Shown here: positions 1-64,000 of the stretch, in pieces
Layout of the letters: each line of letters begins with the position of its first letter
Numbering within the stretch: the first letter of the stretch is position 1
From: a phage
Sequence record: PZ386972.1
DNA: 64,000 bases
Reading direction: 5' to 3' (one strand)
Notes under the pieces: model-generated
The model's database searches: none
What the model was told of the DNA's origin: nothing
What the model saw: only the letters and a program-made list of their open reading frames with translations
Made by a program: the position numbers and the translations under genes

Positions 1-115
1 TAATAGGGTATTTACTAGTCATTGTCTCTATGTGATAAGTGGTTTGCTTACTACAATAATCCCAAAGTTCATCATCGGGCTTGAAATAGGCTTTATTAGA
101 TATAACAACCTTCAT
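1..115 (-). CDS. hypothetical protein, N-terminal fragment running off the window edge
   Basis: Minus-strand ATG at 113-115 overlaps the TGA stop of the 112..609 ORF (ATGA overlap); reading frame stays open to position 1. Confidence 0.3.
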   Translation of the reverse strand, partial: MKVVISNKAYFKPDDELWDYCSKQTTYHIETMTSKYPI

Positions 116-609
116 AATTTTATTCTAAGTCTAGGAATTTCAGGCTCCTCTTGATGGACTTGATAAATAACAGGGCTATTATTTACCAGAATATAGCTTA
201 TATAAGCTGGAACATAGGATAATACAAACGGATATGGAACTTTAGCTACATAGCATTGGTATTTTCCGTTATAAATTCTAGCTGAATGCAAAACTTTAGA
301 GGTAACAACATCATAGAACGTAGTTTTCTTCCAATTAATAAGATTTCCATCAGAATCTATAAATTGGCTACGCTTTGACCCAACTAATTGGGACAACATT
401 GATATTCTACCTCTAATAGGATAGAGCTTGTATGGTAATTCTTTCCGTTTCTCAAATAGAATAAGCCTACGTTGAGAAAAAGTGCCAGGCAACTTCCTAT
501 TATCTAGCACATATTTATTATATCTTGTTGTAATTACGGAATAATCACCTTCTTGCTCAATTGATACAAACGCCCGTAAAGCATATACGGGCAATTTGAA
601 ATCAAGCAC
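112..609 (-). CDS. hypothetical protein (165 aa)
   Basis: ORF track; ends 8 nt into the DNA polymerase gene, same strand, operon-like packing. Confidence 0.5.
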   Translation of the reverse strand: MLDFKLPVYALRAFVSIEQEGDYSVITTRYNKYVLDNRKLPGTFSQRRLILFEKRKELPYKLYPIRGRISMLSQLVGSKRSQFIDSDGNLINWKKTTFYDVVTSKVLHSARIYNGKYQCYVAKVPYPFVLSYVPAYISYILVNNSPVIYQVHQEEPEIPRLRIKL

Positions 610-3169
610 CGAGAATCCTTCTCACGTTATCCAAATCTTTACATACAGCAATAAACTTATCATCCTTGTATTTGCTATGATCTGGATGCTCTTTATCCAT
701 TGCAGCTAGTTTCTTATACTCGAACTCTGCATCAAGTAATACACCCTTGACATAACGAGTATATTCATCATCATCAATACAAGCGATTGATGGGTGCTGT
801 TTCTTCATCTTACCACAAGAGTAGTCACGAGAACCTCCAGCTTCAGAATCAGAATCAATACCAATCGGACAACCAGGAATACTGATACCACGGTCTTTCT
901 GAATATTACGAATCAGGATTTCATTGTATTGGTCGATCAAGTCTTCACGAACAATAGCAACTACGGAGTCATGAACCAGCATAACAATCTTCATCTCTTG
1001 TTCTAGGCCAAGAGAAATGATCTCATTATCTGCATCTACAGCACCTAAAAGGAGACTATCAGAAGAAGCAGACTGAATGATTGCGTTAAATCCAGAACGA
1101 ATTTCTTCACCCTGAACGCCACGGTCTTCGGAGTGGATATTATGCAGACGACGTTTACGACCAAAGTGACTATAGATAAATCCATGATTCTTGATCTGGT
1201 CGTGACACTTATCAATCCAACGCTTAAGCTGTGGGAACTGACCGAAGTAAGTTTCAATATAGTCCTTCGCATCCGCAACAGTACACTCTACAAACGGTTC
1301 ACCTGTCTTAGCAGCCTGTTCCAGAAGAGCTTCGTTAACAGAATGAGCTACTTTAGCTGGGCCAGAACCATACAGAATACCGAAGGTGATTGCTTTAGCT
1401 GCTTGACGCAGAGCTGGGAACAGCTTTTTAACATCACGTGGTTCGCATTGGAGTTTAAATACCATGTGTGCGATGTTAGAGTGGAAGTCCGGGTATTTAT
1501 CAGGTTCATTTCTCATGTTGATAAATACCTGTTGCATATTTCTATCACCAGATAGAACAGCAGCATAATAAACTTCCGCAGTTGTTAAGTCCCACGCGAT
1601 TACACGATACCCCGGAAGGGCTACTACACAACCCTTGATAATAGATTCATCACGAGGTAACTGCTGCAGGTTCAGTTTACCAGAAGAACTCAGACGACCA
1701 GAAGTAGTCATGTGTTCGTGGAAACCAGTACGAATGCAACCATCAGCATCAATGCTCAGAAGAATCTTCTCAACGTAAGTAGAGATCAGCTTAGTCAGCT
1801 TACGAATCTCTAGTAGAGTCTTAGCAATTGGATGCTGCGTAGACAATTCGTTCAGAGCTTCTGCATCTGTAGAGTCTGCTCCAGTATCCGTCAATTTACC
1901 TGTTGGAGTTAAGCCAACATAGTCAAACAGAAGAACACGGAGTTGTTTAACAGAGTTTGGGTTAAACGCTTCATTCTGATCTTTCTCTAGCTGAACGACT
2001 TCTGGATAAGTATACAGCTTTTCACGGGCTTTATTCAGATTATGGGTTAACTGGTACTGAGCTTCTTTTAAACGATCAATAGAAATAGGTACACCACGAT
2101 CCTCAACACGCTGGAGAAATACACAACCAGGCATTAGGACATCATAATACAGGCTGCAAAGTTTTTCATTCTTCTCAATTTTTGGTAAGAAGAAGTTGTG
2201 CAAACGTATGGTAGCATCTGTATCTTTCGCAGCGTAAGGCCACATAATATCAAACGGAATTAAATCATAGGTGAAATCTTCTTTCTTGATTTTATGTGCT
2301 TTGCAGTAGTCCTCTTTGAACTTATCTAGTTCGAAGTCATAGTCACCCATATCGGTGTACTTCATCGCTAGAGATTTCAAGCCATGAGTACCACGACGTT
2401 CATCTAGAACATAGTGCTGCAACATGGTATCATGGAGCCTGCGTTCTTTATGCGCTTTATCAAAAGTAAGTCCCAGATGGTACTTATAAAAGTGCATATC
2501 AAACTTCAAGTTGTGAAAAACAATAGTGTGGTTTTCACTATCCAGAATTTTCTGGAGATAATATACTGCAACCTCTGTGAGACAATCAGAATCGATATAT
2601 ACACCCTGATATTCTTGGTGAGACATAGAAACACCAAGCAGATAACCATCTCGACAGTATAGTGCTGAGGTTTCGGAGTCGAATGCGACAGGTCCGATAA
2701 CCATATTATACACCATCTTGATATATTCTTCTGCCTCATCAGGGTCAGTAATAGGACGGTAATCACCAGCTTTTGCAATCTTCTCACGACCATTGATAAT
2801 ATCGTGGATATTCTCTACTGTTGCATCAAAAACTGGTTTCATTTCAGGTTTAAAGTGTAACTGGGCTGGGCTGATACTCGCAATCCAGTTAGCATATCCA
2901 TTATATTCTACACGTTTACCGGTATAATCACCAATACCTTTCTTACCTGCAAAGTACAGGAAAGGTTCGGCACCTACCAGTATAACAAAATCATAATCAT
3001 TCGGATCAAATGGGTTTTCTGGTGTTCCAATAGTAATGTGCTTTTTAAGCAAACGACCAGATAACTTCTCGTTACACATATGAAATACATCAACTTCCTC
3101 GCCGTATAGCTGGAAATGTTTATCGTAACGAGTGTTATTTAGAGCTTTATCAACTACTGCGATTTTCAA
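602..3169 (-). CDS. DNA polymerase, family A, with 3'-5' exonuclease domain
   Basis: 855-aa ORF; exo motif DSETSALY; Pol I motif B KAITFGILYGSG; motif C LVHDSVV; upstream minus-strand promoter at 3231-3259. Confidence 0.9.
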   Translation of the reverse strand: MKIAVVDKALNNTRYDKHFQLYGEEVDVFHMCNEKLSGRLLKKHITIGTPENPFDPNDYDFVILVGAEPFLYFAGKKGIGDYTGKRVEYNGYANWIASISPAQLHFKPEMKPVFDATVENIHDIINGREKIAKAGDYRPITDPDEAEEYIKMVYNMVIGPVAFDSETSALYCRDGYLLGVSMSHQEYQGVYIDSDCLTEVAVYYLQKILDSENHTIVFHNLKFDMHFYKYHLGLTFDKAHKERRLHDTMLQHYVLDERRGTHGLKSLAMKYTDMGDYDFELDKFKEDYCKAHKIKKEDFTYDLIPFDIMWPYAAKDTDATIRLHNFFLPKIEKNEKLCSLYYDVLMPGCVFLQRVEDRGVPISIDRLKEAQYQLTHNLNKAREKLYTYPEVVQLEKDQNEAFNPNSVKQLRVLLFDYVGLTPTGKLTDTGADSTDAEALNELSTQHPIAKTLLEIRKLTKLISTYVEKILLSIDADGCIRTGFHEHMTTSGRLSSSGKLNLQQLPRDESIIKGCVVALPGYRVIAWDLTTAEVYYAAVLSGDRNMQQVFINMRNEPDKYPDFHSNIAHMVFKLQCEPRDVKKLFPALRQAAKAITFGILYGSGPAKVAHSVNEALLEQAAKTGEPFVECTVADAKDYIETYFGQFPQLKRWIDKCHDQIKNHGFIYSHFGRKRRLHNIHSEDRGVQGEEIRSGFNAIIQSASSDSLLLGAVDADNEIISLGLEQEMKIVMLVHDSVVAIVREDLIDQYNEILIRNIQKDRGISIPGCPIGIDSDSEAGGSRDYSCGKMKKQHPSIACIDDDEYTRYVKGVLLDAEFEYKKLAAMDKEHPDHSKYKDDKFIAVCKDLDNVRRILGA

Positions 3170-3230
3170 ATTTAATCTCCTCTTGGTAAGTAAGTATAAC
3201 TTCAGTGTTTCTTCTCTAACTTACCAATAT

Positions 3231-3259
3231 ATTATATCAAAATATTGGGATAATAGCAA
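3231..3259 (-). promoter_or_regulatory. early promoter (-35 TTGCTA, 17-bp spacer, -10 TATAAT) reading into DNA polymerase
   Basis: Plus strand shows ATTATA at 3231-3236 and TAGCAA at 3254-3259, the reverse complement of the conserved plus-strand promoter. Confidence 0.6.
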
Positions 3260-3262
3260 ATA

Positions 3263-3592
3263 CTATTTATAGGTGTGAAGTAATTTACGCATTTCATTGC
3301 GCTGCTTTTCTAGTACCCGAAATTCTTCATCTATACGCAGAAAAGCATCTAGCGCTTTCATAGATTGCTCAGTATTTTCTACAACAGCCCAATCATATGT
3401 TAGGTATACCTCTTGACCTGTATCTTTTACTTTAAAGTAAATATAAGATGCAGGTAATTTAGGATCACCAAATAAATGGAAATTCTTTCGTTTATTAAGG
3501 GACTCCAGTGTTGTAAACCGCTCTAGTTTAACCTCTTTGTGTGTTATACTATCATACACTGGAACATCCGCATAAATATATACATATTCCAT
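3263..3592 (-). CDS. hypothetical protein (109 aa)
   Basis: ORF track; same-strand operon context between primase and polymerase. Confidence 0.5.
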   Translation of the reverse strand: MEYVYIYADVPVYDSITHKEVKLERFTTLESLNKRKNFHLFGDPKLPASYIYFKVKDTGQEVYLTYDWAVVENTEQSMKALDAFLRIDEEFRVLEKQRNEMRKLLHTYK

Positions 3593-3618
3593 AGTAGCTC
3601 CTCAGTTATTTAGGACTA

Positions 3619-4509
3619 TTATACCAAATCTTTAAGCGATTCAGCAACTAAAATTTCAATACGTTTTGCTAACATATCAATTTCTTCTTTACTTAAGTCA
3701 CCTGGGTCTTTACCTTCAGGCAGAAGAAAGTTAGCAACTACAGGTGTTAAACGCGTTTTTGTACGAATTAACTTAGCCAGTGCTTGTGCAGCTTTATTAC
3801 CAGAAGCATCATTATCTAGTAAGATAACAACAACTTTAACACCAGCAATAATATACGGACTGAACTTATCTGCAATGTTGTCTGAAGTAAACTGATGTGT
3901 ACCAAAGCAACAAGAAGCATAGTCTATACCATTATCCTCTAGATTCAGCATATCAAAGATACCTTCAACTAGAATAAGAACTGGAGTATTATATCGTACA
4001 GGAAAAATTGGCGGTGAAACTTGTTTTGGTTTTACTAGGTATTTAGGAGGGGCAGAACTGTTTATAGAACGACCCAAAAATAGGATATTGCGTCCAACAG
4101 CATCTGTGATTGGGAATACAATTCTGCCTTCCCAGTCTGCTTGGTGTTGGAAAGCAAAATATTTCTTCAAGGTCTTAGAACTTATACCTCGGAAATCACC
4201 TTCGAAAAGGTAAGCAGATTCAGGAATTGCAAGATTCGTAGATCCATTCCTAATCTCTGAAATCTTTTTACGTACCTGTGATAGTCTTGGGGACTGTCGG
4301 TACTGAGTCTCATTAAAATAATGGTAAATGCTCGGTATACCTTTACCGAAGCCACAACTCAAGCAGTGCATAATACCTGTTTCAGGATCAATACGCAAAC
4401 TTGGGTGTTTATCGTCATGATCTGGATTGAGACAACAGATGAGGATGTCCCCACCTGTGTCTTTATATTCAATGCCTTTCAGATCAAGTAGTTCTGTTAT
4501 TCTACTCAT
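3619..4509 (-). CDS. DNA primase (DnaG-like zinc finger plus TOPRIM)
   Basis: 296-aa ORF; zinc-binding CLNPDHDDKHPSLRID...CLSCGFGKG; TOPRIM-like LVEGIFDMLNL and VILLDNDASGNKAA; start overlaps helicase stop. Confidence 0.75.
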   Translation of the reverse strand: MSRITELLDLKGIEYKDTGGDILICCLNPDHDDKHPSLRIDPETGIMHCLSCGFGKGIPSIYHYFNETQYRQSPRLSQVRKKISEIRNGSTNLAIPESAYLFEGDFRGISSKTLKKYFAFQHQADWEGRIVFPITDAVGRNILFLGRSINSSAPPKYLVKPKQVSPPIFPVRYNTPVLILVEGIFDMLNLEDNGIDYASCCFGTHQFTSDNIADKFSPYIIAGVKVVVILLDNDASGNKAAQALAKLIRTKTRLTPVVANFLLPEGKDPGDLSKEEIDMLAKRIEILVAESLKDLV

Positions 4510-5978
4510 ATATCGCTGGCCTGTTCACCTGTTGAATTTTCAGCTTTGTCTTTCTTAGCACGTTTAGGTTGAGCCGGCTTATCCTTCTCAATAGGGATAA
4601 CGAACTCAGCTTCCATTTGAGATATATCTTCCATTGCTAGGTTGGTAGTGTTATCCATCCGCAGGGTTTCCCAGTTCATTTTAGGCATAAACTTCACGCT
4701 ATCAGAAGAACGAGTCTTAACGAAGTCAAACATAATAGCACCTTGACCATTATCAGCTTTTGCAGCATTAAGATTAGCAGCCATGTCTGCAGAATCAAGA
4801 ATCCCCTTTGACATACGTGTTCTACCATCTTGATCGATCTGGTAAGGAGCTACGCCAGCCACGTTATGTTTCTGGCAGATAGATTTGAAAGACGAGCTAA
4901 CAACCATCTGTTCTTTCCAGTCATACATATCAATGGTTTTAGAGTCTGGAAGTCGGGTTTGGTTAATATAGTCCAGTAAAGCTACTGTAACTTTATCTCC
5001 GTATCTAGCAACTAATTTATTTAATTCTACGTCAACTGTTGTAATGGACAGTTCAGGATCATAAACAATAATCATGGGAGTATGTAGTTCATATCCCTCT
5101 ATTAGCTTACTCTCCATATCGTAGAAATCACTCATCTTAGCCATTGTGTACTGTTTAACGAAGTTATCAAAAAGCTCTTCACCTCCATTAAACATTCTAG
5201 CTCTAGTTCTGGCCAATCTCAACAGAGCTGCACCTTCTAGAGTATTATTACGCATTGCTAGTGCTGATACACCAGCTAACATGGCTAGATTACGTCTAAA
5301 TACTTCATGTTCTTTCATCTCAATTGAGAAGTATGGAGCAATATCCCCATTCAAATATTGCTGAACCTGTATGTTTGAACAGATAATGGATTTACCAGTA
5401 CCACGCCAACCACCAAGCAGTAACGTTTCTGTGCGAGCTAAACCAATTTGAGCGTCGAACTCATTACAAATACCAAGAGCGATTAAGTTCAGTTTGGTAT
5501 CTTCTTCTCTCTGGAAAATACGCATGTTATCTGCGTTGAATACTTTTCCAGTATTCGTTACTTTCTCTTCTAATTTTAAGTGAAGGGAGGCAACTCGGTT
5601 GAGAATTTCTCCCTGATCCAGCATTGTTAAATCTTGAAGCACGTCTGTTTCTAGAAGCTTCAGGAATAAATCCTGTGTATATTCGGCCTCTAGGACTTCA
5701 AGTGCCTGTTCCATGCTCACTTCTGGAATTTGAGTGTTAGCTAAGACGACTAGAGCTTGAGAAAGGCGGGCGTTCCTATTAGCCTCAAGCATCAGTGCAT
5801 CAATGGACGGCATTGTGTTATATTTTTTATAATAATTCTGGACGGCTTGGTAAATTGAGGAGAAAGCGTCATTAAAATGATCTTTATGCAGTTTTGAGAA
5901 TGTTTCCAATGCTATTTGCTTCTGTTCAGAAGCTAGAAGCATCTTCAACACTACAGCTTGCACGTTAAACAAGGTCAT
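4506..5978 (-). CDS. DnaB-like replicative helicase
   Basis: ORF track 4506..6029; start moved to internal ATG at 5978 preceded by AAGGAGA RBS; Walker A-like GGWRGTGKS. Confidence 0.65.
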   Translation of the reverse strand: MTLFNVQAVVLKMLLASEQKQIALETFSKLHKDHFNDAFSSIYQAVQNYYKKYNTMPSIDALMLEANRNARLSQALVVLANTQIPEVSMEQALEVLEAEYTQDLFLKLLETDVLQDLTMLDQGEILNRVASLHLKLEEKVTNTGKVFNADNMRIFQREEDTKLNLIALGICNEFDAQIGLARTETLLLGGWRGTGKSIICSNIQVQQYLNGDIAPYFSIEMKEHEVFRRNLAMLAGVSALAMRNNTLEGAALLRLARTRARMFNGGEELFDNFVKQYTMAKMSDFYDMESKLIEGYELHTPMIIVYDPELSITTVDVELNKLVARYGDKVTVALLDYINQTRLPDSKTIDMYDWKEQMVVSSSFKSICQKHNVAGVAPYQIDQDGRTRMSKGILDSADMAANLNAAKADNGQGAIMFDFVKTRSSDSVKFMPKMNWETLRMDNTTNLAMEDISQMEAEFVIPIEKDKPAQPKRAKKDKAENSTGEQASDI

Positions 5979-6022
5979 TCTCCTTTGCACGCTTTCGTGC
6001 CTTCTAAATGCAAAAAGGGGAA

Positions 6023-6055
6023 GGAGCATAGCCCCCTCCCCTTAGGTTTAATTTA
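6023..6055 (-). terminator. rho-independent terminator (minus strand)
   Basis: GC-rich hairpin AGGGGAGGGGGCTATGCTCCTTCCCCT followed by a T-run when read on the minus strand. Confidence 0.5.
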
Positions 6056-6060
6056 CCAGA

Positions 6061-6828
6061 TTATTCAGCAGCCGCAGCTTTTGCATCCAGTTTAGCACGC
6101 TTAGCGGCACCATCATAGTCCTTAGCAACCAGACCACGACGAGACAGCATAGATTTAACACCGCGCTCAGATTTACCAGTTTTCTCAGCGATCTCAGCAA
6201 CAGTCATGTTAGCCAGATCCAGACCTTCTAACAGATCTTCACGAGTTTTAGCACTTGAGGTTTCCTGTACCGGCATAGCAGCGATACGACCTTCACGAAG
6301 CAGGCTCAGAGCTTTACCACGGATCTGCTTGATATTACGACCGAAGTGAGCAGCGATAGCTTCAATAGTAGCACCAGCAACAACCTGATTAACAAAATCA
6401 GTTTCTTCATCCGGAGTAAAGGAACGAACAGCAGCAGCTTTTTCAGTTGGTTTAACAGAAGCAGTCATTTCCAGACTCAGGATCTTACCCTGTACCTGTT
6501 TAGCACCGAACTGACCACCAGCTACAGCAGCAGCGATTTCAGCATAGGTATACTGACCAGCATGAGCGTTCAGGAAATCAACCAGTTCAGCTTCCTGCTC
6601 AGGAGTCCACGGGGATTTCTGTACTTCGTTAGCTTTCTGTACTTCAAAACCTTCTTTACGCAGTTTAGAGCCAACAGAGCGAGCAGTAACATCTTTGCCA
6701 GTTTCAGCAGCCAGTTCAGTAGCGATAGCAGCTACTTGTTCTTGAGAGATTACAGAAACACCCAGAGCAGTGGCTTTTGCTTTCAGAGACTCGGTTACAC
6801 CTTCTACGTTCCAGTTCAGTTTAGACAT
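6061..6828 (-). CDS. hypothetical Ala/Lys-rich protein with internal repeats (255 aa)
   Basis: ORF track; repeated GK(A/I)LSL segments; sits between ligase and helicase. Confidence 0.5.
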   Translation of the reverse strand: MSKLNWNVEGVTESLKAKATALGVSVISQEQVAAIATELAAETGKDVTARSVGSKLRKEGFEVQKANEVQKSPWTPEQEAELVDFLNAHAGQYTYAEIAAAVAGGQFGAKQVQGKILSLEMTASVKPTEKAAAVRSFTPDEETDFVNQVVAGATIEAIAAHFGRNIKQIRGKALSLLREGRIAAMPVQETSSAKTREDLLEGLDLANMTVAEIAEKTGKSERGVKSMLSRRGLVAKDYDGAAKRAKLDAKAAAAE

Positions 6829-7603
6829 TATTATTTTTCTCCAATAGTTCTTTAATCGACAGGATTTCTATCCCATTCGTTTCGGCTTTCTTATAAGATG
6901 AGGAAGAACGCTTCGATTCATCCTCACAGATTAGGTATTTGACGTCTTTGGTAACGGATTTCTTAACCGTATACCCTAGACTTTCTAAATAGTTTGTTGC
7001 ATCCGTTCGATTTGCAAAATCTTGCAAAGATCCGGTAATACATACCGCGATTCCATTTGGCTGGGCAACTAATTCATCTGTAATGATGACGTCAGCTTTA
7101 GTGCCCTTAATACCAGTTGAAAATTTCCACGGTAATTCGATAACATCCTTGCCTTGTGGGGAATTTAGCCAGGCTTTATAATTTTCTCCAGCCTTGCCGT
7201 CAGCCTTCACATCATGGAAGCTAGTGCAATTTTGGGATAATTTCTTTGCTGCAACCTCTCCAATTAGAGGGATTCCTAAAGAACCGAGAACTGAACCAAA
7301 GTCAATGTCTCCGCGAACTTTAGTATTTAATTCGCTAATTAACTTAGCGGCAACCTTGCTACCCACGGCTCTAACCAAATCTTCTTCGGTTAGGTAAAAT
7401 AGTTCTGAGATCTTCGTCAGCTCCAGCTTCTCAATAGTTTTTGGACCAAAGCCCTTTAACTTCATTTTTGTACAGAAGTTCTCAATTAACTTACTTGATT
7501 GCGCTGGACAGTTGGACTTATTCCGACAAAATAATTGTCCGTTGACAAGATCTAGCTTAGAACCACAAGAGGGACATTGTGTTGGAATTTCGATTTTCAT
7601 CAA
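6821..7603 (-). CDS. ligB: NAD-dependent DNA ligase, C-terminal subunit (Zn finger, HhH, BRCT)
   Basis: 260 aa; Cys4 zinc finger CPSCGSKLDLVNGQLFCRNKSNCPAQ; HhH GFGPKTIEKL; BRCT-like C-terminus; own promoter at 7631-7659. Confidence 0.8.
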   Translation of the reverse strand: MMKIEIPTQCPSCGSKLDLVNGQLFCRNKSNCPAQSSKLIENFCTKMKLKGFGPKTIEKLELTKISELFYLTEEDLVRAVGSKVAAKLISELNTKVRGDIDFGSVLGSLGIPLIGEVAAKKLSQNCTSFHDVKADGKAGENYKAWLNSPQGKDVIELPWKFSTGIKGTKADVIITDELVAQPNGIAVCITGSLQDFANRTDATNYLESLGYTVKKSVTKDVKYLICEDESKRSSSSYKKAETNGIEILSIKELLEKNNNV

Positions 7604-7630
7604 ATTTCTTCCTTATCAATTTATATAAAT

Positions 7631-7659
7631 ATTATAGCAAGTATTTAAGCATTTAGCAA
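7631..7659 (-). promoter_or_regulatory. early promoter inside the gap between the two ligase ORFs
   Basis: Plus strand ATTATA 7631-7636 and TAGCAA 7654-7659 (minus-strand TTGCTA, 17 bp, TATAAT). Confidence 0.6.
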
Positions 7660-7802
7660 CTACAATTTTAACTAACTTTGCTTACCCTCGCCATAACTTT
7701 CTATCCCTCAACTGAATGATAATAGTATATACCTAAGCGGCGAAAATGTCAATAACCACTTTATAATTCCGATATGGTAGATGGGTAGCAAAGGGTTATG
7801 TA

Positions 7803-8774
7803 TTAATCGTATACTCGTTCTACTATGCACGGGATTACACCACCAGCACGAATCACTCGAATCTGGCAACCGATCTCTAGATCGAGAGAGTTAATATAAT
7901 CAACGTTATTAAGAGTCGCTTTAACAATTGTAGCATCATCAATAATTACCGGTTCGAAATAACCAACTGGAGTTACTTTACCAGAAGCCCCTACCTGCCA
8001 TTCAACTTTAGTAAGAGTTGTAACCTCGCCTTCTTCATCCTCTTTAATAGCGAATGCTCCACGAGGGAATTTATTAGTCCAGCCTTCACGGAAGAATTTG
8101 TTGTTGTCATTAATACGAACAACTTTACCATCCGTCGGAATCCATTTAAAGAAGGAACGCACATTAACAACTGTTAAGAAGTTCTCATTCTCCAGCCAAA
8201 GCATATCTTTTAAATATGCTTCTGTAATACCTACAGATTCAGCAGAACACTGGATACCATATGCAACGAAGATTAAACCACCTTCTCCGATACGTTGTAC
8301 AAAATCATCACTATCTTTGAGGTTAATAGCACCAGAGGCAAAGTTACGTTTATTTTCTACTTCTTTTGTAATTAGAACTTCACCAGTGATTTGAGTAGGT
8401 ATTTTTTGGGAAATCTTTTTAGGGATATTCAGCAATCTTACGTTGCTTGTGACATCATTTCCCAGAATACCATTGCCACGAGTTAGTGCTTGAACAAATT
8501 CTCCATTAATATATAACAGAGAAATCGCACAACCATCTAACTTATCAGTTTCTACCTGACCTAATGGGTTGAATGGGGGTTTATCTCCACGATTATAATA
8601 AACTTTCTGTAAAGAATACATACGATATAGATGTGGAATATCACCCTTAGGTCCGATCTCTTCTTCTAACGGGAAGCGTTTTACCAGGCAATCATACTCC
8701 TCATCTGAGATTAAAGACATACCTTGATAATATGCTTCTTGGCAACGTTTAATAAAGTCTTTTACATTGGTCAT
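7803..8774 (-). CDS. ligA: NAD-dependent DNA ligase, N-terminal adenylation subunit
   Basis: 323 aa; adenylation KxDG motif (ETDKLDGCAI); OB-fold region; separated from the C-terminal ORF by 199 bp. Confidence 0.8.
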   Translation of the reverse strand: MTNVKDFIKRCQEAYYQGMSLISDEEYDCLVKRFPLEEEIGPKGDIPHLYRMYSLQKVYYNRGDKPPFNPLGQVETDKLDGCAISLLYINGEFVQALTRGNGILGNDVTSNVRLLNIPKKISQKIPTQITGEVLITKEVENKRNFASGAINLKDSDDFVQRIGEGGLIFVAYGIQCSAESVGITEAYLKDMLWLENENFLTVVNVRSFFKWIPTDGKVVRINDNNKFFREGWTNKFPRGAFAIKEDEEGEVTTLTKVEWQVGASGKVTPVGYFEPVIIDDATIVKATLNNVDYINSLDLEIGCQIRVIRAGGVIPCIVERVYD

Positions 8775-9047
8775 TTATTCTGCCTCATAGTATGTGGGTT
8801 GTCTAGTGGATCCGTGCCATGTATAATTTTTGCAAAGATGCAAATATGTAGTTTTTACTAGCCTATCTGACAACGGAGAGTATATTTCAGCTACTAATAC
8901 TTCTTTTTCGTAATGAAGTGAAATCAGCTTATACCCACTTCTAGTTTTAGTATACTTTTCTCCATTAATCTTCTCCTCCCACATAAGTATAAGAGGCTGT
9001 CCGATGTACGGGAAAGGTTTAAGTGTACTTATACTTATCTTTTTCAC
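8775..9047 (-). CDS. hypothetical protein (90 aa)
   Basis: ORF track; directly abuts ligA start. Confidence 0.45.
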   Translation of the reverse strand: MKKISISTLKPFPYIGQPLILMWEEKINGEKYTKTRSGYKLISLHYEKEVLVAEIYSPLSDRLVKTTYLHLCKNYTWHGSTRQPTYYEAE

Positions 9048-9077
9048 TTTGCAACCCTCTCATTAATTTATATAAAT

Positions 9078-9106
9078 ATTATATAACAAAACTGAGTTGA
9101 AAGCAA
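9078..9106 (-). promoter_or_regulatory. early promoter (minus strand)
   Basis: Plus strand ATTATA 9078-9083 and AAGCAA 9101-9106; 17-bp spacer. Confidence 0.55.
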
Positions 9107-9133
9107 GTACATTTATAAAGAAAAAGCCAAGAA

Positions 9134-9442
9134 CTAGGCATTCTTGGCTTTGAGTTCTTCAGCTCGTTTCTGTACTTCATGTAAAACCTCAGATTCGCTA
9201 AGAATCTGTGTAAACGCATAGAAAAGCTGTGATGTTGTTTCTAGGGTGTAAGGAAAAGAGAAGCCAGATTTCGTTGGAAACCATTCATCATTAATATCAA
9301 GAAGCCAGTAACGAATACCCATGTATAGATTCCCACGAAATTCAGATACTGTTAATCTTACTTGTTCCCCCTCCTTCTCCCAAAGTATGATGGACTGGTC
9401 ATCAACGTGTCCTTCATAGTTTTGATTTACCTGTTCGCTCAT
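9134..9442 (-). CDS. hypothetical protein (102 aa)
   Basis: ORF track. Confidence 0.5.
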   Translation of the reverse strand: MSEQVNQNYEGHVDDQSIILWEKEGEQVRLTVSEFRGNLYMGIRYWLLDINDEWFPTKSGFSFPYTLETTSQLFYAFTQILSESEVLHEVQKRAEELKAKNA

Positions 9443-9454
9443 TTACATATCCCA

Positions 9455-9482
9455 AATACACAAAAAGCCCCATATAGGGGCT
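9455..9482 (-). terminator. rho-independent terminator (minus strand)
   Basis: Hairpin GCCCCTATATGGGGC followed by TTTTTG on the minus strand. Confidence 0.5.
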
Positions 9483-9492
9483 AATTGGTTTC

Positions 9493-9789
9493 TTATCGGC
9501 CTACTGGAGAAGCACGATCTAACTCTGATTGGAGGCTAGTCACACGACGGACTTTCTCGACAGGAATAAAACGGAAGCTATCATTAGTACGAGAGAAGAC
9601 AAGGATTTCATCATCTTTCGCTTTACGAATACGTTCACGTTTAATACGCTCAGCCAGATATTTATCTTGGGCTGGATCAAATTCCATCGTACCCTGAAGG
9701 TACGTGGTTCCTTTCTGACGAAGTTTCTCGTAATGAAGATAAAACTCACCAAATTTTTCACATTGTGCGATAATTTCAGCTTTGGTCAT
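9493..9789 (-). CDS. hypothetical protein (98 aa)
   Basis: ORF track. Confidence 0.5.
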   Translation of the reverse strand: MTKAEIIAQCEKFGEFYLHYEKLRQKGTTYLQGTMEFDPAQDKYLAERIKRERIRKAKDDEILVFSRTNDSFRFIPVEKVRRVTSLQSELDRASPVGR

Positions 9790-9825
9790 AACTGTGTTCC
9801 TTTTGTTGGTGGATTTATCTAAAAA

Positions 9826-10236
9826 TTACTTAGTGATAGCTCGGATTGCTTCTGCCAGATGAGCAGCCGCTTTACCGGTCAGTTTGTCGATAATCGCATC
9901 ATCCAGAAAATCTGGTGCTAGGCCAGCATCAGAGAATGCTGAACGAAGATCGGCGTGAGCTTGGGCTTTGGAGGTACGAGAACCACCGGAAGCTTTTTCT
10001 CCAGTAGATGCGCTAGATTTAGAAGCAGAGCCAGCAGCTTTCTTGATATATACACCTGCTTTGGTCAGCTTCATACGAAAACCGTTCGGAGTTACACCAT
10101 TTTCCTGAGCAATTTCGCTAACAATTTCCATGCTAACACCCGGACGTTCATCCTCTGGGAATTGCTCCATACGAGCAATGTATTCGGAAGACATTTTTTC
10201 GAACAGTTCATCAGTCCACTGAGTTGGAGTAGTCAT
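9826..10236 (-). CDS. hypothetical protein (136 aa)
   Basis: ORF track. Confidence 0.5.
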   Translation of the reverse strand: MTTPTQWTDELFEKMSSEYIARMEQFPEDERPGVSMEIVSEIAQENGVTPNGFRMKLTKAGVYIKKAAGSASKSSASTGEKASGGSRTSKAQAHADLRSAFSDAGLAPDFLDDAIIDKLTGKAAAHLAEAIRAITK

Positions 10237-10293
10237 ATTTTATATTTCCTTAATTAAGAATTAAACAGAATAGTTCTTTCAAACTATGAGAAT

Positions 10294-10322
10294 ATTATAT
10301 CAAGAATTATAGGATTAAGCAA
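10294..10322 (-). promoter_or_regulatory. early promoter (minus strand)
   Basis: Plus strand ATTATA 10294-10299 and AAGCAA 10317-10322; 17-bp spacer. Confidence 0.55.
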
Positions 10323-10342
10323 CTGAAATTTTTCGGTAACTG

Positions 10343-10630
10343 CTACACATCTAGTTCAACGATCTCCCAATCATCCGCCAATGCTTCCTCTAAGGTTAGA
10401 GATGTGGTTTTCCATGTTGCGTCTTTTATATCGAACTTGGTATATCCATCTTCATTGGGCCACCAGGTAAACTCGACAATATCATTATTATCAACATCTA
10501 CTTTTATAATAGTAGAGTAACAGGTACGAACATCCCAGTTACCCCAGCTATCCCGTTGGAGATATTTTACATCTCCATCTTTAAGCAAATCTGTTAGCTT
10601 ACTCACGGCGTTTTCCTTTCTCTTTATCAA
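10343..10630 (-). CDS. hypothetical protein (95 aa)
   Basis: ORF track. Confidence 0.45.
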   Translation of the reverse strand: MIKRKENAVSKLTDLLKDGDVKYLQRDSWGNWDVRTCYSTIIKVDVDNNDIVEFTWWPNEDGYTKFDIKDATWKTTSLTLEEALADDWEIVELDV

Positions 10631-11303
10631 GTTTCAAGGCGGCCTTAACAGCTTCGTTAATCAACGTAATAATTTCTTCACGAGTCCACTTATATCCTAG
10701 AGATTTTACGTCTACCCCTAACTTTTCCAGATGTTTAACAGAAGCCAGCTCGTAATTCATATAATGAACGTTCTGTTGTTTGCCTTCTGATAGAAGCCAT
10801 ACACGGTAGCAACCAACAGGATTATCCATTGCTTTTTTGATTTCACCGATACACTGGTATCCAGGAACCCAAACAAGCTCACCAACTGCAAATTCTTCTG
10901 CTACAGCATCATCAGGAATAATCGGAGGATTCAATGGATCTACAATATCATTCAAACGAAGTAGAGCACCATAGCGTTCCAGAACAGATTTAACCATTGC
11001 TACAGAACGATAATTACGATCGGCAATCTCTTCAAAAGAATCACCAGATAAATACTGCTCAATAACGTTGGCTAACTCGATGCCTTCAATGAGTGTGCCA
11101 CGTTTCTTTTTCTTCATTTCGGCAACTTGAATCTGGCGGTCTTGCCATTCTTCAATCATCCTTTCCATAGTTGGATTGGATGATACGCCGAGCATTTCAC
11201 ATGCTGCTTTCTTAGTACCACCGTTCTCCAGATGCTCTATAACCTTTTTAAAGACTTCATCCGGGATTTCATGGATATGTTTCTTTCTGCGAGAACCAGC
11301 CAT
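10599..11303 (-). CDS. putative DNA-binding protein (N-terminal HTH-like segment)
   Basis: 234 aa; GGTKKAACEMLGVSSNPTMERMI resembles a helix-turn-helix. Confidence 0.45.
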   Translation of the reverse strand: MAGSRRKKHIHEIPDEVFKKVIEHLENGGTKKAACEMLGVSSNPTMERMIEEWQDRQIQVAEMKKKKRGTLIEGIELANVIEQYLSGDSFEEIADRNYRSVAMVKSVLERYGALLRLNDIVDPLNPPIIPDDAVAEEFAVGELVWVPGYQCIGEIKKAMDNPVGCYRVWLLSEGKQQNVHYMNYELASVKHLEKLGVDVKSLGYKWTREEIITLINEAVKAALKLDKEKGKRRE

Positions 11304-11334
11304 ATTTAAACTCCTCTCTCAAATTTATGAATCT

Positions 11335-11363
11335 ATTATACAGAAAAATTTTCCTGAAAGCAA
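11335..11363 (-). promoter_or_regulatory. early promoter (minus strand)
   Basis: Plus strand ATTATA 11335-11340 and AAGCAA 11358-11363. Confidence 0.55.
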
Positions 11364-11371
11364 ATAAATTT

Positions 11372-11614
11372 TTACGATTCCTTGAGCAAAGAAGCAAGTT
11401 CAGCATAGACTTTATCTAACTCAAAGCCGATGCGAAGAGATACGTTAGTTTTCCGTTGTTTAAGTAACCACTCGGATATGTTAGGGATGCCAGCTAATCT
11501 ATGTGGTACCACCCTACATAGCTTTTCCGAAGTGTCGTAAACAGGAACTTTACGTTCTTTTACTGGGAACTTCCTTGTTTCCCATTTTTTATTCTTCACT
11601 GTCATTTCTAGCAC
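11372..11614 (-). CDS. hypothetical protein (80 aa)
   Basis: ORF track. Confidence 0.4.
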   Translation of the reverse strand: MLEMTVKNKKWETRKFPVKERKVPVYDTSEKLCRVVPHRLAGIPNISEWLLKQRKTNVSLRIGFELDKVYAELASLLKES

Positions 11615-14456
11615 CTAGCTCTGCCATTGCTTCATCATGCATATGTTTCTCCTCATCAGTCATAAACTTATATGGAATTGGCATACACTCGATTTTACAA
11701 TAAGTTCTGTACCAGTCTACAATATTCTCCGTGTTCATATCCTTACCAATACCCATCATACCAAGATACATTCTTGCATATTTTGGGTTAGCACTCTGAC
11801 CTGTTTTAAGGAAGAAATCTTTCTTTTTACCTTTCAAAGCTTCTATGAATGGTTTGATAGTGACATTTGAACACTTCTTAATATCCTCCCAGAACATCTC
11901 GTGCATCTTATGAAAGAATGCAGCTCTATCATTCGGTTTATCTTTGATATATTGTTCAACATGCTCAACCGTTACATCTTTAATAGACTCAAGATGATAA
12001 TAGCGAACAAGAAGTAGTTTAGCTTCATACGCATCTGCATGGCGGGGGGCACAATAATCAGGAGTTGAGTACAAAATGGCTTTGATTCGCTCTTCTGTAT
12101 ACTCTTTACCTGCACCTTCGATAGTTCCCCAGCTTTCACTGAAAATATCAATAGTTGCACCCTGATCAAGCAAGTAATAACGTAAAGTACTAGTATAGTT
12201 CCTAGACTCCAGCTCCCTGCGACGTGCGTATAATTGCTGTGCTAACTCCAGCCAACCCTCATCAATGTTATATTGTTCAGAACCTGCGGAAAATCCACTC
12301 GTAGATTTATCAATAAAATAATAAATGTTCTGAGCGCCACGGTCGCGCCTGATTGCTTGAAAACGCATGTTTGGCGCTTGGTTACTAGTTCTAGTAATAA
12401 CGAATACGTTATCAAAATAGTTGAAGTCAACACCACTCGTTACGGATGGACTACATAATAAGCAATCAATTTGTTGGTCAATTAGCTCATTAGTTGTGTA
12501 ATCCAGAATACGTCGAATATCCACATCAGACGTAGAGTTTGAGTGGATTTCCTTAACTAACGCACCCGTATTACGACGCAATGCCATGCCCTTCTCATTC
12601 AGTTCATCCGGACCACAGTCAGATACTAGGATAGATTTCTCACCCATCTCTAGGGAAGTCTGAAGTGCAACCCAAATACTGGATTCATCAGGGAACTCAT
12701 AAGCATGAGCTTTTGACAGCATTTTACGATGATGATTATAAAATGCAACCGGTTTATCAAACTCAATCAAAGAACCATATGCTTCAATTGTTTCTGCACT
12801 AATATCCCCATCAGATAATATAATGATTTTTGCAGTTGCAAGAATATCCCGAAGAACCTGAATGCACTCGCGACGTTGTTTAACAACCGGGGCGAATAAT
12901 AGGTCATTCATTACTGCATCACATTCATCAATAAAGATTGCATCAATTTGACCAATAAAACTCTTGAACTTATGCAAAGAGTGAATAGTTGTGGACATAC
13001 GGTCAATAGCACCACGCTTAAAATTAAGCATATCTACAGACTTATCATATTGTCCTGCGCTAAATTTCTTAGCGTTTGAAGATACCAGCGCTCTAGTATT
13101 TGTAACTGCTAAGAAATTACCTTTAATAACTCCTGAATCTAACCAACGCACAACCGCCGTGGTTTTACCTGTACCTAGACTTGCTTTTACAAAAGTCATA
13201 TAACCTTCTGGCGGTACAGTATTTAATTTCAAAAAGTTATCAGTTTCTAGGGAATTAGTTTCTAGCTTTTTAAGTGGAATACCTTTTAAAACATCAGGTA
13301 TATCACGTTTAGAATTATTAACAAACGCTTTCAGAGCCTGTTTACGACCGTTATTAAAGTAATCTTGAATATTACGACTATTATCTTTAGTTGCAATATA
13401 TTCTGATAAGGCTGGACGGATTTCTTTTTCTAGCCATGCAAAATCAACACCATCCTCTAAAGCTCTGTGATAGAGTTTAGGTATGATACGTAGATACACT
13501 CCATCCTCAGCTTCTTCTAGTTCGCTGATAGTTTCCTCTACTTTATCAGAGGCAGCTTTTTTACCTTTAATTTGATCGAGTAAAGAGTAAAACTCCTCCT
13601 TAAACTCACCTCTAGTTGTTTCATAGTCAACCAGATTATTAGGTAAATTTACTTTAGAACCCTTAACAAATACCAGACGTGAAGCACCCTCCGCCTTAAA
13701 CGGATCTACTATACCATCAGTAAATAACGGATCTGCAAAATAATGGAGCTGTACGGAAGAGTAATAAGCTAAGTCGGCAATATCAAAGCCATACTTTTGT
13801 CTACTACTTTCGTTGATAGATGTAAATAAGAATTTGATTTGACCCTGAGTTACTTTAACATTAGATTCTAGTATTAGGTGCATTCGGATACCTGGTTTTA
13901 GCCCAGCCGAAGACGATGCATGAGCGATAAACCCTGCATCGAGAGGAAACATGTCCTCACTAATACTATTTAACATTCTAATAATATGTCGAGCCATGCC
14001 AACAAGATCAAACTTGTTACAACCACCTGTATCTACAATACCATCCACGTCCATTGCAATTATATGACTTGGATTAGATACATTAAAGTTGCCCTTCTTA
14101 CGCCGCACATTATTTTTAGGTGCAAGACATCGACCTCGTACCGCAACGATATGAGGATCAGACGTTAAACGTCTCATAAGAGGGAGCATTTCTACTAGGG
14201 TTTGAGGATCAACTTCATCAATTACATCAAACTTGAAGGGCATTGAAGCTGGTTTACCTTCAGAATGCTTTGAGGAAAATCTTTTAGCAAAAAGATAGTC
14301 TTCTGCTTTAACTTCTCGCCAAATGCCTGTGGCTAAATCGCGATGAAATCCTGCATGACCTTGTAGGATTGAGAACACAACAATACTCCTGTGTTGGAAA
14401 TGAAATAAGTTTTCTTTAGGACTATTCAGAAAGAATAGAACAACTGTTACTGTCAA
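11589..14456 (-). CDS. large helicase-like protein with Walker A/B motifs, possible origin-binding or replication helicase
   Basis: 955 aa; Walker A SLGTGKTT; Walker B IFIDECD; embedded in the replication gene block. Confidence 0.55.
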   Translation of the reverse strand: MTVTVVLFFLNSPKENLFHFQHRSIVVFSILQGHAGFHRDLATGIWREVKAEDYLFAKRFSSKHSEGKPASMPFKFDVIDEVDPQTLVEMLPLMRRLTSDPHIVAVRGRCLAPKNNVRRKKGNFNVSNPSHIIAMDVDGIVDTGGCNKFDLVGMARHIIRMLNSISEDMFPLDAGFIAHASSSAGLKPGIRMHLILESNVKVTQGQIKFLFTSINESSRQKYGFDIADLAYYSSVQLHYFADPLFTDGIVDPFKAEGASRLVFVKGSKVNLPNNLVDYETTRGEFKEEFYSLLDQIKGKKAASDKVEETISELEEAEDGVYLRIIPKLYHRALEDGVDFAWLEKEIRPALSEYIATKDNSRNIQDYFNNGRKQALKAFVNNSKRDIPDVLKGIPLKKLETNSLETDNFLKLNTVPPEGYMTFVKASLGTGKTTAVVRWLDSGVIKGNFLAVTNTRALVSSNAKKFSAGQYDKSVDMLNFKRGAIDRMSTTIHSLHKFKSFIGQIDAIFIDECDAVMNDLLFAPVVKQRRECIQVLRDILATAKIIILSDGDISAETIEAYGSLIEFDKPVAFYNHHRKMLSKAHAYEFPDESSIWVALQTSLEMGEKSILVSDCGPDELNEKGMALRRNTGALVKEIHSNSTSDVDIRRILDYTTNELIDQQIDCLLCSPSVTSGVDFNYFDNVFVITRTSNQAPNMRFQAIRRDRGAQNIYYFIDKSTSGFSAGSEQYNIDEGWLELAQQLYARRRELESRNYTSTLRYYLLDQGATIDIFSESWGTIEGAGKEYTEERIKAILYSTPDYCAPRHADAYEAKLLLVRYYHLESIKDVTVEHVEQYIKDKPNDRAAFFHKMHEMFWEDIKKCSNVTIKPFIEALKGKKKDFFLKTGQSANPKYARMYLGMMGIGKDMNTENIVDWYRTYCKIECMPIPYKFMTDEEKHMHDEAMAELGARNDSEE

Positions 14457-14877
14457 TTTCTCAACAAATTAATTGCAAATACTGAAGTGGGGTGGCAACT
14501 TCCACTTTCACGCTGCGCTGCTGCTTTGCTATATCGCACAAATCCTTGAGGATGGCCGCTAAGCCAGATTTGCTCACCTAATGCTTCATATACTAGCTCA
14601 TACTAGATGCAATATAACTTACAGAATCACGTCTCGGAGTTTTTCACTCCTCCCGTCTCACTTCACAACCACCTCTATCTAGGTTGCTTCGAGGCCTTAC
14701 CAGGGTTCCTACGGGACGCAGATCGCTAAGTATTCTATTAACTATTTGTTTAAAAACTAACACGTAACAGTTAAAACAACCCTTAATGTGGCAGCCTAAC
14801 TGTTCCGTATCGCGGATTGTAAACAAGAAAAATTAGCAAAATCAATTTTTACTAATGTCTCTCAATTCAATATAAAT

Positions 14878-14906
14878 ATTATACCAAGATTTTGGGCATC
14901 ATGCAA
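14878..14906 (-). promoter_or_regulatory. early promoter (minus strand), about 420 nt upstream of the 955-aa gene
   Basis: Plus strand ATTATA 14878-14883 and ATGCAA 14901-14906 (minus-strand TTGCAT, 17 bp, TATAAT). Confidence 0.5.
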
Positions 14907-14945
14907 GTAAAATTTTCCGGATGGTGCTATCATTGGTCTTAAGTA

Positions 14946-14975
14946 CGGATAAAACCGAGCCAAAATGACTCGGTA
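14946..14975 (-). terminator. rho-independent terminator (minus strand)
   Basis: Minus-strand hairpin CCGAGTCATTTTGGCTCGG followed by TTTTAT. Confidence 0.5.
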
Positions 14976-14997
14976 ATCAGAGTTCAGCTAATAAAAA

Positions 14998-15390
14998 TCA
15001 TTCATCATTTAATCCTGGAACATAGATCCCAACACGATTTAATTGTTCTTTAGCTTCTGCGAGAATATCTGGAGTGTACTCCCAAATATCGTCTTCCACC
15101 TGTAAAAGATGGGAAGAACAACCATCATGCGGCACACGACATATGGCCAAACCACGTGGATGGAACAAAGAGAAATTTAGGGCAACAATTAAACCCATAG
15201 CAGACAACTCATTCCAATCCAACTCCCATTCCCCCGCGTAGCCGGATAGGAAAACACCAACACAGGGATCATCTATTTGCTGCTCCGGAAAAGTGAAGGA
15301 GGCTTGTCTTACCCCCAACCAACGTTGTAGCAGCTTCTCCGCACGTTTCACCAAACTAGGATCAATCTGACGCCAATATACTTGTTCCAT
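14998..15390 (-). CDS. hypothetical protein, tandem paralog A (130 aa)
   Basis: Shares WxELxxMGLxxALNxxLFxP and C-terminal PGL motifs with the adjacent 15400..15828 ORF. Confidence 0.5.
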   Translation of the reverse strand: MEQVYWRQIDPSLVKRAEKLLQRWLGVRQASFTFPEQQIDDPCVGVFLSGYAGEWELDWNELSAMGLIVALNFSLFHPRGLAICRVPHDGCSSHLLQVEDDIWEYTPDILAEAKEQLNRVGIYVPGLNDE

Positions 15391-15399
15391 TCTGCCTCC

Positions 15400-15828
15400 T
15401 TAAGCAGTTAAACCTGGGATCATATACCCGAAACGTCGAAGTTTCTGAATCCCATCATTTACTTCTTCCGGTGAGTAAGACCAACCGTAACGTTCATTAA
15501 CCTGAAAACCAGGAGATTCACTAGTTTTATAGTTAACAACAAGGCGATGCTTAGCAGGCATAAACAGCTTATAGTTTAACGCAAAAACTAAGCCCATTTC
15601 ATCTAACTCTTTCCAGCCGACAATTTCTTCAAGACCCTCCTCTACCTGAACAATTAAACCAATACAGGGAGCCTCATCAATATCATCTTTAAAAGCAAAG
15701 GAGATTTCGTTATTCTCACACCATATTTTCAAAGAGTTAATAGCCTCATTATATAGGCTAGCTGGGAGAGTACGCCAAAAGTTAACCAAAATTGGGTTAG
15801 CTTCTTTAGAGAATACATTATTGAACAT
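15400..15828 (-). CDS. hypothetical protein, tandem paralog B (142 aa)
   Basis: Paralogous to 14998..15390. Confidence 0.5.
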   Translation of the reverse strand: MFNNVFSKEANPILVNFWRTLPASLYNEAINSLKIWCENNEISFAFKDDIDEAPCIGLIVQVEEGLEEIVGWKELDEMGLVFALNYKLFMPAKHRLVVNYKTSESPGFQVNERYGWSYSPEEVNDGIQKLRRFGYMIPGLTA

Positions 15829-15830
15829 AT

Positions 15831-16337
15831 TTACACCTTAAATTGCTGTAAGGATTTACACATTTCAAGATCCGGACTAAATTCTAGCATATAGCTAACA
15901 GCTTTTAAATCTTGAAGATTTATCCCAGTCCTACCGTTGACTATAACCGTTGGATACTGATACATCATAGCACCCGCATCATCAAGCACACACCAATGTT
16001 TGAGCTTATGCTTTTCAACGAAGCGAAGAACAGAATTACCCCTAGATAATCCACCTCCAGTAAAATCCGTTGTACCAAGAAAGCGATCGATAAGACCTAA
16101 TCCGGTCATAATCTGAACGTTCTCCATCTCATTTCTAACAGAGAACCAAGATGATACCCCAACAATCATTATTGGGGAAGGACGAATAAAGTCCTGAAAA
16201 GCCTTGAGAAGTGGTTTGAAAACCCAGTCACTTCCAAAGAAAATCTTTTCATCATCAGGTGCATGATGGTGGGAGATGCTCGAATTGAGCACCCCATCAA
16301 TATCTAGAAAAATAATTGGAGTATTACTTATTTCCAT
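15831..16337 (-). CDS. HAD-superfamily phosphatase-like protein
   Basis: 168 aa; HAD motif I IIFLDIDGVLNS; C-terminal DD motif. Confidence 0.5.
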   Translation of the reverse strand: MEISNTPIIFLDIDGVLNSSISHHHAPDDEKIFFGSDWVFKPLLKAFQDFIRPSPIMIVGVSSWFSVRNEMENVQIMTGLGLIDRFLGTTDFTGGGLSRGNSVLRFVEKHKLKHWCVLDDAGAMMYQYPTVIVNGRTGINLQDLKAVSYMLEFSPDLEMCKSLQQFKV

Positions 16338-16506
16338 TTTTGTTCCTTTCTAAGAACGTATCATACTCAACCGTATCAACATATATAACACCATAGTCAT
16401 CGGATTTATAGTCCATTTCCCACAGCTCACAGCGATAGCACCAACTACCATCAGCCCATACAAATATATCATCGGGATGTGTATAAACAGATTTAACTAT
16501 GGACAT
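16324..16506 (-). CDS. hypothetical small protein (60 aa)
   Basis: ORF track; overlapping-stop packing. Confidence 0.3.
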   Translation of the reverse strand: MSIVKSVYTHPDDIFVWADGSWCYRCELWEMDYKSDDYGVIYVDTVEYDTFLERNKNGNK

Positions 16507-16682
16507 ACCTGTTTCTCCTCATCTCCAGAGGAGAACCACATATTATCCGTAGTATAGATAATTTTATATGTGTATCCCAACCGTTTTCTTACACTAGGAA
16601 ACCTGTAGGCAAACCTATAACACCAAGTGCCAGACTCAGTTATAAAAATATCCCATTCATTATTTCTTGCTTCTCGACACAT
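16497..16682 (-). CDS. hypothetical small protein (61 aa)
   Basis: ORF track. Confidence 0.3.
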   Translation of the reverse strand: MCREARNNEWDIFITESGTWCYRFAYRFPSVRKRLGYTYKIIYTTDNMWFSSGDEEKQVCP

Positions 16683-17478
16683 AAGGTCTACCCTCTAAAT
16701 GAGCTTCTACACGAGCAATAAAATCAGGATCACTGAAAGCATCTACCGCACCCTTACTCCAATAAGGGATACTACGTTCTTCCAGCTGGTACATCTCACT
16801 ACGAGTCATACCCTGATAGCCTGGCTCCGCTGCTAGGGCACTATCATAGTAGTTAACTACCATAAATTTCGCAGCAGTCCTATTAAGAACAGGAAATAAT
16901 TCCCAGTAGAAGTTAATTACTTGGTTAGAGCAACCAACCACAACGATCATATCTTGGCTGGTAATACCATCAAAAACATTGTACATTTCTGCATATGCTG
17001 GAGCATGCTCTCCAAAGAAGATTACATTAGGTTTAACCCATTTATAATCATCTGGATCAATAGAAGTATATCCTACATCAATAACCAGTTTATTGCTACT
17101 ATTGTAGCTATCAGCTACAACAACCTCTTTTAAATATCCGTGAATGTGCAGAATGTCACTATGTGGAACGCCAGCACGCTCAATAAGGTCATCGACGTTG
17201 GTAGTCAAGTTTACTACTTGACCTGGATATTGTTTATACCATTCACCAATACGCAAATGCGCAAGATTGGGTTCAACAGTTTTTAGCTCTTCACGACGCT
17301 TGTTGTAAAACATATGGGTTTTATGATAAAAATTACCACGAAAGGCATGAATATTACATACTTCTTCTAGATCATAATCATCCCACAATGCTTTACCACT
17401 AGCAGTATCAGTACGAAAAGCTCGTACACCACTTTCAACACTCAAACCTGCACCGCTAATAATAATTAATCTACGCAT
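16660..17478 (-). CDS. Sir2 (sirtuin)-like NAD-binding protein
   Basis: 272 aa; N-terminal GAGLSVESGVRAFR matches the sirtuin Rossmann signature GAGxSxxSGIPxFR. Confidence 0.5.
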   Translation of the reverse strand: MRRLIIISGAGLSVESGVRAFRTDTASGKALWDDYDLEEVCNIHAFRGNFYHKTHMFYNKRREELKTVEPNLAHLRIGEWYKQYPGQVVNLTTNVDDLIERAGVPHSDILHIHGYLKEVVVADSYNSSNKLVIDVGYTSIDPDDYKWVKPNVIFFGEHAPAYAEMYNVFDGITSQDMIVVVGCSNQVINFYWELFPVLNRTAAKFMVVNYYDSALAAEPGYQGMTRSEMYQLEERSIPYWSKGAVDAFSDPDFIARVEAHLEGRPYVSRSKK

Positions 17479-17692
17479 TTTTCACCTGTTCTCTGAAGTT
17501 TTGCCCAATACTGTCTAATAGCTCAGCTAATTCTTTATTGCCTTTCTCCGTTAAGGTATTAGCAATAACTTCTAGCATAGTAGCGCAGGATTCAACACCG
17601 TCCTTATAGCCAGCTTCCCATTGCTGCATTAATGCGTTTTCCAAAGCAGCGTTTAAACCCTTATCTGGTAGCATCGGCTTCGAGAATGCCAT
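17471..17692 (-). CDS. hypothetical protein (73 aa)
   Basis: ORF track. Confidence 0.4.
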   Translation of the reverse strand: MAFSKPMLPDKGLNAALENALMQQWEAGYKDGVESCATMLEVIANTLTEKGNKELAELLDSIGQNFREQVKNA

Positions 17693-17879
17693 AAAGTTTC
17701 TCCTCTAGTTCCATAACACGATTTTCATAAGAGGCACGCAACTTTTCAATTGCCAGCGCACGCACTGTAACCTCATTAGAGTTAATAGCTAATTGGGCCA
17801 GATCTTCTGTTTCCATACGTCCGTTGTAAATTAAGCGATATTTAAGATGTTTTACATTCTTCATAGTTTCTCCTCTCAA
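17661..17879 (-). CDS. hypothetical protein (72 aa)
   Basis: ORF track; first gene after promoter 17892-17920. Confidence 0.4.
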   Translation of the reverse strand: MRGETMKNVKHLKYRLIYNGRMETEDLAQLAINSNEVTVRALAIEKLRASYENRVMELEEKLYGILEADATR

Positions 17880-17891
17880 ATTTATAAATCA

Positions 17892-17920
17892 ATTATACAT
17901 AAGTTTTAGCTCGAAAGCAA
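17892..17920 (-). promoter_or_regulatory. early promoter (minus strand)
   Basis: Plus strand ATTATA 17892-17897 and AAGCAA 17915-17920. Confidence 0.55.
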
Positions 17921-17962
17921 ATAAAATAAAAGCCAGGTCGACTAGCAACCCGGCTGATTAGC

Positions 17963-19837
17963 TTATTTAGCTCGAATATCCTGATGTTTCACCCTACCCA
18001 TAACTTCATGTTGTTTGCCGGGGTTAAATGGACGAGCACCCGGATTTCCAAGATACCCACAAACTCGACGAGTTACTTCAAGAGTTTCTGGGTCATGATT
18101 ACCACAGATAGGGCACTTAAATCCATCTTCGGATGCTATTGTTTCACCTAAGAATCCACATTTACCACAAGAATCTACTGGAGTATTAATACCGAAGTAA
18201 TGAACCTTACTAGCAGCATAATTAATAACCCATTCGAGTGCATCTGGGAATCGTTTCATATCCGGTAGTTCTACATAGGAAATACACCCACCAGAAGCAA
18301 TCGGAGTAAAGTTAGATTCATAATCAAATTTCACGTTAGGAGCAACTTTACGTTCTACATCAAGGTGATGCGAGTTAGTATAGTATCCTTTGGACAGAAT
18401 ATCTTCATGCTCCGGGAAATATTCACGATCTAGACGACAAAAACGGTCACATAGGGACTCTGATGGTGTAGCATACAGGCTATAACCTAACTTAGTTTCT
18501 TCCTTCTTCTGATCTACCCTATCCCGCATGTACTGCAGTACACGCTGAACAAACTTGATGCAGGTCTCGGACATTGTGTCTATATCTTTGCCAAACATGA
18601 ACTGTAGCATTTCATGGCAACCAATATACCCTAGAGATACAGAAGCACGGTTATAGAAATGATCGAATACGTATTCATCAGGCTCCAAGCGCAGTCCAAA
18701 GGCTCCTGACATATAGAGGATGGGTGCAGCTTTAGCTTGAATGTATTTTAAGCGATCAACTCTCCACTCCAATGCTTTTAACGCTGTATCCACACGTAGC
18801 TCAAGCAAATCAAAGAATAGGTCAATATTTCCTTCAGCTTCGATAGCAATTCTAGGCAAGTTTACAGAAACAACACCTAAGTTATTACGACCGGCAGTTT
18901 CACCATCTTCTGTAGCAGCTAGGAATGAACGGCAGCCCATAGAAACTTTGTAGTCTCCAGTAACTTCTACAACTTTGTCATAGCTGATATAATCTGGATA
19001 CATACGTTCAGCAGTACATTTCATAGCTAACTTCTTGATGTCATAATTAACATCTCCTGGTTTCATATTTACGCCATCACGAAGCACAAATACCAGTTTC
19101 GGGAAGATAGCTGTACGTTTATTGATACCTAAACCATCCATGCGTACTTTCAGTATTGCTTTCTGTACTAGACGTGCTTCCCAAGAAGTTCCTAGACCAA
19201 AACCAAAGGTAATAAATGGACTCTGACCATTAGAGTTGAACATCGTATTGATTTCATACTCTAGACCCTGACAAGCATCATAGACTTCTTTTTCAGTCAT
19301 CTCCGTAGCCATTACTGATGCTTTGGCTTCATCCTTAGTCCAACGTTTTGCAAAGGCATGATTTTTGTCATAGGATTTACGAACATAAGGAGCTAATACC
19401 TCATCTAATCGGTCTACAGAAGTACCACCATACTGATGGGAGCTAACCTGTGTGATAATCTGAGCTGTAATAGCCGCCGCAGTAGTAATAGAGTTTGGAG
19501 TACTAATTTCAGCATTACCAACCTTCATACCATTCTTCAACATATCTTCCAGAGCTACCAGACAACAATTAGTCATGCCTAATGCAGCATAATCAGCATC
19601 ATGGAAATGAATATCCCCAATCATATGAGCATTTCGAATCTGAATTGGCATTTCTTCTAGAATCAGATACTTACTCAATTCACCTGCAAGCATATCCCTC
19701 TGTGTAGGGAAACGTTCTGAGGGTTTATTGGCATTATTAAACAGCAGCTCTTCATCTGCTGACCCTTCGATAATCTCTTTGCAGTTTCTAATTAACGCCT
19801 GCATTTCTTTATACTTTAGTTCTTCATTGCGATTCAT
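17963..19837 (-). CDS. nrdD: anaerobic ribonucleoside-triphosphate reductase (class III, glycyl radical)
   Basis: 624 aa; C-terminal zinc ribbon CGKCGF...CPICG and glycyl-radical motif RRVCGYLG. Confidence 0.85.
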   Translation of the reverse strand: MNRNEELKYKEMQALIRNCKEIIEGSADEELLFNNANKPSERFPTQRDMLAGELSKYLILEEMPIQIRNAHMIGDIHFHDADYAALGMTNCCLVALEDMLKNGMKVGNAEISTPNSITTAAAITAQIITQVSSHQYGGTSVDRLDEVLAPYVRKSYDKNHAFAKRWTKDEAKASVMATEMTEKEVYDACQGLEYEINTMFNSNGQSPFITFGFGLGTSWEARLVQKAILKVRMDGLGINKRTAIFPKLVFVLRDGVNMKPGDVNYDIKKLAMKCTAERMYPDYISYDKVVEVTGDYKVSMGCRSFLAATEDGETAGRNNLGVVSVNLPRIAIEAEGNIDLFFDLLELRVDTALKALEWRVDRLKYIQAKAAPILYMSGAFGLRLEPDEYVFDHFYNRASVSLGYIGCHEMLQFMFGKDIDTMSETCIKFVQRVLQYMRDRVDQKKEETKLGYSLYATPSESLCDRFCRLDREYFPEHEDILSKGYYTNSHHLDVERKVAPNVKFDYESNFTPIASGGCISYVELPDMKRFPDALEWVINYAASKVHYFGINTPVDSCGKCGFLGETIASEDGFKCPICGNHDPETLEVTRRVCGYLGNPGARPFNPGKQHEVMGRVKHQDIRAK

Positions 19838-19866
19838 TATACTCTCCTTCTCTAACTAAGACTACT

Positions 19867-19895
19867 ATTATAACTCATTCGAGGGCGGATGTCAA
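19867..19895 (-). promoter_or_regulatory. consensus sigma70-type promoter for nrdD (TTGACA, 17 bp, TATAAT)
   Basis: Plus strand ATTATA 19867-19872 and TGTCAA 19890-19895. Confidence 0.6.
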
Positions 19896-19946
19896 CAATA
19901 TTTTACTATAAAGTTCTGTAACATGATCTGAGTCAAAAAATTTTAT

Positions 19947-19975
19947 TTGCCAATTTCTATTAAAAATTGTATAAT
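19947..19975 (+). promoter_or_regulatory. early promoter (TTGCCA, 17 bp, TATAAT) followed by palindromic CGTGCACG element
   Basis: -35 at 19947-19952, -10 at 19970-19975. Confidence 0.5.
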
Positions 19976-20087
19976 CACGCACTCGTGCACGCGATATAAA
20001 ATGATTATCTAGTATCACACATCTCACGTTAAAAGCAAGCAAATTTTTTATTTAAATGCAATATCATAGGCTTATTTAAAATTGTAG

Positions 20088-20116
20088 TTGCTTTTTACTG
20101 TATATATTGGTATAAT
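20088..20116 (+). promoter_or_regulatory. early promoter (TTGCTT, 17 bp, TATAAT)
   Basis: -35 at 20088-20093, -10 at 20111-20116. Confidence 0.55.
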
Positions 20117-20189
20117 ATATTTGTAAGTTGATAAACAAGATCTTTTTGTTGATCCTCTGTTAGCGAAGTACACTATAGGAGTGTTATTT

Positions 20190-20942
20190 ATGGGAAAAGC
20201 ACGTCAAAAAAGAGAGAACCGCAATGGTTCAAGAAAGCGTGGCAACAAATATGAGAATAACGTAATTCAGGCTGATTTTTCTAATGATTACGCTAACCCA
20301 GTTGCTAAATCCCTAGTAGGTAAAAACCGCGAGCAAAAATCATATATCAATATGATCAAGAACAACACAGTGACTGTGGGTATCGGTGAGCCAGGTACTG
20401 GTAAAACCTTTATTCCGTCCGTTCTTGCAGCTCAGGAACTCGTAGACATTCACTCAGATATTGAGCAAGTGATCCTCGTACGTCCTAATGAACCTCTAGG
20501 TAAGTCTCTTGGTATGCTTCCTGGTGATCTAGCAGAAAAGCTAGAGCCTTGGTTGGAGCCAATAGCTGATGGTATGAAATGGGCCATCGGCGAACATGCC
20601 TATAAGGGATATGTCGAACGTCAGAAAATTAAATTTTTGGCTATCGAACATGCTCGTGGCAGAACTTTCAACAACTCCTATGTAATTGTCGATGAAGCTC
20701 AGAATATTTCCGTTGAGGCAATGATTTGTCTCCTAACTCGTGTAGGACAAGACTGCCGTTTAATTATCTGCGGAGATATAGCTCAGAAAGACATTAAAGG
20801 TGACTCAGGTCTAGCACTCCTTATGGAAGTCTATGAGAAATACGAAAATGCCCCATTCTCAATGATCGAATTGATTGATAACGTTCGTTCTGTTGAGTCT
20901 AAAGCATTCTATGACATCTTTAAAGACATGGGGAAGGTGTAA
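20190..20942 (+). CDS. phoH: PhoH-like ATPase
   Basis: Walker A GEPGTGKTF; Walker B VIVDEAQN; start set to ATG 20190 with AGGAG RBS. Confidence 0.75.
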   Translation: MGKARQKRENRNGSRKRGNKYENNVIQADFSNDYANPVAKSLVGKNREQKSYINMIKNNTVTVGIGEPGTGKTFIPSVLAAQELVDIHSDIEQVILVRPNEPLGKSLGMLPGDLAEKLEPWLEPIADGMKWAIGEHAYKGYVERQKIKFLAIEHARGRTFNNSYVIVDEAQNISVEAMICLLTRVGQDCRLIICGDIAQKDIKGDSGLALLMEVYEKYENAPFSMIELIDNVRSVESKAFYDIFKDMGKV

Positions 20943-20943
20943 T

Positions 20944-21165
20944 ATGGGAAACGTCGTTCATCTGAGCCGTAAAACTAAAATACATCGTACTTCACTGAGT
21001 GCTGCTAATATGATTACACGTAAGGAAGGGGAAGAAAGTCCTAAGACAACCCTAGCGTGGAAAATTGTAACCTCAAATCCAAATAAACCATTCAATTATA
21101 ACGAGCTGAGCACCTCCATAGATATTCTATTAAAAGAAGTAGCTAGAGCTAAAGTAATTGAATAA
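20944..21165 (+). CDS. hypothetical protein (73 aa)
   Basis: ORF track 20875..21165, start moved to ATG 20944 immediately after the phoH stop. Confidence 0.4.
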   Translation: MGNVVHLSRKTKIHRTSLSAANMITRKEGEESPKTTLAWKIVTSNPNKPFNYNELSTSIDILLKEVARAKVIE

Positions 21166-21307
21166 GCTAAAAAGCTAGACTGGTAATATACAGGGCCTGG
21201 GTATGAAAATACTCGGGCCTTTTCTATCAGAAAATTTTATTTGCCTAATGACCGATAATAAAGTAGAATATTCCTTAAATCCTGATAACTATAAAAAGGA
21301 AAGCCAA

Positions 21308-23638
21308 ATGAGCCATCGCATTGAAAAAGTAATTAAACGTGACGGTACTGTAGAAGACTTTGCTCCTGAAAAACTCAATGGTTGGGCAGAGTATGGTTGC
21401 AAAACAGTTGATGTAAGTTGGTCCGCCATTACTATGGCTGCTCAAAAAACGCTACCTAAAGGGGTTGTAGATTCCGACACTCTGATGGACGCATTAATTA
21501 AAGCTGCTGAAAGTCTTATCAAAGATAACCCAGCATACGATGTGCCAGCAAAGGAATTACGTCTTGCGCAAATGCGTAAACGCCTTTATGACTCTTTCGA
21601 ACCGCCTTCTCTACGCTTCTTCCATGACCACATGGTTAGCGTAGGTGCATGGGAAGACATGAGTGCATGGATTACCGATGAGCAATTTGAAGCTCTGAAT
21701 CAGGTTATCGACCATGATCGTGACCGTCTTTTTACTAGTGGTGGGCTGAAGCAGTTCTTTGATAAGTATTCCCGTCGTAACATAGCCACTGGTGAAATTT
21801 ACGAAACTCCGCAGTTTGCCTACATGGGTATGGCAATGGCGATGCTATCTCAACCTAACTGGACAATTCTAGATGCAATCGACCTCTACAACGCAATGTC
21901 ACTCCACAAAATCAACGTTCCTACGCCGCCACTGGTTGGTCTGCGCTCTAGTGACCGTGGATTTGCTAGTTGCTGCCTCGTGGATTCCACTGACACGTTG
22001 GATTCAATCGACACCGCCGAGCACATCGTCTTCAAAATGGTCGCAGCCAGAGCGGGAATCGGGTATCATCTTGAAAGCCGATCAATTGCTGATCCGGTGC
22101 GAAATGGGGCATTCCCGCATTCCGGAAAACTGCCATATTATCGACACATTGACCGCTCAGTAAAGGCCAATACTCAGCAAACTCGTGGTGGTTCTGCTAC
22201 AGTATCTTATCCATACTTCGACCCTGAAATCATTCAATTGATGCAGGTTAAGCAACAACGTGCTACAGATGAGAATAAAATCGATAAGATGGATTATTCT
22301 CTGAGCTTTAACAACCTTTTGTTAAAACGTTATCTTAAAAACGAAGATATTACGCTAATGTCATACTTCTATGCTCCAGAAGTTCATGAAGCGTTTTATA
22401 GTGATGACGAGGCTAAATTTGAAGAAATCTACGTGGCAGCGGAGAAACGTGTGGCATCTCTTACAAAGATCGACCACGAAGGAAAAACAGTTCCTGCAGC
22501 TCCTAAAGTCTCTGCAAAAGAAATCCTAGATACTTGGCTACGTATCCGAATGGAAACAGGACGTATGTATGCTCACCACATTGGAGAATCTAATCGTCAC
22601 GGTAACTTCCTTGATCCGATCCGTATGACAAACCTTTGTGTTGAAATTACTCAGCCTACACGCCCGTTCCATCACATTACAGAGCTGTACAAGACAAAAG
22701 AGCAGCTTGATCAAATGAAGCCGGAGGATATTGGTGAAGTATCTCTGTGTAACTTAGGTGGTGTTGTACTTGGACGCATGGAATCTCTGGCTGAGTGGGA
22801 AAAAACTTGCTACATCCTTCTGAAATTTGTTGACACAATTATTGAAATTCAGGATTATCCGTTCCCAACTATGGAATATACGGCTAAGAAACGTCGTAAT
22901 GTTGGTATTGGCCTGATGAACGCAGCGGGTGCAATGGCAGCAGAAGGTCTGGCTTACGAAGGTATTGAAGCCCGTAACTGGATTCACCGTGAGGCTGAAA
23001 AACTGTCTTACTTCCTGCATAAAGCCTCTGTACGCCTGGCTAAAGAACAGGGTGCATGTGAGTGGTTTGATCGTACTAAACCATCTAAAGGAATTCTAGT
23101 AATCGACACGTATAAGAAAACTGTTGATGAACTGGTATCCGTAGGTCTAGAAATGGATTGGGAGTCTCTACGTGCAGATATTCTGAAATATGGTATGCGT
23201 AACTCTGTTCTGACTGCTCAGATGCCGGGAGAAAGTTCTTCTGTTCTGCTAGGAGTTACTAACTCTATTGAACCGCCTCGTAAGATTGTATCTATCAAGG
23301 GTAGTGCAGTGAATAAAGTAATTGCAATTGCTCCGGGTGCAACCGATTGGGAAACGTTAATGAGCTATAAACTGGCTTATGATGTAGATCGTATCGAGTG
23401 GATCAAATGGGTAGCAACTATGCAAAAATTCTTCAGTCAGTCTATCAGTACGAATATGTACTATGACTACACCAAGTTTGAGAATGAAATCATTCCTGGC
23501 CCAGTAGTAGTTCGTGATTTCATGACTGCTGTTAAGTATGGGTGGAAAACTTTCTACTATGCAAACTTCAATACCGCAAATGGTGGAGGTGCTGGAGAAG
23601 AAGCAGCCGGTTGTGCATCCGGTGGTTGTACTATTTAA
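21308..23638 (+). CDS. nrdA: ribonucleotide reductase class Ia large subunit
   Basis: ATP-cone start MSHRIEKVIKRDGTVEDF; active site NLCVEI; C-terminal Cys pair; start moved from 21203 to ATG 21308 with RBS. Confidence 0.85.
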   Translation: MSHRIEKVIKRDGTVEDFAPEKLNGWAEYGCKTVDVSWSAITMAAQKTLPKGVVDSDTLMDALIKAAESLIKDNPAYDVPAKELRLAQMRKRLYDSFEPPSLRFFHDHMVSVGAWEDMSAWITDEQFEALNQVIDHDRDRLFTSGGLKQFFDKYSRRNIATGEIYETPQFAYMGMAMAMLSQPNWTILDAIDLYNAMSLHKINVPTPPLVGLRSSDRGFASCCLVDSTDTLDSIDTAEHIVFKMVAARAGIGYHLESRSIADPVRNGAFPHSGKLPYYRHIDRSVKANTQQTRGGSATVSYPYFDPEIIQLMQVKQQRATDENKIDKMDYSLSFNNLLLKRYLKNEDITLMSYFYAPEVHEAFYSDDEAKFEEIYVAAEKRVASLTKIDHEGKTVPAAPKVSAKEILDTWLRIRMETGRMYAHHIGESNRHGNFLDPIRMTNLCVEITQPTRPFHHITELYKTKEQLDQMKPEDIGEVSLCNLGGVVLGRMESLAEWEKTCYILLKFVDTIIEIQDYPFPTMEYTAKKRRNVGIGLMNAAGAMAAEGLAYEGIEARNWIHREAEKLSYFLHKASVRLAKEQGACEWFDRTKPSKGILVIDTYKKTVDELVSVGLEMDWESLRADILKYGMRNSVLTAQMPGESSSVLLGVTNSIEPPRKIVSIKGSAVNKVIAIAPGATDWETLMSYKLAYDVDRIEWIKWVATMQKFFSQSISTNMYYDYTKFENEIIPGPVVVRDFMTAVKYGWKTFYYANFNTANGGGAGEEAAGCASGGCTI

Positions 23639-23647
23639 TAAAAACAA

Positions 23648-23670
23648 GGAGATCTTCGGGTCTCCTTTTT
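23648..23670 (+). terminator. rho-independent terminator after nrdA
   Basis: Hairpin GGAGATCTTCGGGTCTCC followed by TTTTT. Confidence 0.6.
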
Positions 23671-23684
23671 CTTTGAAATTTTAC

Positions 23685-23713
23685 TTGCTAATCGCTACCA
23701 GATTTGCTATAAT
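23685..23713 (+). promoter_or_regulatory. early promoter (TTGCTA, 17 bp, TATAAT)
   Basis: -35 at 23685-23690, -10 at 23708-23713. Confidence 0.55.
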
Positions 23714-23719
23714 ATTTAT

Positions 23720-24217
23720 ATGAAATTAACACAGAGTAGATTAAAAGAGCTAATCTCCTATGATCCTGAAACTGGTGAATTTACCTGGCTTCCAAGAAAA
23801 AATTTAGCAAAGCATTTATGGAACGCTAAAGCAGGAACCTACGATAAGCTAGGGTATCTTCGTATAAAAGTGGAAGGAGTTCAATACTTAGCTCATCGCC
23901 TAGCCTTCTTGTATATGACTGGAGAAATACCAGAAGGAAAAATTGACCATAAAGATACTAATCCGTCCAATTGTGCCTGGAATAATCTACGTGAAGCCAC
24001 GAGTTCCCAAAATTCTATGAACTCATGCGCAAGAGTGGATAACCAGCTTGGAATGAAAAATATTCGTGTAAAAGGCAATTCATTTCAGGTTAGGATAGGC
24101 AAAGACGGTAAATCTTATACAAAAACTTTAAAAACCATAGAAGAAGCTATAGAGTGGAGAGATACCAAACTACTAGAACTTCATGGGGACTTTGCAAACA
24201 ACGGAGAAGCTAAATGA
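23720..24217 (+). CDS. HNH homing-endonuclease-like protein
   Basis: 165 aa; HRLAFLYMTGE...IDHKDTNPSNCAWNNLREATSSQN matches the HNH signature; inserted between nrdA and nrdB. Confidence 0.7.
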   Translation: MKLTQSRLKELISYDPETGEFTWLPRKNLAKHLWNAKAGTYDKLGYLRIKVEGVQYLAHRLAFLYMTGEIPEGKIDHKDTNPSNCAWNNLREATSSQNSMNSCARVDNQLGMKNIRVKGNSFQVRIGKDGKSYTKTLKTIEEAIEWRDTKLLELHGDFANNGEAK

Positions 24218-25359
24218 CTACTTTACTTAACTTAGAATGGGATCATACTAACGCTGATCTTTTCCTCGGTGATTCTTTGGGTATCGCAGATTATGTGCGT
24301 GTGGCACATCCCGAACTGGAGCGATTAGCTCTGTTGCAGCGTTCCCAATTCTGGACTGAAACTGAAATTAGTCTTGAAGCTGATAAAAAGCAGTGGGGTA
24401 ATCTCCCGCGTGAAATTCAGGAAATTACACTCCTGAACTTAGCATGGCAAACTCAAACTGATTCCTTTATCAGTCGTGCCCCTGAAGCAGCTATTATGCC
24501 GCTTGTAAGTCGTCCAGAATTGGAAGGTATGCTCAAGCAGTGGAGCTACTTCGAAGATCTGCATAGCCGTGCATATAGTAATATTATTCGTAATGTGCTG
24601 ACTGATCCAGCAGAATTTATTGATTCTGTAACCAAAAACCAGGAAGCATTCGCACGCATCGCTGATTCTGTTGAACTATTCGATGAACTGTATCAGTTAG
24701 GTCAGTATTTCATCGCAGTACGCGATCATCGTGGTGACAATACATATCCAGAAACTGAGTTCCCTGAAGTTAAACGTGAAACTCAGGCTAAACTATTAGA
24801 CGCTTACTTTGCGATCTATGGTCTGGAAGCAATGCAGTTTTACGCATCCTTTGCATGTACCTTTGCATTAGCAGAGAACGATATTCTGCAAGGTATTGCT
24901 AAAAATCTGCAATTAATCGCTAAAGATGAAGCTCTGCACACTCAGATGTCCAAAGCAATCATCCAGATTATGTTCCAGCAGTTTGACAAAGATCTGGTGA
25001 ATGAAGCAGTGGCTAAAGCACCAGCACAGCTCCTGAAAACTCTGAAAACTGAAATTGAATGGGGTCATTTCATTTTCAAAGGTCGTAGTCTGATTGGCTT
25101 GAATGCAGAACTTCTAGAAGAATATCTGTACTTTGTGGGGCGTAATGCATTTATGCACATCGGTGTAGAATGGCCTAGTCATTTACCAGTAATCACCAAG
25201 AACCCCATTCCGTGGATCATGAACTGGCTGGATACCACTTCTTTACAGCCTGCTCCACAAGAAATCCAGATTGGTGCAGCATATCGTGTAGGTCAGGTAA
25301 CTGAGACCTCTACTGATACTCTGAAAGATCTGGGTAATGAATTTGGAGATTTCTTATGA
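24214..25359 (+). CDS. nrdB: ribonucleotide reductase class Ia small subunit
   Basis: 381 aa; ferritin-like fold with iron-ligand EALHT motif; overlaps upstream and downstream stops. Confidence 0.8.
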   Translation: MTTLLNLEWDHTNADLFLGDSLGIADYVRVAHPELERLALLQRSQFWTETEISLEADKKQWGNLPREIQEITLLNLAWQTQTDSFISRAPEAAIMPLVSRPELEGMLKQWSYFEDLHSRAYSNIIRNVLTDPAEFIDSVTKNQEAFARIADSVELFDELYQLGQYFIAVRDHRGDNTYPETEFPEVKRETQAKLLDAYFAIYGLEAMQFYASFACTFALAENDILQGIAKNLQLIAKDEALHTQMSKAIIQIMFQQFDKDLVNEAVAKAPAQLLKTLKTEIEWGHFIFKGRSLIGLNAELLEEYLYFVGRNAFMHIGVEWPSHLPVITKNPIPWIMNWLDTTSLQPAPQEIQIGAAYRVGQVTETSTDTLKDLGNEFGDFL

Positions 25360-25889
25360 TTACAGCAATGTATGCAGTTGGGCCGAATGGAGAGTTCGGC
25401 CTCCGCGGTAAACTTCCCTGGGGTTCCTTCAAAGAAGAACTAGATGCCTTCTATTCTCAACTGGACGTGTTGAATCCAGATAACATCATCATTGGTGCTG
25501 GTACTTATTTAGCTCTTCCATACGCCGTTAGGGAACGTATGATTGGAGCTTCTGATCTATTTATTCGTGCTGATCGTCCACTGCCAGACGATATTACGCA
25601 TGATATTTACACCCCAATTTCAAAGATTGGGGATACATTACCTACTTTTCTAAAAGATCAGCAAACAGTAGTTCTAGGTGGAGCTAATCTTCTTCTAGAA
25701 ATGTACCAACATGGGCATATAGAAAGTGCTTTTGTATCTACAATCTTTAGCGAACAGAAGCTAGAGGCAGATATACACCTAGATAGTATGATACTGGATT
25801 ATAACTATGAATCCACCCGATTAGTCTATGCAGTTGGCGCAAACAGTGATAACAGCCTGCGATTTGTACAGGAATTGGTTACTTATTAA
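25356..25889 (+). CDS. frd: dihydrofolate reductase
   Basis: 177 aa; N-terminal MITAMYAVGPNGEFGLRGKLPW matches the DHFR signature. Confidence 0.75.
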   Translation: MITAMYAVGPNGEFGLRGKLPWGSFKEELDAFYSQLDVLNPDNIIIGAGTYLALPYAVRERMIGASDLFIRADRPLPDDITHDIYTPISKIGDTLPTFLKDQQTVVLGGANLLLEMYQHGHIESAFVSTIFSEQKLEADIHLDSMILDYNYESTRLVYAVGANSDNSLRFVQELVTY

Positions 25890-26728
25890 TGCAACAATAT
25901 TTAAAAATTTTGACAGATGTAATTTTACTAGGTGAACCCCGTAATGACCGTACAGGAACAGGCACAGTTTCAATTTTTGATTCCTATGCTAAGTTCGACC
26001 TACGTGAAGGGTTCCCGGCTGTAACTACCAAACGCCTGGCCTGGAAATCAGTAGTAGGAGAACTTTTATGGTTCTTGTCTGGTTCCACAAATCTTCATGA
26101 TCTACGTGTATTCACATTCGGTCGTGACGAAGGACAGTGGACCATCTGGACTCCAAATTATGAAGACCAAGCCATAAGTATGGGGTATGATAAGGGTAAT
26201 CTAGGACCAGTATATGGTAAACAGTGGCGTAACTTTGGTGGGCGAGATCAGATTCTAGAACTTATTGAAGGACTCAAGAATAATCCTCATGGCCGCAGAC
26301 ATCTAGTTTCTGCATGGAACGTAGCTGAACTTGATAAAATGGCATTACCACCCTGTCACTACGGCTTCCAGTGCTATGTAAGTAACGAGGGATACCTAGA
26401 CCTTAAATGGACACAACGTTCTGTAGATTGTTTCCTCGGTTTACCTTTCAATATTGCTAGTTATGCTTTATTAACGCATATATTAGCAAAACTGACAGGG
26501 TTAAAACCTCGTTATCTTATCTTTAGTGGCGGTGATACTCATATCTATAATGACCACATGGAACAGGTAGAAGAACAGGTAAAACGTAAACCTCGTGCTT
26601 TACCTACTCTAGTAATGCCAGAGTTTGTAGATCTTTACGATTTATTAGAAAATAATACAGCAGCTTGGTCCTTCCAGCTTGAAGGATATGATCCGCATCC
26701 GGCTCTTAAAGCTAAAATGTCCTCTTAA
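25889..26728 (+). CDS. thyA: thymidylate synthase
   Basis: 279 aa; active-site LPPCHYGFQCYV. Confidence 0.85.
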   Translation: MQQYLKILTDVILLGEPRNDRTGTGTVSIFDSYAKFDLREGFPAVTTKRLAWKSVVGELLWFLSGSTNLHDLRVFTFGRDEGQWTIWTPNYEDQAISMGYDKGNLGPVYGKQWRNFGGRDQILELIEGLKNNPHGRRHLVSAWNVAELDKMALPPCHYGFQCYVSNEGYLDLKWTQRSVDCFLGLPFNIASYALLTHILAKLTGLKPRYLIFSGGDTHIYNDHMEQVEEQVKRKPRALPTLVMPEFVDLYDLLENNTAAWSFQLEGYDPHPALKAKMSS

Positions 26729-26733
26729 CTTAA

Positions 26734-26757
26734 ATAGCCCTTCGGGGCTATTATATT
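26734..26757 (+). terminator. rho-independent terminator after thyA
   Basis: Hairpin TAGCCCTTCGGGGCTA followed by a T-rich run. Confidence 0.55.
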
Positions 26758-26767
26758 TAAATTTCAT

Positions 26768-26796
26768 TTGCTTATTTAGTGAAATCTAAATATAAT
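26768..26796 (+). promoter_or_regulatory. early promoter
   Basis: TTGCTT 26768-26773, TATAAT 26791-26796, 17-bp spacer. Confidence 0.6.
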
Positions 26797-26821
26797 ATAT
26801 TTTATAAATTGGAGGTATACA

Positions 26822-27103
26822 ATGATTTCAGCCAAAGAAGCTCAAGAACTTGCAGGATTAACAGAAGTACCCGCATTTCTAAAGTTTATAGAAGAAAAGA
26901 TTGTAGAAGCTGCTAAGTCTGGAAATACAGAAGTAATTATTCGAGATAATCCTTACGCTAGGTGGCTATATAATCCTAGAGAAATGCCAGGAGCAGCTAA
27001 ATCGGTACTAAAAACCTTATCGGATAAGGGGTATCATCTCTCACAATACTACCGAGAAGCCGCCTTTGTAGACATGGGTCTTAAAATTAGTTGGGAGGTA
27101 TAA
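26822..27103 (+). CDS. hypothetical protein (93 aa)
   Basis: ORF track; GGAGG RBS. Confidence 0.5.
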   Translation: MISAKEAQELAGLTEVPAFLKFIEEKIVEAAKSGNTEVIIRDNPYARWLYNPREMPGAAKSVLKTLSDKGYHLSQYYREAAFVDMGLKISWEV

Positions 27104-27579
27104 TGTCGGTTTTCCACATTTATACAGATGGTGCTTGTAAGTCTAATCCAGGTCCAGGTGCTTGGGGTTTTATTGTCTATGATGATAACGACGATCGTTT
27201 AGGTTCTAAATCTGGATATAGTCCTAAAACTACAAATAATGAGATGGAACTCACGGCTATTGTAGAAGCTCTACGTTGGTCTGTTAAAAAAGATAATAGA
27301 CCAATTGCTATCTATACTGACTCTGCTTATTGCAAAAATGGCATGGAAAGTTGGATGTTTTCTTGGCAAAGGAAAGGCTGGAAGAAAGCAGATGGTGAAG
27401 TCCCTCTTAATCTAGAACTTTGGCAGGAAGCATTTAAATTAACACAGCAGTATATCAACTTTCACAATACTAATCCTACCTTTATTAAGGTTAAAGGACA
27501 TTCTGGTATTAGTGGTAATGAAGCTGTAGATGCATTGTGTAACACAGTTATTACTGAGGCTGAAATGGCCGAGATGTGA
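27103..27579 (+). CDS. rnh: ribonuclease H
   Basis: MSVFHIYTDGACKSNPGPGAWGF matches the RNase HI N-terminus; start set to ATG 27103 after GGGAGG. Confidence 0.75.
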   Translation: MSVFHIYTDGACKSNPGPGAWGFIVYDDNDDRLGSKSGYSPKTTNNEMELTAIVEALRWSVKKDNRPIAIYTDSAYCKNGMESWMFSWQRKGWKKADGEVPLNLELWQEAFKLTQQYINFHNTNPTFIKVKGHSGISGNEAVDALCNTVITEAEMAEM

Positions 27580-27599
27580 TAAATAAATTAAAAATTTTC

Positions 27600-27628
27600 T
27601 TGCTTAAAGCCACCTAATTTAGTATAAT
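27600..27628 (+). promoter_or_regulatory. early promoter
   Basis: TTGCTT 27600-27605, TATAAT 27623-27628. Confidence 0.6.
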
Positions 27629-27655
27629 ATTCGTATTGAAAGTGAGGAGGGCTTT

Positions 27656-27940
27656 ATGCGAATTTATAACTCAAATTCATTAGGATTTAAACCATTGAGA
27701 AAACGTGCACAATCACCTCGTCAAATAAGAAAGGCTAATATTGGTGAGCCAGAAACACGTCTTCCACCTCCTCCAGAACAACGTTTAGTTTATCTGGACG
27801 AAGAATTAGCTGAACGCGAAAGAAAAGCTCAAGAAGAGATTGAGCGTAAGAAAATGTGTACTGCCCCAGCCTACTCCAAAGGGGCTTATCAGTATATCTA
27901 TACAGCCGAAGAGGCCAAAGATGCGGGGCGTAAAAAATGA
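27656..27940 (+). CDS. hypothetical protein (94 aa)
   Basis: ORF track. Confidence 0.5.
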   Translation: MRIYNSNSLGFKPLRKRAQSPRQIRKANIGEPETRLPPPPEQRLVYLDEELAERERKAQEEIERKKMCTAPAYSKGAYQYIYTAEEAKDAGRKK

Positions 27941-28386
27941 AGATTACTGAATTTAAAGGTGCTTATAGTTTCTTATCTAACTTTTATTTATCACCAATTA
28001 CTTTCGAATATCTGAATGAAATATGGCATGCTGATACTGTAGAACATGCTTTTCAGGCTATGAAATCCGACCAAAAAGATGATGTAGCTCATGTACTACG
28101 CTCCCTAAATGCAGGAGTTGCTAAACGTAGAGGACGTAAATTAATTCTACGCTCTGACTGGGATAAGGTAAAAGATGATGTAATGTTAGAGCTTTTACGG
28201 TTAAAGTTTGCAATCCCTGATTTGAGAGACAAACTGTTAGCAACAGAAAATGCAACTTTGATTGAAGGAAATACCTGGGGGGATACATATTGGGGTGTTT
28301 GCCGAGGCATCGGGGATAATACTTTAGGAGTTCTTTTGATGCAGGTAAGGTCTGAAATTAAAAGAAGCTTACAGTTAATAAATTAA
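27937..28386 (+). CDS. NADAR (YbiA/DUF1768-like) domain protein
   Basis: 149 aa; YSFLSNFYLSPI...EHAFQAMK matches the NADAR signature. Confidence 0.6.
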   Translation: MKITEFKGAYSFLSNFYLSPITFEYLNEIWHADTVEHAFQAMKSDQKDDVAHVLRSLNAGVAKRRGRKLILRSDWDKVKDDVMLELLRLKFAIPDLRDKLLATENATLIEGNTWGDTYWGVCRGIGDNTLGVLLMQVRSEIKRSLQLIN

Positions 28387-28394
28387 AAATTCAT

Positions 28395-28423
28395 TTGCTA
28401 AACGCTTCAAATTCTCGTATAAT
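28395..28423 (+). promoter_or_regulatory. early promoter
   Basis: TTGCTA 28395-28400, TATAAT 28418-28423. Confidence 0.6.
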
Positions 28424-28461
28424 ATACTTCATAAATTGATAAACAAAAAGGAAAATAAATA

Positions 28462-28977
28462 ATGGCTAAGCAGAAAAACGCAAAAACTCAAGCAGCTCCG
28501 GCAGTTAAAACTTTCCCCCAGACTGAGGCTAACCGCAAAGCTCGTCTGGAACGCCACCTGCGTAAGCATCCTACCGATGCTCAGGCTGCGCAAGCACTGA
28601 ATAATCCGGCTCCGATTCGTCAAAAGCCGAAGGCTAAGAACGCTACTCGTTCTGTAGCCCGCCTTGTGACCTATGTACAGGGTTACGGTCACAAATCTGT
28701 TCCCGTAGCACTGAGTTTCAATGCTGGAGCAGAATTGTTCCCTCGTAATGGCATGGCCATGAAAGATTATGAGAAAGCAGTTAACCAGAAACGCAAACCA
28801 ACGGCAGATGTATTGCGTGATACTCGTGGACAGTTTGGTTCTGTTAAGCCAAATATCTTTGGCGTAGAGTATAGTAAAGATAATGTTCGTGCTCTGTGTT
28901 ACGGTGTAGGCATTAAGTTCACGGGTGATTCTGCTCGTAAATCTGCTAAACCAGCTCGTAAACGTAAAGAGAAGTAA
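28462..28977 (+). CDS. hypothetical basic (Lys/Arg-rich) protein (171 aa)
   Basis: ORF track; RBS. Confidence 0.5.
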   Translation: MAKQKNAKTQAAPAVKTFPQTEANRKARLERHLRKHPTDAQAAQALNNPAPIRQKPKAKNATRSVARLVTYVQGYGHKSVPVALSFNAGAELFPRNGMAMKDYEKAVNQKRKPTADVLRDTRGQFGSVKPNIFGVEYSKDNVRALCYGVGIKFTGDSARKSAKPARKRKEK

Positions 28978-29040
28978 TAGATAAATAGGGGCTTCTGCCC
29001 CTAGAATCTACTAATTCTCTAACTAATCAAGGATATTTTT

Positions 29041-29256
29041 ATGTTCTCTAAGAAACCACGTTCTGTTACTGAAATCGTTGCTTCCTTTACCACTATCACT
29101 GATGAGCTTCAAGCTCGTATTGAGGCTGATCAAAAAATTGCTGCGGATATTCAGAAACAGCAGGAAGAACTCGCTTTAAAGTTGGCTGAAACCAACAAGA
29201 GTGAAAAATCTGCCCAAACTATTATGGAAAATATCCTTAAACTGCTGGGCAAGTGA
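29041..29256 (+). CDS. hypothetical protein (71 aa)
   Basis: ORF track. Confidence 0.45.
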   Translation: MFSKKPRSVTEIVASFTTITDELQARIEADQKIAADIQKQQEELALKLAETNKSEKSAQTIMENILKLLGK

Positions 29257-29264
29257 TTTAAATC

Positions 29265-29288
29265 AGGGGGCGAAAGCCCCTCTTATTT
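29265..29288 (+). terminator. rho-independent terminator
   Basis: Hairpin GGGGGCGAAAGCCCC followed by TCTTATTT. Confidence 0.5.
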
Positions 29289-29297
29289 GGAGAAACT

Positions 29298-29534
29298 ATG
29301 CGTAATTTTGTAGCAAAGAATGATTTTAACCGTGCTAGCACCCATAAGTCAGCTAGGGATTATACACGACTTTCTAGTCATGAGGTAATGGATGCCTGTT
29401 ATGAAGAGCTGGAAGGTAGCTGGAATGAATGGCCCGACTTCTCTATGGAAGAGAACTGGGATGTCAGTGAGGATATGCTTCCTGGTTTTAAAGACCCCAA
29501 GAAGTGGGAGTCTATTAAAGAGACAGCTCTTTAA
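29298..29534 (+). CDS. hypothetical acidic protein (78 aa)
   Basis: ORF track. Confidence 0.45.
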   Translation: MRNFVAKNDFNRASTHKSARDYTRLSSHEVMDACYEELEGSWNEWPDFSMEENWDVSEDMLPGFKDPKKWESIKETAL

Positions 29535-29562
29535 TAGTTTTCTACACAATAAAGGATAGATT

Positions 29563-30264
29563 ATGAAAGTAAAACCATTTGGTATGCTAGATATTGAATC
29601 TCTAGGAACTCCAGGAGATTGTGGTACTACTCATATCGCAATGCCTTCTTTCGCTTTTGTGGCTATGCATGGGATTGATAAAGACCCTGACTTAGTATTT
29701 GTTACTTTGGATGTGCAGGATCAGCTTAATTCTGGTGCCAAAGTTACAGCATCTACTCTAGCATTCTGGATGGATCAAGCTAAAAATAGCCCCTCTGCTA
29801 TTCACATAATGGAAGCTATGAAGGAACGTAATCCAAAACTGATTGCCTTCCAAAATGGTAAACATCATTGCACTAATAAATTAGGCTCAAACTATGCTGC
29901 CTTCTCTATGGCGCAAAATATTATGGAGTTGGCTCTAGGCGAAAATGCTTTGTATTATGGCAATGGCCCAGAGTTTGATATGACTATCTACTCTGCAAAC
30001 ACGTTCCATGCTGGAACCAATGAAGAGGTAGTTCCGTGGAAATTCTGGAATTTAGGCAATGTTCGATCTCTTCGTAATCTCTGGATGCAAGCTGGTTATA
30101 GTTACAAAGATCTAGAGGCTGAAGGTATTAGCTGGGCAAAAGCTAAAATGGAAAAGATGGACACCATTCGTTATGGGATCTATCCGGTTAAGCACGACCC
30201 AGCATTCGATGCCCTAGTTGAGGGCTATTGTGTTGCAGCTATGATCGAAAAAATGAAAATTTGA
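29563..30264 (+). CDS. DEDDh-type 3'-5' exonuclease-like protein
   Basis: 233 aa; N-terminal LDIESLG (Exo I-like D-x-E) and C-terminal HDPAFDAL (H-x4-D). Confidence 0.4.
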   Translation: MKVKPFGMLDIESLGTPGDCGTTHIAMPSFAFVAMHGIDKDPDLVFVTLDVQDQLNSGAKVTASTLAFWMDQAKNSPSAIHIMEAMKERNPKLIAFQNGKHHCTNKLGSNYAAFSMAQNIMELALGENALYYGNGPEFDMTIYSANTFHAGTNEEVVPWKFWNLGNVRSLRNLWMQAGYSYKDLEAEGISWAKAKMEKMDTIRYGIYPVKHDPAFDALVEGYCVAAMIEKMKI

Positions 30265-30265
30265 T

Positions 30266-30294
30266 TTGCTTCCGGCTCCAAAATTCTGTATAAT
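30266..30294 (+). promoter_or_regulatory. early promoter
   Basis: TTGCTT 30266-30271, TATAAT 30289-30294. Confidence 0.6.
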
Positions 30295-30334
30295 ATATTC
30301 ATAAATTTGAGAAAACAATAAAAGGAAAACAAAT

Positions 30335-30517
30335 ATGCCAGTATCTAAAAATGTTCGTAAAAATGGTAAGAAAGCTACTCGTAATCTTGGTATCCGTCGT
30401 ATGGCTGAACGTCAATCAGGTATCCAGAAAATCTTTGATCTGCTAAATCGTGCTAATCCTAAAATTGATAACAGTAACGATACTGTTCTGCGCACTCTGC
30501 TGGCAATTGGTCTGTAA
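30335..30517 (+). CDS. hypothetical small basic protein (60 aa)
   Basis: ORF track. Confidence 0.45.
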   Translation: MPVSKNVRKNGKKATRNLGIRRMAERQSGIQKIFDLLNRANPKIDNSNDTVLRTLLAIGL

Positions 30518-30570
30518 TAGACCAAGTTTAAACAAATTCAAATCTCAAACTTCATATAAGGAAGCAAATA

Positions 30571-31209
30571 ATGACTACTCGTATTTCTAAAACTCGTGCT
30601 CTGGCAACCATCAAATCTCTGGAAGCTAAAATCCGTAAAGCTACTGAACAACAGCTCCTGATCGCTGTTGGTGAAGGTAAGGATAAAAATAAGGTTGTAG
30701 TTGGCGCTGCAATCGAAGTAGACGATCTATCTGCTCGTATTAAGGCAGATTTCCAATCTCTCCTAGATATGATGTCCCAGCGTGATCGTATAAAAGCTGC
30801 TCTGATTAAGAGCAATGCGGAAACAGTAGTTGAGATTGGTTCTCGTAAGATGACTGTTGCGGAAGCAATTGAAGCTAAGCGTTCTATGGAACTTAAAGCT
30901 CAACTGCTGGCTAACATGCGTAAACAGTTCCATGCCGCTACGGTTAAGTTTAATACGCAGAAAGCACAGTTTGATGCTAAATATGAGCGTCTGCAGGATA
31001 GCATGGCTACCCGCGATAAGAAAACTTCCGAAGATGAAGTTAAAATGCAGCTCAACCTGCTGGAACTCAAGAATACTCCATTCTTGATTGATCCGCTGGA
31101 ACTGGAAAAGCTGATTAAGCAGCATGACGAGGAATATCAGGACTTTGCAACAAATGTTGACTTTGTTCTGTCCGAGTCTAACGCCTCTACCTTCATTGAA
31201 GTAGAGTAA
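30571..31209 (+). CDS. hypothetical coiled-coil protein (212 aa)
   Basis: ORF track. Confidence 0.5.
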   Translation: MTTRISKTRALATIKSLEAKIRKATEQQLLIAVGEGKDKNKVVVGAAIEVDDLSARIKADFQSLLDMMSQRDRIKAALIKSNAETVVEIGSRKMTVAEAIEAKRSMELKAQLLANMRKQFHAATVKFNTQKAQFDAKYERLQDSMATRDKKTSEDEVKMQLNLLELKNTPFLIDPLELEKLIKQHDEEYQDFATNVDFVLSESNASTFIEVE

Positions 31210-31592
31210 TAATTTAAAAGCTAGTAAATCGGTAGACGAAAGCCCAAGCATCTTACCTCGCAGCAGCGGTTGAAATACGAGGTTAAATAAGACCGCTGAC
31301 CATACTATAAAGTATAATCTATTGGAGATTATGTTTATTACACCAGCCTTTTAAGCTGACACGTAAGAACAAAGCGTCGTTGATATTACCGACACAACTT
31401 CAAAGATCAACATTTAAGTATGAAAGCTGAAAAGTTTAAAGAACTCAAACTTCTAAACTTCTAAAGCTAAAAGATGCAAAGTATTCGTTGATGATTCAAA
31501 CCCTAGATCAAAGGTACATGGCTTATAAGATATGGCCTGTGGCGCCTCTAGGCTGTTTATCGGTTTACTAGTTTCACAATTTAAAAATGTAT

Positions 31593-31621
31593 TTGCTAAT
31601 TTACTAAGTTATTTGTATAAT
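31593..31621 (+). promoter_or_regulatory. early promoter
   Basis: TTGCTA 31593-31598, TATAAT 31616-31621. Confidence 0.6.
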
Positions 31622-31651
31622 ATATTTTTAAATTGATGAAACGAGGCTATT

Positions 31652-31969
31652 ATGACTTTTCATATTTTGATTGATGATGTGCGTAATCTTCACGGAATGG
31701 ACATTATCATTCGAACCCCAGAAGCCGCTGTAGAGTTTCTGAATAAAACTGATACCACAGGCCACTTCGTTTATATGGATAATGACTTGGCTGTAGATGG
31801 TATGGAAGGTTATCAAATTCTTCGTTTACTATTAGAATTTGGGCAGAGACCAAAGAAAGTGGTACTAGTAACCTCGAACCCAGTAGCTAAGCAAAATATG
31901 CGTAATGATTTGCTTGACTTAGGGTATAAAGAAAATCCCAATCGTGTTGAATATGATTGGCAGGAGTAA
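31652..31969 (+). CDS. hypothetical protein (105 aa)
   Basis: ORF track. Confidence 0.5.
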   Translation: MTFHILIDDVRNLHGMDIIIRTPEAAVEFLNKTDTTGHFVYMDNDLAVDGMEGYQILRLLLEFGQRPKKVVLVTSNPVAKQNMRNDLLDLGYKENPNRVEYDWQE

Positions 31970-32424
31970 AAAGAATGAAGGCAGCTTTGCTTTTAGTAGC
32001 TGCCCTTACCTTCAGCTTTAGTAGTCAGGCATCGCACGATGCAAAAGAAATAGATTGCATTGCTAAAAATATCTATTTCGAGAGTCGTGGTGAGGGCATA
32101 AAGGGAATGACGGCGATAGCACATGTTACTAAAAACCGTGTAAACTCCGGTAAATTCCCAGATTCCTACTGTAAAGTAGTATATCAGTCTAACCAGTTCT
32201 CTTGGGTATCTAAGAGACCAAAAGTTGATAAAACTGATGAGGCTTGGCAAACCGCTAAGAATTTAGCTAGAGTGATATACTACGTTGATTTACCACAAGA
32301 TCCTACACATGGAGCACTATACTTCCATAGTGGTAAAGATAAACCTTACTGGACAAAGAAGTTTAAGAAAACAACTAAGATTAAGGGACATACGTTTTAT
32401 AAACCTGTTGTCACTAAAACTTAA
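31957..32424 (+). CDS. secreted SleB-like cell wall hydrolase (Hydrolase_2 family)
   Basis: 155 aa; signal peptide MKAALLLVAALTFSFSSQA; NIYFESRGE...AHVTKNRV...QSNQFSW matches the SleB signature. Confidence 0.6.
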   Translation: MAGVKRMKAALLLVAALTFSFSSQASHDAKEIDCIAKNIYFESRGEGIKGMTAIAHVTKNRVNSGKFPDSYCKVVYQSNQFSWVSKRPKVDKTDEAWQTAKNLARVIYYVDLPQDPTHGALYFHSGKDKPYWTKKFKKTTKIKGHTFYKPVVTKT

Positions 32425-32433
32425 AAATTTACT

Positions 32434-32461
32434 TGCTTAAATACTTAAATTTCTGTATAAT
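32434..32461 (+). promoter_or_regulatory. early promoter
   Basis: TTGCTT 32434-32439, TATAAT 32456-32461. Confidence 0.55.
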
Positions 32462-32492
32462 ACTTTCATAAATTAATGAGAGGAAGCGAATT

Positions 32493-32663
32493 ATGAAATC
32501 AGTTGTAATTATTGGTGTTAACACTCGCGGTATTCGTACTACGAAAACTGTTAAAACTTCTAACGTTGCTGAAATCACTACGAACCCTAAAAAGTTTGAT
32601 TTCGCCAAAGTCTCAGCAGTTATGACAGAACAATCTTTTAACCAAGCATTGGGGATGAAATAA
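32493..32663 (+). CDS. hypothetical small protein (56 aa), below the ORF-track size cutoff
   Basis: ATG 10 nt after GAGAGGAAG RBS, directly downstream of promoter 32434-32461; stop overlaps next start. Confidence 0.35.
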   Translation: MKSVVIIGVNTRGIRTTKTVKTSNVAEITTNPKKFDFAKVSAVMTEQSFNQALGMK

Positions 32664-33097
32664 TGGGTACGAATATGCTTCGTGTGCTGCGAGAATTAAT
32701 TGAAAAAGCTCGCAAACACGGTGATACTGTGTCAGTCAAGCACCTTAGTACGATTTTAGGCGACTTACAACGAATTGATAAAGATTGCGTATCTAGACTA
32801 GAGTTTACTAACTGGGTTAAATCACAGTTCAAAGCAATTGAGAATACAATGACTTCTGCTGCAAAAGCAAATATCGAATATACTCCAGATGCTGAATATC
32901 TCGACTTGTTAGCAGGTCTAGAGCATGAATATGCTCTGGAGCAGTTAACTGAAGTTCAGATTCGTGAGTATTTTGCAGAACTGGTTAAATTAAACCCAGG
33001 TATTACCAAAGCTCTATTAATGAAAACTATTAAGGCAGAATTTCCTGGACGTTATGATGGTAAAACAACTGCTTTGATTGCTAGTGAATTTTTCTAA
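32663..33097 (+). CDS. hypothetical protein (144 aa)
   Basis: ORF track. Confidence 0.5.
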   Translation: MGTNMLRVLRELIEKARKHGDTVSVKHLSTILGDLQRIDKDCVSRLEFTNWVKSQFKAIENTMTSAAKANIEYTPDAEYLDLLAGLEHEYALEQLTEVQIREYFAELVKLNPGITKALLMKTIKAEFPGRYDGKTTALIASEFF

Positions 33098-33105
33098 AAA
33101 TTCAT

Positions 33106-33134
33106 TTGCTAAATACTTATAAATTCTGTATAAT
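33106..33134 (+). promoter_or_regulatory. early promoter driving an ~0.8 kb non-coding transcript
   Basis: TTGCTA 33106-33111, TATAAT 33129-33134. Confidence 0.6.
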
Positions 33135-33357
33135 ATATTCATAAATTAGGGAACAGCGAGCCGATTACGCTGAGTGCAGAATCCCAACCGGAGCGCATTG
33201 AATAGAGTCGGTGGGTTAGTTGTAAAACTAGTACACAGGGGGCGGCAATCCCGGTTAGTGGCTAGAACGTGTAAAATGAGGCGTCTGAAACCTCTCCCCT
33301 AAACTCTTCTCTGATTTATAAATAGTGGGGTGTGGAAATCACTTATGTAGTAACACT

Positions 33358-33429
33358 GCCGTCCTAGTATAATTGGTATTATCAAGCCGTAACTGGTGGA
33401 AGATGTAGGTTCGAATCCTACGGTCGGTA
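33358..33429 (+). ncRNA. tRNA-like element with canonical T-arm but no anticodon arm found by hand
   Basis: T-arm GTAGGTTCGAATCCTAC at 33405-33421; 5' segment GCCGTCC pairs to 3' GGTCGGT with one mismatch. Confidence 0.3.
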
Positions 33430-33931
33430 AGAACTGGATAACTGATGCTTTTAACGTAAAAGCTTCCTAGGTTAGTTGCGCACTGCCTAAACCACGCGGT
33501 AGTTGGTTCCAGACTAACCAACCAGTCTGCTGAATAGTTTTATTACGATTTAACTATGTCCAGGCTAAAGAAGAACTTTAGAAGGTATTCTAGGATAGTG
33601 AAGTTCTTTCTCCATATCGGAGTAGTTTTTCAAGCTATCCACAAAGTGGGAAATGCTGACATGAGAGATGTCACTAATGGTGCACAATAGCACAGGTAAT
33701 TCGCGATAACTCCTGTTGAGTAGCAGCAAAAGGTGGGAAGTCATGACCCCAAGCCTAACCGAGTCCTCAATATACCGCAGGACATAACCACTAAGTCACC
33801 CTGACTTAAACTGGAAAATAATAGACGTTACTGTATTTTGTCTTGAAATACTTAATGAGTGAGACTTATGACTCTCCCGGTATCGTCTGTATTTTTAAGA
33901 GTTTTTACGAGAGTTCTTAAAAATACTTAAA

Positions 33932-34006
33932 CGGGGTGTAGTCTAAGGGAGAGGCAGGAGTCTTCTAAATTCCTTTATGCAGGTTCGAATCCTGTCACCT
34001 CGGCCA
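33932..34006 (+). tRNA. tRNA-Arg (anticodon UCU)
   Basis: Acceptor CGGGGTG/CACCTCG; D-stem; anticodon loop CTTCTAA; T-arm GCAGGTTCGAATCCTGT; encoded CCA. Confidence 0.6.
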
Positions 34007-34040
34007 ATTTTATTAACTGTAACTAAAACAAAGGAAATAT

Positions 34041-34988
34041 ATGTTTAATACTAAAAATATGAAAGAACTGACTTCTGAGCAGAAAGTAATTCGTACTATT
34101 AAACGTTGGGGTATTGGTGCTGTAGTTGGTTTAGCAGGCTTGATTCTAGCCTTTAATTCATATACTATTGTTTCTGATGGTACGGTTAAAACTCAAACAT
34201 TCCTGGGTAAAGTAGATCCTAATCCAGTATTGCCGGGTTTCCATCTTGTAAACCCGTTTGCATCTTTCGATACTTTTAGTACAAAAGATATTGCTGTAAA
34301 ATTAGATAAACTTCAGGTTCCTAGTCAGGATAAGTTTAAATCCACTGTTGACCTGACTGTTATGTTGCAATTTGATGGTTCTAAGGCACCGATTAACCGT
34401 ATTAACGCAGGTACTCAGGATCAGGCACTAGACAAGTATGTAACTGAAAAATTACTGTCTACTATTCGTGAGTTTGGTAAGTCTGTACCTAAAGCACAAG
34501 ATTTGTTTGATGCTAAAATTCAGGCTCAATTGCAAACTGCAATTCAACAGGAAGTTGAAGAGTATGCGCGCCCATATGGTTACACAGTTAAGCAGGTATT
34601 CCTTCAGGATATTACCTTGCCGCCAGTAATCATGGAACAGGTACAGAATACCAAAGTTCGTGAAGAGCAAGTTAATGCTGCGAAAGCTGAACTTGCTCGC
34701 GTTGAACAGGAAGCACAGCAAAAAGTTAAACAAGCAGAAGCAGATCGTGAAGCTCGTAACAACCAAGCTATTGCTAATGAACGTGACGCAGATGCTAAAC
34801 TGTACGCAGCTAAGAAAGAAGCTGAAGCTAACGCCGCATTGCAACGTACCATTACTCCTGAAATGATTCGTTGGAAACAACTGGAAGTTGAAATGATCCG
34901 TGCTCAGAAGTATCAAGGTGGTGTACCTCAGACTGTGGTAGGTACTGGCTACGATGGTCAAATGATCATGGATATGCGTAATAAATAA
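34041..34988 (+). CDS. SPFH/band-7 (stomatin/prohibitin-like) membrane protein
   Basis: 315 aa; N-terminal TM helix; SPFH-like core (GFHLVNPF...); C-terminal Ala/Glu/Lys-rich coiled coil. Confidence 0.55.
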   Translation: MFNTKNMKELTSEQKVIRTIKRWGIGAVVGLAGLILAFNSYTIVSDGTVKTQTFLGKVDPNPVLPGFHLVNPFASFDTFSTKDIAVKLDKLQVPSQDKFKSTVDLTVMLQFDGSKAPINRINAGTQDQALDKYVTEKLLSTIREFGKSVPKAQDLFDAKIQAQLQTAIQQEVEEYARPYGYTVKQVFLQDITLPPVIMEQVQNTKVREEQVNAAKAELARVEQEAQQKVKQAEADREARNNQAIANERDADAKLYAAKKEAEANAALQRTITPEMIRWKQLEVEMIRAQKYQGGVPQTVVGTGYDGQMIMDMRNK

Positions 34989-35013
34989 TACCCGCATGTA
35001 ACATCTGAAGTAA

Positions 35014-35046
35014 GCCCTGCGTTTCCTGGAGAGCGCAGGGCTTTTC
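35014..35046 (+). terminator. rho-independent terminator
   Basis: Hairpin GCCCTGCGTTTCCTGGAGAGCGCAGGGC followed by TTTTCT. Confidence 0.6.
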
Positions 35047-35084
35047 TATATAATGTAATTATAAAACTAACTAGGAGATTAAAC

Positions 35085-35603
35085 ATGGGTGTTGATGAAT
35101 TAACACAGCATCTTCTATCTAGAGGATTTGATGCGGATAAATATCATTGCTGGTTAAGTCCGGAAGGATGGCTAACAGTCCCGTTGTATGATTTCTCTGG
35201 GATGTTGAGGGGCTATCAAACTTATAATCCTTCTGCTCCAAAAGGTCATGGTAAGTGTCCCTTTGAAGCTAAATATTTTACCTATTCTACTACCCAGTGT
35301 GTATGGGGATTAGAAACTCTCAATGGAGATGAAAAAGTAGTATTGATCGCTGAATCTGTATTTAAGGCAGTTGCGTTACATAATGCTGGTTATCCAGCCC
35401 TAGCAATGTTGGGTTCTTCTCCAGGAAAAGCGTTATTAAAGCAACTGAAATTATTACCTTTTAAATTGGTAGCTGTCGGGGATAACGATCCTGCGGGTGA
35501 AAAATTTGCTAGAAAATTAAACGGCTTTGTTTCTCCTGTAGATGTGGATGAGATGTCTACAGAAAACTTGAAAAATTTTCTTGCTATGAAGCTAAATTTC
35601 TAA
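35085..35603 (+). CDS. TOPRIM-like domain protein
   Basis: 172 aa; VVLIAESVFKAVAL...VAVGDNDPAGEKFA resembles a TOPRIM fold. Confidence 0.4.
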   Translation: MGVDELTQHLLSRGFDADKYHCWLSPEGWLTVPLYDFSGMLRGYQTYNPSAPKGHGKCPFEAKYFTYSTTQCVWGLETLNGDEKVVLIAESVFKAVALHNAGYPALAMLGSSPGKALLKQLKLLPFKLVAVGDNDPAGEKFARKLNGFVSPVDVDEMSTENLKNFLAMKLNF

Positions 35604-35609
35604 TATAAT
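35581..35609 (+). promoter_or_regulatory. early promoter embedded in the 3' end of the 35085..35603 CDS
   Basis: TTGCTA 35581-35586, TATAAT 35604-35609. Confidence 0.55.
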
Positions 35610-35624
35610 ATATCTTATAAATTC

Positions 35625-35713
35625 GGAAGAATAGCATAACGGTATTGCAGCAGATTGCTAATCTGTCGGTTTGAAATATAGCCTTGTGGGTTCGATTCCC
35701 ACTTCTTCCACCA
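35625..35713 (+). tRNA. tRNA-Ser (anticodon GCU), long variable arm
   Basis: Acceptor GGAAGAA/TTCTTCC; anticodon loop TTGCTAA; T-arm GTGGGTTCGATTCCCAC; CCA encoded; 89 nt. Confidence 0.6.
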
Positions 35714-35719
35714 AATTCT

Positions 35720-35797
35720 GGTTCTCAAGCTCATATGGTATGAGCACCCGGCTCATAACCGGAAGGTACGTAGGTTCGAATCCTCGGGGAGCCACCA
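35720..35797 (+). tRNA. tRNA with CAU anticodon (Met, fMet or Ile2)
   Basis: Acceptor GGTTCTC/GGGAGCC; D-arm GCTC/GAGC; anticodon loop CTCATAA; weak T-stem; CCA. Confidence 0.5.
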
Positions 35798-35816
35798 AAT
35801 TAAATAAGGACAACTA

Positions 35817-36005
35817 ATGGAATTATTCATAGTTTCTGTTAAATTTGCACAAGATAGAGAACGTTCGGATGAGTTTAAACAAGGGTACAGACTAGTAAAG
35901 GCTACATCTGAACTCCATGCTATGGACAAAGTAGTAGACTATATGTATAATGTAGAAGATGTTTACTACGTCAATGCTTTAGAAGCCTCAAAAGTAATTA
36001 ACTAG
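35817..36005 (+). CDS. hypothetical protein (62 aa)
   Basis: ORF track. Confidence 0.4.
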   Translation: MELFIVSVKFAQDRERSDEFKQGYRLVKATSELHAMDKVVDYMYNVEDVYYVNALEASKVIN

Positions 36006-36014
36006 GGAGACTAT

Positions 36015-36191
36015 ATGTCTAAGTTTCAAGAACTCAAGCAAGAGCTAGAAGAGTGTGCCTGCCCTGAGTGTAGGGGAATTGGTGAAAGTTCTGATGCAGA
36101 AGCAGGAGATACTTTTTGCAATATCTGGGTTTGCCCAAATTGCAGTGGTACAGGTATTAATCCTAACTGCGGTATTTCCCCTAGATATTGA
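36015..36191 (+). CDS. small Cys-rich zinc-ribbon-like protein (58 aa), below the ORF-track cutoff
   Basis: CPECRG...CNIWVCPNCSG Cys pairs; GGGAGA RBS. Confidence 0.35.
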   Translation: MSKFQELKQELEECACPECRGIGESSDAEAGDTFCNIWVCPNCSGTGINPNCGISPRY

Positions 36192-36302
36192 ACGAGGGTA
36201 ACACCTGTGAAACTAAAAGATTATTATATTGGTTGGTTTGTGGGACTAGTAGTAGGATTTTCACTAGGCTATAATATGTATCAACTAATAAACTGATTAC
36301 AT

Positions 36303-36379
36303 GGGGGTGTAATCGAATTGGCATAGGTACTGGACTTAAAATTCAGGTTTTGTGGGTTCGAATCCCACCACCCCTACCA
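36303..36379 (+). tRNA. tRNA, anticodon uncertain (hand fold gives UAA)
   Basis: Acceptor GGGGGTG/CACCCCT; T-arm GTGGGTTCGAATCCCAC; CCA; D-arm not resolved. Confidence 0.45.
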
Positions 36380-36554
36380 ACTTAAGGAAATAAGATGTAT
36401 AGACATCCACCTCCGCCAACACGTCGTTCTAGAGAAGTTATCCTCATGGAATTGACGAAAAACTTCAAGGCAACTCTTGAAGATAGAGATCTAGGCACGG
36501 ATGAAGACATTGATTTTATTTGTAGACTATTAAAGATGAAACTGGAGAAACAAC

Positions 36555-36761
36555 ATGGCTAATCCTGAAATTACCGCACAACGTTTCATGCTTAAAGGCA
36601 TGATTGCTGAGGCAGGTATGACCCAAGAGGTTGCAGACTTTCATAAGCAATTTCTTGATATTATAACTCTAGCTAAAGAGACAGGAGAAAGAGAACACGG
36701 AGCAGCAATTATGGCTATATCTCTTATTAGCCTAGACTTAGCTGAAGAATCTGGAGTTTAG
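36555..36761 (+). CDS. hypothetical protein (68 aa)
   Basis: ORF track. Confidence 0.4.
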   Translation: MANPEITAQRFMLKGMIAEAGMTQEVADFHKQFLDIITLAKETGEREHGAAIMAISLISLDLAEESGV

Positions 36762-36791
36762 CTCCTCCAAACAGAATTTTTAAAAATGTAC

Positions 36792-36821
36792 TTGCCTTTT
36801 GCTTTAAATTTCTGGTATAAT
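36792..36821 (+). promoter_or_regulatory. early promoter
   Basis: TTGCCT 36792-36797, TATAAT 36816-36821, 18-bp spacer. Confidence 0.55.
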
Positions 36822-36851
36822 AGTTATATAAATTGATGAAGGAGTTAACGA

Positions 36852-37127
36852 ATGCAAAATCGTGTTATAGCAACTGGTATTGAAAGTGCAATCTGTAAAT
36901 CCTGGGAAGGCTGGGAAGGTGAGATTGAATGGCTTTATTTCTACGATGTAGAACTTCTGCCGGAAGTTAAAGCTAAATGTGTTGAAGCTGGCATGGCTCC
37001 AGATGCAAAAGCTGATATTGATATTTCAATGTCTGAACTTAAAGGTCGTGTAATTACTGTTAGTGATGAGGGCGAAGAAGTTTTCGAACTTCCATTCTCC
37101 TTAACTGTCGCTCCTAAGTTCGACTAA
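36852..37127 (+). CDS. hypothetical protein (91 aa)
   Basis: ORF track; GGAG RBS. Confidence 0.45.
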   Translation: MQNRVIATGIESAICKSWEGWEGEIEWLYFYDVELLPEVKAKCVEAGMAPDAKADIDISMSELKGRVITVSDEGEEVFELPFSLTVAPKFD

Positions 37128-37132
37128 CTAAT

Positions 37133-37173
37133 ACAGCACTGAGCAAGTTCTTTAAAATTTGACTTGCTCAGTG
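37133..37173 (+). terminator. 12-bp-stem hairpin whose 3' arm overlaps the next promoter's -35
   Basis: GCACTGAGCAAG ... CTTGCTCAGTGC inverted repeat. Confidence 0.4.
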
Positions 37174-37192
37174 CCATAAAACTTGATATAAT
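37164..37192 (+). promoter_or_regulatory. early promoter
   Basis: TTGCTC 37164-37169, TATAAT 37187-37192. Confidence 0.5.
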
Positions 37193-37255
37193 AGTTATCT
37201 AATTTGGAAACATATCTAAAAGTGTTTAAACTAGTATTTGAATACTTTTAAATAT

Positions 37256-37343
37256 GGGCGTTTATTCCGTAGATGGTAGCGGAGGGGATTGTAAATCCCT
37301 GGTCATTGCGACTCGAGTGGTTCGACTCCATTAACGCCCACCA
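37256..37343 (+). tRNA. tRNA-Tyr (anticodon GUA), long variable arm
   Basis: Acceptor GGGCGTT/AACGCCC; anticodon stem GGGGA/TCCCT with loop TTGTAAA; variable stem-loop; CCA. Confidence 0.65.
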
Positions 37344-37361
37344 AATTTAAAGGTAAAATAT

Positions 37362-37844
37362 ATGTACACTGATAGAATTGTTCAAGAAGCTGCAAACAGA
37401 GGTCTTATTGATCTGGGATCACCAGTTGATATAACTAAAGAGCTAATAACAGAGAGCCTTACGTTTGGCACAGCTAACTTTGGCCGAGATAGTAACCGTC
37501 GGTATAGCTTGAAACTATCAGCATTATCTTTTATTAAGTACAATAAGAGTATTGGAGAAAAATCAAGTTGTGGTTTTATCTACGCGATAACTAATCCAGC
37601 TTGGACTGATTATGTAAAAATTGGCATGTCTTCTGACCCAAAAACAAGATTAGCCAATTACCAGACATATTCTCCACTACGTGACTATAAGTTAATACAT
37701 TGGTCATTTTGGTTTAATGCTAGAGAAGCAGAGAAAATGCTTCATAATAGCTTTCCAAAAAGAATTAATGAATGGGTAGTTTTGGACAGAAGTGTAGATG
37801 AAACACTTGCTGATTTTAATAAACTATCTAATAAACAATTTTAA
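37362..37844 (+). CDS. GIY-YIG-like (T5orf172-type) domain protein within the tRNA cluster
   Basis: 160 aa; GFIYAITNPAWTDYVKIGMSSDPKTRLANYQT resembles the GIY-YIG/T5orf172 core. Confidence 0.5.
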   Translation: MYTDRIVQEAANRGLIDLGSPVDITKELITESLTFGTANFGRDSNRRYSLKLSALSFIKYNKSIGEKSSCGFIYAITNPAWTDYVKIGMSSDPKTRLANYQTYSPLRDYKLIHWSFWFNAREAEKMLHNSFPKRINEWVVLDRSVDETLADFNKLSNKQF

Positions 37845-37845
37845 T

Positions 37846-37920
37846 GCACCTATCATCTATCGGTTAGGACATCAGGTTTTCAACCTGAGAAGCTTGGTTC
37901 GATTCCGTGTGGGTGTACCA
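37846..37920 (+). tRNA. tRNA-Glu (anticodon UUC)
   Basis: Acceptor GCACCTA/TGGGTGT; anticodon stem TCAGG/CCTGA with loop TTTTCAA; CCA. Confidence 0.55.
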
Positions 37921-37928
37921 AATTCTGC

Positions 37929-38005
37929 ATTCCTAGAGTGTTACTGGACAGCATGTCGGTCTCCAAAACCGTACGGTCTAGGTTCGAGTCCTAGTAGGTT
38001 TGCCA
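37929..38005 (+). tRNA. tRNA candidate, anticodon uncertain (possibly CCA/Trp)
   Basis: T-arm CTAGGTTCGAGTCCTAG and CCA end are clear; acceptor pairing needs two U-U mismatches. Confidence 0.35.
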
Positions 38006-38011
38006 AAATTT

Positions 38012-38086
38012 GCACCTTTAGCTGAGATGGATTAGCGCTTGCCTGAAGAGCTTGAGAGGTTCGTTCGATACGAACAGGGTGCACCA
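38012..38086 (+). tRNA. tRNA candidate, anticodon uncertain (possibly GAA/Phe)
   Basis: Acceptor GCACCTT/AGGGTGC; D-arm GCTG/TAGC; T-arm GTTCGTTCGATACGAAC; CCA; loop CTGAAGA with weak stem. Confidence 0.4.
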
Positions 38087-38088
38087 AA

Positions 38089-38376
38089 TTGAGGGAGCTG
38101 CTGATGCATCCTGAAAACTTCTTTATTTACTGCGCGGATAAGTTGCTGAAACGTAGAATTAACAAAGTCTATCATTATCGTGCTAGTCAACAGCCTTATG
38201 TATACGCTTTTGACGGTGATCACATCCCATTAGAACAACTATCTTGTGATTACATGATATTGAAGAACTTTGACGAGACAAAGATCTCAAGCGTTCATAA
38301 TCGACAGAATCCCTTAACGTGGAAATATAAGAAGAAAAAGAAAGGCATCAAATTCTTAAAAAATGTAGTTGCTTAG
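38089..38376 (+). CDS. hypothetical protein (95 aa)
   Basis: ORF track. Confidence 0.4.
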   Translation: MRELLMHPENFFIYCADKLLKRRINKVYHYRASQQPYVYAFDGDHIPLEQLSCDYMILKNFDETKISSVHNRQNPLTWKYKKKKKGIKFLKNVVA

Positions 38377-38397
38377 TTTCCAAAAGTTCTGTATAAT
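38369..38397 (+). promoter_or_regulatory. early promoter
   Basis: TTGCTT 38369-38374, TATAAT 38392-38397. Confidence 0.55.
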
Positions 38398-38425
38398 AAT
38401 TACATAAATTGAACTGGAGAAGCAA

Positions 38426-38713
38426 ATGAAACGATTAGTTAGATTTAAGTGTTGTGGTTCTGAACATATTTTCACACATCTTCGTGAATTTAAAATGTGT
38501 GATTGTGGTAAATCAGGCTATGACTCAGGAGATGGGTTCTACACCCGTACTCTAGGGAACTTCAATGATCTAGAATTTGAAGATCTCGAAAAACAAGAAA
38601 AAGAATTATGTATCTGTTATGAATGTGGTGATCAAGATTACTACTCTAAAACAGGTAAGAAAGTGTGTAGCAATTGTGGTTCCGATCATGTAGCTACACA
38701 TTATGAAAGATAA
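38426..38713 (+). CDS. Cys-rich zinc-finger-like protein (95 aa)
   Basis: Multiple CxxC pairs (CDCGKSG, CYECGD, CSNCGSDH). Confidence 0.45.
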   Translation: MKRLVRFKCCGSEHIFTHLREFKMCDCGKSGYDSGDGFYTRTLGNFNDLEFEDLEKQEKELCICYECGDQDYYSKTGKKVCSNCGSDHVATHYER

Positions 38714-38718
38714 TAAAC

Positions 38719-38794
38719 CGACCGTTGGCTGAATGGCTTAGGCGAAGGATTGCAAATCCTTTTTATGTGAGTTCAAATCTCATGCGGTCGTCCA
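38719..38794 (+). tRNA. tRNA-Cys (anticodon GCA)
   Basis: Acceptor CGACCGT/GCGGTCG; anticodon stem AAGGA/TCCTT with loop TTGCAAA; T-arm GTGAGTTCAAATCTCAT; CCA. Confidence 0.6.
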
Positions 38795-38796
38795 AT

Positions 38797-38936
38797 TTGC
38801 TGAAAGAATTGTTAAATCAATTCAGGCACGCGTAGGAACACTGTCTCCGTAATTGAAAGATGAGACACGGTTTGGAGAGGTATGCCGCTACACGCTACGG
38901 TGCTAACTCCGTCTAGGTGAAAATCCTAGTCAGCAA
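38797..38936 (+). ncRNA. structured RNA (~140 nt) with terminal pairing and T-arm-like hairpin, not a canonical tRNA
   Basis: 5' TTGCTGA pairs with 3' TCAGCAA; hairpins GTCTC...GAGAC and CTAGGTGAAAATCCTAG. Confidence 0.3.
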
Positions 38937-38946
38937 TATAAATTTA

Positions 38947-39029
38947 GGGTCGTTAGCCAAGCGGTTTGGCGGTGGACTGTTAATCCATGTCGAAAGACAA
39001 CGTAGGTTCGAATCCTACACGGCCCGCCA
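38947..39029 (+). tRNA. tRNA with GUU anticodon (Asn-like) and an atypical 13-nt variable stem-loop
   Basis: Acceptor GGGTCGT/ACGGCCC; anticodon stem GTGGA/TCCAT with loop CTGTTAA; variable GTCGAAAGACAAC; CCA. Confidence 0.45.
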
Positions 39030-39131
39030 AATTCTGTGTAGAGTTAAGTAAACCGGTAGCCAACCAGCTATCATTGCTGACATCGAATTCAGCCACAGAT
39101 ACCATTTTCATTAATAACTGAGGAAACAAGC

Positions 39132-39317
39132 ATGTCCAAGAATGTAATTGCACAGTTAGAAGTTCATCGTGATAACACAGCTAATAACATTAAGTGCCGA
39201 CAAAAAGATATTGAAGCTCAAAAGGCTGATCTTTTAATGAGTATTCGAGAGCTTAATGTACGAAAAGAGTTTCTTAAAGAACTTAATGCAGCTATTGAAA
39301 AACTCAAAGCTGAGTAA
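39132..39317 (+). CDS. hypothetical protein (61 aa)
   Basis: ORF track; AGGAAACAAGC RBS. Confidence 0.35.
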   Translation: MSKNVIAQLEVHRDNTANNIKCRQKDIEAQKADLLMSIRELNVRKEFLKELNAAIEKLKAE

Positions 39318-39326
39318 ATGAATTAT

Positions 39327-39403
39327 GCGACCGGGGCTGGCTTGGTAATGGTACTCCCCTGTCACGGGAGGGAATGTGGGTTCGAATCCCATCGGTCGCG
39401 CCA
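39327..39403 (+). tRNA. tRNA-Asp (anticodon GUC)
   Basis: Acceptor GCGACCG/CGGTCGC; anticodon stem CTCCC/GGGAG with loop CTGTCAC; CCA. Confidence 0.6.
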
Positions 39404-39420
39404 AATAAGGTAGGTTAGCT

Positions 39421-39579
39421 ATGGAACGTAGGGAGTTTACTCCGGAAGAGATAGAGCAGATAAAAGAATCTGCTATGAAAAATGCTAGAATATCTCTGTC
39501 ACTGGAAGGTATCATTATAAGTGATGTAAACTTTGAAAAAATCAAAGCCATAGCTGATGAACTGGAAAAAGTAATTTAA
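39421..39579 (+). CDS. hypothetical small protein (52 aa), below the ORF-track cutoff
   Basis: ATG after AAGGTAGG; fills the gap between two tRNAs. Confidence 0.3.
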   Translation: MERREFTPEEIEQIKESAMKNARISLSLEGIIISDVNFEKIKAIADELEKVI

Positions 39580-39580
39580 T

Positions 39581-39656
39581 ACATCCATAGCTCAATGGTT
39601 AGAGCTACCGCCTCTTAAGCGGAGGGTTCTAGGTTCAAGTCCTAGTGGGTGTACCA
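39581..39656 (+). tRNA. tRNA-Lys (anticodon CUU)
   Basis: Acceptor ACATCCA/TGGGTGT; D-arm GCTC/GAGC; anticodon loop CTCTTAA; T-arm CTAGGTTCAAGTCCTAG; CCA. Confidence 0.55.
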
Positions 39657-39682
39657 AACTAAACTAGCACGAGAAATATGCT

Positions 39683-40030
39683 ATGATTAATGCTAAAGAA
39701 GAGTTGTTACTTGCCCTAAAGAATACTAAGTCTGAAGTTAAGTGTATTAAGATAGAATTCGGTTATTATGGGAACAAAGAAGTTTGGATATTACCCGTAG
39801 GTTATACAGAAAAAGATATTGAAGATTTTCTAAATAATCTAGACTTCAAATATGATTCTGGTTTCGGTGGACAATTGCTTTACGGTAACGTATGGTTTAC
39901 TGATGGAACTTGGTTAGAGCGTGGTGAATATGATGGTTCTGAATGGTGGGAGTATAAGACTACACCAGCAATCCCAGAAGAATGCCGAACAATTAATGGT
40001 GAAGTAGATCGTACTTTACTATTAAATTAA
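39683..40030 (+). CDS. hypothetical protein (115 aa)
   Basis: ORF track. Confidence 0.45.
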   Translation: MINAKEELLLALKNTKSEVKCIKIEFGYYGNKEVWILPVGYTEKDIEDFLNNLDFKYDSGFGGQLLYGNVWFTDGTWLERGEYDGSEWWEYKTTPAIPEECRTINGEVDRTLLLN

Positions 40031-40038
40031 CAAAATTT

Positions 40039-40277
40039 CAGTGCAGAACACGGAGCTAGCAATTCGGAAGTGCTGACTCATGATAGGCTGCCTATGTACT
40101 TGCGAAGCGGTCGTGTCCAAGACTCGGACTCTTGCACTGAAAACAATCAAACATTCTAGCGTGGTTGATGGGGAAACCAGCTTGGCTAGGGCAGAAGCTC
40201 GTTCGATTCGAGTGAAAGAATGGTTCTCGTAAGTCCGCACAAGTGATAACAGGTTCGAGTCCTGTCTAGAATGACAC
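40039..40277 (+). ncRNA. composite structured RNA region with closing stems and two T-arm-like hairpins, unresolved
   Basis: CAGTGCAG (40039-46) pairs CTGCACTG (40132-39); ATTCTAG (40153-59) pairs CTAGAAT (40267-73); T-arm-like hairpins at 40197-40213 and 40250-40266. Confidence 0.3.
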
Positions 40278-40422
40278 TATAAAGTTTACTTATTATGTAG
40301 GTTCCGATAGATCGGCGGGTCTATTCTGGCATTTAAGAGAGGTCTCGCAAACTTCTTTGTCAGCCGTGGGGTTGATAGCCTCCAGGTGGCCTACACAATA
40401 AGTAAATTTATTAAAAATTCAT

Positions 40423-40451
40423 TTGCTATTCTGCTTAATTATCTGTATAAT
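40423..40451 (+). promoter_or_regulatory. early promoter
   Basis: TTGCTA 40423-40428, TATAAT 40446-40451. Confidence 0.6.
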
Positions 40452-40481
40452 ATATTTTATAAAGTGAGTTAACAAAATTAA

Positions 40482-40557
40482 CAGTGCGTAGCGCAGTTGG
40501 TAGCGTGGGAGCCTTGGATGCTTCGGGTCGCAGGTTCGAGTCCTGCCGCACTGACCA
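40482..40557 (+). tRNA. tRNA-Pro (anticodon UGG)
   Basis: Acceptor CAGTGCG/CGCACTG; anticodon stem GGAGC/GCTTC with loop CTTGGAT; T-arm GCAGGTTCGAGTCCTGC; CCA. Confidence 0.65.
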
Positions 40558-40563
40558 AACAAT

Positions 40564-40641
40564 TGCGGGTTAGATCTCTGGTAGAGATCGCTAGTCTCAT
40601 AAGCTAGAAAGAGGTAGGTTCGATTCCTGCACCCGCTTCCA
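40564..40641 (+). tRNA. tRNA with CAU anticodon and a 1:72 mismatch (initiator- or Ile2-like)
   Basis: D-arm GATC/GATC; anticodon stem CTAGT/GCTAG with loop CTCATAA; T-arm with TTCGATT loop; CCA. Confidence 0.55.
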
Positions 40642-40661
40642 TTTTAATAGAGGATTTCGAA

Positions 40662-40829
40662 ATGAAAGTATTTCGATTAGTAGTAAGTGACAAACGTTTA
40701 GGTAAGAATACCTCAAAATCCTTACTTGCTCATTATGGAAAAGATGAGAAAGAAGTAATGGCGGAGTTTGGGATTAATCACCCTTACTTGAAAGTTCACT
40801 CTATTAAAGAAGTATATAATGGTTACTAA
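40662..40829 (+). CDS. hypothetical small protein (55 aa), below the ORF-track cutoff
   Basis: ATG after GAGGA; between two tRNAs. Confidence 0.3.
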   Translation: MKVFRLVVSDKRLGKNTSKSLLAHYGKDEKEVMAEFGINHPYLKVHSIKEVYNGY

Positions 40830-40830
40830 T

Positions 40831-40909
40831 AGATCGCTAGCTCAATAGGTTTAGTAGCATCCGACTTTTAATCGGAAGGTTCTGGGTTCGAGTCCCAGGC
40901 GATCTACCA
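40831..40909 (+). tRNA. tRNA-Lys (anticodon UUU)
   Basis: Acceptor AGATCGC/GCGATCT; anticodon stem TCCGA/TCGGA with loop CTTTTAA; T-arm CTGGGTTCGAGTCCCAG; CCA. Confidence 0.55.
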
Positions 40910-40927
40910 ATTTCAAGAAAAACGCAG

Positions 40928-40956
40928 TTGCTTGATGCTTAATTTCTTGTTATAAT
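40928..40956 (+). promoter_or_regulatory. early promoter followed by a 9-bp-stem leader hairpin
   Basis: TTGCTT 40928-40933, TATAAT 40951-40956; hairpin TGATGAGGA-TTT-TCCTCATCA at 40969-40989. Confidence 0.55.
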
Positions 40957-41194
40957 ATTTATATAAATTGATGAGGATTTCTCCTCATCATAGTTCACTA
41001 AGGTATTAGCTCGACCTAGGACTGGCTGCCAAAAAGCACGATCCCTACGATTCGGGAGAAGTTCTAGATTAGTCCACTAGATTCAGCGGCAACTGAATAG
41101 TGTATCGGGTTTGCGAGATGACGCGGTTCCTTCCGCTCGAAGCGAAGGTGCTGTAGTTACGCCGAGCTAATAGCCTTAGTAAACTAAAGAATTT

Positions 41195-41273
41195 GGGGAA
41201 TGGGTCTGCATGGAGTGGACACCTCGCTTGCACCGAGGACATCAGAACGGTTCGATTCCGTTATTCTCCACCA
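41195..41273 (+). tRNA. tRNA-Ala (anticodon UGC)
   Basis: Acceptor GGGGAAT/ATTCTCC; anticodon stem CCTCG/CGAGG with loop CTTGCAC; T-arm AACGGTTCGATTCCGTT; CCA. Confidence 0.6.
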
Positions 41274-41278
41274 AATAC

Positions 41279-41355
41279 GCGTGATTGATGGAATTGGCAT
41301 ACATACCGTCCTTAGAAGTCGGGTTTTGAGGGTTCGAATCCCTTGTCACGCACCA
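41279..41355 (+). tRNA. tRNA, anticodon uncertain (hand fold gives UAG)
   Basis: Acceptor GCGTGAT/GTCACGC; D-arm ATG/CAT; T-arm GAGGGTTCGAATCCCTT; CCA; anticodon stem has a U-U mismatch. Confidence 0.4.
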
Positions 41356-41440
41356 AATTTGATGGTCAGAGTAAATTAAACCTACTATCTCGGTTGAGCT
41401 GTTTTAATGGGTTCGAATCCCAGCGAGGCGTAACTGCCTG
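41356..41440 (+). ncRNA. orphan T-arm-like hairpin plus adjacent hairpin; possible tRNA remnant or small RNA
   Basis: TGGGTTCGAATCCCA at 41408-41422 and AGGCGTAACTGCCT at 41427-41440; no acceptor partner found. Confidence 0.25.
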
Positions 41441-41467
41441 GCGTGATAGAGGCATCATCTTATTATT

Positions 41468-41558
41468 GGAAGAGCAAATCGAATTGGCGACGAAAACCGC
41501 TTGGAAAGTGGCTGACTGGTAAAACGGCTTGAGAGTTCAAATCTCTCCTCTTCCGCCA
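41468..41558 (+). tRNA. tRNA-Ser (anticodon GGA), long variable arm
   Basis: Acceptor GGAAGAG/CTCTTCC; anticodon loop TTGGAAA; T-arm GAGAGTTCAAATCTCTC; CCA; 91 nt. Confidence 0.55.
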
Positions 41559-41570
41559 AACAATTTATAT

Positions 41571-41665
41571 GGTAGGTCAATCCAATGGCTGGCGCTGGAC
41601 TCCGACTTGAAATCGGTTGATCGTAGTGATACGGTGTAAGGGTTCGATCCCCTTACCTACCTCCA
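41571..41665 (+). tRNA. tRNA-Ser (anticodon UGA), long variable arm
   Basis: Acceptor GGTAGGT/ACCTACC; anticodon loop CTTGAAA; variable stem CGTA/TACG; T-arm AAGGGTTCGATCCCCTT; CCA; 95 nt. Confidence 0.55.
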
Positions 41666-41670
41666 AGTCT

Positions 41671-41802
41671 TGAAGTATGCCGGAATCGGTAGACGGGGCT
41701 GCCTAAAAGGTTTATAGGGAACATCCACTCCCTACAACATACCTCATAAAGCGGCTGAGATAAATGGTCTATCTCGTGAAGGTTCAAGTCCTTCTGCTTC
41801 TT
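41671..41802 (+). ncRNA. structured region with terminal T-arm (GAAGGTTCAAGTCCTTC) and internal hairpins, unresolved
   Basis: Hairpins TAGGGA...TCCCTA (41714-41734) and GAGATA...TATCTC (41757-41775); T-arm 41778-41794; no CCA. Confidence 0.25.
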
Positions 41803-42031
41803 GATACATCTATGGCTCAAAGTGTAACGGTGCTATTTGATGCTCTTAGTAAGACTTTCCCGACATGCGTTCGGGAGTAAGCTGCTAAGGCTAGAATAGA
41901 AGAGTTTCTGAGAGCCGCCACAATTGAAAATTCGTACTCGTCTTGAGCTGCGTGCAATAGGAGATAACTTGATTAGTATTCTAGAACATGCTAATTGAGG
42001 ATGGTTTCGCTAACCCTGCGAGTTTTCAATT

Positions 42032-42108
42032 GTGGCTATATCATAATTGGTTAATGATCCTGATTGTGAATCAGGCCTATGTGGATTCGAATTCCACTAG
42101 CCACCCCA
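42032..42108 (+). tRNA. tRNA-His (anticodon GUG)
   Basis: Acceptor GTGGCTA/TAGCCAC; D-arm TCAT/ATGA; anticodon stem CCTGA/TCAGG with loop TTGTGAA; T-arm GTGGATTCGAATTCCAC; CCA. Confidence 0.65.
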
Positions 42109-42133
42109 AATTAACTTAAATAGGAAATAAAAT

Positions 42134-42331
42134 ATGGCTGATTTCTGCAAACAATGCTCCATTGATATGTGGGGCAGAGATACTGGTGATCTTTCTGGTT
42201 TGATTACAGAAGCTGAGGTCAAAGAAGGTTATGGTGCAGTTGTGATTTGCGAAGGATGCGGAGTTATTCGAGTAGATCATGAAGGCAAACGTTTAGAAGA
42301 ACAGGAAAACTTAGGAGAAACAAATGAGTAA
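42134..42331 (+). CDS. hypothetical Cys-containing protein (65 aa)
   Basis: ORF track; RBS. Confidence 0.4.
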   Translation: MADFCKQCSIDMWGRDTGDLSGLITEAEVKEGYGAVVICEGCGVIRVDHEGKRLEEQENLGETNE

Positions 42332-42560
42332 TGCTTTAATTAGTGAAATTATGTTAACACGTCTTGCAGAACTGCAAACTCTTCGAGATGAATCTCAGAA
42401 TAACTTAGCCTACCATAAACAGATGGTAGATACTCTTACTACTCGTATTGATACTTACGAGCGTGATATTGCAGCATTACAAGCTCTTTTCTCTGTATCA
42501 GCACCAGATACGTTAGAACAGCCTGCTGTATCTCAGCCAGTAGAAACAGCATCTAGCTAA
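42324..42560 (+). CDS. hypothetical protein (78 aa)
   Basis: ORF track; overlapping start and stop. Confidence 0.4.
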   Translation: MSNALISEIMLTRLAELQTLRDESQNNLAYHKQMVDTLTTRIDTYERDIAALQALFSVSAPDTLEQPAVSQPVETASS

Positions 42561-42569
42561 TAGCATTCT

Positions 42570-42645
42570 TGGGATGTAGATCAATTGGCAGATCGTCGGC
42601 CTCTGACTCCGAAGGTTCCACGTTCGATCCGTGGCATCCCAGCCA
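42570..42645 (+). tRNA. tRNA-Gln (anticodon CUG)
   Basis: U1-A72 acceptor TGGGATG/CATCCCA; D-arm GATC/GATC; anticodon loop CTCTGAC; T-arm CCACGTTCGATCCGTGG; CCA. Confidence 0.6.
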
Positions 42646-42651
42646 AACAAT

Positions 42652-42727
42652 TGGAGAGTAGTGTAACGGTTAGCACAACGGCCTTTGACTCCGTTAATGG
42701 TAGGTTCGATTCCTCCTTCTCCAGCCA
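42652..42727 (+). tRNA. tRNA-Gln (anticodon UUG)
   Basis: U1-A72 acceptor TGGAGAG/TTCTCCA; D-arm GTGT/GCAC; anticodon loop CTTTGAC; CCA. Confidence 0.6.
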
Positions 42728-42735
42728 AGTAATAA

Positions 42736-42811
42736 GCGGTTAAGCACACGGGTTGTGTCGCAGGCCTTCCAAGCCTCGCTGAGTAGGGTTCGATTCCCTC
42801 TAGCCGCTCCA
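42736..42811 (+). tRNA. tRNA-Gly (anticodon UCC)
   Basis: Acceptor GCGGTTA/TAGCCGC; anticodon stem AGGC/GCCT with loop CTTCCAA; T-loop TTCGATT; CCA. Confidence 0.55.
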
Positions 42812-42827
42812 ACTTTAAGGAAACATT

Positions 42828-43079
42828 ATGCACGTTTTTGAGTTTCGTAATAAAAGTACCGATAAACGAGTTATTGTTATTGGAGAAACATACCGAGCAT
42901 ACGAACAAACTGACGGCTCTGTTATCCTAAACGATGAGAAAGGAGGTTTTAGCTTTTATCCAGAAGAACCTTATGAAGAGTTTCGAAAACAATTTAACCT
43001 AGACTGGAGAAAGCATTTAAACACTGTTGCTTCATCTGTAGTATTGCCAACTACCAGTACTGTACTCTCTAATGGCTGA
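42828..43079 (+). CDS. hypothetical protein (83 aa)
   Basis: ORF track; AAGGAAACA RBS. Confidence 0.4.
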   Translation: MHVFEFRNKSTDKRVIVIGETYRAYEQTDGSVILNDEKGGFSFYPEEPYEEFRKQFNLDWRKHLNTVASSVVLPTTSTVLSNG

Positions 43080-43236
43080 TAACCTAAAAGTCAAGATCGA
43101 TAAACAAAAGAAACGTGTAGAAGTAGAGATTGGTGAAGAACGTGTAGCCTTCACCTTTGAATTTCTACAACAAATGGCAATGGCGGTTATGACTGATAAG
43201 TCTCCTGTTATTGAAAAAGAAATCCCGTTGAAATAA
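43072..43236 (+). CDS. hypothetical small protein (54 aa), below the ORF-track cutoff
   Basis: ATG overlapping the upstream stop region. Confidence 0.3.
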   Translation: MADNLKVKIDKQKKRVEVEIGEERVAFTFEFLQQMAMAVMTDKSPVIEKEIPLK

Positions 43237-43244
43237 CGGGTTCT

Positions 43245-43331
43245 GCTGGGTTGGCAGAATGGTTGAATGCACCTGATTTGTAATCAGGAGGAGTAATCCC
43301 GTTGCAGGTTCGAATCCTGTGCCCAGCACCA
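43245..43331 (+). tRNA. tRNA with UGU anticodon (Thr-like) and an atypical 15-nt variable region
   Basis: Acceptor GCTGGGT/GCCCAGC; anticodon stem CCTGA/TCAGG with loop TTTGTAA; T-arm GCAGGTTCGAATCCTGT; CCA. Confidence 0.5.
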
Positions 43332-43345
43332 ACTTAAGGACTATT

Positions 43346-43513
43346 ATGTTTAAATTATTAGTAGTTATCTGGTATAGTCAATCAAATAGAGCGAATACCT
43401 CCCACGTTATAGACTTTAATACTAAAAATGAAGCTGAAAAAGCATATTCTAATTTAATAGAACGTAATAAAGAATCTCGTAGTATAGTTTATGAAGTGAC
43501 TAAACTTTATTAA
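43346..43513 (+). CDS. hypothetical protein (55 aa)
   Basis: ORF track 43319..43513, start moved to ATG 43346 after AAGGA so it no longer overlaps the tRNA. Confidence 0.35.
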   Translation: MFKLLVVIWYSQSNRANTSHVIDFNTKNEAEKAYSNLIERNKESRSIVYEVTKLY

Positions 43514-43521
43514 AAATTCAT

Positions 43522-43550
43522 TTGCTTTCTCTCTTATTTATTGTTATAAT
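43522..43550 (+). promoter_or_regulatory. early promoter
   Basis: TTGCTT 43522-43527, TATAAT 43545-43550. Confidence 0.6.
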
Positions 43551-43580
43551 ATTTATATAAATTAATGAGAGGGAAGCCAA

Positions 43581-43874
43581 ATGAAACGTTATCTTTCTGT
43601 TGTGTTCCAAACTGGTGGTCAACGCTATACCTATGAATTTCCTGGCTCTTGGAAGATCAAAGAGGGTGATCAAGTAGTAGTGTTAACACCGCGTGAGGGT
43701 TTCAAGGTAGTAACGGTTAAGCAAGTATTTCCAAAAGAGCATGAACCAGCTAAAGGCATTCGCTATAAGATGATTCATGGTGTAGTTCGTCAAGTACCAC
43801 GAGCGGAAGTCGAAATCAAAGTAGATAAAGATGGTAGACTTAAATATACCTCTTGCTTAGATGAGCTGCTATAA
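43581..43874 (+). CDS. hypothetical protein (97 aa)
   Basis: ORF track; GAGGGAAG RBS. Confidence 0.45.
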   Translation: MKRYLSVVFQTGGQRYTYEFPGSWKIKEGDQVVVLTPREGFKVVTVKQVFPKEHEPAKGIRYKMIHGVVRQVPRAEVEIKVDKDGRLKYTSCLDELL

Positions 43875-44080
43875 TGAGGATTACTTTCACAGAAAAGATC
43901 ATGAGTAATGGTGTTATGATCATTACTGCATGGGATGGCAATCAGTGGTGTAGTGTTTCAGGTATTAAGCCTGAAGAACAAACACTAGAAAATATCTCAA
44001 AGATTAAGCGAAGAATGGCAGAACGTGCACGACTTCCAGGTGCACCTAGAAATGGCAAACGTTCTGCTGCAAAATGTTAA
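43874..44080 (+). CDS. hypothetical protein (68 aa)
   Basis: ORF track. Confidence 0.45.
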   Translation: MRITFTEKIMSNGVMIITAWDGNQWCSVSGIKPEEQTLENISKIKRRMAERARLPGAPRNGKRSAAKC

Positions 44081-44081
44081 T

Positions 44082-44158
44082 GCTTCGGTAGCTTAGCGAT
44101 CTAAAGCACTCGGCTGATAACCGAGAGATCGGGGGTTTAAATCCCTCCCGGAGTACCA
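44082..44158 (+). tRNA. tRNA-Ile (anticodon GAU)
   Basis: Acceptor GCTTCGG/CCGGAGT; D-arm GCTT/AAGC; anticodon stem CTCGG/CCGAG with loop CTGATAA; T-loop TTTAAAT; CCA. Confidence 0.6.
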
Positions 44159-44244
44159 AATTTAGGAATTAAGACTATGCGTCCAGGAAAGTTTAAAAAA
44201 GCTAATTGGTCTAAAGAGTATAAAGAATACTTACTTAGTCTAGT

Positions 44245-44320
44245 AAAACATAACAGTTAGTTGGCAGAGTGGTTATGCACCTCCTTCATACGGAGCGACT
44301 ACAGTGGTTCAAATCCACTA
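44245..44320 (+). tRNA. tRNA with CAU anticodon (third CAU tRNA in the cluster)
   Basis: Acceptor AGTTAGT/ACTAACT; anticodon loop TTCATAC; T-arm AGTGGTTCAAATCCACT; CCA. Confidence 0.55.
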
Positions 44321-44367
44321 CTAACTACCATTAAAAGAGCTAGAGATAGCTAAATTTAGGAGCAGCT

Positions 44368-44562
44368 ATGTTAACAATTAAAATAATGTCAGCCAAGAAT
44401 GGTGAACATATCCATACAGGCAAAAGTGTGAGCTTTAATCCTAGAAATAAAAGATTGGCTATAGTTGGAGTAGACCAAGCCATCTTTTTAAAAGAAGATG
44501 AAGTAGCATATGTCATGAACCAAACTGGTAAGACAGTTTCCGTATACTATGGAAAAGTATAA
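44368..44562 (+). CDS. hypothetical protein (64 aa)
   Basis: ORF track; GGAG RBS. Confidence 0.4.
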   Translation: MLTIKIMSAKNGEHIHTGKSVSFNPRNKRLAIVGVDQAIFLKEDEVAYVMNQTGKTVSVYYGKV

Positions 44563-44604
44563 AGAATAAATAGCTGAGCCAAATTCTAACATCTGGGAGA
44601 TCTA

Positions 44605-44973
44605 ATGAAAGCATATCAAAATCTTAAATCTGGCGTAATTAACCTTGTTCATGAAAATCAGATTATTCAGCTATACTCCGACAACGGTGAACTTAAACAG
44701 AAAGTTCTAGTTGAAGATCTAGAAGGTATCACACCACAATTCGATCCCGAAGCCTTCCGTGAAGTCAAAGTGGAAGTCGCCCCTCAAATCGAAGGTGGTC
44801 AGCACCTAAATGTCAATGTGTTAAGCCGTGATCAGCTTTTGGATGCGCAGAAACATCCTGAAAAATATCCTCAGTTGACCATCCGTGTCTCTGGCTACGC
44901 TGTTCGATTTAACGCACTGACTCGTGAACAACAGAACGACGTTATTAGTCGTACATTTACTCAGGCGATGTAA
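44605..44973 (+). CDS. grcA: GrcA/YfiD-like autonomous glycyl radical cofactor
   Basis: 122 aa; [11 protein letters not shown]...[21 protein letters not shown]...[11 protein letters not shown] closely matches the GrcA family and its RVSGY glycyl-radical motif. Confidence 0.75.
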
Positions 44974-45054
44974 TGGGGTTTGGGTACGATTTCTCCGAAC
45001 TACGTGAGGTAGTCGAGCAAACTCCATTTATCTCCCAAGTTTTAGGAGAAATGT

Positions 45055-45369
45055 GTGGATCGAGCATTAAGACGCCATCACCGGCAACGTGTGAAGAACA
45101 ACCGCAGGAAGTATTGGACAGTCTTCCCACATGAAGAAAGCCCTAAGCGGTTAGGTATTATCACTACTACTCCTTGCATCTGTTCTTGTTGGATGTGTGG
45201 GAACCCTCGCAAATACTATAAGAATAGTAAAGCAGGCATGAAAATTTCGGAGATTAGAAAAATGGAAGCAATGATTATGGGCATCTCAAATGATGAATTT
45301 GATGGCTTTGTAGGATTCGGAGAAGGAATCAGCTCAAGCTGTTTCGAAGATGAACGCCCCGATCTGTGA
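45055..45369 (+). CDS. hypothetical Arg-rich protein (104 aa, GTG start)
   Basis: ORF track; an alternative 52-aa ORF at 44973..45131 in another frame is equally plausible. Confidence 0.3.
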   Translation: MDRALRRHHRQRVKNNRRKYWTVFPHEESPKRLGIITTTPCICSCWMCGNPRKYYKNSKAGMKISEIRKMEAMIMGISNDEFDGFVGFGEGISSSCFEDERPDL

Positions 45370-45380
45370 TTAATAACAAA

Positions 45381-45414
45381 CCCCAGCTATTGAATAAGTA
45401 GTCTGGGGTTTTTC
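45381..45414 (+). terminator. rho-independent terminator
   Basis: Stem CCCCAG/CTGGGG followed by TTTTTCT. Confidence 0.55.
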
Positions 45415-45490
45415 TGTATATAGGTAAATAATTTATGTATAACAAAATTCATCCACATTAGGTTAATTTAAAAGACTTAATGGAGGTAAT

Positions 45491-45838
45491 ATGAGCCGTA
45501 CTTATCGTAAACAATCTGGTGATCAGTGGTGGAAGTCTAAAGAACAATTCTCTCAAGAATATTCTTTCTTCAAAGAAAATGGCTACTGGATTCGTGTTAT
45601 TTATGCTAAATCCTGGGATGATATAAGACAGGAAATGAAGGAAGCAACCATTCGTAATGAGAAAAAGGATGGTTATAACTGGAATTCTATTAGTAAGAAT
45701 GTTAAGTGGCATTCTAATAAAATGGTTCGTCAAGGGAATCGTCAAGAACTCCACCGCGTGATGAAAGATCCAGAAAATTACGACTATAATCGCGATCATG
45801 ACATGCGTAAGCGTGGATTATGGTGGTGCTATGACTAA
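45491..45838 (+). CDS. hypothetical Trp-rich protein (115 aa)
   Basis: ORF track; GGAGG RBS; preferred over the antisense ORF 45458..45799. Confidence 0.45.
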   Translation: MSRTYRKQSGDQWWKSKEQFSQEYSFFKENGYWIRVIYAKSWDDIRQEMKEATIRNEKKDGYNWNSISKNVKWHSNKMVRQGNRQELHRVMKDPENYDYNRDHDMRKRGLWWCYD

Positions 45839-45855
45839 ATTCTGAAATAATTCAT

Positions 45856-45884
45856 TTGCTAAACCTCTCTTTTCTTGATATAAT
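45856..45884 (+). promoter_or_regulatory. early promoter
   Basis: TTGCTA 45856-45861, TATAAT 45879-45884. Confidence 0.6.
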
Positions 45885-45914
45885 ATATTTATAAATTGAT
45901 GAGAGAGGTTTGAA

Positions 45915-46196
45915 ATGAAAAATCGCCTAGACTGTGCTGTTCATGTTCTTGAACATGATGTTGTGGGAACCTGTATGTCTTACCATGAAGCAGGTCGTTT
46001 AATTAAAGAACGTGTGGCAGATGTGTGCGGGTTGAAGATTACTGCTGAGGAAGCTGATGATCTCTTAGGTCAAGCACTGGAGAAAACCGAAATGTTCCTC
46101 TGCGATTCTTGTTCTTGGTGGTGTGAAGCTCACGAACGTTCTTTCAACGATTATGATGTATGTCGTGATTGTAGCGGGGAGGATGAAGATGAATAA
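45915..46196 (+). CDS. hypothetical Cys-rich protein (93 aa)
   Basis: ORF track; CDSCSWWC...CRDCSG. Confidence 0.45.
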   Translation: MKNRLDCAVHVLEHDVVGTCMSYHEAGRLIKERVADVCGLKITAEEADDLLGQALEKTEMFLCDSCSWWCEAHERSFNDYDVCRDCSGEDEDE

Positions 46197-46488
46197 GTTT
46201 ATTATTGCACTGATGATCTCCGCAGTTAGTTTCGGTTCTCTGGCATCTACCAAAGTTTCTATGAAAAATGGTAATGTTAAAGTCCAACAGAACGGCATTA
46301 TTACTGAATATGGTAAAGTTCGTGATGTTAAGGAACGTAATGGTAAAGTAGAAATATATACTAATAAAAACTTCTCTACTCCAGCCGTTACTATTAGCAA
46401 ACGCGGTGAAATAACCACTCAACGTACTAATAGCTCTAGTTCTTTTACTTGTCGTTATGATTGCGACTTTGAAGGTGAAGATGAATAA
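46189..46488 (+). CDS. hypothetical exported protein with signal peptide (99 aa)
   Basis: ORF track 46123..46488, start moved to ATG 46189 after GGGGAGG; N-terminus MNKFIIALMISAVSFGSLAS. Confidence 0.4.
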   Translation: MNKFIIALMISAVSFGSLASTKVSMKNGNVKVQQNGIITEYGKVRDVKERNGKVEIYTNKNFSTPAVTISKRGEITTQRTNSSSSFTCRYDCDFEGEDE

Positions 46489-46900
46489 TTTAGACCCTAG
46501 AATTAAATTTGCAATTACAGAAATCCAAGATCAAATTGATGAGGACTTCACTGTTTGGTCAAGGTCTGGTAATGGAGAATATTGCCAGCTTTATAGCATG
46601 AAAATGGGTATCTCAATTGAGCTTAATATCAACTCTGAAGGTAGAGTAGAAGCCCAACCCATGTTCAGTGTTCCAGGCTTCTCTGGATTTGTTTCAGGTA
46701 TAAAATTGTGTCTACCAAATAACCATCTTCATCGAGTTATTTGTCAGCTAGAGACTATCAAGCATTTCTTGCCAGAAGATAACATTAATGACTACTACCA
46801 CGAAGTTATAGCAGCTCATATGATGAAAGAATGTAAACGTCGGAGAGAAGAACGTGAAAAGGCTAAACATCAACAGCACGGTGCAGATTCCAGCAACTAA
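46481..46900 (+). CDS. hypothetical protein (139 aa)
   Basis: ORF track 46457..46900, start moved to ATG 46481. Confidence 0.4.
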   Translation: MNNLDPRIKFAITEIQDQIDEDFTVWSRSGNGEYCQLYSMKMGISIELNINSEGRVEAQPMFSVPGFSGFVSGIKLCLPNNHLHRVICQLETIKHFLPEDNINDYYHEVIAAHMMKECKRRREEREKAKHQQHGADSSN

Positions 46901-47150
46901 GGATATTTTAACATTCCTACGTAGTGAGAATACCCAGTTTTGGCATGACTATATTCAGGAAAATAAAAATAATCCAGATATAGTTGCTTTTGCCAAGAAA
47001 CGTATTGGGGAGTATAAAGATCCAGAGATTAAAGATGGGATGATTACTATGCAGTTATGGATAGCTATGAAAACCTTTGGACCCACTATGAGTCTAGGAT
47101 TTACTCCACTGTTTACTGATATTCTAATTAATGAAAAGGATCTGAAATGA
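46854..47150 (+). CDS. hypothetical protein (98 aa, non-ATG start)
   Basis: ORF track only; overlaps the upstream gene end. Confidence 0.3.
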   Translation: MKRLNINSTVQIPATKDILTFLRSENTQFWHDYIQENKNNPDIVAFAKKRIGEYKDPEIKDGMITMQLWIAMKTFGPTMSLGFTPLFTDILINEKDLK

Positions 47151-47431
47151 TTATCTCTCCCTTTGCTCTTTGGTTCGTCATCGGGTCTGTGGTTGCTATT
47201 TACAGCTTGATTGATGATCTATATATTTCTAAGAATAAAGATGTAATATTATACGTTATACATAAAACCCGACCATTAGACCTACCACCTCTTGATGATA
47301 AAACATTACTCAGGTGTGCTAGATCTATGATATTTATTATGGATATTCTTTTAGGGCCAGCATCTGTACTTTTCTTTTATAGAAAAACTCGTAATATGAA
47401 AAAGTTTAAAGCTGAAATGCGGAATATTTAA
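47147..47431 (+). CDS. hypothetical membrane protein (94 aa)
   Basis: ORF track; hydrophobic N-terminus. Confidence 0.4.
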   Translation: MIISPFALWFVIGSVVAIYSLIDDLYISKNKDVILYVIHKTRPLDLPPLDDKTLLRCARSMIFIMDILLGPASVLFFYRKTRNMKKFKAEMRNI

Positions 47432-47541
47432 AGAACTCGCGTAGGACCGAGTTGCGTCACCTGCAACTGTTACGGATAAGGGAGTCGTGCCCCTTAGTGC
47501 GGTAAGTGGTGAGGTGGCTGCTAGCCATAACTGGAGATGAT

Positions 47542-47886
47542 ATGACTATATTACTAATTCTTGTTACAACTTGGTTTTTAATTGGTGCTGGATATGCGAT
47601 AGCTATTATTAGACATTTGGACGAATATTCTGCTGAATGGTTTGTTAAGTATCTACGTATTGATGATCAGGAACATGAATTTAAGGATGAAAAGCAGAAA
47701 AAGGCAGTAGAGAAAATGACAGGCAAAGAATGTTTATTCTACATGCGTATTGTAGGATTCTTTGGGTTATTAATTGCTGGCCCAATTGGTTCTACTATTG
47801 CTCCGTACAAAGAAACAGTTGCTGACATCAAATTATGGAGAAATGCAGGGGTACTACGCAAAGCTAGAGAAACTAATATCACATAA
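47542..47886 (+). CDS. hypothetical membrane protein (114 aa)
   Basis: ORF track 47506..47886, start moved to ATG 47542 after GGAG; two hydrophobic segments. Confidence 0.4.
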   Translation: MTILLILVTTWFLIGAGYAIAIIRHLDEYSAEWFVKYLRIDDQEHEFKDEKQKKAVEKMTGKECLFYMRIVGFFGLLIAGPIGSTIAPYKETVADIKLWRNAGVLRKARETNIT

Positions 47887-47980
47887 GATTGACACTAAGT
47901 CAACTTACTAGCAAAAGCAAATAATGACAAAGCCCAGCCTGCACTTTTGCGACTGGGCTATTTTTGTAATAAAATTTTAG

Positions 47981-48009
47981 TTGCATAGATGCCCGAACTT
48001 TTGTATAAT
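47981..48009 (+). promoter_or_regulatory. early promoter
   Basis: TTGCAT 47981-47986, TATAAT 48004-48009. Confidence 0.55.
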
Positions 48010-48040
48010 ATATTCATAGATTGAGGCAAGAGGATTAAAT

Positions 48041-48739
48041 ATGAGGATTATTTCTAAATTCGCAGATGTATATGATTTGCAGAACAGTTTGTTTGATCCC
48101 GATCGTGTTTGGGAGCGTAAAACTGAAGAGTTACTGGTTAAAGTAACTGATGATGCAGAAAAGAACATCGTGCATAGTCGCCAGGTATTTCGTGAAGATT
48201 CACTATCTTTCCGTGGAGACTTCGAATACTTTGTAAATCCATTGTTCGTTGCAGGTGAAGTTTACTGGTTACACGAGCTGTACTGCTGGCATCCAGAGTT
48301 TAGCTTCAAAACGTTCGACCTCGACACTATGTTCGATAAAATGGAAGAGATGGGATTGCATGCTCGCTCTTACTTAATGGATAAGAGTCGTGGAGATGTT
48401 CGTGAAACAATGCGTGATTTGCTCGTTGAAGCAAAACCTAAAGCAGAACGTATCTTGTCCGAACTGCGTGTACCGATTGCATATGTGAAAGGTATCAAGA
48501 AGAACGATAACGATGATGTTCGTAACTTCGTGATTCAGACTAACATTCGTTTCCATCAGTCAGGTATTCCGTGGCAGGAAATTGAAAGTAACTTATACCG
48601 TTTACACCAAGTTCTCGAACAGTATATCTTCGGTGTACTAGGAACTGGTGAGCCTGATATGATTAAAGTATCAGATAAAGATAGGTTAGCAGCGCATGGA
48701 TTTGATACAAAAACTTCTTTCAGGAATATGGCATGGTAA
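48041..48739 (+). CDS. hypothetical protein (232 aa)
   Basis: ORF track; AGGATTAAAT RBS. Confidence 0.5.
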   Translation: MRIISKFADVYDLQNSLFDPDRVWERKTEELLVKVTDDAEKNIVHSRQVFREDSLSFRGDFEYFVNPLFVAGEVYWLHELYCWHPEFSFKTFDLDTMFDKMEEMGLHARSYLMDKSRGDVRETMRDLLVEAKPKAERILSELRVPIAYVKGIKKNDNDDVRNFVIQTNIRFHQSGIPWQEIESNLYRLHQVLEQYIFGVLGTGEPDMIKVSDKDRLAAHGFDTKTSFRNMAW

Positions 48740-49145
48740 GTGGTATATCCTGGGAGCAGGTCTAGCGATAGGCATCGGATTCGGTGCTTATCACTTAGTA
48801 GATAAAGTGGAGACTTTAGCGGGAGATCTTGCAGTAGCTACTAAAAAGATCTCTTCTCTAGAGACTTCCCTTAATAAGGTGAAAGCTGAAAGCGAACTTC
48901 GTGAGACTAGAATGAATCAGTATTTCACGATGAATAATATTTCTCAAGCAGATCTAGACAAAAAGATTAAGCAGCTAGATAAAGCTCTTAGTCGTCAAGA
49001 TGTTATCGCTGCAAAACCTGGATTGGTAACATTAATTGCTAAAAAGCAGAATAAAGAGTTCGAGGAAAGATTAGCGTGTTTAACTGGAAACTTGGAGTAC
49101 TGCTCGCAGCCACAATCACAATCACAGGCTGTGCAGAAGAAATAA
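48696..49145 (+). CDS. i-spanin-like protein (N-terminal TM anchor plus coiled coil)
   Basis: 149 aa; TM WYILGAGLAIGIGFGAYHL; coiled-coil body; C-terminal Cys residues. Confidence 0.4.
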   Translation: MDLIQKLLSGIWHGKWYILGAGLAIGIGFGAYHLVDKVETLAGDLAVATKKISSLETSLNKVKAESELRETRMNQYFTMNNISQADLDKKIKQLDKALSRQDVIAAKPGLVTLIAKKQNKEFEERLACLTGNLEYCSQPQSQSQAVQKK

Positions 49146-49429
49146 AACCAGAGCCATCTCATGAGTTAAAGCAAGCTCATGTAGATTGGCCTAAAGGACT
49201 TCAACCTTGTAGCTTTGACTTTAAATTTGAAAAGAAATTAGCTACAAATGGGGAAGATGGCGTAGTAGTTGTTATACCATACAAAGATTGGAATGCAAAA
49301 GCAAAATGTGAGGAAGCAGTTTACTCTTACATTTCACGACTGACTGGTATGGTCTGCTTTTATCGTCAAGATTTACAAGAAAAACGTTGCTTAGTTTACT
49401 ATCCACCAATTAACAATAGGAAAGATTAA
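49076..49429 (+). CDS. o-spanin-like outer-membrane lipoprotein, start overlapping the i-spanin-like gene
   Basis: GTG start after GAGGA; lipoprotein signal with lipobox ITGC (MFNWKLGVLLAATITITGC). Confidence 0.45.
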   Translation: MFNWKLGVLLAATITITGCAEEIKPEPSHELKQAHVDWPKGLQPCSFDFKFEKKLATNGEDGVVVVIPYKDWNAKAKCEEAVYSYISRLTGMVCFYRQDLQEKRCLVYYPPINNRKD

Positions 49430-50181
49430 TGTCAGTATTAGTCGGTTTACATGGTGAAGCTGGTTCGGGAAAAGATACCGTTGCAAAATTAATTATCGAT
49501 TGGTGTAATGACACGTATCCAACGTGTTTATCTCGTCGTTATAGTTTTGCTAAGCCCGTTTATGAACTTGCATCCGTAATCCTCGGTGTAACTCCAGAGT
49601 TTCTAGGAGAGCGCAGGGGGAAAGAGATTGACCAATGGTTTACGGTCACACAATCTCAGTTGGAACGAGCCAGGGATGTGTGGTTTAAGTACGGTATCGA
49701 TAAGTTTGAAGACTTCTCGTACGTTTGGCCTATTTTTGAGGAAAAATATCTTAATCCTCAACAACTTATCTCAGAGAATAAAGAAGACGGACTTTATAGT
49801 TTATTTATTTCTCCGAGAAAAATGTTACAGCTCGTAGGGACAGAGCTAGGAAGGCAGCTGGTGCATGAACGCATTTGGCTCATAATTCTGGAGCAATCCA
49901 TCGCTAAAGACGACCCAGACGTCGCCGTAATAACAGATGTTAGATTCCCCAATGAAGGAGAGCTACTCAGAGAAACAAACCATTTAGATATGGATTCTTT
50001 GATAGTAAATGTAGTACCCGCTGAGCAGAAGTTTACTATTAAATCAGATCATCCATCTGAAAGTGGTATTCCTGCAAAATATATTACCCACGAATTAGTT
50101 AATAAATTCGATGGTATCAATAACCTTAAACTAGAAGTTTATAACTTCTGTGACTTAGAGCTAGAACCACTAGTTGAATAA
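49429..50181 (+). CDS. deoxynucleoside monophosphate kinase-like protein
   Basis: 250 aa; N-terminal P-loop LHGEAGSGKDT as in phage dNMP kinases. Confidence 0.55.
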   Translation: MSVLVGLHGEAGSGKDTVAKLIIDWCNDTYPTCLSRRYSFAKPVYELASVILGVTPEFLGERRGKEIDQWFTVTQSQLERARDVWFKYGIDKFEDFSYVWPIFEEKYLNPQQLISENKEDGLYSLFISPRKMLQLVGTELGRQLVHERIWLIILEQSIAKDDPDVAVITDVRFPNEGELLRETNHLDMDSLIVNVVPAEQKFTIKSDHPSESGIPAKYITHELVNKFDGINNLKLEVYNFCDLELEPLVE

Positions 50182-50193
50182 TCAAGGATCGCT

Positions 50194-50793
50194 ATGACTA
50201 ATAAAAAAGAAGAAAAGACTAACCTGTTTCACTCCATTCGCCAATCTAATGAGTATACCTTTTTCTTTGATGAAGAATTAGGCCCGCCGGATGAATACCG
50301 TGATTTATCAATGGTACTTATGCAGGCAAATGAGGACGACGAAATTAATCTGATGATTAATGGCCCGGGTGGTTATGTTGATACTGCTGCACAGTTATCT
50401 AACTTAATTGCTAATTGCCGTGGAACAGTTATAGGACATCTGGTTGGTCCTAGTGCTTCTGCTTACTGCACAATTTTCCTATCCTGTCATGGATGGGTGG
50501 TACATCCACATGCTACGCTAATGGGACACACGTTCTCTGGCGGATTCTGTGAGAAAGGTCAAGAAATCAAGAAAGCCTATGAATCTTACAACAAGTTCGT
50601 AGAAGATATGATGCTAGATGTCTACTATCCGTTCTTCTCAATAGATGAAATCGACGAGATGGTAAAAGACAACAAAAATATCTATCTAGATAGCAAGGAA
50701 ATCCATAAGCGTATTGAAATCTTGGCAAAATATCGATCTGAGCAATATAATAAAGCCCATTTACCTAAATCCGAGAAGCACAACGAAGAGTAA
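50194..50793 (+). CDS. ClpP-like (S14-fold) protease family protein
   Basis: 199 aa; INLMINGPGGYV resembles the ClpP YINSPGG motif; downstream Ser and His in register. Confidence 0.45.
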   Translation: MTNKKEEKTNLFHSIRQSNEYTFFFDEELGPPDEYRDLSMVLMQANEDDEINLMINGPGGYVDTAAQLSNLIANCRGTVIGHLVGPSASAYCTIFLSCHGWVVHPHATLMGHTFSGGFCEKGQEIKKAYESYNKFVEDMMLDVYYPFFSIDEIDEMVKDNKNIYLDSKEIHKRIEILAKYRSEQYNKAHLPKSEKHNEE

Positions 50794-50803
50794 GTAATTT
50801 TAA

Positions 50804-50833
50804 GCCAGGGTTTAACGACCCTGGCTTTTCTTT
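50804..50833 (+). terminator. rho-independent terminator
   Basis: Hairpin GCCAGGGTTTAACGACCCTGGC followed by a T-run. Confidence 0.6.
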
Positions 50834-50896
50834 TATCTAAAATTCTTCTTGACAACGACAAAATTTTATGCTCCAGAAGTGATCTTTAAAAACACA

Positions 50897-50925
50897 TTGT
50901 AATTTTCCTCCAAAATTAGTATAAT
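50897..50925 (+). promoter_or_regulatory. promoter (TTGTAA, 17 bp, TATAAT) for the holin-endolysin operon
   Basis: -35 at 50897-50902, -10 at 50920-50925; an additional TTGACA at 50849-50854. Confidence 0.5.
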
Positions 50926-50949
50926 GGTAATGGTTAGAGGAGGTTACAA

Positions 50950-51606
50950 TTGGAAAAGTTCTTACAATTATTAACAGTACTGCTCCAAGAAGCGAAAGAT
51001 CCAGCATCGCTTCTTAAACGTCTGCTAACTATCTTAGTTGCTGTCATTATTTTCTTATTTGTTAGTAATACTAGCGAGGTGATGTCATTCTTAAAGACTT
51101 TCTCCACGTCTGCGGTTCTACAGGATGTTCAAACTCAAAGGATAGATAACTTTCCCAATGTAGCTAGAGAAAAGAGCATGGTACTCTTTTCTCAAACGGG
51201 TGCGGATGCTGTTTTTGTCGTCAAGTATAAACCCGATGCCATTAATGATTATTCTAACATTATTGCATGGGAAAGCAATGCGCAATTAGATAGGGCTGAC
51301 TTGGCCGATAAAGCGGTAAATAAAACGTCTGAGCTATATAGACGTCACTTGGAAGGCTTTAACTACGCATCGGATTTAAGTGTAAAAGTAAATAAATACA
51401 TGGGGTTAAATATACCTGCGTTTAAGAACGTTACTTTTAATTACATATACACTTGTCCGTATTTCAATCTAAACAATATCTATGCTGGATATATTGGTAT
51501 TGCTTGGAAAGATAATCCTGTAGATGCGGCCGATTCTGAGAAATTTAACGAGTATTTAACAAAGCTCTGTTCTCCACAACAGAGATCTTTAGGTAGATCA
51601 ATATGA
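50950..51606 (+). CDS. holin-like membrane protein
   Basis: 218 aa; strong TM segment LLTILVAVIIFLFV; immediately upstream of and overlapping the endolysin. Confidence 0.5.
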   Translation: MEKFLQLLTVLLQEAKDPASLLKRLLTILVAVIIFLFVSNTSEVMSFLKTFSTSAVLQDVQTQRIDNFPNVAREKSMVLFSQTGADAVFVVKYKPDAINDYSNIIAWESNAQLDRADLADKAVNKTSELYRRHLEGFNYASDLSVKVNKYMGLNIPAFKNVTFNYIYTCPYFNLNNIYAGYIGIAWKDNPVDAADSEKFNEYLTKLCSPQQRSLGRSI

Positions 51607-52016
51607 GTTTTAAATTTGGTAAAAATAGCGAAAAACAATTAGCTACCGTTAAGCCAGAGCTACAAAAAGTAGCTCGTAGAGCTTTAGAATTATCTCCATA
51701 TGATTTCACGATCGTACAGGGTATTCGTACAGTAGCACAAAGTGCCCAGAATATTGCTAATGGTACTTCATTTTTAAAAGATCCTAGTAAAAGCAAGCAT
51801 ATTACTGGGGATGCCCTTGATTTTGCTCCATACATTAATGGCAAAATTGATTGGAATGATTTAGAAGCATTTTGGGCAGTTAAAAAGGCTTTTGAACAAG
51901 CTGGTAAAGAACTGGGCATTAAACTTCGTTTTGGTGCTGATTGGAATGCTTCGGGAGATTATCACGACGAAATAAAACGTGGTACCTATGATGGTGGTCA
52001 TGTCGAACTAGTTTAA
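51603..52016 (+). CDS. endolysin, L-alanyl-D-glutamate peptidase (peptidase M15-like)
   Basis: 137 aa; HITGDALDFAP...DWNASGDYHDE...GGHVELV zinc-peptidase motifs. Confidence 0.8.
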   Translation: MSFKFGKNSEKQLATVKPELQKVARRALELSPYDFTIVQGIRTVAQSAQNIANGTSFLKDPSKSKHITGDALDFAPYINGKIDWNDLEAFWAVKKAFEQAGKELGIKLRFGADWNASGDYHDEIKRGTYDGGHVELV

Positions 52017-52026
52017 TTAATAACTG

Positions 52027-52050
52027 AGGCGGGGATATTCCCGCCTTTTT
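52027..52050 (+). terminator. rho-independent terminator after the endolysin
   Basis: Hairpin AGGCGGGGATATTCCCGCCT followed by TTTTT. Confidence 0.65.
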
Positions 52051-52093
52051 AGGCAAAGGGGGCTTTAATAATTTTTGAAGATAGGAGAAAGCC

Positions 52094-52510
52094 ATGTTTG
52101 CAGAACTATTCACTATGATGCTGCTAGGTATCTGGAAAATAAGTCTAGTAGTATTCGTTTTAATGATAGTCTTTACTATCATTGCATTAACTACCCGAAA
52201 TAGCTTATTAATAAAGGTTATTCACGGACTAGAGTATATAATTATGGGTTCATTCGGCGTTTGTAAATGCAATTGCCATAGAGATACGAAATATTGTTGG
52301 TTATGGATGGAACTAGAGAATCCTATATCCATAGCTTTGGCTGTTTCATTCGGTATGATTCTTATGGCCCTTACTCTAGCATTAATACCTTTGATGTTAG
52401 CTGGGGGAGTTACAGCGTATTTCACCCTTTTCTCCCCGATACTTATGTACTCAATTTACCCAATAACTATGTATCTAGTTAGGAAAAAATTTATACATAC
52501 AGTAGATTAA
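52094..52510 (+). CDS. hypothetical multi-pass membrane protein (138 aa)
   Basis: ORF track; several hydrophobic segments. Confidence 0.4.
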   Translation: MFAELFTMMLLGIWKISLVVFVLMIVFTIIALTTRNSLLIKVIHGLEYIIMGSFGVCKCNCHRDTKYCWLWMELENPISIALAVSFGMILMALTLALIPLMLAGGVTAYFTLFSPILMYSIYPITMYLVRKKFIHTVD

Positions 52511-52523
52511 GATAAAAAAGTAG

Positions 52524-52552
52524 TTGACTTTTAGCCCTAGTTATTATATAAT
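52524..52552 (+). promoter_or_regulatory. promoter (TTGACT, 17 bp, TATAAT)
   Basis: -35 at 52524-52529, -10 at 52547-52552. Confidence 0.55.
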
Positions 52553-52585
52553 ATATACATAAATTAGTTAAGAGAGGTATATATT

Positions 52586-53017
52586 ATGTCTGATCGTTTC
52601 TATACTCAAATGGCGGAACATTTTCGTATACCACATTACGAGCTAAACATTGCACTCCGTGATCATGACTCTCCTGAGTACAAAAAGCTCGAAAAGAAAG
52701 CGGAAAAATCTATTGATACAAAGGTAGGTGCATCTATGTCTAAGGGCAAAAAGTTAACTCGTCTTGATCTTAATAAAATTTTAACTGAACTTTTGGGTAC
52801 TGATATTGAAGGTGCTAAATTACCGCTTCTTGTATTAGAGACTATGATTAAAAAGGTCAAAAATAAAGAATATAAGAAGGTAGAAGTGCCAGAAGGCAGA
52901 TTAAAGGCTCCTTATCAGGAAGCATTAACCGAGTGTTTGGGTGTAAATCTTGATCTGAGCACCGCAACCGTAAAAACTATGAAAAACTTCTTAGAGGCCA
53001 TTAATAACTATGAGTAA
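52586..53017 (+). CDS. hypothetical protein (143 aa)
   Basis: ORF track; GAGAGG RBS. Confidence 0.45.
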   Translation: MSDRFYTQMAEHFRIPHYELNIALRDHDSPEYKKLEKKAEKSIDTKVGASMSKGKKLTRLDLNKILTELLGTDIEGAKLPLLVLETMIKKVKNKEYKKVEVPEGRLKAPYQEALTECLGVNLDLSTATVKTMKNFLEAINNYE

Positions 53018-53300
53018 ACTAGTATATCTATTGAAAGGTTCCACTTGCAATCCTTGCAAAATGTTTGAGCCAGTATTTGATAAAGTAGTCAATGACTATA
53101 ATTTGGAAATCCATAAAGAGACTGATAACACAGAATTAATGCAGAAATTTGGTGTGCGCCAAGTTCCTGTAGTAGTTCTGGCGGATCGCTTACCTAATGG
53201 TCGAGTAGAAGCTAATCATATTCTGATTGGACGTCAGCTTCGTAAAGAAACTATGCACGAAGCTATTAAAAATTTCCTGGATGATAATCCAGAGGACTAA
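53010..53300 (+). CDS. thioredoxin/glutaredoxin-like protein
   Basis: 96 aa; CxxC active-site-like STCNPCKMF; cis-Pro-like VRQVPVVV. Confidence 0.5.
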   Translation: MSKLVYLLKGSTCNPCKMFEPVFDKVVNDYNLEIHKETDNTELMQKFGVRQVPVVVLADRLPNGRVEANHILIGRQLRKETMHEAIKNFLDDNPED

Positions 53301-53308
53301 TAAACAAA

Positions 53309-53337
53309 GCCTGATCTTAGCGGATCAGGCTTTTATT
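53309..53337 (+). terminator. rho-independent terminator
   Basis: Hairpin GCCTGATCTTAGCGGATCAGGC followed by TTTTATTTT. Confidence 0.65.
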
Positions 53338-53341
53338 TTAC

Positions 53342-53370
53342 TTGCTTTTTGCTAAAAATTTTGGTATAAT
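53342..53370 (+). promoter_or_regulatory. early promoter
   Basis: TTGCTT 53342-53347, TATAAT 53365-53370. Confidence 0.6.
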
Positions 53371-53397
53371 ATTTATATAAATTGACCGGAGGATTAA

Positions 53398-53643
53398 ATG
53401 TTAGCGGAACAGGCAAAACGTTTAGCCAGAATAAATAGAGCTGCACTTCTTAAAAGCAGAAAGAAACAATATAAGTATGTTAAAAAGAGAATAGTTTCTT
53501 CTGTGGGGATTGGAGGTTCTTTTGTACAGTTTAATCGTGATGAAATTAGTTATGAAGCTATAAAAGCCCTCTATAAAGAGGGTTATACCCTCCAACTATC
53601 TAATGATTATGGTACAACTATTTTAACTGTTATTTGGGAATAA
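53398..53643 (+). CDS. hypothetical protein (81 aa)
   Basis: ORF track; GGAGG RBS. Confidence 0.4.
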   Translation: MLAEQAKRLARINRAALLKSRKKQYKYVKKRIVSSVGIGGSFVQFNRDEISYEAIKALYKEGYTLQLSNDYGTTILTVIWE

Positions 53644-54509
53644 TTATGAAAAAAGAATTTAATGTACATAAAACTCTAGTAGTGCCGGATGATGCCAACT
53701 TGTTTTTCGTTGGTGATATTCATGGATGCAACGATTTGCTAGAAGATGCGTTGAAATTAGCTGGGTATAATAGCAAAAAAGATTGCGTAGTATGTGTTGG
53801 TGATTTAATTGACCGAGGCACGCAAAACCTACAAGTTTTAGCCAAATTCCTGTATAATCCACGCTTTATCAGTGTCCGTGGTAATCATGACCAATTTATG
53901 ATTGTGGGAGATTGGGCTAATTGGATGTATAATGGCGGTATGTGGGCCATGAATGAACTAGATGCAGACACCATTAAAAATATTGCCGAAGATATGGCTG
54001 AAAAAATGCCAGTATTCCTAACTGTTAGACATCGTGGTAAGAAGTTTGGTGTTGTTCATGGTGGTGTACCTTTTACATACAAAGAATGTGGTAATGAAGT
54101 AGAAACCCCAGTATGGGATAATCTTATTGCACAAGTAGAAGCAACTAAGGAAGACCCACATGACCATCCGGGATACCATGTTGAACCATATTTATGGGAT
54201 CGAGATGTAATCCAAGAAATAGGCTTCTACTTGTCCAAAAATGGTGAGGAACACCCATATTTCCAGCGTTATGCAGGATTTAAAGAAAAATACATGGTAG
54301 AAGTGCCAGAAGTTAAAGGGGTAGATTTCGTATTTCACGGGCATACTGGGGTCCCTTACCCGCTTCTTTATAAAAACCGTGTTTATCTTGATACTGGCGG
54401 TGTTTTCAACGGGCAGTTGACGGTTGCGCAGGTTAATGATGAAACGGGCAAAATCACCACATTTACTACACTCCGGGAAGATAGCTGTGGTGTACAGAGG
54501 ATTCTTTAA
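53634..54509 (+). CDS. Ser/Thr protein phosphatase (PPP-family metallophosphatase)
   Basis: 291 aa; GDIHG...GDLIDRG...RGNHD signature. Confidence 0.7.
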   Translation: MGIIMKKEFNVHKTLVVPDDANLFFVGDIHGCNDLLEDALKLAGYNSKKDCVVCVGDLIDRGTQNLQVLAKFLYNPRFISVRGNHDQFMIVGDWANWMYNGGMWAMNELDADTIKNIAEDMAEKMPVFLTVRHRGKKFGVVHGGVPFTYKECGNEVETPVWDNLIAQVEATKEDPHDHPGYHVEPYLWDRDVIQEIGFYLSKNGEEHPYFQRYAGFKEKYMVEVPEVKGVDFVFHGHTGVPYPLLYKNRVYLDTGGVFNGQLTVAQVNDETGKITTFTTLREDSCGVQRIL

Positions 54510-54808
54510 TGAATGATAGAATGAAAGAAGTACGAGAAGAATTACGAGCAATGCGTATTGATGCCCTTCGTTGGAGGGCATTAGTTAATGCTTTCGTCAA
54601 AGGAGATACTGGGGTAATATATTCTGGGATAGCAGTCAATTTTTGTTTTAATTCTCCTACTGAAATAGAGGTAGAAACAAGGCTTACTACCTATCTTAAT
54701 GAGGTAGACCTTAAGGAAGGAGAGACTTCCGAGGAGTTTAAAACCAAAGTGTTAACCTCTTGGGTTGATAGTTTAATACAGAATAAGGAAAAGAGTAATG
54801 AAAGTTAA
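54509..54808 (+). CDS. hypothetical protein (99 aa)
   Basis: ORF track. Confidence 0.4.
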   Translation: MNDRMKEVREELRAMRIDALRWRALVNAFVKGDTGVIYSGIAVNFCFNSPTEIEVETRLTTYLNEVDLKEGETSEEFKTKVLTSWVDSLIQNKEKSNES

Positions 54809-55388
54809 ATTCTGGTCAGACTTGCACCTAGACCACCCTGGAGCGTTACGTTTCCGTCCGTGGTTTAAGAACATGAAGGAGCACGATGAGTATATTCTAG
54901 ACACTTTGTCCAAGCATATTGGTAAACGAACAAAACTTATTTTGCTAGGGGATATTGCAGTAGGTCGTGAAGGTCTGGCCAAATTAAAGTCGGTTATCCA
55001 CAATGTTCCTAACCAACTTATAATGGGCAACCACGATGCGGAACGTCAAGGACTGAGTATTAGGGACTTAGCAGAAGTTTATGACGATATTCAGGCTCTA
55101 GGTAAACAGACTGGAGGCGGCAAAAAGTTTTGGCTATCTCACTGCCCTTTGCACCATAATGAACTTCGTGGCAAACTAAATATTCACGGACACGTACATA
55201 CTACTTCTCTACGTGATCCACGTTATATCAATGTCTCATTTGAAATGAGTAAAACTCCAATTCCACTAGAAGATATTGTGTCTGGTAAGTTTACTAGTTA
55301 TGATAGAGTAGTTAATTGTACTACCGGCGAGGTATTACAAATAGGGGAAGACGTAGCTGCTGTATTGCGTGGTGATATAAATGTCTGA
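54798..55388 (+). CDS. calcineurin-like metallophosphoesterase
   Basis: 196 aa; SDLHLDHP, LLGDIAVGREG, MGNHD, GHVH motifs. Confidence 0.6.
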   Translation: MKVKFWSDLHLDHPGALRFRPWFKNMKEHDEYILDTLSKHIGKRTKLILLGDIAVGREGLAKLKSVIHNVPNQLIMGNHDAERQGLSIRDLAEVYDDIQALGKQTGGGKKFWLSHCPLHHNELRGKLNIHGHVHTTSLRDPRYINVSFEMSKTPIPLEDIVSGKFTSYDRVVNCTTGEVLQIGEDVAAVLRGDINV

Positions 55389-55496
55389 GTATATAGCTGA
55401 GGCTATTATTAAACGAATTATACAAGCGGTAGCAATACTTATAATCATTTGTATTGCTATTGGCACAGGATTAGGCATTTTAATTAAAAGTTTTAT

Positions 55497-55525
55497 TTGC
55501 TAAAATGCTTAAGTTTCTGTATAAT
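55497..55525 (+). promoter_or_regulatory. early promoter overlapping the end of a 39-aa hydrophobic mini-ORF (55384..55503)
   Basis: TTGCTA 55497-55502, TATAAT 55520-55525. Confidence 0.55.
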
Positions 55526-55555
55526 TACTTTATAAATTGATGAGAAGGAATCAAA

Positions 55556-55984
55556 ATGAACAAAGTTGATAAAGCTCTAGTTTTCGCAGCAGCAGATAAG
55601 TTTGAACAAGTTAAGGCAACTTTCCGAACCTTGTTCCAGTCTTACGTTCAGGATAAGTCTAACCCTATCTCTGAACGTTTGATGGTCTGGGAATGTTACG
55701 CAACTGATGCCCTATTAATGGCAGATTACAGAGGTGAGGCAGACGAAGAGATCGAAGAACTCTTTGCTGAAGAAGCACCACGTTACCAGGCAGTTTATTT
55801 CCAGGATCTAGCTGAACGCATCATTCCTGATGATCTTTGGGACAAATACTATGGCAATCCTGAAGATGATGGAATGACACCAGAAGCGTGTATTGAGCTG
55901 ATCTGCAAAGATCATCCTGAAATCGCAGAAAAATTTGAGCAAGTATTGGCTTCTGAGTTTTCAGGTTTCGTTAACGATTGGTAA
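55556..55984 (+). CDS. hypothetical acidic protein (142 aa)
   Basis: ORF track; GAAGGAA RBS. Confidence 0.45.
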   Translation: MNKVDKALVFAAADKFEQVKATFRTLFQSYVQDKSNPISERLMVWECYATDALLMADYRGEADEEIEELFAEEAPRYQAVYFQDLAERIIPDDLWDKYYGNPEDDGMTPEACIELICKDHPEIAEKFEQVLASEFSGFVNDW

Positions 55985-56001
55985 GTAATTAAAAAATTCA
56001 G

Positions 56002-56030
56002 TTGCTTTAAGCCTTAAAATTCTGTATAAT
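56002..56030 (+). promoter_or_regulatory. early promoter
   Basis: TTGCTT 56002-56007, TATAAT 56025-56030. Confidence 0.6.
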
Positions 56031-56062
56031 AAGTTCATAAATTAATGAGAGAGGAAATTCTA

Positions 56063-56314
56063 ATGGAAAACATGACTAAAAATGAAATGGCTAACGTTCT
56101 GGCAATTCTCCTCGACATGCAGGGTTTTGAGGGCCAGCTCATGAAGATGTCTATTCCGGCAATGAAAAAGATGTATGATTCCCTGAATAAGAATGCTATG
56201 GCGTTCAACCTCGCAAAACAGGAAGCACGTTTTGCGAAAGAACATCAGGCGACTGCCGAACGCCGTGCAGCATCTTTTGAGCGTGAAGTTAAGCAACTGA
56301 AAGGTAAGAAATAA
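56063..56314 (+). CDS. hypothetical protein (83 aa)
   Basis: ORF track 56045..56314, start moved to ATG 56063. Confidence 0.4.
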   Translation: MENMTKNEMANVLAILLDMQGFEGQLMKMSIPAMKKMYDSLNKNAMAFNLAKQEARFAKEHQATAERRAASFEREVKQLKGKK

Positions 56315-56478
56315 TGGAAAGAGTATCAATTTCAATACTGTCATTCCTTATAGGAGTACTAATATATAATATGGTTGCTCTTAACATACACTTAACTGAA
56401 GTAGACAAGTCTCTTCATGAGCTAAATGTAGAGATTTGCAAAGTAACTCCAAATAACGAAAAATGTAAGGGTATTTAA
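56314..56478 (+). CDS. hypothetical small membrane protein (54 aa), below the ORF-track cutoff
   Basis: Overlapping start and stop with neighbours; hydrophobic N-terminus. Confidence 0.3.
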   Translation: MERVSISILSFLIGVLIYNMVALNIHLTEVDKSLHELNVEICKVTPNNEKCKGI

Positions 56479-56759
56479 TGTTAATTGAAATTCTTATTGG
56501 ACTGCTAGTGCTTATGACACTAGCAGCGATTGGTGGAATTATTGGTATTGTAAGCATACGAAAAAATATGGAAGGTATGCTCATTACTAACAGCGGATTG
56601 CACCACCGTTTACTAGAGCAAGAACAAGATATTGAACTGGCCCAAAGACGCTCAGATATTCTTAAAGAAAAGTTAAATAATATTGAAGTAATAGTTGGAA
56701 ATAATAAATTACCTGCTAAAGTAATGCGTGCGCAGATAATTACGGAGATTAAAAAATGA
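56478..56759 (+). CDS. hypothetical membrane protein (93 aa)
   Basis: ORF track; N-terminal TM. Confidence 0.4.
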   Translation: MLIEILIGLLVLMTLAAIGGIIGIVSIRKNMEGMLITNSGLHHRLLEQEQDIELAQRRSDILKEKLNNIEVIVGNNKLPAKVMRAQIITEIKK

Positions 56760-57001
56760 TGATGTTTATTCTCGCATTTTATTTAGTTGTGGTTGGTGTA
56801 CTAGTTACTAAATACCACACATGGACACCAAAGAATGTAGCTAAGGTAGCTTTATTTGTTATTCCAGTACCTTTTATTATCTTCTCTATGTTACTGGTAA
56901 TGCTAATTGGTAAAGTAACAAAAACCGATGTTAAACGTATTGCTGATGAATTGCAACAGTCTTGTGATATGGTAGAGGATATTATTAAAGATGAAGCTTA
57001 A
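56756..57001 (+). CDS. hypothetical membrane protein (81 aa)
   Basis: ORF track; two hydrophobic segments. Confidence 0.4.
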   Translation: MMMFILAFYLVVVGVLVTKYHTWTPKNVAKVALFVIPVPFIIFSMLLVMLIGKVTKTDVKRIADELQQSCDMVEDIIKDEA

Positions 57002-57317
57002 TTTTAATGAATTAAATACCTTACATGAGATATTACAGTTTGTGAATAATAATATTAGTATTCCGGATGATACAGTAGAAGTTCTCAAGATAATTGAGAA
57101 AAAAGTAGGAATTGAGATTGAGGACTCCTGGAAGCCACTTTCTGTATTAACACCTCTTAATATGAAAGTGATAGTTAAAAATATTGATACTGGTGAAGAA
57201 TGTGAAATGATTCGTAAAGAACTAGCTGATAGCTATTCACCAAAGTCTGTAGTAATGTACCATGATGATACCGCTAAGATTCTACAGACAGCTAATTACG
57301 TATGGCGTCTCCCATGA
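56991..57317 (+). CDS. hypothetical protein (108 aa)
   Basis: ORF track. Confidence 0.4.
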   Translation: MKLNFNELNTLHEILQFVNNNISIPDDTVEVLKIIEKKVGIEIEDSWKPLSVLTPLNMKVIVKNIDTGEECEMIRKELADSYSPKSVVMYHDDTAKILQTANYVWRLP

Positions 57318-57416
57318 TTGATTTAGTACCAATTACTGCGGGGCTAATAGCACTATTAGTGCTCGCAGTTTTTATTATTGTGGAGCAGGCCAAAGTAATA
57401 AGGAGACTTAAAAACA

Positions 57417-57617
57417 ATGATTGATTTTTATAACCCTAACATTCCCACAGCAGCAACAGAGTATTGTGTATTGCTCCCTTTTGCCGCTCTGTTAGCAGCA
57501 CTCTTTAATATAGTTTTTAAAACAATAGGTCTAGATGTTCCTCCATATTATATTTCTGACCTCATTCCTTATATGTATGAGATGCTTCCAGTAGCGTTTA
57601 ATGGAGTTCGTAAATGA
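57417..57617 (+). CDS. hypothetical protein (66 aa)
   Basis: ORF track. Confidence 0.35.
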   Translation: MIDFYNPNIPTAATEYCVLLPFAALLAALFNIVFKTIGLDVPPYYISDLIPYMYEMLPVAFNGVRK

Positions 57618-58075
57618 CAGCACTACAACAACTACAGAATTACTGGTTTGATAATCAATTTAACGATCTCTTTATCCAGTTATTTGTCGAAACGAACGGA
57701 CGCTTCAACTACCGATTCTTTAATAAGTTTCACGAAACAAAATTCTCTCATACAGAAATTAATGCAGCGATCCAAGACCTAACGGGTTCTAAAGTAATTC
57801 AGTATCGTGAAGTAGACTTCACACCAGATTGTTTTGGGTTTGAATTGTTTAAGAAAGCGTATAAATTTGGTAAGTTTGAGGATGCTCGTCAATGGGTTCA
57901 CGATTTCTGGTACAACACTGATATTGTTCCTAGTCGTGTACTGATTCTTAACTGGATTGCTAAACAACATCCACCTAAAATGCAGTCATCCTTCTTACCA
58001 ACTGACACAGGAAACCTCTACCATGACAGAAAAGAAAAATCCATTGCTGGAGCAGATGAAGGAATGGGAGAGTAA
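57614..58075 (+). CDS. hypothetical protein (153 aa)
   Basis: ORF track. Confidence 0.45.
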   Translation: MTALQQLQNYWFDNQFNDLFIQLFVETNGRFNYRFFNKFHETKFSHTEINAAIQDLTGSKVIQYREVDFTPDCFGFELFKKAYKFGKFEDARQWVHDFWYNTDIVPSRVLILNWIAKQHPPKMQSSFLPTDTGNLYHDRKEKSIAGADEGMGE

Positions 58076-58394
58076 TATTGAATCTGGTCTAGTAGACGGA
58101 GAAGATATTGTTAACTCTATGCTAGAAATAACAATAGATAATGTTAACCCTATCTTGGCCAGTGAAACCTCAGATCTTATAGGACTTTCTAGTACTTTCG
58201 ATTCTTTAGCTAAATTAGCTTTAGATAATGAAGAGATAACCAAAGAAGATCTCGCCTCAGCTATGAATATGGCTATTAACGCTTACATTGGCAAACGTAC
58301 CGATGAACTTGACAAACAAATCAAAAAGCGTGATACAACGTTAAATCTTATGGAAACGGCCACTATTTTAAGAAGTGGTAAACAACTTCATTAA
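58023..58394 (+). CDS. hypothetical protein (123 aa)
   Basis: ORF track 57957..58394, start moved to internal ATG 58023. Confidence 0.4.
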   Translation: MTEKKNPLLEQMKEWESNIESGLVDGEDIVNSMLEITIDNVNPILASETSDLIGLSSTFDSLAKLALDNEEITKEDLASAMNMAINAYIGKRTDELDKQIKKRDTTLNLMETATILRSGKQLH

Positions 58395-58401
58395 TTTTAG
58401 A

Positions 58402-58430
58402 GGCCAGGACTTAATTGTTCTGGCCTTTTG
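58402..58430 (+). terminator. rho-independent terminator
   Basis: Stem GGCCAG/CTGGCC followed by TTTTG. Confidence 0.55.
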
Positions 58431-58448
58431 TGTTTCAAGGAACTTCAA

Positions 58449-58652
58449 ATGCAAGTATATGTCCTTACTAGAGATATAAATGAGTATAATCAGGATGGTG
58501 AGTATTTTGTAAAAGTATTCGCTGAAAAGCCAAGTAAACAACAATTATTAGATGCTGGAGTACCAGAAGACCAGGCTAAGTGTATACTACAAGATAAAGA
58601 GTTTACTGGTGATGCTTACGAATGTTTCTACCTTAGCTGTGAGAATATCTAA
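58449..58652 (+). CDS. hypothetical protein (67 aa)
   Basis: ORF track 58428..58652, start moved to ATG 58449 after AAGGA. Confidence 0.4.
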   Translation: MQVYVLTRDINEYNQDGEYFVKVFAEKPSKQQLLDAGVPEDQAKCILQDKEFTGDAYECFYLSCENI

Positions 58653-58653
58653 T

Positions 58654-59094
58654 ATGAGAGAAAAAGTAAATGAATTACTAATCAAGGAAGCTAACAACTT
58701 TCCAATAAATAGATTCATCAAATCGGATGGATCTATTAATAGAACTAAGATTAAGCAGCTACATCCCGACTTTCAACAAGAAGCACTAAACCTTATATTT
58801 ATCAAGAAAGCTGTTGCAGCTCATGGAGCTTTCTTTGGGTATGAGCGTGTAAATTACAAAACAATGCAACAGCAAGTAGAAATCTATTGTCCAGATCATG
58901 AAGGATATTACTGGCAAACTGCTAGATCTCATTTAGAAGGGCACGGTTGTCGACTGTGTGCACACAAGGTTGTGCAGCGTGTCACGGATTATGGAACTTA
59001 TACCGTACCAGCATGTTATCATAAATTTGTAATTGACGATAATCACATAGTTTGGTATAATAAGTTTTCAAAGTTAAGAATGGAGATAAAATAA
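58654..59094 (+). CDS. hypothetical Cys/His-containing protein (146 aa)
   Basis: ORF track 58552..59094, start moved to ATG 58654; CPDHEGYYW...GHGCRLCAH. Confidence 0.4.
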   Translation: MREKVNELLIKEANNFPINRFIKSDGSINRTKIKQLHPDFQQEALNLIFIKKAVAAHGAFFGYERVNYKTMQQQVEIYCPDHEGYYWQTARSHLEGHGCRLCAHKVVQRVTDYGTYTVPACYHKFVIDDNHIVWYNKFSKLRMEIK

Positions 59095-59279
59095 TGGAAA
59101 CTCTTTTTATTTTAATGCTAGTAGGTTCCTTGCTAGTTATACTAGCACTTCTATTTATTTGCAGTCTTCTTAATAAAGAGAACCTAGAGTTAAAGTGTGA
59201 GAACCAAATCCTTAATCGTGAACTTGAACAATATAACCTAGCAGCCCATAAACTGTTAGACAAACTGGAGAATAAATAA
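59094..59279 (+). CDS. hypothetical small membrane protein (61 aa)
   Basis: ORF track; N-terminal TM. Confidence 0.4.
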   Translation: METLFILMLVGSLLVILALLFICSLLNKENLELKCENQILNRELEQYNLAAHKLLDKLENK

Positions 59280-59884
59280 TGACTTTTAATGCACAACAAT
59301 CTATTCAAGTAGTACCGGATCATGAATTGAATACGTGGGATTATAGCTTTAAAGATTTAACTGCTACTGTACAATTCAAATCTATGAAGCTAACATTTGC
59401 ACACGCTGACATTAGCGCCTGTAAAGATCTTGAAAGTAAGCTCGAAGATGCTCGTAAGATTTTTGGTACGGCTCGCATCCCCGCTGATAACCTGATTAAT
59501 GCACTGATCGATGCAGGGTACAAACTCGTGAAGACCGAGGTGAACCGCCCTAGTACTCCAGTGACTATTAGAGATCCGTGGCAATCAGGGTCAATCGCAC
59601 TGTTAAATAAATCATCGGATTTGCACAATATTCCATGCGGTGGTACGCTGTCATCTAACCAATCCTATCGAGTTGGGGAAGATTATGGCCCTTCTGTACA
59701 GTTGAAACATACTCAAGAAGCTTTTGAATCTGATATGCGAAGCGTAGCACCTGCGGATGCTGGAGTTTCTAGGAGTTCTGTTTGTACTATTCATTTTAAT
59801 AATCCTGGTAAACATGGAAGTTTAGAGGATGCTATTATGGAGGCGTTGGGAGCTGCTATTAACGAGAGTAAAAAAGATCAATAA
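59279..59884 (+). CDS. hypothetical protein (201 aa)
   Basis: ORF track. Confidence 0.45.
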   Translation: MTFNAQQSIQVVPDHELNTWDYSFKDLTATVQFKSMKLTFAHADISACKDLESKLEDARKIFGTARIPADNLINALIDAGYKLVKTEVNRPSTPVTIRDPWQSGSIALLNKSSDLHNIPCGGTLSSNQSYRVGEDYGPSVQLKHTQEAFESDMRSVAPADAGVSRSSVCTIHFNNPGKHGSLEDAIMEALGAAINESKKDQ

Positions 59885-59903
59885 AGATCGTTAACTAATT
59901 TAT

Positions 59904-59929
59904 AGGTCTACGCCTCTCCAGACCTTTTA
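59904..59929 (+). terminator. rho-independent terminator
   Basis: Stem GGTCT/AGACC followed by TTTTATT. Confidence 0.5.
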
Positions 59930-59956
59930 TTAGGGGAGGCACATTAGGAGAATAAT

Positions 59957-60340
59957 ATGTTACATTACACAATCGCATTAAATCGTCAAATAACTAGTCA
60001 AACTCGTGTTATCATTCGTGAGCTGGATGCAAATAGAGTCCATCCAGAAGAGGAGGGAATAATCATAGAAGTATCTTTAGTTACTAATGGAGTGGATGAA
60101 GTAATCTATGAATCTCAAGCCTTAGCTGTACATCAGGTTGAAGATGCAAAAAAGATCCTAGAGATTTTGGTAGAAGAAATCATAAAGCTCAAACCTAATC
60201 GTAAGATCTTCAAAGAGTCTTTTATTAATGAACTGCGTTATATCCAGAATACTGCTGATTACTTAAGTTTTGAGTTCTTTACTGCTCACTACAATTCACT
60301 AGAAGATTTCTATCCGGCAGACAAAGTTCAGGAGGCTTAA
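59957..60340 (+). CDS. hypothetical protein (127 aa)
   Basis: ORF track; GGGGAGG RBS. Confidence 0.45.
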   Translation: MLHYTIALNRQITSQTRVIIRELDANRVHPEEEGIIIEVSLVTNGVDEVIYESQALAVHQVEDAKKILEILVEEIIKLKPNRKIFKESFINELRYIQNTADYLSFEFFTAHYNSLEDFYPADKVQEA

Positions 60341-60341
60341 T

Positions 60342-61073
60342 ATGAGTATTAGTGAGAATTTAAAGACTATTATTAAGCTGGCTAAGAATGCAGACGGCAA
60401 ATGTGTTTCTGAACTAACTCCTGATGAAGCTCATGCAGTAGCATTCTGTTCTGAGTTTCATCCCGCAGCTTATACAGAAGCTGGAATTGTTAAATATAAT
60501 AAAGAAGAAAAATTCGTAACTCTATCTCCTTCTTATATTGCAATGAGAAAGATCATCAATTCTGTTGGTGATAAGATTGTAGGGTTCAAGGCAGATTCAT
60601 ATCATGTCTTTGCAGATCAGGAACTTCCAGTATTTAAAGAAGGAAATGTTAGAGTTGCACTAGAATTATATCCCGAGGAAAAGTTCATTCCACCTAAACG
60701 TTGTGAATATGATCATCTTCCTAGACTCCAAAGAAAAGATACTGGATTCCCTTATACAAAAGATGAAGTGTTGCTAGGGATTGCTTCTACGATTGCGCAG
60801 GTTCATCTATGTCTCGAAAAGAACCTAGAGATGCCATTAATCTTACAGTCTGCACATAAAGCAATGTTAAATGACTGGGATCAATTCTTTAAGATTATAG
60901 GAGCTGTCGGATTAGCACGTTTACTTCCTGCATTTGAGAACTCTGAAGTATTTGGCGAAGGTTCTTTCGGAACTGTAGATTATGATGCGCTAAAATCCCC
61001 ACACTCCTATCTTGCAACTTTTCTCTTCATGGTCTCGAAGGGTATCGTTCTCAAATACAAGCGGAAGGAATAA
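60342..61073 (+). CDS. hypothetical protein (243 aa)
   Basis: ORF track; last plus-strand gene before the repeat region. Confidence 0.5.
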   Translation: MSISENLKTIIKLAKNADGKCVSELTPDEAHAVAFCSEFHPAAYTEAGIVKYNKEEKFVTLSPSYIAMRKIINSVGDKIVGFKADSYHVFADQELPVFKEGNVRVALELYPEEKFIPPKRCEYDHLPRLQRKDTGFPYTKDEVLLGIASTIAQVHLCLEKNLEMPLILQSAHKAMLNDWDQFFKIIGAVGLARLLPAFENSEVFGEGSFGTVDYDALKSPHSYLATFLFMVSKGIVLKYKRKE

Positions 61074-61090
61074 ACGTTAACAAAATCTTC

Positions 61091-61120
61091 TTGACAACTC
61101 ATTAAGGTACATGTTATAAT
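61091..61120 (+). promoter_or_regulatory. consensus sigma70-type promoter (TTGACA, 18 bp, TATAAT) pointing into the repeat region
   Basis: -35 at 61091-61096, -10 at 61115-61120; no plus-strand ORF downstream. Confidence 0.5.
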
Positions 61121-61156
61121 AATCTCATAGATTAAAAACAACTTCTGTTTTTAGCT

Positions 61157-61438
61157 CTAGGCAACAAGATTATTGCTATCCCAACTCGAAGAGTACACCA
61201 GAGCCCCTGGCGCTAGGATGTATTCTGCAGCAGTTTTCACGGGATTAGCATACAGATCTTGAACGCCTAGAGCAGCAGACTTACGAGATTGGGGGATCTT
61301 ATATTTAAAATAAAAGTAAAACTTTTGACCACATAATTTACATTCAAGATGATACACCTGTTGCCGCTCATCTGCTAGGATGGCACAACACTTTCCTAGA
61401 AACTCCAGAGTTCTCACGAAATAATCACGAGATACCAC
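61157..61438 (-). CDS. hypothetical protein (93 aa)
   Basis: ORF track only; no promoter or RBS support found. Confidence 0.3.
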   Translation of the reverse strand: MVSRDYFVRTLEFLGKCCAILADERQQVYHLECKLCGQKFYFYFKYKIPQSRKSAALGVQDLYANPVKTAAEYILAPGALVYSSSWDSNNLVA

Positions 61439-61446
61439 TCTTTCTA

Positions 61447-61518
61447 GGGCGGTTCTCCTAAGTTTCTAGGAACATATACTAGGCGGTTTAATACAGGGCG
61501 GTTATTGGGAGGGCGGTT
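61447..61518. repeat. four direct copies of GGGCGGTT
   Basis: Copies at 61447, 61482 (GGCGGTT), 61496 and 61511. Confidence 0.7.
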
Positions 61519-61636
61519 ATTTCTAGGAGACATTTTTTGAAAACACATTTCCAGAAATTACTGTCGGATTTGCACATTGTGTTTCTAGAAATTTATGGTC
61601 GGATTTGCACAATCGCCTAAGTTTTTAGGAACATAT
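61456..61636. repeat. 22-bp direct repeat CCTAAGTTT(C/T)TAGGAACATATA, two copies
   Basis: Copies at 61456-61477 and 61615-61636, one mismatch. Confidence 0.7.
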
Positions 61637-62161
61637 AATCTCTTGAAAATGGCAGCATTATTTCGGGCCGAAGGCCCATGATTGCCTGAGTTTTTAGAGC
61701 CACAAGAATTTTCACTTGTCAAGCTATTTTGCCCCATTTTGCTAATAAAATTTTACTTTATCTGCACTTATCTCAAATTAACCCAAATCTTCTCAACTCT
61801 TCTCCAAAATCCCCGCAAATCAGGTGCTCCGCACCAAACATGCGCCCCTCCCGCAGTTCCCCCAAATTTCTCTCGCTCTCTCAACTTCTCCCCAAACTCA
61901 CACAATCACACACCCTCTAATCGAAGTCACAAAAATCTTGTCGGATTCGCACATCTTAATCCTAGAAAAACCATGTCGGATTTGCACATACCCCACAGGA
62001 TTCGAACGCAGTTCGTGATTGCTGGAGTTTTTAGGAAAATTCATTGTCGGATTTGCACACTATAAAAATTTTTCGGGTCGGATTTGCACACTACCAAAAA
62101 TTGTCGGATTTGCACATACACGCCCCCGCGTAATCCATGGGGGCAAATGTCGGTTTTGCAC
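61563..62161. repeat. eight direct copies of the 15-mer TGTCGGATTTGCACA, irregularly spaced
   Basis: Copies at 61563, 61597, 61939, 61974, 62044, 62075, 62101 and 62147; variants GGTCGG, GATTCG, GGTTTTG. Confidence 0.8.
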
Positions 62162-62167
62162 AAAAGC

Positions 62168-62185
62168 GCAGGGCAATTGCCCTGC
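62168..62185. repeat. perfect 18-bp palindrome GCAGGGCAATTGCCCTGC
   Basis: Self-complementary sequence read directly. Confidence 0.8.
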
Positions 62186-62191
62186 CCACCT

Positions 62192-62345
62192 GAATGCAAA
62201 TAAAAATGAGAATCGTTTGCATTTAAAAAGTGAAATGAGAATGATAATGATTCGCATTTAGAAAGTGAAATGATTCTCATTTAGAAAGTGGAATGATTCT
62301 CATTTAGATAGTGAAATACAAATGATAATGATTCGCATTTAAGAA
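62192..62345. repeat. array of AATGAGAAT / ATTCTCATT and AATGATAATGATT (Fur-box-like) palindromic repeats
   Basis: AATGATAATGATTCGCATTT twice (62242, 62320); GAAATGATTCTCATTTAGA twice; inverted partner AATGAGAATCG at 62205. Confidence 0.7.
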
Positions 62346-62372
62346 CGGAAGTGAGAAACACTATTATTTAAG

Positions 62373-62381
62373 TTATCCACA
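62373..62381. promoter_or_regulatory. perfect DnaA box TTATCCACA
   Basis: Exact 9-mer match. Confidence 0.6.
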
Positions 62382-62445
62382 GACTTATTAACAGCACGAT
62401 TTGACTTGACAGAATCCTAGCCATTTTGAGGCGTTATTAACAGAC

Positions 62446-62454
62446 TTATCCACA
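62446..62454. promoter_or_regulatory. perfect DnaA box TTATCCACA (second copy, 73 bp from the first)
   Basis: Exact 9-mer match within repeated CAGACTTAT context. Confidence 0.6.
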
Positions 62455-62462
62455 GCTTATCC

Positions 62463-62482
62463 TACTGTATAAATATACAGTA
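62463..62482. promoter_or_regulatory. LexA (SOS) box-like palindrome TACTGTATAAATATACAGTA
   Basis: Matches CTGT-N8-ACAG with AT-rich core. Confidence 0.55.
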
Positions 62483-62847
62483 TTCCTACGCAGTGAATAA
62501 TTCTAATATAGCGTTAAAACGTCCTAGATCGCATTCTAACGCGTTTAATTTTGGTGGGGATACTAAAACAAGGGCAAAATTGGAGGAGGCTTGAAAATTA
62601 GTTAGCTCGCTAACGATCACACAAGGCGACACGTAACATCCTAATCATTAGCAGGCTAACCATCGCGGGCGCGGTCAAATAAGAATGATTCTCATTTGAG
62701 AATTGGGGCACTTCCTGATAGTTGCGCCCCGTGATTATTACAGTAGTGGGCAACCGTTACGCTTTGCCCATTCCCGCCACTCATCTTGATGTCTAGACTT
62801 GCGACGGCGTACTAAAAACCGTTTATACCAGTGATTAAACCATCGTT

Positions 62848-63081
62848 TCATAAATCCTCCTCCGGTAGTCGATGCGTGATTTTTTCCTCCTCCCCATAGG
62901 AATCCGCCAAATGCTGATAATAACCCTCGTGATCATAAATCACTTTATCATACTCGCCACGCTCGACCGCTTGCCGATTCTCTGGCGTATCGGGCACGTA
63001 AAAAACGTCTACCATCGTAGTAGTTTTGGTCACAATAATTTTATTGCTCATAGTAACTCCTAGTAAATATATTTTTGCCAA
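62848..63081 (-). CDS. hypothetical protein (77 aa)
   Basis: ORF track; GGAGG RBS on the minus strand upstream of ATG. Confidence 0.4.
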   Translation of the reverse strand: MAKIYLLGVTMSNKIIVTKTTTMVDVFYVPDTPENRQAVERGEYDKVIYDHEGYYQHLADSYGEEEKITHRLPEEDL

Positions 63082-63151
63082 TAGTGGCGAACGTTATCGC
63101 CACCAGCGGAATCATTAGCTGCCTCAACATTACCAACGAAAATATATAATT

Positions 63152-63511
63152 TCATTGCGCCACCTTTCGAAACGCTGTTTCAATACTATCAGCCGTGGAT
63201 TGAATATACGCGCCTTTCATTATCAGGCGCTCGGTGCATACCTTGCGGAAAATATTAATAAAATCCTCTTCATTTTCTGCAATCAATGCTTCCCCCATGA
63301 CCTGAATATCACAAGATGCAAAGGTCAAAAATTGAAATGCTAGTTCACGGGCAACGACCGCATTGATTTTATAATGCGCCTTGCCCTCATAAATATTAAT
63401 AACGCCCTTGTAAGCTGGGGAAAGCTGATTTAAGTAATTTGCTAGTAATGCCGGACGGCAATTAGCAACAAAGCGATTGCCTTCATAAATTATCATTTGC
63501 ATAGCTCCCAA
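63152..63511 (-). CDS. hypothetical protein (119 aa)
   Basis: ORF track; GGAGCTATGCAA start context. Confidence 0.45.
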   Translation of the reverse strand: MGAMQMIIYEGNRFVANCRPALLANYLNQLSPAYKGVINIYEGKAHYKINAVVARELAFQFLTFASCDIQVMGEALIAENEEDFINIFRKVCTERLIMKGAYIQSTADSIETAFRKVAQ

Positions 63512-63738
63512 ATAGTTCCGCCGATGATCATTAGCTGACTAATAATTATCAGAATAAAACCAATTGAAGGCAGGACGCCCCAATATTGGAACGCCCTTTT
63601 AATTTGTTGAATCATTTGTTAGCCTCCCAATCAGATAGCCAGATAAAAGCATAAAAATCCCCAATGAAAGGGGATCATTTTTAAATAAGGTGGCGGTAAA
63701 ACCGCCAACCATTGCAAGGATAATAATAATAACGCTTT

Positions 63739-63951
63739 TCATAGTACCCCACGAAAGGCCGCGTAAAAGGTGGCAAAGTGTTTAACCGTTTCAGCGATAA
63801 CGTTGCCGCGCTTATCAAATTTCTTTTCTGTAACACGGAAGGCGTTTTTATTCCGCGCTACATATTCGATTTTACAATCAGGACGCTCAAACGTGTTTAC
63901 ATCCACCAGCTTAAAGCCTTTCGAACGTGCAAGGGAAACGTTGCGAATCAT
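63739..63951 (-). CDS. hypothetical protein (70 aa)
   Basis: ORF track; AGGAGAATAAAAAATG start context. Confidence 0.4.
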   Translation of the reverse strand: MIRNVSLARSKGFKLVDVNTFERPDCKIEYVARNKNAFRVTEKKFDKRGNVIAETVKHFATFYAAFRGVL

Positions 63952-64000
63952 TTTTTATTCTCCTTTACTAGTCATGCAGCCCAGCAGATAAGAAAATGCA

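Follow-up and report, generated by a model that had tools for sequence, protein, structure and literature searches.

Two open reading frames (ORFs) share the domains of a DNA ligase in the stretch of phage DNA analysed here (record PZ386972.1; 64,000 nucleotides, hereafter the window), and the question is whether their products form one enzyme. The original prediction took the pair for a genuine two-subunit ligase and not for the result of a frameshift or an intron, and our analysis leads to the same reading. A heterodimeric DNA ligase that depends on NAD+ is very probably the product of the locus, whose two genes are the ligA/ligB pair known from phage T5 and the other Demerecviridae. The split ligase is real and probably functional; it has already been described and is not new. 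Published accounts of it go back to the 2005 genome paper of T5, and RefSeq names both promoters. The prediction was made unaware that the pair is the published T5 ligA/ligB and that the promoter it saw is one of two T5 promoters that already had names. The phage of the window is T5-like.

Layout of the ligase locus

The adenylation/OB half and the Zn-finger/HhH/BRCT half were found as separate ORFs on the minus strand, at the positions predicted for them. The features of the locus, from upstream to downstream, are as follows.

9123..9151, terminator-like hairpin from the terminator scan, preceding the promoter at 9078..9106
9078..9106, minus strand, promoter of the T5-early class, TTGCTT-17-TATAAT-ATTTATATAAATTAATGAGAGGG
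8775..9047, minus strand, ORF of 90 aa (phrog_35018), its stop abutting the ligA start (TAAATG)
7803..8774, minus strand, ligA, ORF of 323 aa with putative Ia, adenylation, and OB domains
7601..7802, minus strand, non-coding gap between ligA and ligB, 202 nt
7724..7752, minus strand, hexamers of promoter P-K28b, TTGACA-17-TATACT (the T5 feature maps to 7698..7772)
7631..7659, minus strand, hexamers of promoter P-K28a, TTGCTA-17-TG-TATAAT then ATTTATATAAATTGATAAGG (the T5 feature maps to 7605..7679)
7608..7614, minus strand, ribosome-binding site (RBS) of ligB, AAGGAAG, read from the sequence, 7 nt 5' of the ATG
6821..7600, minus strand, ligB, ORF of 259 aa from ATG 7600 with a Cys4 Zn finger, HhH, and BRCT
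6061..6828, minus strand, D5 (DNA-binding protein / transcription regulator), ORF matching phrog_323 'D5-like' (E = 3e-71) and named from the T5 annotation
6015..6043, minus strand, intrinsic-terminator-like hairpin with a 13-bp stem, 8 GC pairs, and a T run

The ligB frame offers two starts, ATG 7600 and, one codon 5' of it, TTG 7603. ATG 7600 is most likely the start, because ligB in the T5 RefSeq record is 780 nt long and subunit B of phage PR1 begins MKIQIPT. With this start the gap is 202 nt; the predicted length of 199 bp holds if translation begins at TTG 7603. The predicted RBS for the downstream half was present as AAGGAAG.

The catalytic half, LigA

LigA matched the Pfam families DNA_ligase_aden (PF01653, E = 2.7e-23) and DNA_ligase_OB (PF03120, E = 3.5e-22, above the cut-off), phrog_3359 (E = 1e-175), and the PDB chain 9hu3_A (E = 2e-103). 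Its AF2 model had a pLDDT of 87.8, with 9i5i_A and 9hu3_A as the top PDB fold matches. The nucleotidyltransferase domain contained motif I (KxDG) together with motifs IV and V. K78-L-D-G aligned with K115-L-D-G of E. coli LigA, D215/G216 with D285/G286, and K244 with K314; the OB domain aligned to E. coli residues 317-390, with R309 opposite R379. K78, D80, G81, D215, G216, K244, and R309 were invariant among 27 homologues. The C-terminus of the chain reads ...VIPCIVERVYD.

At the N-terminus, the segment AYY...SDEEYD (Y15, Y16, D24, Y27, D28) lay opposite YYV...SDAEYD of the T. filiformis enzyme, in a HMMER stretch that scored only −2.9 bits. Y15 and Y27 were invariant, D28 was at least 90% conserved, and the AF2 model placed two helices here. 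The conserved motif, without a significant profile match, suggests a Ia domain, which would be about 45 aa long vs about 70 in E. coli. The PDB name of the PR1 LigA ortholog is 'DNA ligase (NAD(+))', and the ligase of the window probably uses NAD+ as well.

The DNA-binding half, LigB

LigB begins with MKIEIPTQCPSCGS. Its Cys4 zinc finger (C9/C12/C25/C31) aligned with C408/C411/C426/C432 of E. coli LigA. The BRCT domain was detected with PF00533 (E = 5.8e-8, 33.3 bits vs a cut-off of 21.3). The HhH match (Pfam HHH_2) was weaker, at 24.5 bits and below the curated cut-off of 27; the region was colinear in the alignment with residues 433-586 of 2owo. LigB also matched phrog_3498 (E = 2e-137) and 9hu3_B (E = 5e-81), the latter starting at the equivalent Met, and LigA ends and LigB starts at the same positions as in PR1.

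The dN/dS values were 0.03 for LigA and 0.13-0.28 for LigB, which points to purifying selection on both halves. In the RefSeq record of phage EPS7 ligB is frameshifted; either the sequence is wrong there, or ligB is a gene that can be lost.

A probable two-chain ligase

Aligned to bacterial LigA, the halves together cover the full domain set, the Ia domain being putative. When concatenated, they gave a single HMMER domain with E. coli LigA that continued across the junction (query 214-576, LigA 284-666). The enzyme is broken in the linker between OB domain and Zn finger, and no domain appears to be missing. On phrog_3869, a profile of fused phage ligases with 656 positions, the two halves matched one after the other, at 9-381 and 388-654. 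The canonical single-polypeptide architecture of LigA is absent here, with two ORFs in different frames, 202 nt apart, and this two-ORF arrangement is the defining feature of the T5-type variant. E. coli LigA (PDB 2owo / 5tt5) has the same domain order, Ia-NTase-OB-Zn-HhH-BRCT (with Ia putative in the phage), and shares with the phage pair the catalytic KxDG, motifs IV, V, and VI, the Cys4 finger, and the BRCT. It is a single chain of 671 aa, whereas the phage chains have 323 and 259 aa, with a shorter putative Ia domain and shorter linkers and about 26% identity in the fold alignment.

Two PDB entries released in 2026, 9hu3 and 9i5i, carry the title 'PR1 phage heterodimeric DNA ligase in complex with 21-mer nicked DNA'. 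Their chains are 100% identical to ligA and ligB of Providencia phage PR1, and the PR1 orthologs are about 52-55% identical to the respective halves of the window. Proteus phage Stubb was also considered as the source of 9hu3 and was rejected at 58% identity only, the true source being PR1. Literature searches found no paper describing 9hu3 or 9i5i. The PDB titles and chain names show a heterodimer on nicked DNA for the PR1 ortholog, and this supports the two-subunit reading of the window; by analogy, the pair of this phage would form a heterodimer as well. PR1 (Priunavirus, Demerecviridae) has two subunits with the same domain split and a gap of 192 nt with a tandem promoter pair, and its LigB has about 11 residues fewer in the segment from HhH to BRCT.

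In the proposed mechanism, LigA would carry the chemistry, with a short Ia domain for NAD+/NMN recognition, a nucleotidyltransferase domain in which K78 is adenylated, and an OB fold. LigB would supply the DNA-clamping modules, namely the Zn finger, HhH, and BRCT. An ancestral single chain would have been cut in the flexible OB/Zn-finger linker, and the two proteins would assemble around a nick and seal it, in the manner of the PR1 complex whose structure was solved.

The closest known system is phage T5 itself (T5.116 / T5.117, NC_005859.1), which has the same genes in the same order, with the same break point and start codons and identical gap and promoters. The overlap of ligB with D5 and the downstream helicase are shared with the window, too. 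Compared with the T5 RefSeq record, the window has an extra ORF of 90 aa (8775..9047), placed after the upstream regulator gene and before ligA; this ORF is present in T5_ev212 and absent from the T5 RefSeq annotation.

The gap and its promoters

A full early promoter had been predicted in the gap. The site at 7631-7659 (P-K28a) was indeed present, and a second, better-matching promoter at 7724..7752 (P-K28b) had been missed. The P-K28b hexamers matched the consensus at 11/12 positions and those of P-K28a at 10/12, plus a TG extended −10; the sigma-70 −35 and −10 hexamers are 17 nt apart in both. Across the 3.6-kb region, 9 promoter-like matches at the 9/12 threshold were counted and 8.8 were expected, so that they were no commoner than by chance. 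Only 0.4% of 5000 shuffles of the gap, however, gave two coding-strand sites of 10/12 or better in its 202 nt. NC_005859.1 annotates 'promoter P-K 28b' and 'promoter P-K 28a' on the identical sequence. Promoter activity of both sites in vivo is probable from sequence and annotation. Literature searches returned no relevant paper on the P-K28 promoters, which the Bujard laboratory reportedly isolated by function in the 1980s.

The gap is more conserved than its coding flanks. It was 100% identical to phage T5, with the flanking ligA/ligB coding DNA at 95.7-96.8%, and 97.5% identical to EPS7, with the flanks at 88.9%; in 206 phage records it was at least 99% identical. Both promoter sites are conserved across the phage family. 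P-K28b was conserved in EPS7 and in Klebsiella, Proteus, Providencia, and Vibrio T5-like phages, and every locus of the T5 or Epseptimavirus type had P-K28a 59 nt 5' of the ATG of ligB. The signature of P-K28a, TTGCTA-17-TATAAT...ATAAATTGAT, belongs to a stereotyped class with about a dozen copies in the window.

The stretch spanning the gap has 7 stop codons per reading frame, and ligB is in a different frame from ligA. No Rfam intron or RNA family was found in the gap (6000..9500 scanned, E up to 1), the predicted RNA fold of the gap was no better than that of shuffles (z = −1.0), and the coding strand of the gap lacked any ORF that reaches 40 aa. The sole Rfam match in 6000..9500 was a weak, unrelated sRNA match at 9462..9493. 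A mini-ORF encoding MARVSKVS (about 7694..7668), 3' of P-K28b and after the SD-like GAGGGA, was considered and rejected as a gene, as the peptide is not conserved in Klebsiella and Vibrio relatives. The motif TTGAGGGA is conserved in these relatives, though the peptide is not.

Transcription units

There is an 8-nt overlap between the stop of ligB and the ATG of D5 (ATGTCTAA), and the two genes would therefore share a transcript and probably be coupled in translation. From these signals, the limits of the transcription units can be proposed. ligA would be the last gene of an early unit running from the promoter at 9106..9078 through the 90-aa ORF; the T5 record likewise annotates a promoter just upstream of ligA. 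ligB would be the first gene of a ligB-D5 unit driven by the tandem P-K28b and P-K28a and ended by the hairpin at 6043..6015, and in the PR1 record a terminator stands at the corresponding position behind the D5 homologue. The gap promoters probably serve the whole ligB-D5 unit and not ligB alone, and the break in the ligase would coincide with a transcription-unit boundary. The PR1 record also annotates a terminator directly after ligA, whereas the terminator scan of the window found no terminator-like site 3' of ligA; read-through from the ligA unit therefore probably adds to ligB transcription.

Conservation of the split and accessory genes

The split is conserved in relatives. None of 80 related IMG/VR loci was fused, and ligB lay downstream on the same strand in 74 of them. 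The other six belong to one lineage with at least four cargo genes after ligA. They are short metagenomic contigs that end before any ligB is seen and hence are uninformative as to a loss of ligB. The best 120 LigA homologues were all split, at 310-337 aa with adenylation and OB domains only, and about 436-438 GenBank phage records carry each half at 80% identity or more, with matching counts for the two halves.

Gap length ranged from 51 nt to 1374 nt among the IMG/VR loci, so that whole unrelated genes can fit, and throughout the family ligB keeps its promoter or promoters. Accessory genes (for a GIY-YIG endonuclease, NADAR, or DprA-like proteins) have a hotspot in the space that follows ligA. 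Radical-SAM/QueC-like genes were also seen among the accessory genes between the ligA stop and the promoters. A GIY-YIG endonuclease gene stood at the junction only in Salmonella phages SP3 and R2 (3 records, 2 phages). A homing endonuclease was discarded as the universal occupant of the split and is disfavoured as its universal cause, the gap genes of Proteus and Vibrio phages being NADAR, DprA-like, or unknown.

Alternative explanations

The halves might act independently, with LigA alone a sufficient minimal ligase or adenylyltransferase and LigB a separate nick- or DNA-binding protein or, through its BRCT, a recruitment protein. LigB would then be co-expressed with D5 for another purpose, e.g., to deal with the nicks that T5-type genomes carry at specific sites. 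LigN-deltaC, an NAD+ ligase cut back at its C-terminus to the Ia, adenylation, and OB domains, still forms enzyme-adenylate (PMC1684257), in keeping with such independence, and the same holds for the different transcription units, the translational coupling of ligB to D5 and not to ligA, and the up to 1.4 kb of unrelated genes between ligA and ligB. Yet the genes co-occur in constant order in all informative loci with matching record counts, neither terminus has gained a new domain, and the PDB deposition of the PR1 orthologs is that of a heterodimer on nicked DNA. Full-length LigA, moreover, needs its Zn-HhH module for nick sealing. Taken with these points, independent action of the halves is quite improbable.

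Rejoining of the halves, by a group I/II intron, an intein or trans-splicing, ribosomal bypassing, or programmed frameshifting, would have parallels, since T-even and T5-like phages carry introns and homing endonucleases and T4 gene 60 has a translational bypass; the GIY-YIG gene at the junction in Salmonella phage SP3 would also fit. It is nevertheless extremely unlikely here, given the Rfam and folding results, the 7 stops in every frame, and the RBS and ATG that ligB has of its own. A gap that varies from 51 to 1374 nt and can contain whole genes speaks against it as well; no extra residues of intein size were present at either terminus compared with fused relatives, and the PDB entry consists of two separate chains named as subunits. 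The EPS7 public record has a frameshift inside ligB, and therefore this gene family is not free of errors or decay. For the window, a mistake in sequencing or assembly, or a decaying pseudogene of a once-fused ligase, is already effectively refuted by the same split in several hundred independently sequenced genomes, by the low dN/dS of both genes, by the intact catalytic and Zn-binding residues, and by a gap conserved above the coding DNA.

Origin and significance of the split

Compact single-chain NAD+ ligases of phage and metagenomic origin (541-586 aa; e.g., P0152, P0158, P0173, P0179) have the size of ligA plus ligB, but are fused. They aligned end to end with the pair, and the identity was 34-44% over the N-terminal part and 21-37% over the C-terminal one. 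Their OB/Zn linker is hypervariable, at about 5 to 25 residues, and marks the T5-type cut site. A neighbour-joining tree of 110 N-terminal halves, built without bootstrap, was star-like, with the T5-type sequences as a pure split clade of 22 tips; deeper in the tree, split and compact fused forms interleaved. We draw no firm conclusion from this tree on a single origin of the split.

Other phage enzymes are encoded in two genes, among them the T4 topoisomerase (gp39/gp60) and NrdA of Aeromonas phage Aeh1, split by the homing endonuclease mobE. They likewise are essential enzymes of DNA metabolism whose two polypeptides, separated where one domain ends and the next begins, function together, and mobile or accessory genes can occupy the split site, as in the T5-type family. 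Unlike the Aeh1 mobE case, the gap in the window has no endonuclease gene, and conserved promoters occupy the site.

The cut might be an ancient, selectively maintained transcription-unit boundary and a hotspot for cargo integration, an account that we put forward as speculative and consider rather unlikely. If it is true, fission arose when a mobile element plus a promoter inserted into the OB/Zn linker of a ligase that was compact and fused, and the interleaved split and compact fused forms would reflect repeated fission or re-fusion. The split would persist as separate expression of LigB with the abundant DNA-binding D5 lets the phage tune its ligase activity, with the survival of T5-type site-specific nicks into packaged DNA as a possible benefit.

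The locus is a useful check on annotation pipelines, in which ligB is often called a 'hypothetical protein' or the pair 'DNA ligase (x2)'. The comparative results, namely the family-wide link between promoter and ligB, the conservation of the gap above that of the genes, the cargo hotspot after ligA, and the compact fused relatives that mark the cut, add a modest evolutionary footnote, that of an essential multidomain enzyme cut at a flexible linker and kept so.

ORFs and the ligB Start

The original prediction described two ligase ORFs, and both were present, on the minus strand, with the domains it had named. Profile matches for the ligA product were to the adenylation domain of NAD-dependent ligases (E 2.7e-23) and to the OB fold of LigA (E 3.5e-22); its putative Ia domain was short (~45 aa) and recognised by motif alone (Y15, Y16, D24, Y27, D28). 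The ligB product gave a BRCT match (E 5.8e-8), a weaker HhH match, and an N-terminal CxxC...C...C zinc finger (C9/C12/C25/C31).

Features of the ligase region
9151..9123, minus: terminator-like hairpin (terminator scan) upstream of the next promoter
9106..9078, minus: promoter, TTGCTT-17-TATAAT, heading the 90-aa ORF and ligA unit
8775..9047, minus: 90-aa ORF, phrog_35018, no Pfam match; its stop abuts the ligA start (TAAATG)
7803..8774, minus: ligA ORF, 323 aa
7752..7724, minus: second promoter (P-K28b), TTGACA-17-TATACT, 11/12, the better match
7659..7631, minus: promoter of the original prediction (P-K28a), TTGCTA-17-TATAAT, TG extended -10
6821..7603, minus: second ORF counted from TTG, 260 aa
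6043..6015, minus: strong terminator-like hairpin (terminator scan) after D5, the regulator gene 3' of ligB

An ATG at 7600 lies one codon inside the second ORF, 7 nt downstream of an RBS (AAGGAAG, 7608..7614) that agrees with the one predicted for this half. The T5 RefSeq ligB (780 nt) has the equivalent start, and subunit B in the solved structure from phage PR1 begins at the equivalent Met. From this spacing and these two starts, ligB most likely covers 6821..7600. The predicted gap therefore exists, but it measures 202 nt (7601..7802) rather than the 199 bp obtained from TTG.

A Probable Two-Chain Enzyme

The LigA and LigB proteins were concatenated and aligned to E. coli LigA with HMMER. 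Query residues 214-576 aligned with E. coli residues 284-666 as a single domain crossing the junction, where '...VIPCIVERVYD/MKIEIPTQCPSCGS' lay against a continuous E. coli stretch. The break falls in the OB/Zn-finger linker, with about six linker residues and nothing else missing. K78 (KxDG) aligned with E. coli K115, D215/G216 with D285/G286, K244 with K314, and R309 with R379, and the four ligB cysteines lay opposite C408/C411/C426/C432; all of these were invariant in 27 homologues. On the fused phage-ligase profile phrog_3869 (656 positions), the halves covered consecutive positions 9-381 and 388-654. A frameshift or an intron could also give two ORFs, but the colinearity of the halves with bacterial LigA, 7 stop codons in every frame across the stretch spanning the gap, and the different reading frame of ligB support a two-subunit ligase, as predicted.

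The two halves each strongly matched a separate chain in PDB entries 9hu3 and 9i5i. LigA matched 9hu3_A, 'DNA ligase (NAD(+))' (E 2e-103), LigB matched 9hu3_B, 'DNA ligase subunit B' (E 5e-81), and the AlphaFold model of LigA (pLDDT 87.8) had these entries as top structural matches. Entry 9hu3 (released 2026-01-14) is titled 'PR1 phage heterodimeric DNA ligase in complex with 21-mer nicked DNA containing phage nick sequence'; 9i5i (released 2026-02-18) differs in 'with random sequence'. Their chains are 100% identical to proteins of Providencia phage vB_PreS_PR1 (Demerecviridae), in which 192 nt carrying two tandem promoters likewise separate ligA from ligB. A literature search found no paper describing 9hu3/9i5i. 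A LigN truncation equivalent to LigA retained enzyme-adenylate formation (PMC1684257), and the subunits are listed in PMC3632103 and PMC4319617.

Conservation and Origin of the Split

The split was conserved in relatives. The best 120 LigA homologues, down to 46% identity, were all 310-337 aa long with adenylation and OB domains only. Among 80 IMG/VR loci (43-99% identity) none was fused, and 74 had ligB downstream on the same strand, 51-1374 nt away; the remaining six form one lineage whose contigs end within a cargo island. Numbers of GenBank phage records for the two halves agreed at identities of at least 80% (438 and 436) and of 60-80% (88 and 84). In Escherichia phage EPS7 (NC_010583.1; locus L011, 2872..3653), a frameshift near codon 95 divides ligB into 108-aa and 129-aa ORFs, and only the C-terminal 129 aa are labelled 'NAD-dependent DNA ligase'; the 2008 record may contain a sequencing error, or the gene may be a real pseudogene.

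Phage ligases at ~30% identity are fused (645-655 aa). When 1.8 billion representatives were scanned in full with HMMER, compact fused relatives of 541-586 aa (35-47% identity) emerged, and these aligned over their whole length with LigA plus LigB. The OB/Zn linker in them ranges from ~5 to 25 residues without sequence conservation, which marks it as a permissive fission site. In an unbootstrapped neighbour-joining tree the T5-type sequences formed a pure split clade (22 tips); deeper, split and compact fused forms interleaved in a star-like, poorly resolved topology, and more than one fission or re-fusion event is possible. Five compact fused proteins (P0152, P0158, P0173, P0179, P0190; 555-576 aa) nested among split-size sequences at 40-47% identity, a hint of repeated fission or re-fusion.

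Promoters and Transcription Units

The original prediction placed one full early promoter in the gap, at 7631-7659. A promoter is found there, but it is not the sole one: 7659..7631 and 7752..7724 were the top two minus-strand matches of the region. At a 9/12 threshold the whole region held 9 promoter-like sites against 8.8 in shuffles, so a consensus match is weak evidence on its own. Of 5000 gap shuffles, just 0.4% contained two sites scoring 10/12 or more. P-K28a also belongs to a stereotyped class of about a dozen copies in the window, AAAAATTCAT-TTGCTA-17-TATAAT-AT..ATAAATTGAT, which probably marks T5 early transcription units across it. Its hallmarks are the A-rich upstream AAAAATTCAT, the 17-nt spacer, and ATAT..ATAAATTGAT/GAGG in the initial transcribed region.

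Examples of promoter class sites (from sequence)
23685, 28395, 31593, 33106, 35581, 36792, 40423, 45856, 55497: plus
3259, 7659, 9106: minus

PR1 has an annotated terminator after ligA, whereas the terminator scan found no terminator-like site 3' of ligA in the window. Since ligB and D5 overlap by 8 nt and a hairpin follows D5, ligB and D5 would form one unit under the gap promoters, possibly with added read-through from ligA.

The promoters travel with ligB. EPS7, Klebsiella (Sugarlandvirus), Proteus (Novosibvirus), Providencia (Priunavirus) and three Vibrio lineages carry a tandem pair directly 5' of ligB, in which TTGAC(A/G)-17-TATA(C/A)T comes first and a TTGC(T/C)N-17-TATAAT-type site second. 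Among more distant metagenomic lineages, those whose gaps are 78-81 nt had one perfect TTGACA-17-TATAAT at -57 or -58, and those with 51-52-nt gaps had no promoter at the threshold used. The motif TTGAGGGA(A/T)AG (7700..7712, minus), within the first ~25 nt past the P-K28b -10 hexamer, is kept from T5 to Klebsiella and Vibrio phages (also loci L002, L004, L006). It is followed in the window by an 8-codon ORF without conservation in relatives, and may act as a promoter-downstream element or as an SD-like standby site.

Genes Between and Beside the Halves

Extra genes between the halves always lay on the ligA stop side, before the promoter(s). Proteus phage Stubb has a NADAR-domain gene there (E 1.6e-31; L003 3492..4109), Vibrio phages have DprA-like (phrog_768) and unknown genes, one metagenomic contig has a dioxygenase-like gene, and Salmonella phage SP3 and one relative encode a 213-aa GIY-YIG protein (3 records, 2 phages). 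The SP3 gene (L033 4965..5606; MG387042.1 64022..64660) is inserted exactly at the ligA stop, which it overlaps as ATGA; the adjacent ~30 nt at the ligA 3' end are recoded, and its right boundary lies ~18 nt before the P-K28b -35 hexamer. These features resemble those of a free-standing homing endonuclease whose flanks have been co-converted.

The Stubb NADAR gene thereby lies inside a split ligase that itself consumes NAD+. In a related Proteus phage (L045 4992..5159) the 338-nt gap has just a 55-aa ORF, possibly a remnant. In an uncultivated lineage (L085 4933..7380; also L066, L067, L071, L072, L074), at least four genes follow ligA, with no ligB before the contig ends; radical SAM/SPASM and QueC-like proteins among them possibly form a DNA- or nucleotide-modification module. 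The 73-aa ORF directly 3' of ligA in the Vibrio phage phi 3 lineage (L047 4953..5174) belongs to phrog_13916, whose 'DNA ligase' label, on a profile of 67 positions, is probably guilt-by-association annotation.

The ligA 5' flank is also variable, as the 90-aa ORF occurs in T5_ev212 and T5 RefSeq has just 87 nt between T5.115 and ligA. An HNH endonuclease occupies this side in Klebsiella FZ41 and a DprA-like gene in Stubb. D5 (6061..6828, minus) had its best weak helix-turn-helix match to sigma-70 region 4 (PF08281, E 6.9e-7, residues 204-230) and others at about residues 71-100 and 144-188, which suggests repeated HTH units. The first listed start (6029) of a DnaB-like helicase ORF (4506..6029) is overlapped by the hairpin that follows D5, so the helicase may truly start further downstream, or its translation may also be regulated by the hairpin.

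Relation to Phage T5

The window's phage is T5-like (Tequintavirus), and the 2.6-kb region is ~98% identical to several Escherichia phages. T5 RefSeq names ligA (T5.116), ligB (T5.117) and, immediately 3' of ligB, D5; its gap features 'promoter P-K 28b' and 'promoter P-K 28a' correspond to 7698..7772 and 7605..7679. Conservation is higher in the non-coding gap than in the genes (100% vs 95.7-96.8% against T5; 97.5% vs 88.9% against EPS7). For the gap, 206 records reach at least 99% identity; over the full 2.6-kb region just one record does. Against T5 and T5_ev212, dN/dS was ~0.03 for ligA and 0.13-0.28 for ligB.

The two-ORF ligase observation is thus confirmed with two corrections, the ligB start codon and two promoters instead of one. 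By orthology, the locus is the T5 ligA/ligB heterodimeric NAD+-dependent ligase with P-K28b and P-K28a, and activity, cofactor use, subunit association and promoter function in this phage would follow on the same basis. This T5-type pair with its promoters was already known and is not new.

What the first reader, a model, noticed from the sequence alone, without database searches (positions are those of the whole stretch)
14998..17879. Minus-strand module: Sir2-like protein, HAD phosphatase, two small ORFs and tandem paralogs
Promoter 17892-17920 drives two small ORFs, a Sir2-like NAD-binding protein (GAGLSVESGVRAFR), two tiny ORFs, a HAD-motif phosphatase and two paralogous proteins of unknown function. 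A phage-encoded sirtuin-like enzyme beside a phosphatase suggests NAD+ or ADP-ribose metabolism, possibly countering NAD-depleting host defences or modifying host proteins.
Basis: inference. Interest (0 to 1): 0.55.

Follow-up and report, generated by a model that had tools for sequence, protein, structure and literature searches.

The report
T5 phage sirtuin–phosphatase early operon
This is the long-annotated early gene block T5.100–T5.107 of a T5-like phage: a zinc-less CobB-type sirtuin, an RNA-repair-type HAD phosphatase and small phage-only proteins, whose function has been guessed in print but never tested.

Summary
Window 14951-17920 (minus strand) is one tightly packed operon of eight genes under purifying selection. 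The window is a Tequintavirus, and the block matches T5 genes T5.101-T5.107 (no counterpart of T5.100 was found; the second small ORF is absent from T5).

The 272-aa protein is a real sirtuin: Pfam SIR2 1.9e-24, AF2 pLDDT 90.6, best fold match E. coli CobB. It keeps the NAD loop, N94/D96, catalytic H113 and the class-III Y58/R61 pair. It has no zinc-binding cysteines, and this holds for its whole clade, which is almost entirely viral.

The phosphatase belongs to Pfam HAD_SAK_2. The "two tiny ORFs" are themselves paralogs (phrog_5116). The tandem paralogs are DUF7415 proteins, a rare phage-only family with no solved structural relative.

Nothing here is new. T5's Sir2 has been annotated since the genome was sequenced (Wang et al. 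2005). Zinc loss in phage sirtuins was noted in 2016. The sirtuin–HAD neighbourhood was described in 2022 as a predicted KptA/Tpt1-like RNA-repair system. I found no experiments.

My additions:
- In T5-like phages the constant partners of Sir2 are the DUF7415 genes; HAD is optional.
- HAD relatives sit beside RNA ligase in Aeromonas phages.
- T5-likes lack any RNA ligase.

Function remains open: RNA-end processing (~0.4) versus protein deacylation (~0.3). A role in restoring NAD+ is unsupported.

The parts
17892..17920 (-). sigma-70-type early promoter: TTGCTT (17920-17915), 17-nt spacer, TATAAT (17897-17892)
   Evidence: Read from the sequence. The consensus scan did not list it because the -35 hexamer matches only 3 of 6. 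T5's record annotates a promoter at the equivalent place. It sits just after the nrdD terminator hairpin 17955-17931.
17661..17864 (-). orfA, 67 aa, unknown function (phrog_5236; T5.101 homolog)
   Evidence: ATG 17864 with a GAGAGGAG ribosome-binding site. phrog_5236 4.9e-46. 85-89% identical to the T5 ORF (89% by tblastn; 85% by MAFFT). dN/dS 0.05-0.15.
17471..17692 (-). orfB, 73 aa, unknown function (phrog_5827); accessory, absent from T5 itself
   Evidence: phrog_5827 8.8e-31. Present in L001 and L002 but has no hit in T5. Only 36% identical in Epseptimavirus-type loci, with dN/dS about 0.4.
16660..17478 (-). Zinc-less class-III (CobB/SIRT5-like) sirtuin, 272 aa (T5.102 homolog)
   Evidence: Pfam SIR2 1.9e-24, 87 bits against a cutoff of 24. 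phrog_2162 3e-120. Closest PDB sequence is E. coli CobB 1S5P, 2.6e-17. AF2 pLDDT 90.6; Foldseek top hit CobB, TM 0.83, followed by SIRT5. Invariant across the clade: G9-A10-G11, S13, S16, G17, F21, R22, Y58, R61, R62, N94, D96, H113, G114, F154, F155, E157. Only two Cys (C41, C183), neither in the small domain.
16497..16682 (-). small protein 1, 61 aa (phrog_5116; T5.103 homolog)
   Evidence: phrog_5116 1.8e-22. Paralog of the next ORF. Copy number of this family varies between 0, 1 and 2 among T5-like loci.
16324..16506 (-). small protein 2, 60 aa (phrog_5116; T5.104 homolog)
   Evidence: phrog_5116 6.1e-30. Relatives lie directly after Sir2 even in Sugarland-type phages, phage Eos and L009. 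dN/dS 0.03 against T5.
15831..16337 (-). HAD-superfamily phosphatase of the HAD_SAK_2 ('Swiss Army Knife RNA repair') family, 168 aa (T5.105 homolog)
   Evidence: Pfam PF18143 4e-20, 73 bits against a cutoff of 27.5. Motif I D12xD14, motif II S62/S63, a D91-T93-GGG-R99 block, and motif IV D119-D120 are all invariant in the family alignment. Mis-named 'Sir2' through phrog_18062 and RefSeq.
15400..15828 (-). DUF7415 protein a, 142 aa (T5.106 homolog)
14998..15390 (-). DUF7415 protein b, 130 aa, paralog of a (T5.107 homolog)
   Evidence: Pfam PF24187 5.8e-31. 31-32% identical to protein a, E about 1e-16. dN/dS 0.13-0.19.
14951..14974 (-). weak terminator-like hairpin closing the operon (ACCGAG, 9-nt loop, CTCGGT, TTTT)
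   Evidence: Read from the sequence. The scan missed it because the loop exceeds 8 nt. T5 annotates a putative rho-independent terminator at the equivalent position.

Best explanation
Identity (near certain). This is the conserved early operon of T5-like phages (T5.101-T5.107), transcribed from a host-type promoter just after nrdD. Its enzymatic core is a catalytically intact sirtuin derived from the CobB/SIRT5 class. The zinc ribbon has been replaced by a cysteine-free beta-hairpin module.

Function (inferred, about 0.4). The sirtuin and its partners are a nucleic-acid (RNA) end-processing module, not a general protein deacetylase.

Proposed mechanism, following Iyer et al. 2022:
1. The sirtuin uses NAD+ as Tpt1/KptA does. 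An anionic oxygen of an RNA 2'-phosphate attacks C1'' of NAD+ and releases nicotinamide. The 2'-phosphate would sit where class-III sirtuins hold the succinyl carboxylate, at Y58/R61.
2. H113 then activates the ribose 2''-OH to expel the RNA as 2'-OH plus ADP-ribose 1'',2''-cyclic phosphate.
3. The HAD_SAK_2 phosphatase either removes terminal 3'/2' phosphates from the broken RNA or dephosphorylates the ADP-ribose-phosphate by-product.
4. The two DUF7415 proteins, always next to Sir2 in this phage family, would act as substrate-binding or specificity partners.

The biological purpose would be to undo damage by host anticodon nucleases or RNA toxins early in infection.

Shown here: gene structure, fold, motifs, conservation and gene contexts. 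Inferred: every step of the chemistry and the identity of the substrate.
For: Identity:
- 96-99% DNA identity to Tequintavirus records.
- Gene-for-gene match to T5.101-T5.107.

Catalytic competence:
- Pfam SIR2 hit.
- CobB alignment with HG, TQNID-like and GAGxS motifs.
- Residues invariant across the clade.
- Confident CobB/SIRT5-like model.
- Y58 and R61 align with CobB Y92 and R95 (Y92 numbering confirmed by the 6rxs title).

RNA context of the same sirtuin clade (56-61% identical):
- In Vequintavirus FV3 the gene lies 0.4 kb downstream of RNA ligase 1, near a phosphoesterase.
- In a Klebsiella Mydovirus-like phage the order is RNA ligase, small ATPase, Sir2, DNA ligase, MazG.
- About 14 further loci repeat this pattern.
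- Distant Sir2 genes of Streptomyces phages lie about 4.5 kb from an RNA ligase.

HAD:
- Pfam family named for RNA-repair proteins.
- Its homolog in Aeromonas phage phiAS5 lies two genes upstream of RNA ligase 1 and about 4 kb from a tRNA nucleotidyltransferase, with no Sir2 present.

DUF7415:
- Adjacent to Sir2 in every T5-like locus examined (about 40).
- Still adjacent when the order is inverted and nrdD is absent (L008).
- Its C-terminal module is fused elsewhere to ASCH-like/DUF3850 and thymidylate-kinase-like domains.

Published proposal: Iyer et al. 2022 name T5-like phage SP15 as the prototype of the sirtuin + SAK-HAD neighbourhood.
Against: - No sirtuin has been shown to act on an RNA phosphate. 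The idea rests on gene neighbourhood alone, and phage early regions cluster nucleic-acid genes anyway.
- T5-likes have no RNA ligase or polynucleotide kinase. There is no Rnl1 homolog in the window. Rnl1 tblastn hits only 18 Salmonella phage records, against about 271 Salmonella T5-likes that carry the HAD. None is annotated in T5 between 1 and 80 kb. The pathway would therefore be incomplete without host enzymes.
- The residues that bind the acyl-lysine and peptide backbone in deacylases (V152, F154, F155, E157) are invariant, which fits a protein substrate.
- HAD is absent from Sugarland-type phages, phage Eos, L008 and L059.
- Several other Sir2-clade contexts show no RNA-repair genes: Justusliebigvirus, Vibrio nt-1, L042 and L052.
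Confidence: 0.4

Rival explanations
1. The sirtuin is a CobB-like protein lysine deacylase (deacetylase or desuccinylase). Made early in infection, it would strip acyl groups from host or phage proteins, for example reactivating acetyl-CoA synthetase or the translation and transcription machinery of acetylated stationary-phase cells. The HAD and DUF7415 genes would be unrelated neighbours.
For: - Closest sequence and fold relatives are the deacylases CobB and SIRT5.
- All catalytic and acyl-lysine or peptide-binding positions are invariant: H113, N94/D96, V152, FFGE, and Y58/R61 of the desuccinylase class.
- The nearest cellular relative, a Rhodoblastus MAG at 37% identity, is a normal zinc-containing CobB-like protein, so the clade descends from deacylases.
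- Skliros et al. 2016 proposed this for Vibrio phages and listed T5.
- It is the default database annotation.
Against: - Loss of all four zinc ligands in the whole clade removes a module that forms part of the substrate cleft in characterised deacylases.
- Scores fall far below the NCBIfam CobB cutoffs (100 against 243 bits).
- There is repeated linkage to RNA ligase and end-processing genes in other phage families.
- Its constant partners have no link to protein acylation.
- The host already has CobB.
Confidence: 0.3
2. One reading: an NAD+/ADP-ribose metabolism module that counters NAD-depleting defences such as Thoeris, DSR or SIR2-HerA. It might destroy ADP-ribose-derived signals or recycle ADP-ribose, or it might ADP-ribosylate host proteins.
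For: - Sirtuins can ADP-ribosylate, and a phosphatase could act on ADP-ribose phosphates.
- The operon is early and sits among nucleotide-metabolism genes.
- T5 depends on NAD+ for its ligase (ligA/ligB).
- In one jumbo-phage contig the Sir2 is followed by a nucleoside 2-deoxyribosyltransferase-like gene.
Against: - The enzyme consumes NAD+.
- No NAD+ synthesis or salvage domain is present in any of the eight proteins.
- There is no similarity to defence-type Sir2 NADases or any PADLOC model.
- No Macro, Nudix or NADAR partner lies in the operon.
- Iyer et al. explicitly separate this clade from the ADP-ribosylating, Macro-linked sirtuins.
Confidence: 0.1
3. The genes are only syntenic cargo. 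Sir2, HAD, the phrog_5116 proteins and DUF7415 are independent accessory genes that sit together because Demerecviridae gene order is conserved. DUF7415 may instead relate to anaerobic ribonucleotide reduction.
For: - Accessory content is fluid. HAD is present or absent, the small paralogs occur in 0-2 copies, and orfB is absent from T5.
- Divergence is mosaic: HAD is 89-90% identical to Epseptimavirus-type loci but Sir2 only 61%.
- No non-T5 Sir2 locus carries DUF7415 or HAD.
- In T4-like Klebsiella phages a single-module DUF7415 gene lies exactly between nrdD and nrdG. In T5-likes the block follows nrdD.
Against: - The Sir2-DUF7415 pairing survives inversion of gene order and loss of nrdD in L008.
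- It also survives down to about 20% DUF7415 identity, as in phage Eos.
- Overlapping stop and start codons suggest co-translation of the whole block.
Confidence: 0.2

Closest known systems
Bacteriophage T5 genes T5.101-T5.107 (Sir2-like T5.102; NC_005859 56159-58927)
   Same: Same genes in the same order between nrdD and the replication-origin-binding helicase. Protein identity runs from 85-89% (orfA) to 99% (HAD). The promoter and terminator are annotated at the same places.
   Different: The window has a 73-aa orfB that T5 lacks, and no counterpart of T5.100 was found in it. The closest record overall is Salmonella phage vB_StyS-LmqsSP1, at 98.6%.
E. coli CobB / human SIRT5 (class III sirtuin deacylases)
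   Same: Rossmann fold plus small domain, with TM 0.83 to 1S5P. Shared motifs: GAGxSxxSGxRxFR, T(Q/T)N(I/V)D, HG and FGE. The class-specific Tyr/Arg pair is kept (Y58/R61 = CobB Y92/R95).
   Different: About 25-32% identity. No zinc-binding cysteines anywhere in the small domain. Scores fall far below the NCBIfam CobB cutoffs. The clade is almost entirely viral: only 5 weak loci in 185,579 species genomes, and the best cellular one still has CxxC...CxxC.
Phage 'sirtuin-centred RNA repair' neighbourhoods of Iyer, Burroughs, Anantharaman & Aravind 2022 (type 3, prototype Escherichia phage SP15)
   Same: This is that neighbourhood. SP15 is a T5-like hit of the window (H25), with the sirtuin next to a Swiss-Army-Knife-type HAD phosphatase. 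I confirmed the type-2 context (RNA ligase, phosphoesterase, kinase-like ATPase, MazG) for 56-61%-identical sirtuins.
   Different: In the passages I read, the paper does not mention DUF7415 or the phrog_5116 proteins. In this census these are more constant partners than HAD within Demerecviridae. The proposal is computational only.
Tpt1/KptA RNA 2'-phosphotransferase
   Same: Proposed functional analogue. It is NAD+-consuming and transfers ADP-ribose to an anionic oxygen, followed by attack of the ribose 2''-OH. This is formally parallel to the two steps of sirtuin chemistry (established mechanism of both families; the analogy was drawn).
   Different: The fold is unrelated (ADP-ribosyltransferase fold against sirtuin Rossmann fold). 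No biochemical evidence exists. T5-likes lack the ligase that would create or need a 2'-phosphate junction.
Defence-system Sir2 NADases (ThsA, DSR1/2, SIR2-HerA, SIR2-pAgo)
   Same: Sir2 superfamily. From general knowledge, these also often lack the zinc ribbon.
   Different: No PADLOC model matches. There is no sensor or partner domain. The protein keeps the full deacylase-type motif set, including FGE and Y/R. It is phage-encoded and expressed early.
T4 polynucleotide kinase-phosphatase (HAD-type 3'-phosphatase domain) and Pfam HAD_SAK_2
   Same: DxDxV nucleophile motif and DD motif IV. The family is associated with RNA-end healing. Relatives sit near RNA ligase 1 in Aeromonas T4-like phages.
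   Different: Stand-alone 168-aa protein with no kinase domain. No detectable sequence relative in the PDB. The substrate is unknown.

Membership tests
Sirtuin superfamily (Pfam SIR2 PF02146) | Profile match above the curated threshold | tested here: met
   87 bits against a cutoff of 24, E 1.9e-24, covering profile positions 1-178 of 180.
Sirtuin superfamily | Rossmann-fold NAD domain plus small domain, by structure | tested here: met
   AF2 pLDDT 90.6, pTM 0.89. Foldseek top hits are CobB 1s5p (E 1e-17, TM 0.83), SIRT5 and Sir2Af/Sir2Tm.
Sirtuin superfamily | Catalytic His and the Asn/Asp of the (T/Q)N(I/V)D motif; GAGxS...SGxxxFR NAD loop | tested here: met
   H113-G114 aligns with CobB HG. 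N94 and D96 lie in TTNVDD. G9-A10-G11, S13, S16, G17, F21 and R22 are invariant in 30 clade members.
Canonical sirtuin deacylases (CobB, Sir2Tm, SIRT1-7) | Four-cysteine zinc ribbon in the small domain | tested here: not met
   Only C41 and C183 are present in the protein. No clade member has the Cys ligands between H113 and K149. The nearest cellular relative does have CxxC...CxxC.
Class III sirtuins (CobB/SIRT5) | Tyr-x-x-Arg pair that binds the acidic acyl group (SIRT5 Y102/R105, CobB Y92/R95) | tested here: met
   FYNKRR 57-62. Y58 and R61 align with CobB Y92 and R95 and are invariant in the clade. The role of these residues is taken from the literature, not tested here.
CobB orthologs (NCBIfam equivalogs and subfamily models) | Score above the curated cutoff | tested here: not met
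   Best score is 100.3 bits against a cutoff of 243 (NF001753). All seven models fall far below cutoff.
Sirtuin deacylases | NAD+-dependent removal of acyl groups from lysine | not testable with these tools
   Needs an enzyme assay.
HAD superfamily / HAD_SAK_2 (PF18143) | Profile match above threshold, and the four HAD motifs (DxDx[TV]; S/T; K/R; DD) | tested here: met
   73 bits against a cutoff of 27.5. D12xD14-G-V, S62/S63, R99 (with K109-113 nearby) and D119-D120 are invariant across T5-like, Aeromonas and Proteus phage homologs.
Phage RNA-repair systems (healing plus sealing, as in T4 Pnkp/Rnl1) | An RNA ligase and a 5'-kinase encoded with the end-healing enzymes | tested here: not met
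   No Rnl1 homolog in the window. Rnl1 tblastn does not recover T5-likes. None is annotated in T5 between 1 and 80 kb. This feature is met in Vequintavirus and Mydovirus-like relatives.
Tpt1/KptA 2'-phosphotransferases | KptA/ART fold; removal of RNA 2'-phosphate with NAD+ | tested here: not met
   The fold is sirtuin, not ART, so this is a 'works-like' proposal only. The activity is not testable here.
Defence-associated Sir2 NADases | Match to ThsA, DSR, SIR2-HerA or similar models; fused or adjacent sensor | tested here: not met
   No PADLOC family at E <= 0.1 other than a spurious REase_I hit. The protein is a single domain of 272 aa.
Phage NAD+ reconstitution or salvage pathways (counter-defence) | NAD+-synthesising enzymes (NAMPT/NMNAT-type or ADPR-PP-type) | tested here: not met
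   None of the eight proteins matches such a family in Pfam, PHROGs or NCBIfam.
DUF7415 (PF24187) | Profile match above threshold | tested here: met
   107 and 123 bits against a cutoff of 27, with two matched stretches per protein. The family has only 58 representatives at E <= 1e-3 among 1.84 billion proteins.
KH (type I) nucleic-acid-binding domains, as a possible fold for the DUF7415 C-terminal module | Significant structural match; GXXG loop | tested here: inconclusive

The most novel reading that the evidence does not exclude
The zinc-less phage sirtuin clade (about 1000 phage genomes) is not a protein deacylase. It is the first sirtuin that works on RNA, using NAD+ either to remove a 2'-phosphate in the manner of Tpt1 or to remove another acidic or acyl mark. 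In T5-like phages it would work as a complex with the phage-only DUF7415 proteins, which provide nucleic-acid recognition. The module would be a new RNA-repair or counter-defence route against host RNA-targeting immunity.
Probability: 0.2. Interest if true: 0.75.

Novelty: already known. Interest (0 to 1): 0.3.

Why it matters
As a sequence finding it adds nothing new. The block is present and annotated in hundreds of T5-like genomes, and both functional ideas are already in print.

The underlying question is still open and easy to test. A catalytically intact sirtuin that has lost its zinc module is conserved in roughly a thousand phage genomes across several families. It is kept next to RNA ligases in some families and next to an RNA-repair-type phosphatase and DUF7415 proteins in T5-likes.

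If it acts on RNA, that would extend sirtuin chemistry to nucleic acids and add a phage answer to anticodon-nuclease immunity. If it is a deacylase, it would be a clear case of a virus rewriting the host acyl-proteome.

T5 is genetically tractable, so knock-outs and simple enzyme assays would decide between these.

Tried and rejected
- **PADLOC scan of all eight proteins:** no defence-type match.
- **NCBIfam:** only sub-threshold CobB hits for the sirtuin, and nothing useful for the others.
- **Rfam E-value scan of 13000-21000:** only a chance DnaX hit.
- **Fold of the 424-nt leader 14457-14880:** unremarkable, z = -2.15.
- **HAD protein and HAD family profile against PDB sequences:** no relatives.
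- **The search for related loci with the DUF7415 alignment:** failed, as no stretch was conserved enough.
- **Word-indexed homolog searches for DUF7415:** reached only T5-likes plus four distant members.
- **T5 record's hint that HAD and DUF7415 are near each other in Aeromonas phage Aeh1:** I checked the related phiAS5 and Proteus Pm5461 loci and found HAD but no DUF7415 or Sir2 nearby.
- **DUF7415 near Sir2 in Vibrio nt-1, Justusliebigvirus and all non-T5 loci:** none found.
- **A DUF7415-NrdD link** (single-module gene between nrdD and nrdG in T4-like Klebsiella phages): not adopted, because L008 keeps DUF7415 plus Sir2 without nrdD.
- **Pfam on neighbours of four other Sir2-clade contigs:** almost nothing informative.
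- **Literature searches for experiments on T5 Sir2, T5.102-T5.107 or DUF7415:** none found.

Full report
**What the window is.** The 3.1-kb stretch matches 448 phage records. The best is Salmonella phage vB_StyS-LmqsSP1 (Tequintavirus, 98.6% identity), and 115 records lie at 95-99%. The flanking genes are the anaerobic ribonucleotide reductase nrdD (17963-19837) and the replication-origin-binding helicase (11589-14456). This is the arrangement in T5, where the corresponding genes are T5.099 (nrdD), T5.100-T5.107 and T5.108. The finding is therefore the well-known early block of T5-like phages.

**The observation.** All eight minus-strand ORFs are present as described.
- The first ORF most likely starts at ATG 17864, behind a GAGAGGAG ribosome-binding site, giving 67 aa.
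- Neighbouring genes overlap by 8-32 nt or are separated by 2-9 nt.
The simple scan missed it only because its -35 hexamer matches 3 of 6. T5 annotates a promoter at the same position.
- The operon begins just after the nrdD terminator hairpin at 17955-17931.
- It ends at a weak hairpin plus T-run at 14974-14951, where T5 annotates a putative terminator.
- The seven ORFs with a T5 ortholog give dN/dS of 0.02-0.16 against T5. orfB, which T5 lacks, gives about 0.4 against Epseptimavirus-type loci. All eight are real genes.
- All eight fall in PHROG families.

**The sirtuin.**
- Pfam SIR2 scores 87 bits against a threshold of 24.
- The closest solved sequence is E. coli CobB (1S5P, 2.6e-17), followed by archaeal Sir2 and SIRT5.
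- A 30-sequence alignment gave an AlphaFold model with pLDDT 90.6. Its best structural matches are CobB (TM 0.83) and SIRT5.
- Invariant across the clade are the NAD loop (G9-A10-G11, S13, S16, G17, F21, R22), N94 and D96 of TTNVDD, the catalytic H113-G114, V152, F154-F155 and E157, G182 and S184, and N209.
- Y58 and R61 align with CobB Y92 and R95. These are the pair that marks class III sirtuins and binds the carboxylate of succinyl-lysine (role from the literature).
- The protein has only two cysteines, neither in the small domain. No clade member has the zinc ligands. The model shows beta-hairpins in their place.
- The clade is essentially viral. All 172 significant hits in a 5.8-billion-protein search look phage-borne. 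It occurs in 995 phage records: T5-likes, Vequintavirinae, Mydovirus-like, Justusliebigvirus, KVP40-like Vibrio phages and jumbo phages.
- A pattern scan of 185,579 species genomes found only five loci. The best cellular one (37% identity) still carries CxxC...CxxC. Zinc loss is thus a derived, phage-specific state of a CobB-like ancestor.
- The protein scores far below every NCBIfam CobB cutoff and matches no defence-system Sir2 model.

**The other genes.**
- The 168-aa protein is a HAD phosphatase of Pfam family HAD_SAK_2, 'HAD domain in Swiss Army Knife RNA repair proteins'. It has D12xD14, S62/S63, a conserved D91-T93-GGG-R99 block and D119-D120.
- It has no detectable relative among solved structures.
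- It is widely mis-annotated as 'Sir2' through phrog_18062 and RefSeq.
- The two 'tiny ORFs' are paralogs (phrog_5116).
- The last two proteins are DUF7415 paralogs, 31-32% identical.
- DUF7415 is rare: 58 representatives at E <= 1e-3 among 1.84 billion proteins.
- The full two-part architecture is confined to T5-like phages.
- The C-terminal module of about 55 residues (DWNELSxxGLxxxxN...HP) also occurs alone, or fused to DUF3850/ASCH-like or thymidylate-kinase-like domains.

**Context census.** I fetched 59 viral contigs carrying the sirtuin clade, plus annotated records, and searched their ORFs with profiles of each module gene.
- Every T5-like locus (about 40) has Sir2 with one or two DUF7415 genes.
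- HAD is present in Tequintavirus and Epseptimavirus types and in L040. It is absent from Sugarland-type Klebsiella phages, phage Eos, L008 and L059.
- The phrog_5116 genes vary between 0, 1 and 2 copies.
- orfB is missing from T5.
- In L008 the two DUF7415 genes lie upstream of Sir2 and nrdD is absent, yet the trio stays together.
- Outside Demerecviridae, no Sir2 locus has DUF7415 or HAD.
- Vequintavirus and Mydovirus-like phages instead place the sirtuin (56-61% identical) within 0.4-3 kb of RNA ligase 1, a phosphoesterase, a small ATPase, a MazG-like pyrophosphatase and a DNA ligase.
- Other lineages show no such genes.
- Independently, the HAD homolog of Aeromonas phage phiAS5 lies two genes upstream of RNA ligase 1 and about 4 kb from a tRNA nucleotidyltransferase, with no sirtuin nearby.
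- T5-likes themselves have no RNA ligase or polynucleotide kinase that I could find.

**Literature.**
- The T5 record annotates T5.102 as an NAD-dependent deacetylase/ADP-ribosylase by InterPro match.
- Skliros et al. 2016 noted that phage Sir2/CobB proteins lack the zinc site but keep the catalytic and acetyl-lysine residues. They proposed deacetylation of host enzymes such as Acs and listed T5 among the carriers.
- Iyer, Burroughs, Anantharaman and Aravind 2022 defined a distinct viral sirtuin clade. [quoted passage not shown] They proposed that these sirtuins act like KptA to remove RNA 2'-phosphates.
- I found no experimental work on any of these genes.

**How it most likely works.** What is shown is an early operon encoding a catalytically intact, zinc-less class-III-type sirtuin, a HAD phosphatase with a complete active site, and conserved phage-only partners. 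What is inferred is the substrate.

I favour an RNA-end-processing role at about 0.4, for four reasons:
1. The same sirtuin clade is embedded in RNA-ligase clusters in two other phage groups.
2. The HAD family is independently tied to RNA ligase and a CCA-adding enzyme.
3. DUF7415 modules are fused to nucleic-acid- or nucleotide-related domains.
4. Sirtuin chemistry maps neatly onto the Tpt1 reaction, with Y58/R61 placed to hold an anionic group.

The weaknesses are serious:
- There is no precedent for a sirtuin acting on RNA.
- There is no ligase or kinase in T5-likes.
- HAD is dispensable in several T5-like lineages.
- The peptide-binding FGE region is strictly conserved, which suits a protein substrate.

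The main rival, a CobB-like protein deacylase, stands at about 0.3. The possibility that the neighbours are merely syntenic cargo cannot be excluded (about 0.2).

**Verdict.** The feature is already known and annotated, and its neighbourhood has been published.
- The DUF7415 pair, and usually a phrog_5116 protein, rather than HAD, is the constant companion of the sirtuin in Demerecviridae.
- The Y/R pair is invariant in the clade.
- The nearest cellular relatives still bind zinc.
- The HAD family is linked to RNA ligase in Aeromonas phages.
- T5-likes lack an RNA ligase.

Interest is modest as a finding (0.3). The open biochemical question is well posed and cheap to test.

Noticed in passing
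window 14375-14906 (minus strand): A strong promoter, TTGCAT (14906-14901), 17-nt spacer, TGgTATAAT (14886-14878), lies right after the operon's terminator. About 420-500 nt with no convincing ORF follow before the origin-binding helicase gene. T5 has the same gap (59073-59545). There was no Rfam hit, and the RNA fold is only mildly better than shuffles (z = -2.15).
   Followed up: partly
L073 (Klebsiella phage vB_Kpn_K65_evo9) 3474-3707; also hits H253-H257: In T4-like Klebsiella phages a single-module DUF7415 gene (77 aa) sits exactly between nrdD and nrdG, overlapping both. In T5-likes the DUF7415 genes also lie downstream of nrdD. This may point to a link with anaerobic ribonucleotide reduction. 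It is weakened by L008, which keeps DUF7415 and Sir2 without nrdD.
   Followed up: partly
window 15831-16337 and 16660-17478 compared with L047/L048: Divergence is mosaic. HAD is 89-90% identical between this Tequintavirus and Epseptimavirus-type phages, but the adjacent sirtuin is only 61% and orfB 36% identical. This suggests allele replacement or recombination inside the operon.
   Followed up: no
window 15831-16337, 15400-15828, 14998-15390 (database annotations): Annotation errors are propagating. RefSeq and PHROG 18062 call the HAD phosphatase 'Sir2 (NAD-dependent deacetylase)'. Some records call the DUF7415 proteins 'tail tube protein' or 'exonuclease'.
   Followed up: yes
L069 (Aeromonas phage phiAS5) 5980-8290 and 10605-11660: The HAD_SAK_2 homolog lies in a run of thymidylate synthase, HAD, a hypothetical gene, an endonuclease and RNA ligase 1, with a tRNA nucleotidyltransferase about 4 kb downstream. 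This looks like an RNA-repair cluster without any sirtuin.
   Followed up: partly
window 33932-44330 (plus strand): There are 22 tRNA genes in a 10-kb cluster, as in T5. This is relevant because T5-likes may answer tRNA-targeting defences by replacing tRNAs rather than repairing them.
   Followed up: no
L071 (Escherichia phage EmilieFrey) 4459-5813: In Justusliebigvirus the clade sirtuin directly follows a 176-aa gene annotated 'putative aminoacyl-tRNA synthetase'. This is another possible tRNA-related neighbour and was not examined.
   Followed up: no
L075 (T5) 27656-28024, gene T5.056: This gene is annotated 'acetyltransferase-related' through InterPro IPR001150. From memory (not checked here), IPR001150 is the glycine-radical domain, so it may be a GrcA-like spare part relevant to NrdD rather than an acetyltransferase.
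   Followed up: no
P0149 (718 aa): A 'protein' made of about 13 identical 53-residue repeats of a DUF7415 C-terminal fragment. It is almost certainly an assembly artefact in the public collection, not a real architecture.
   Followed up: no
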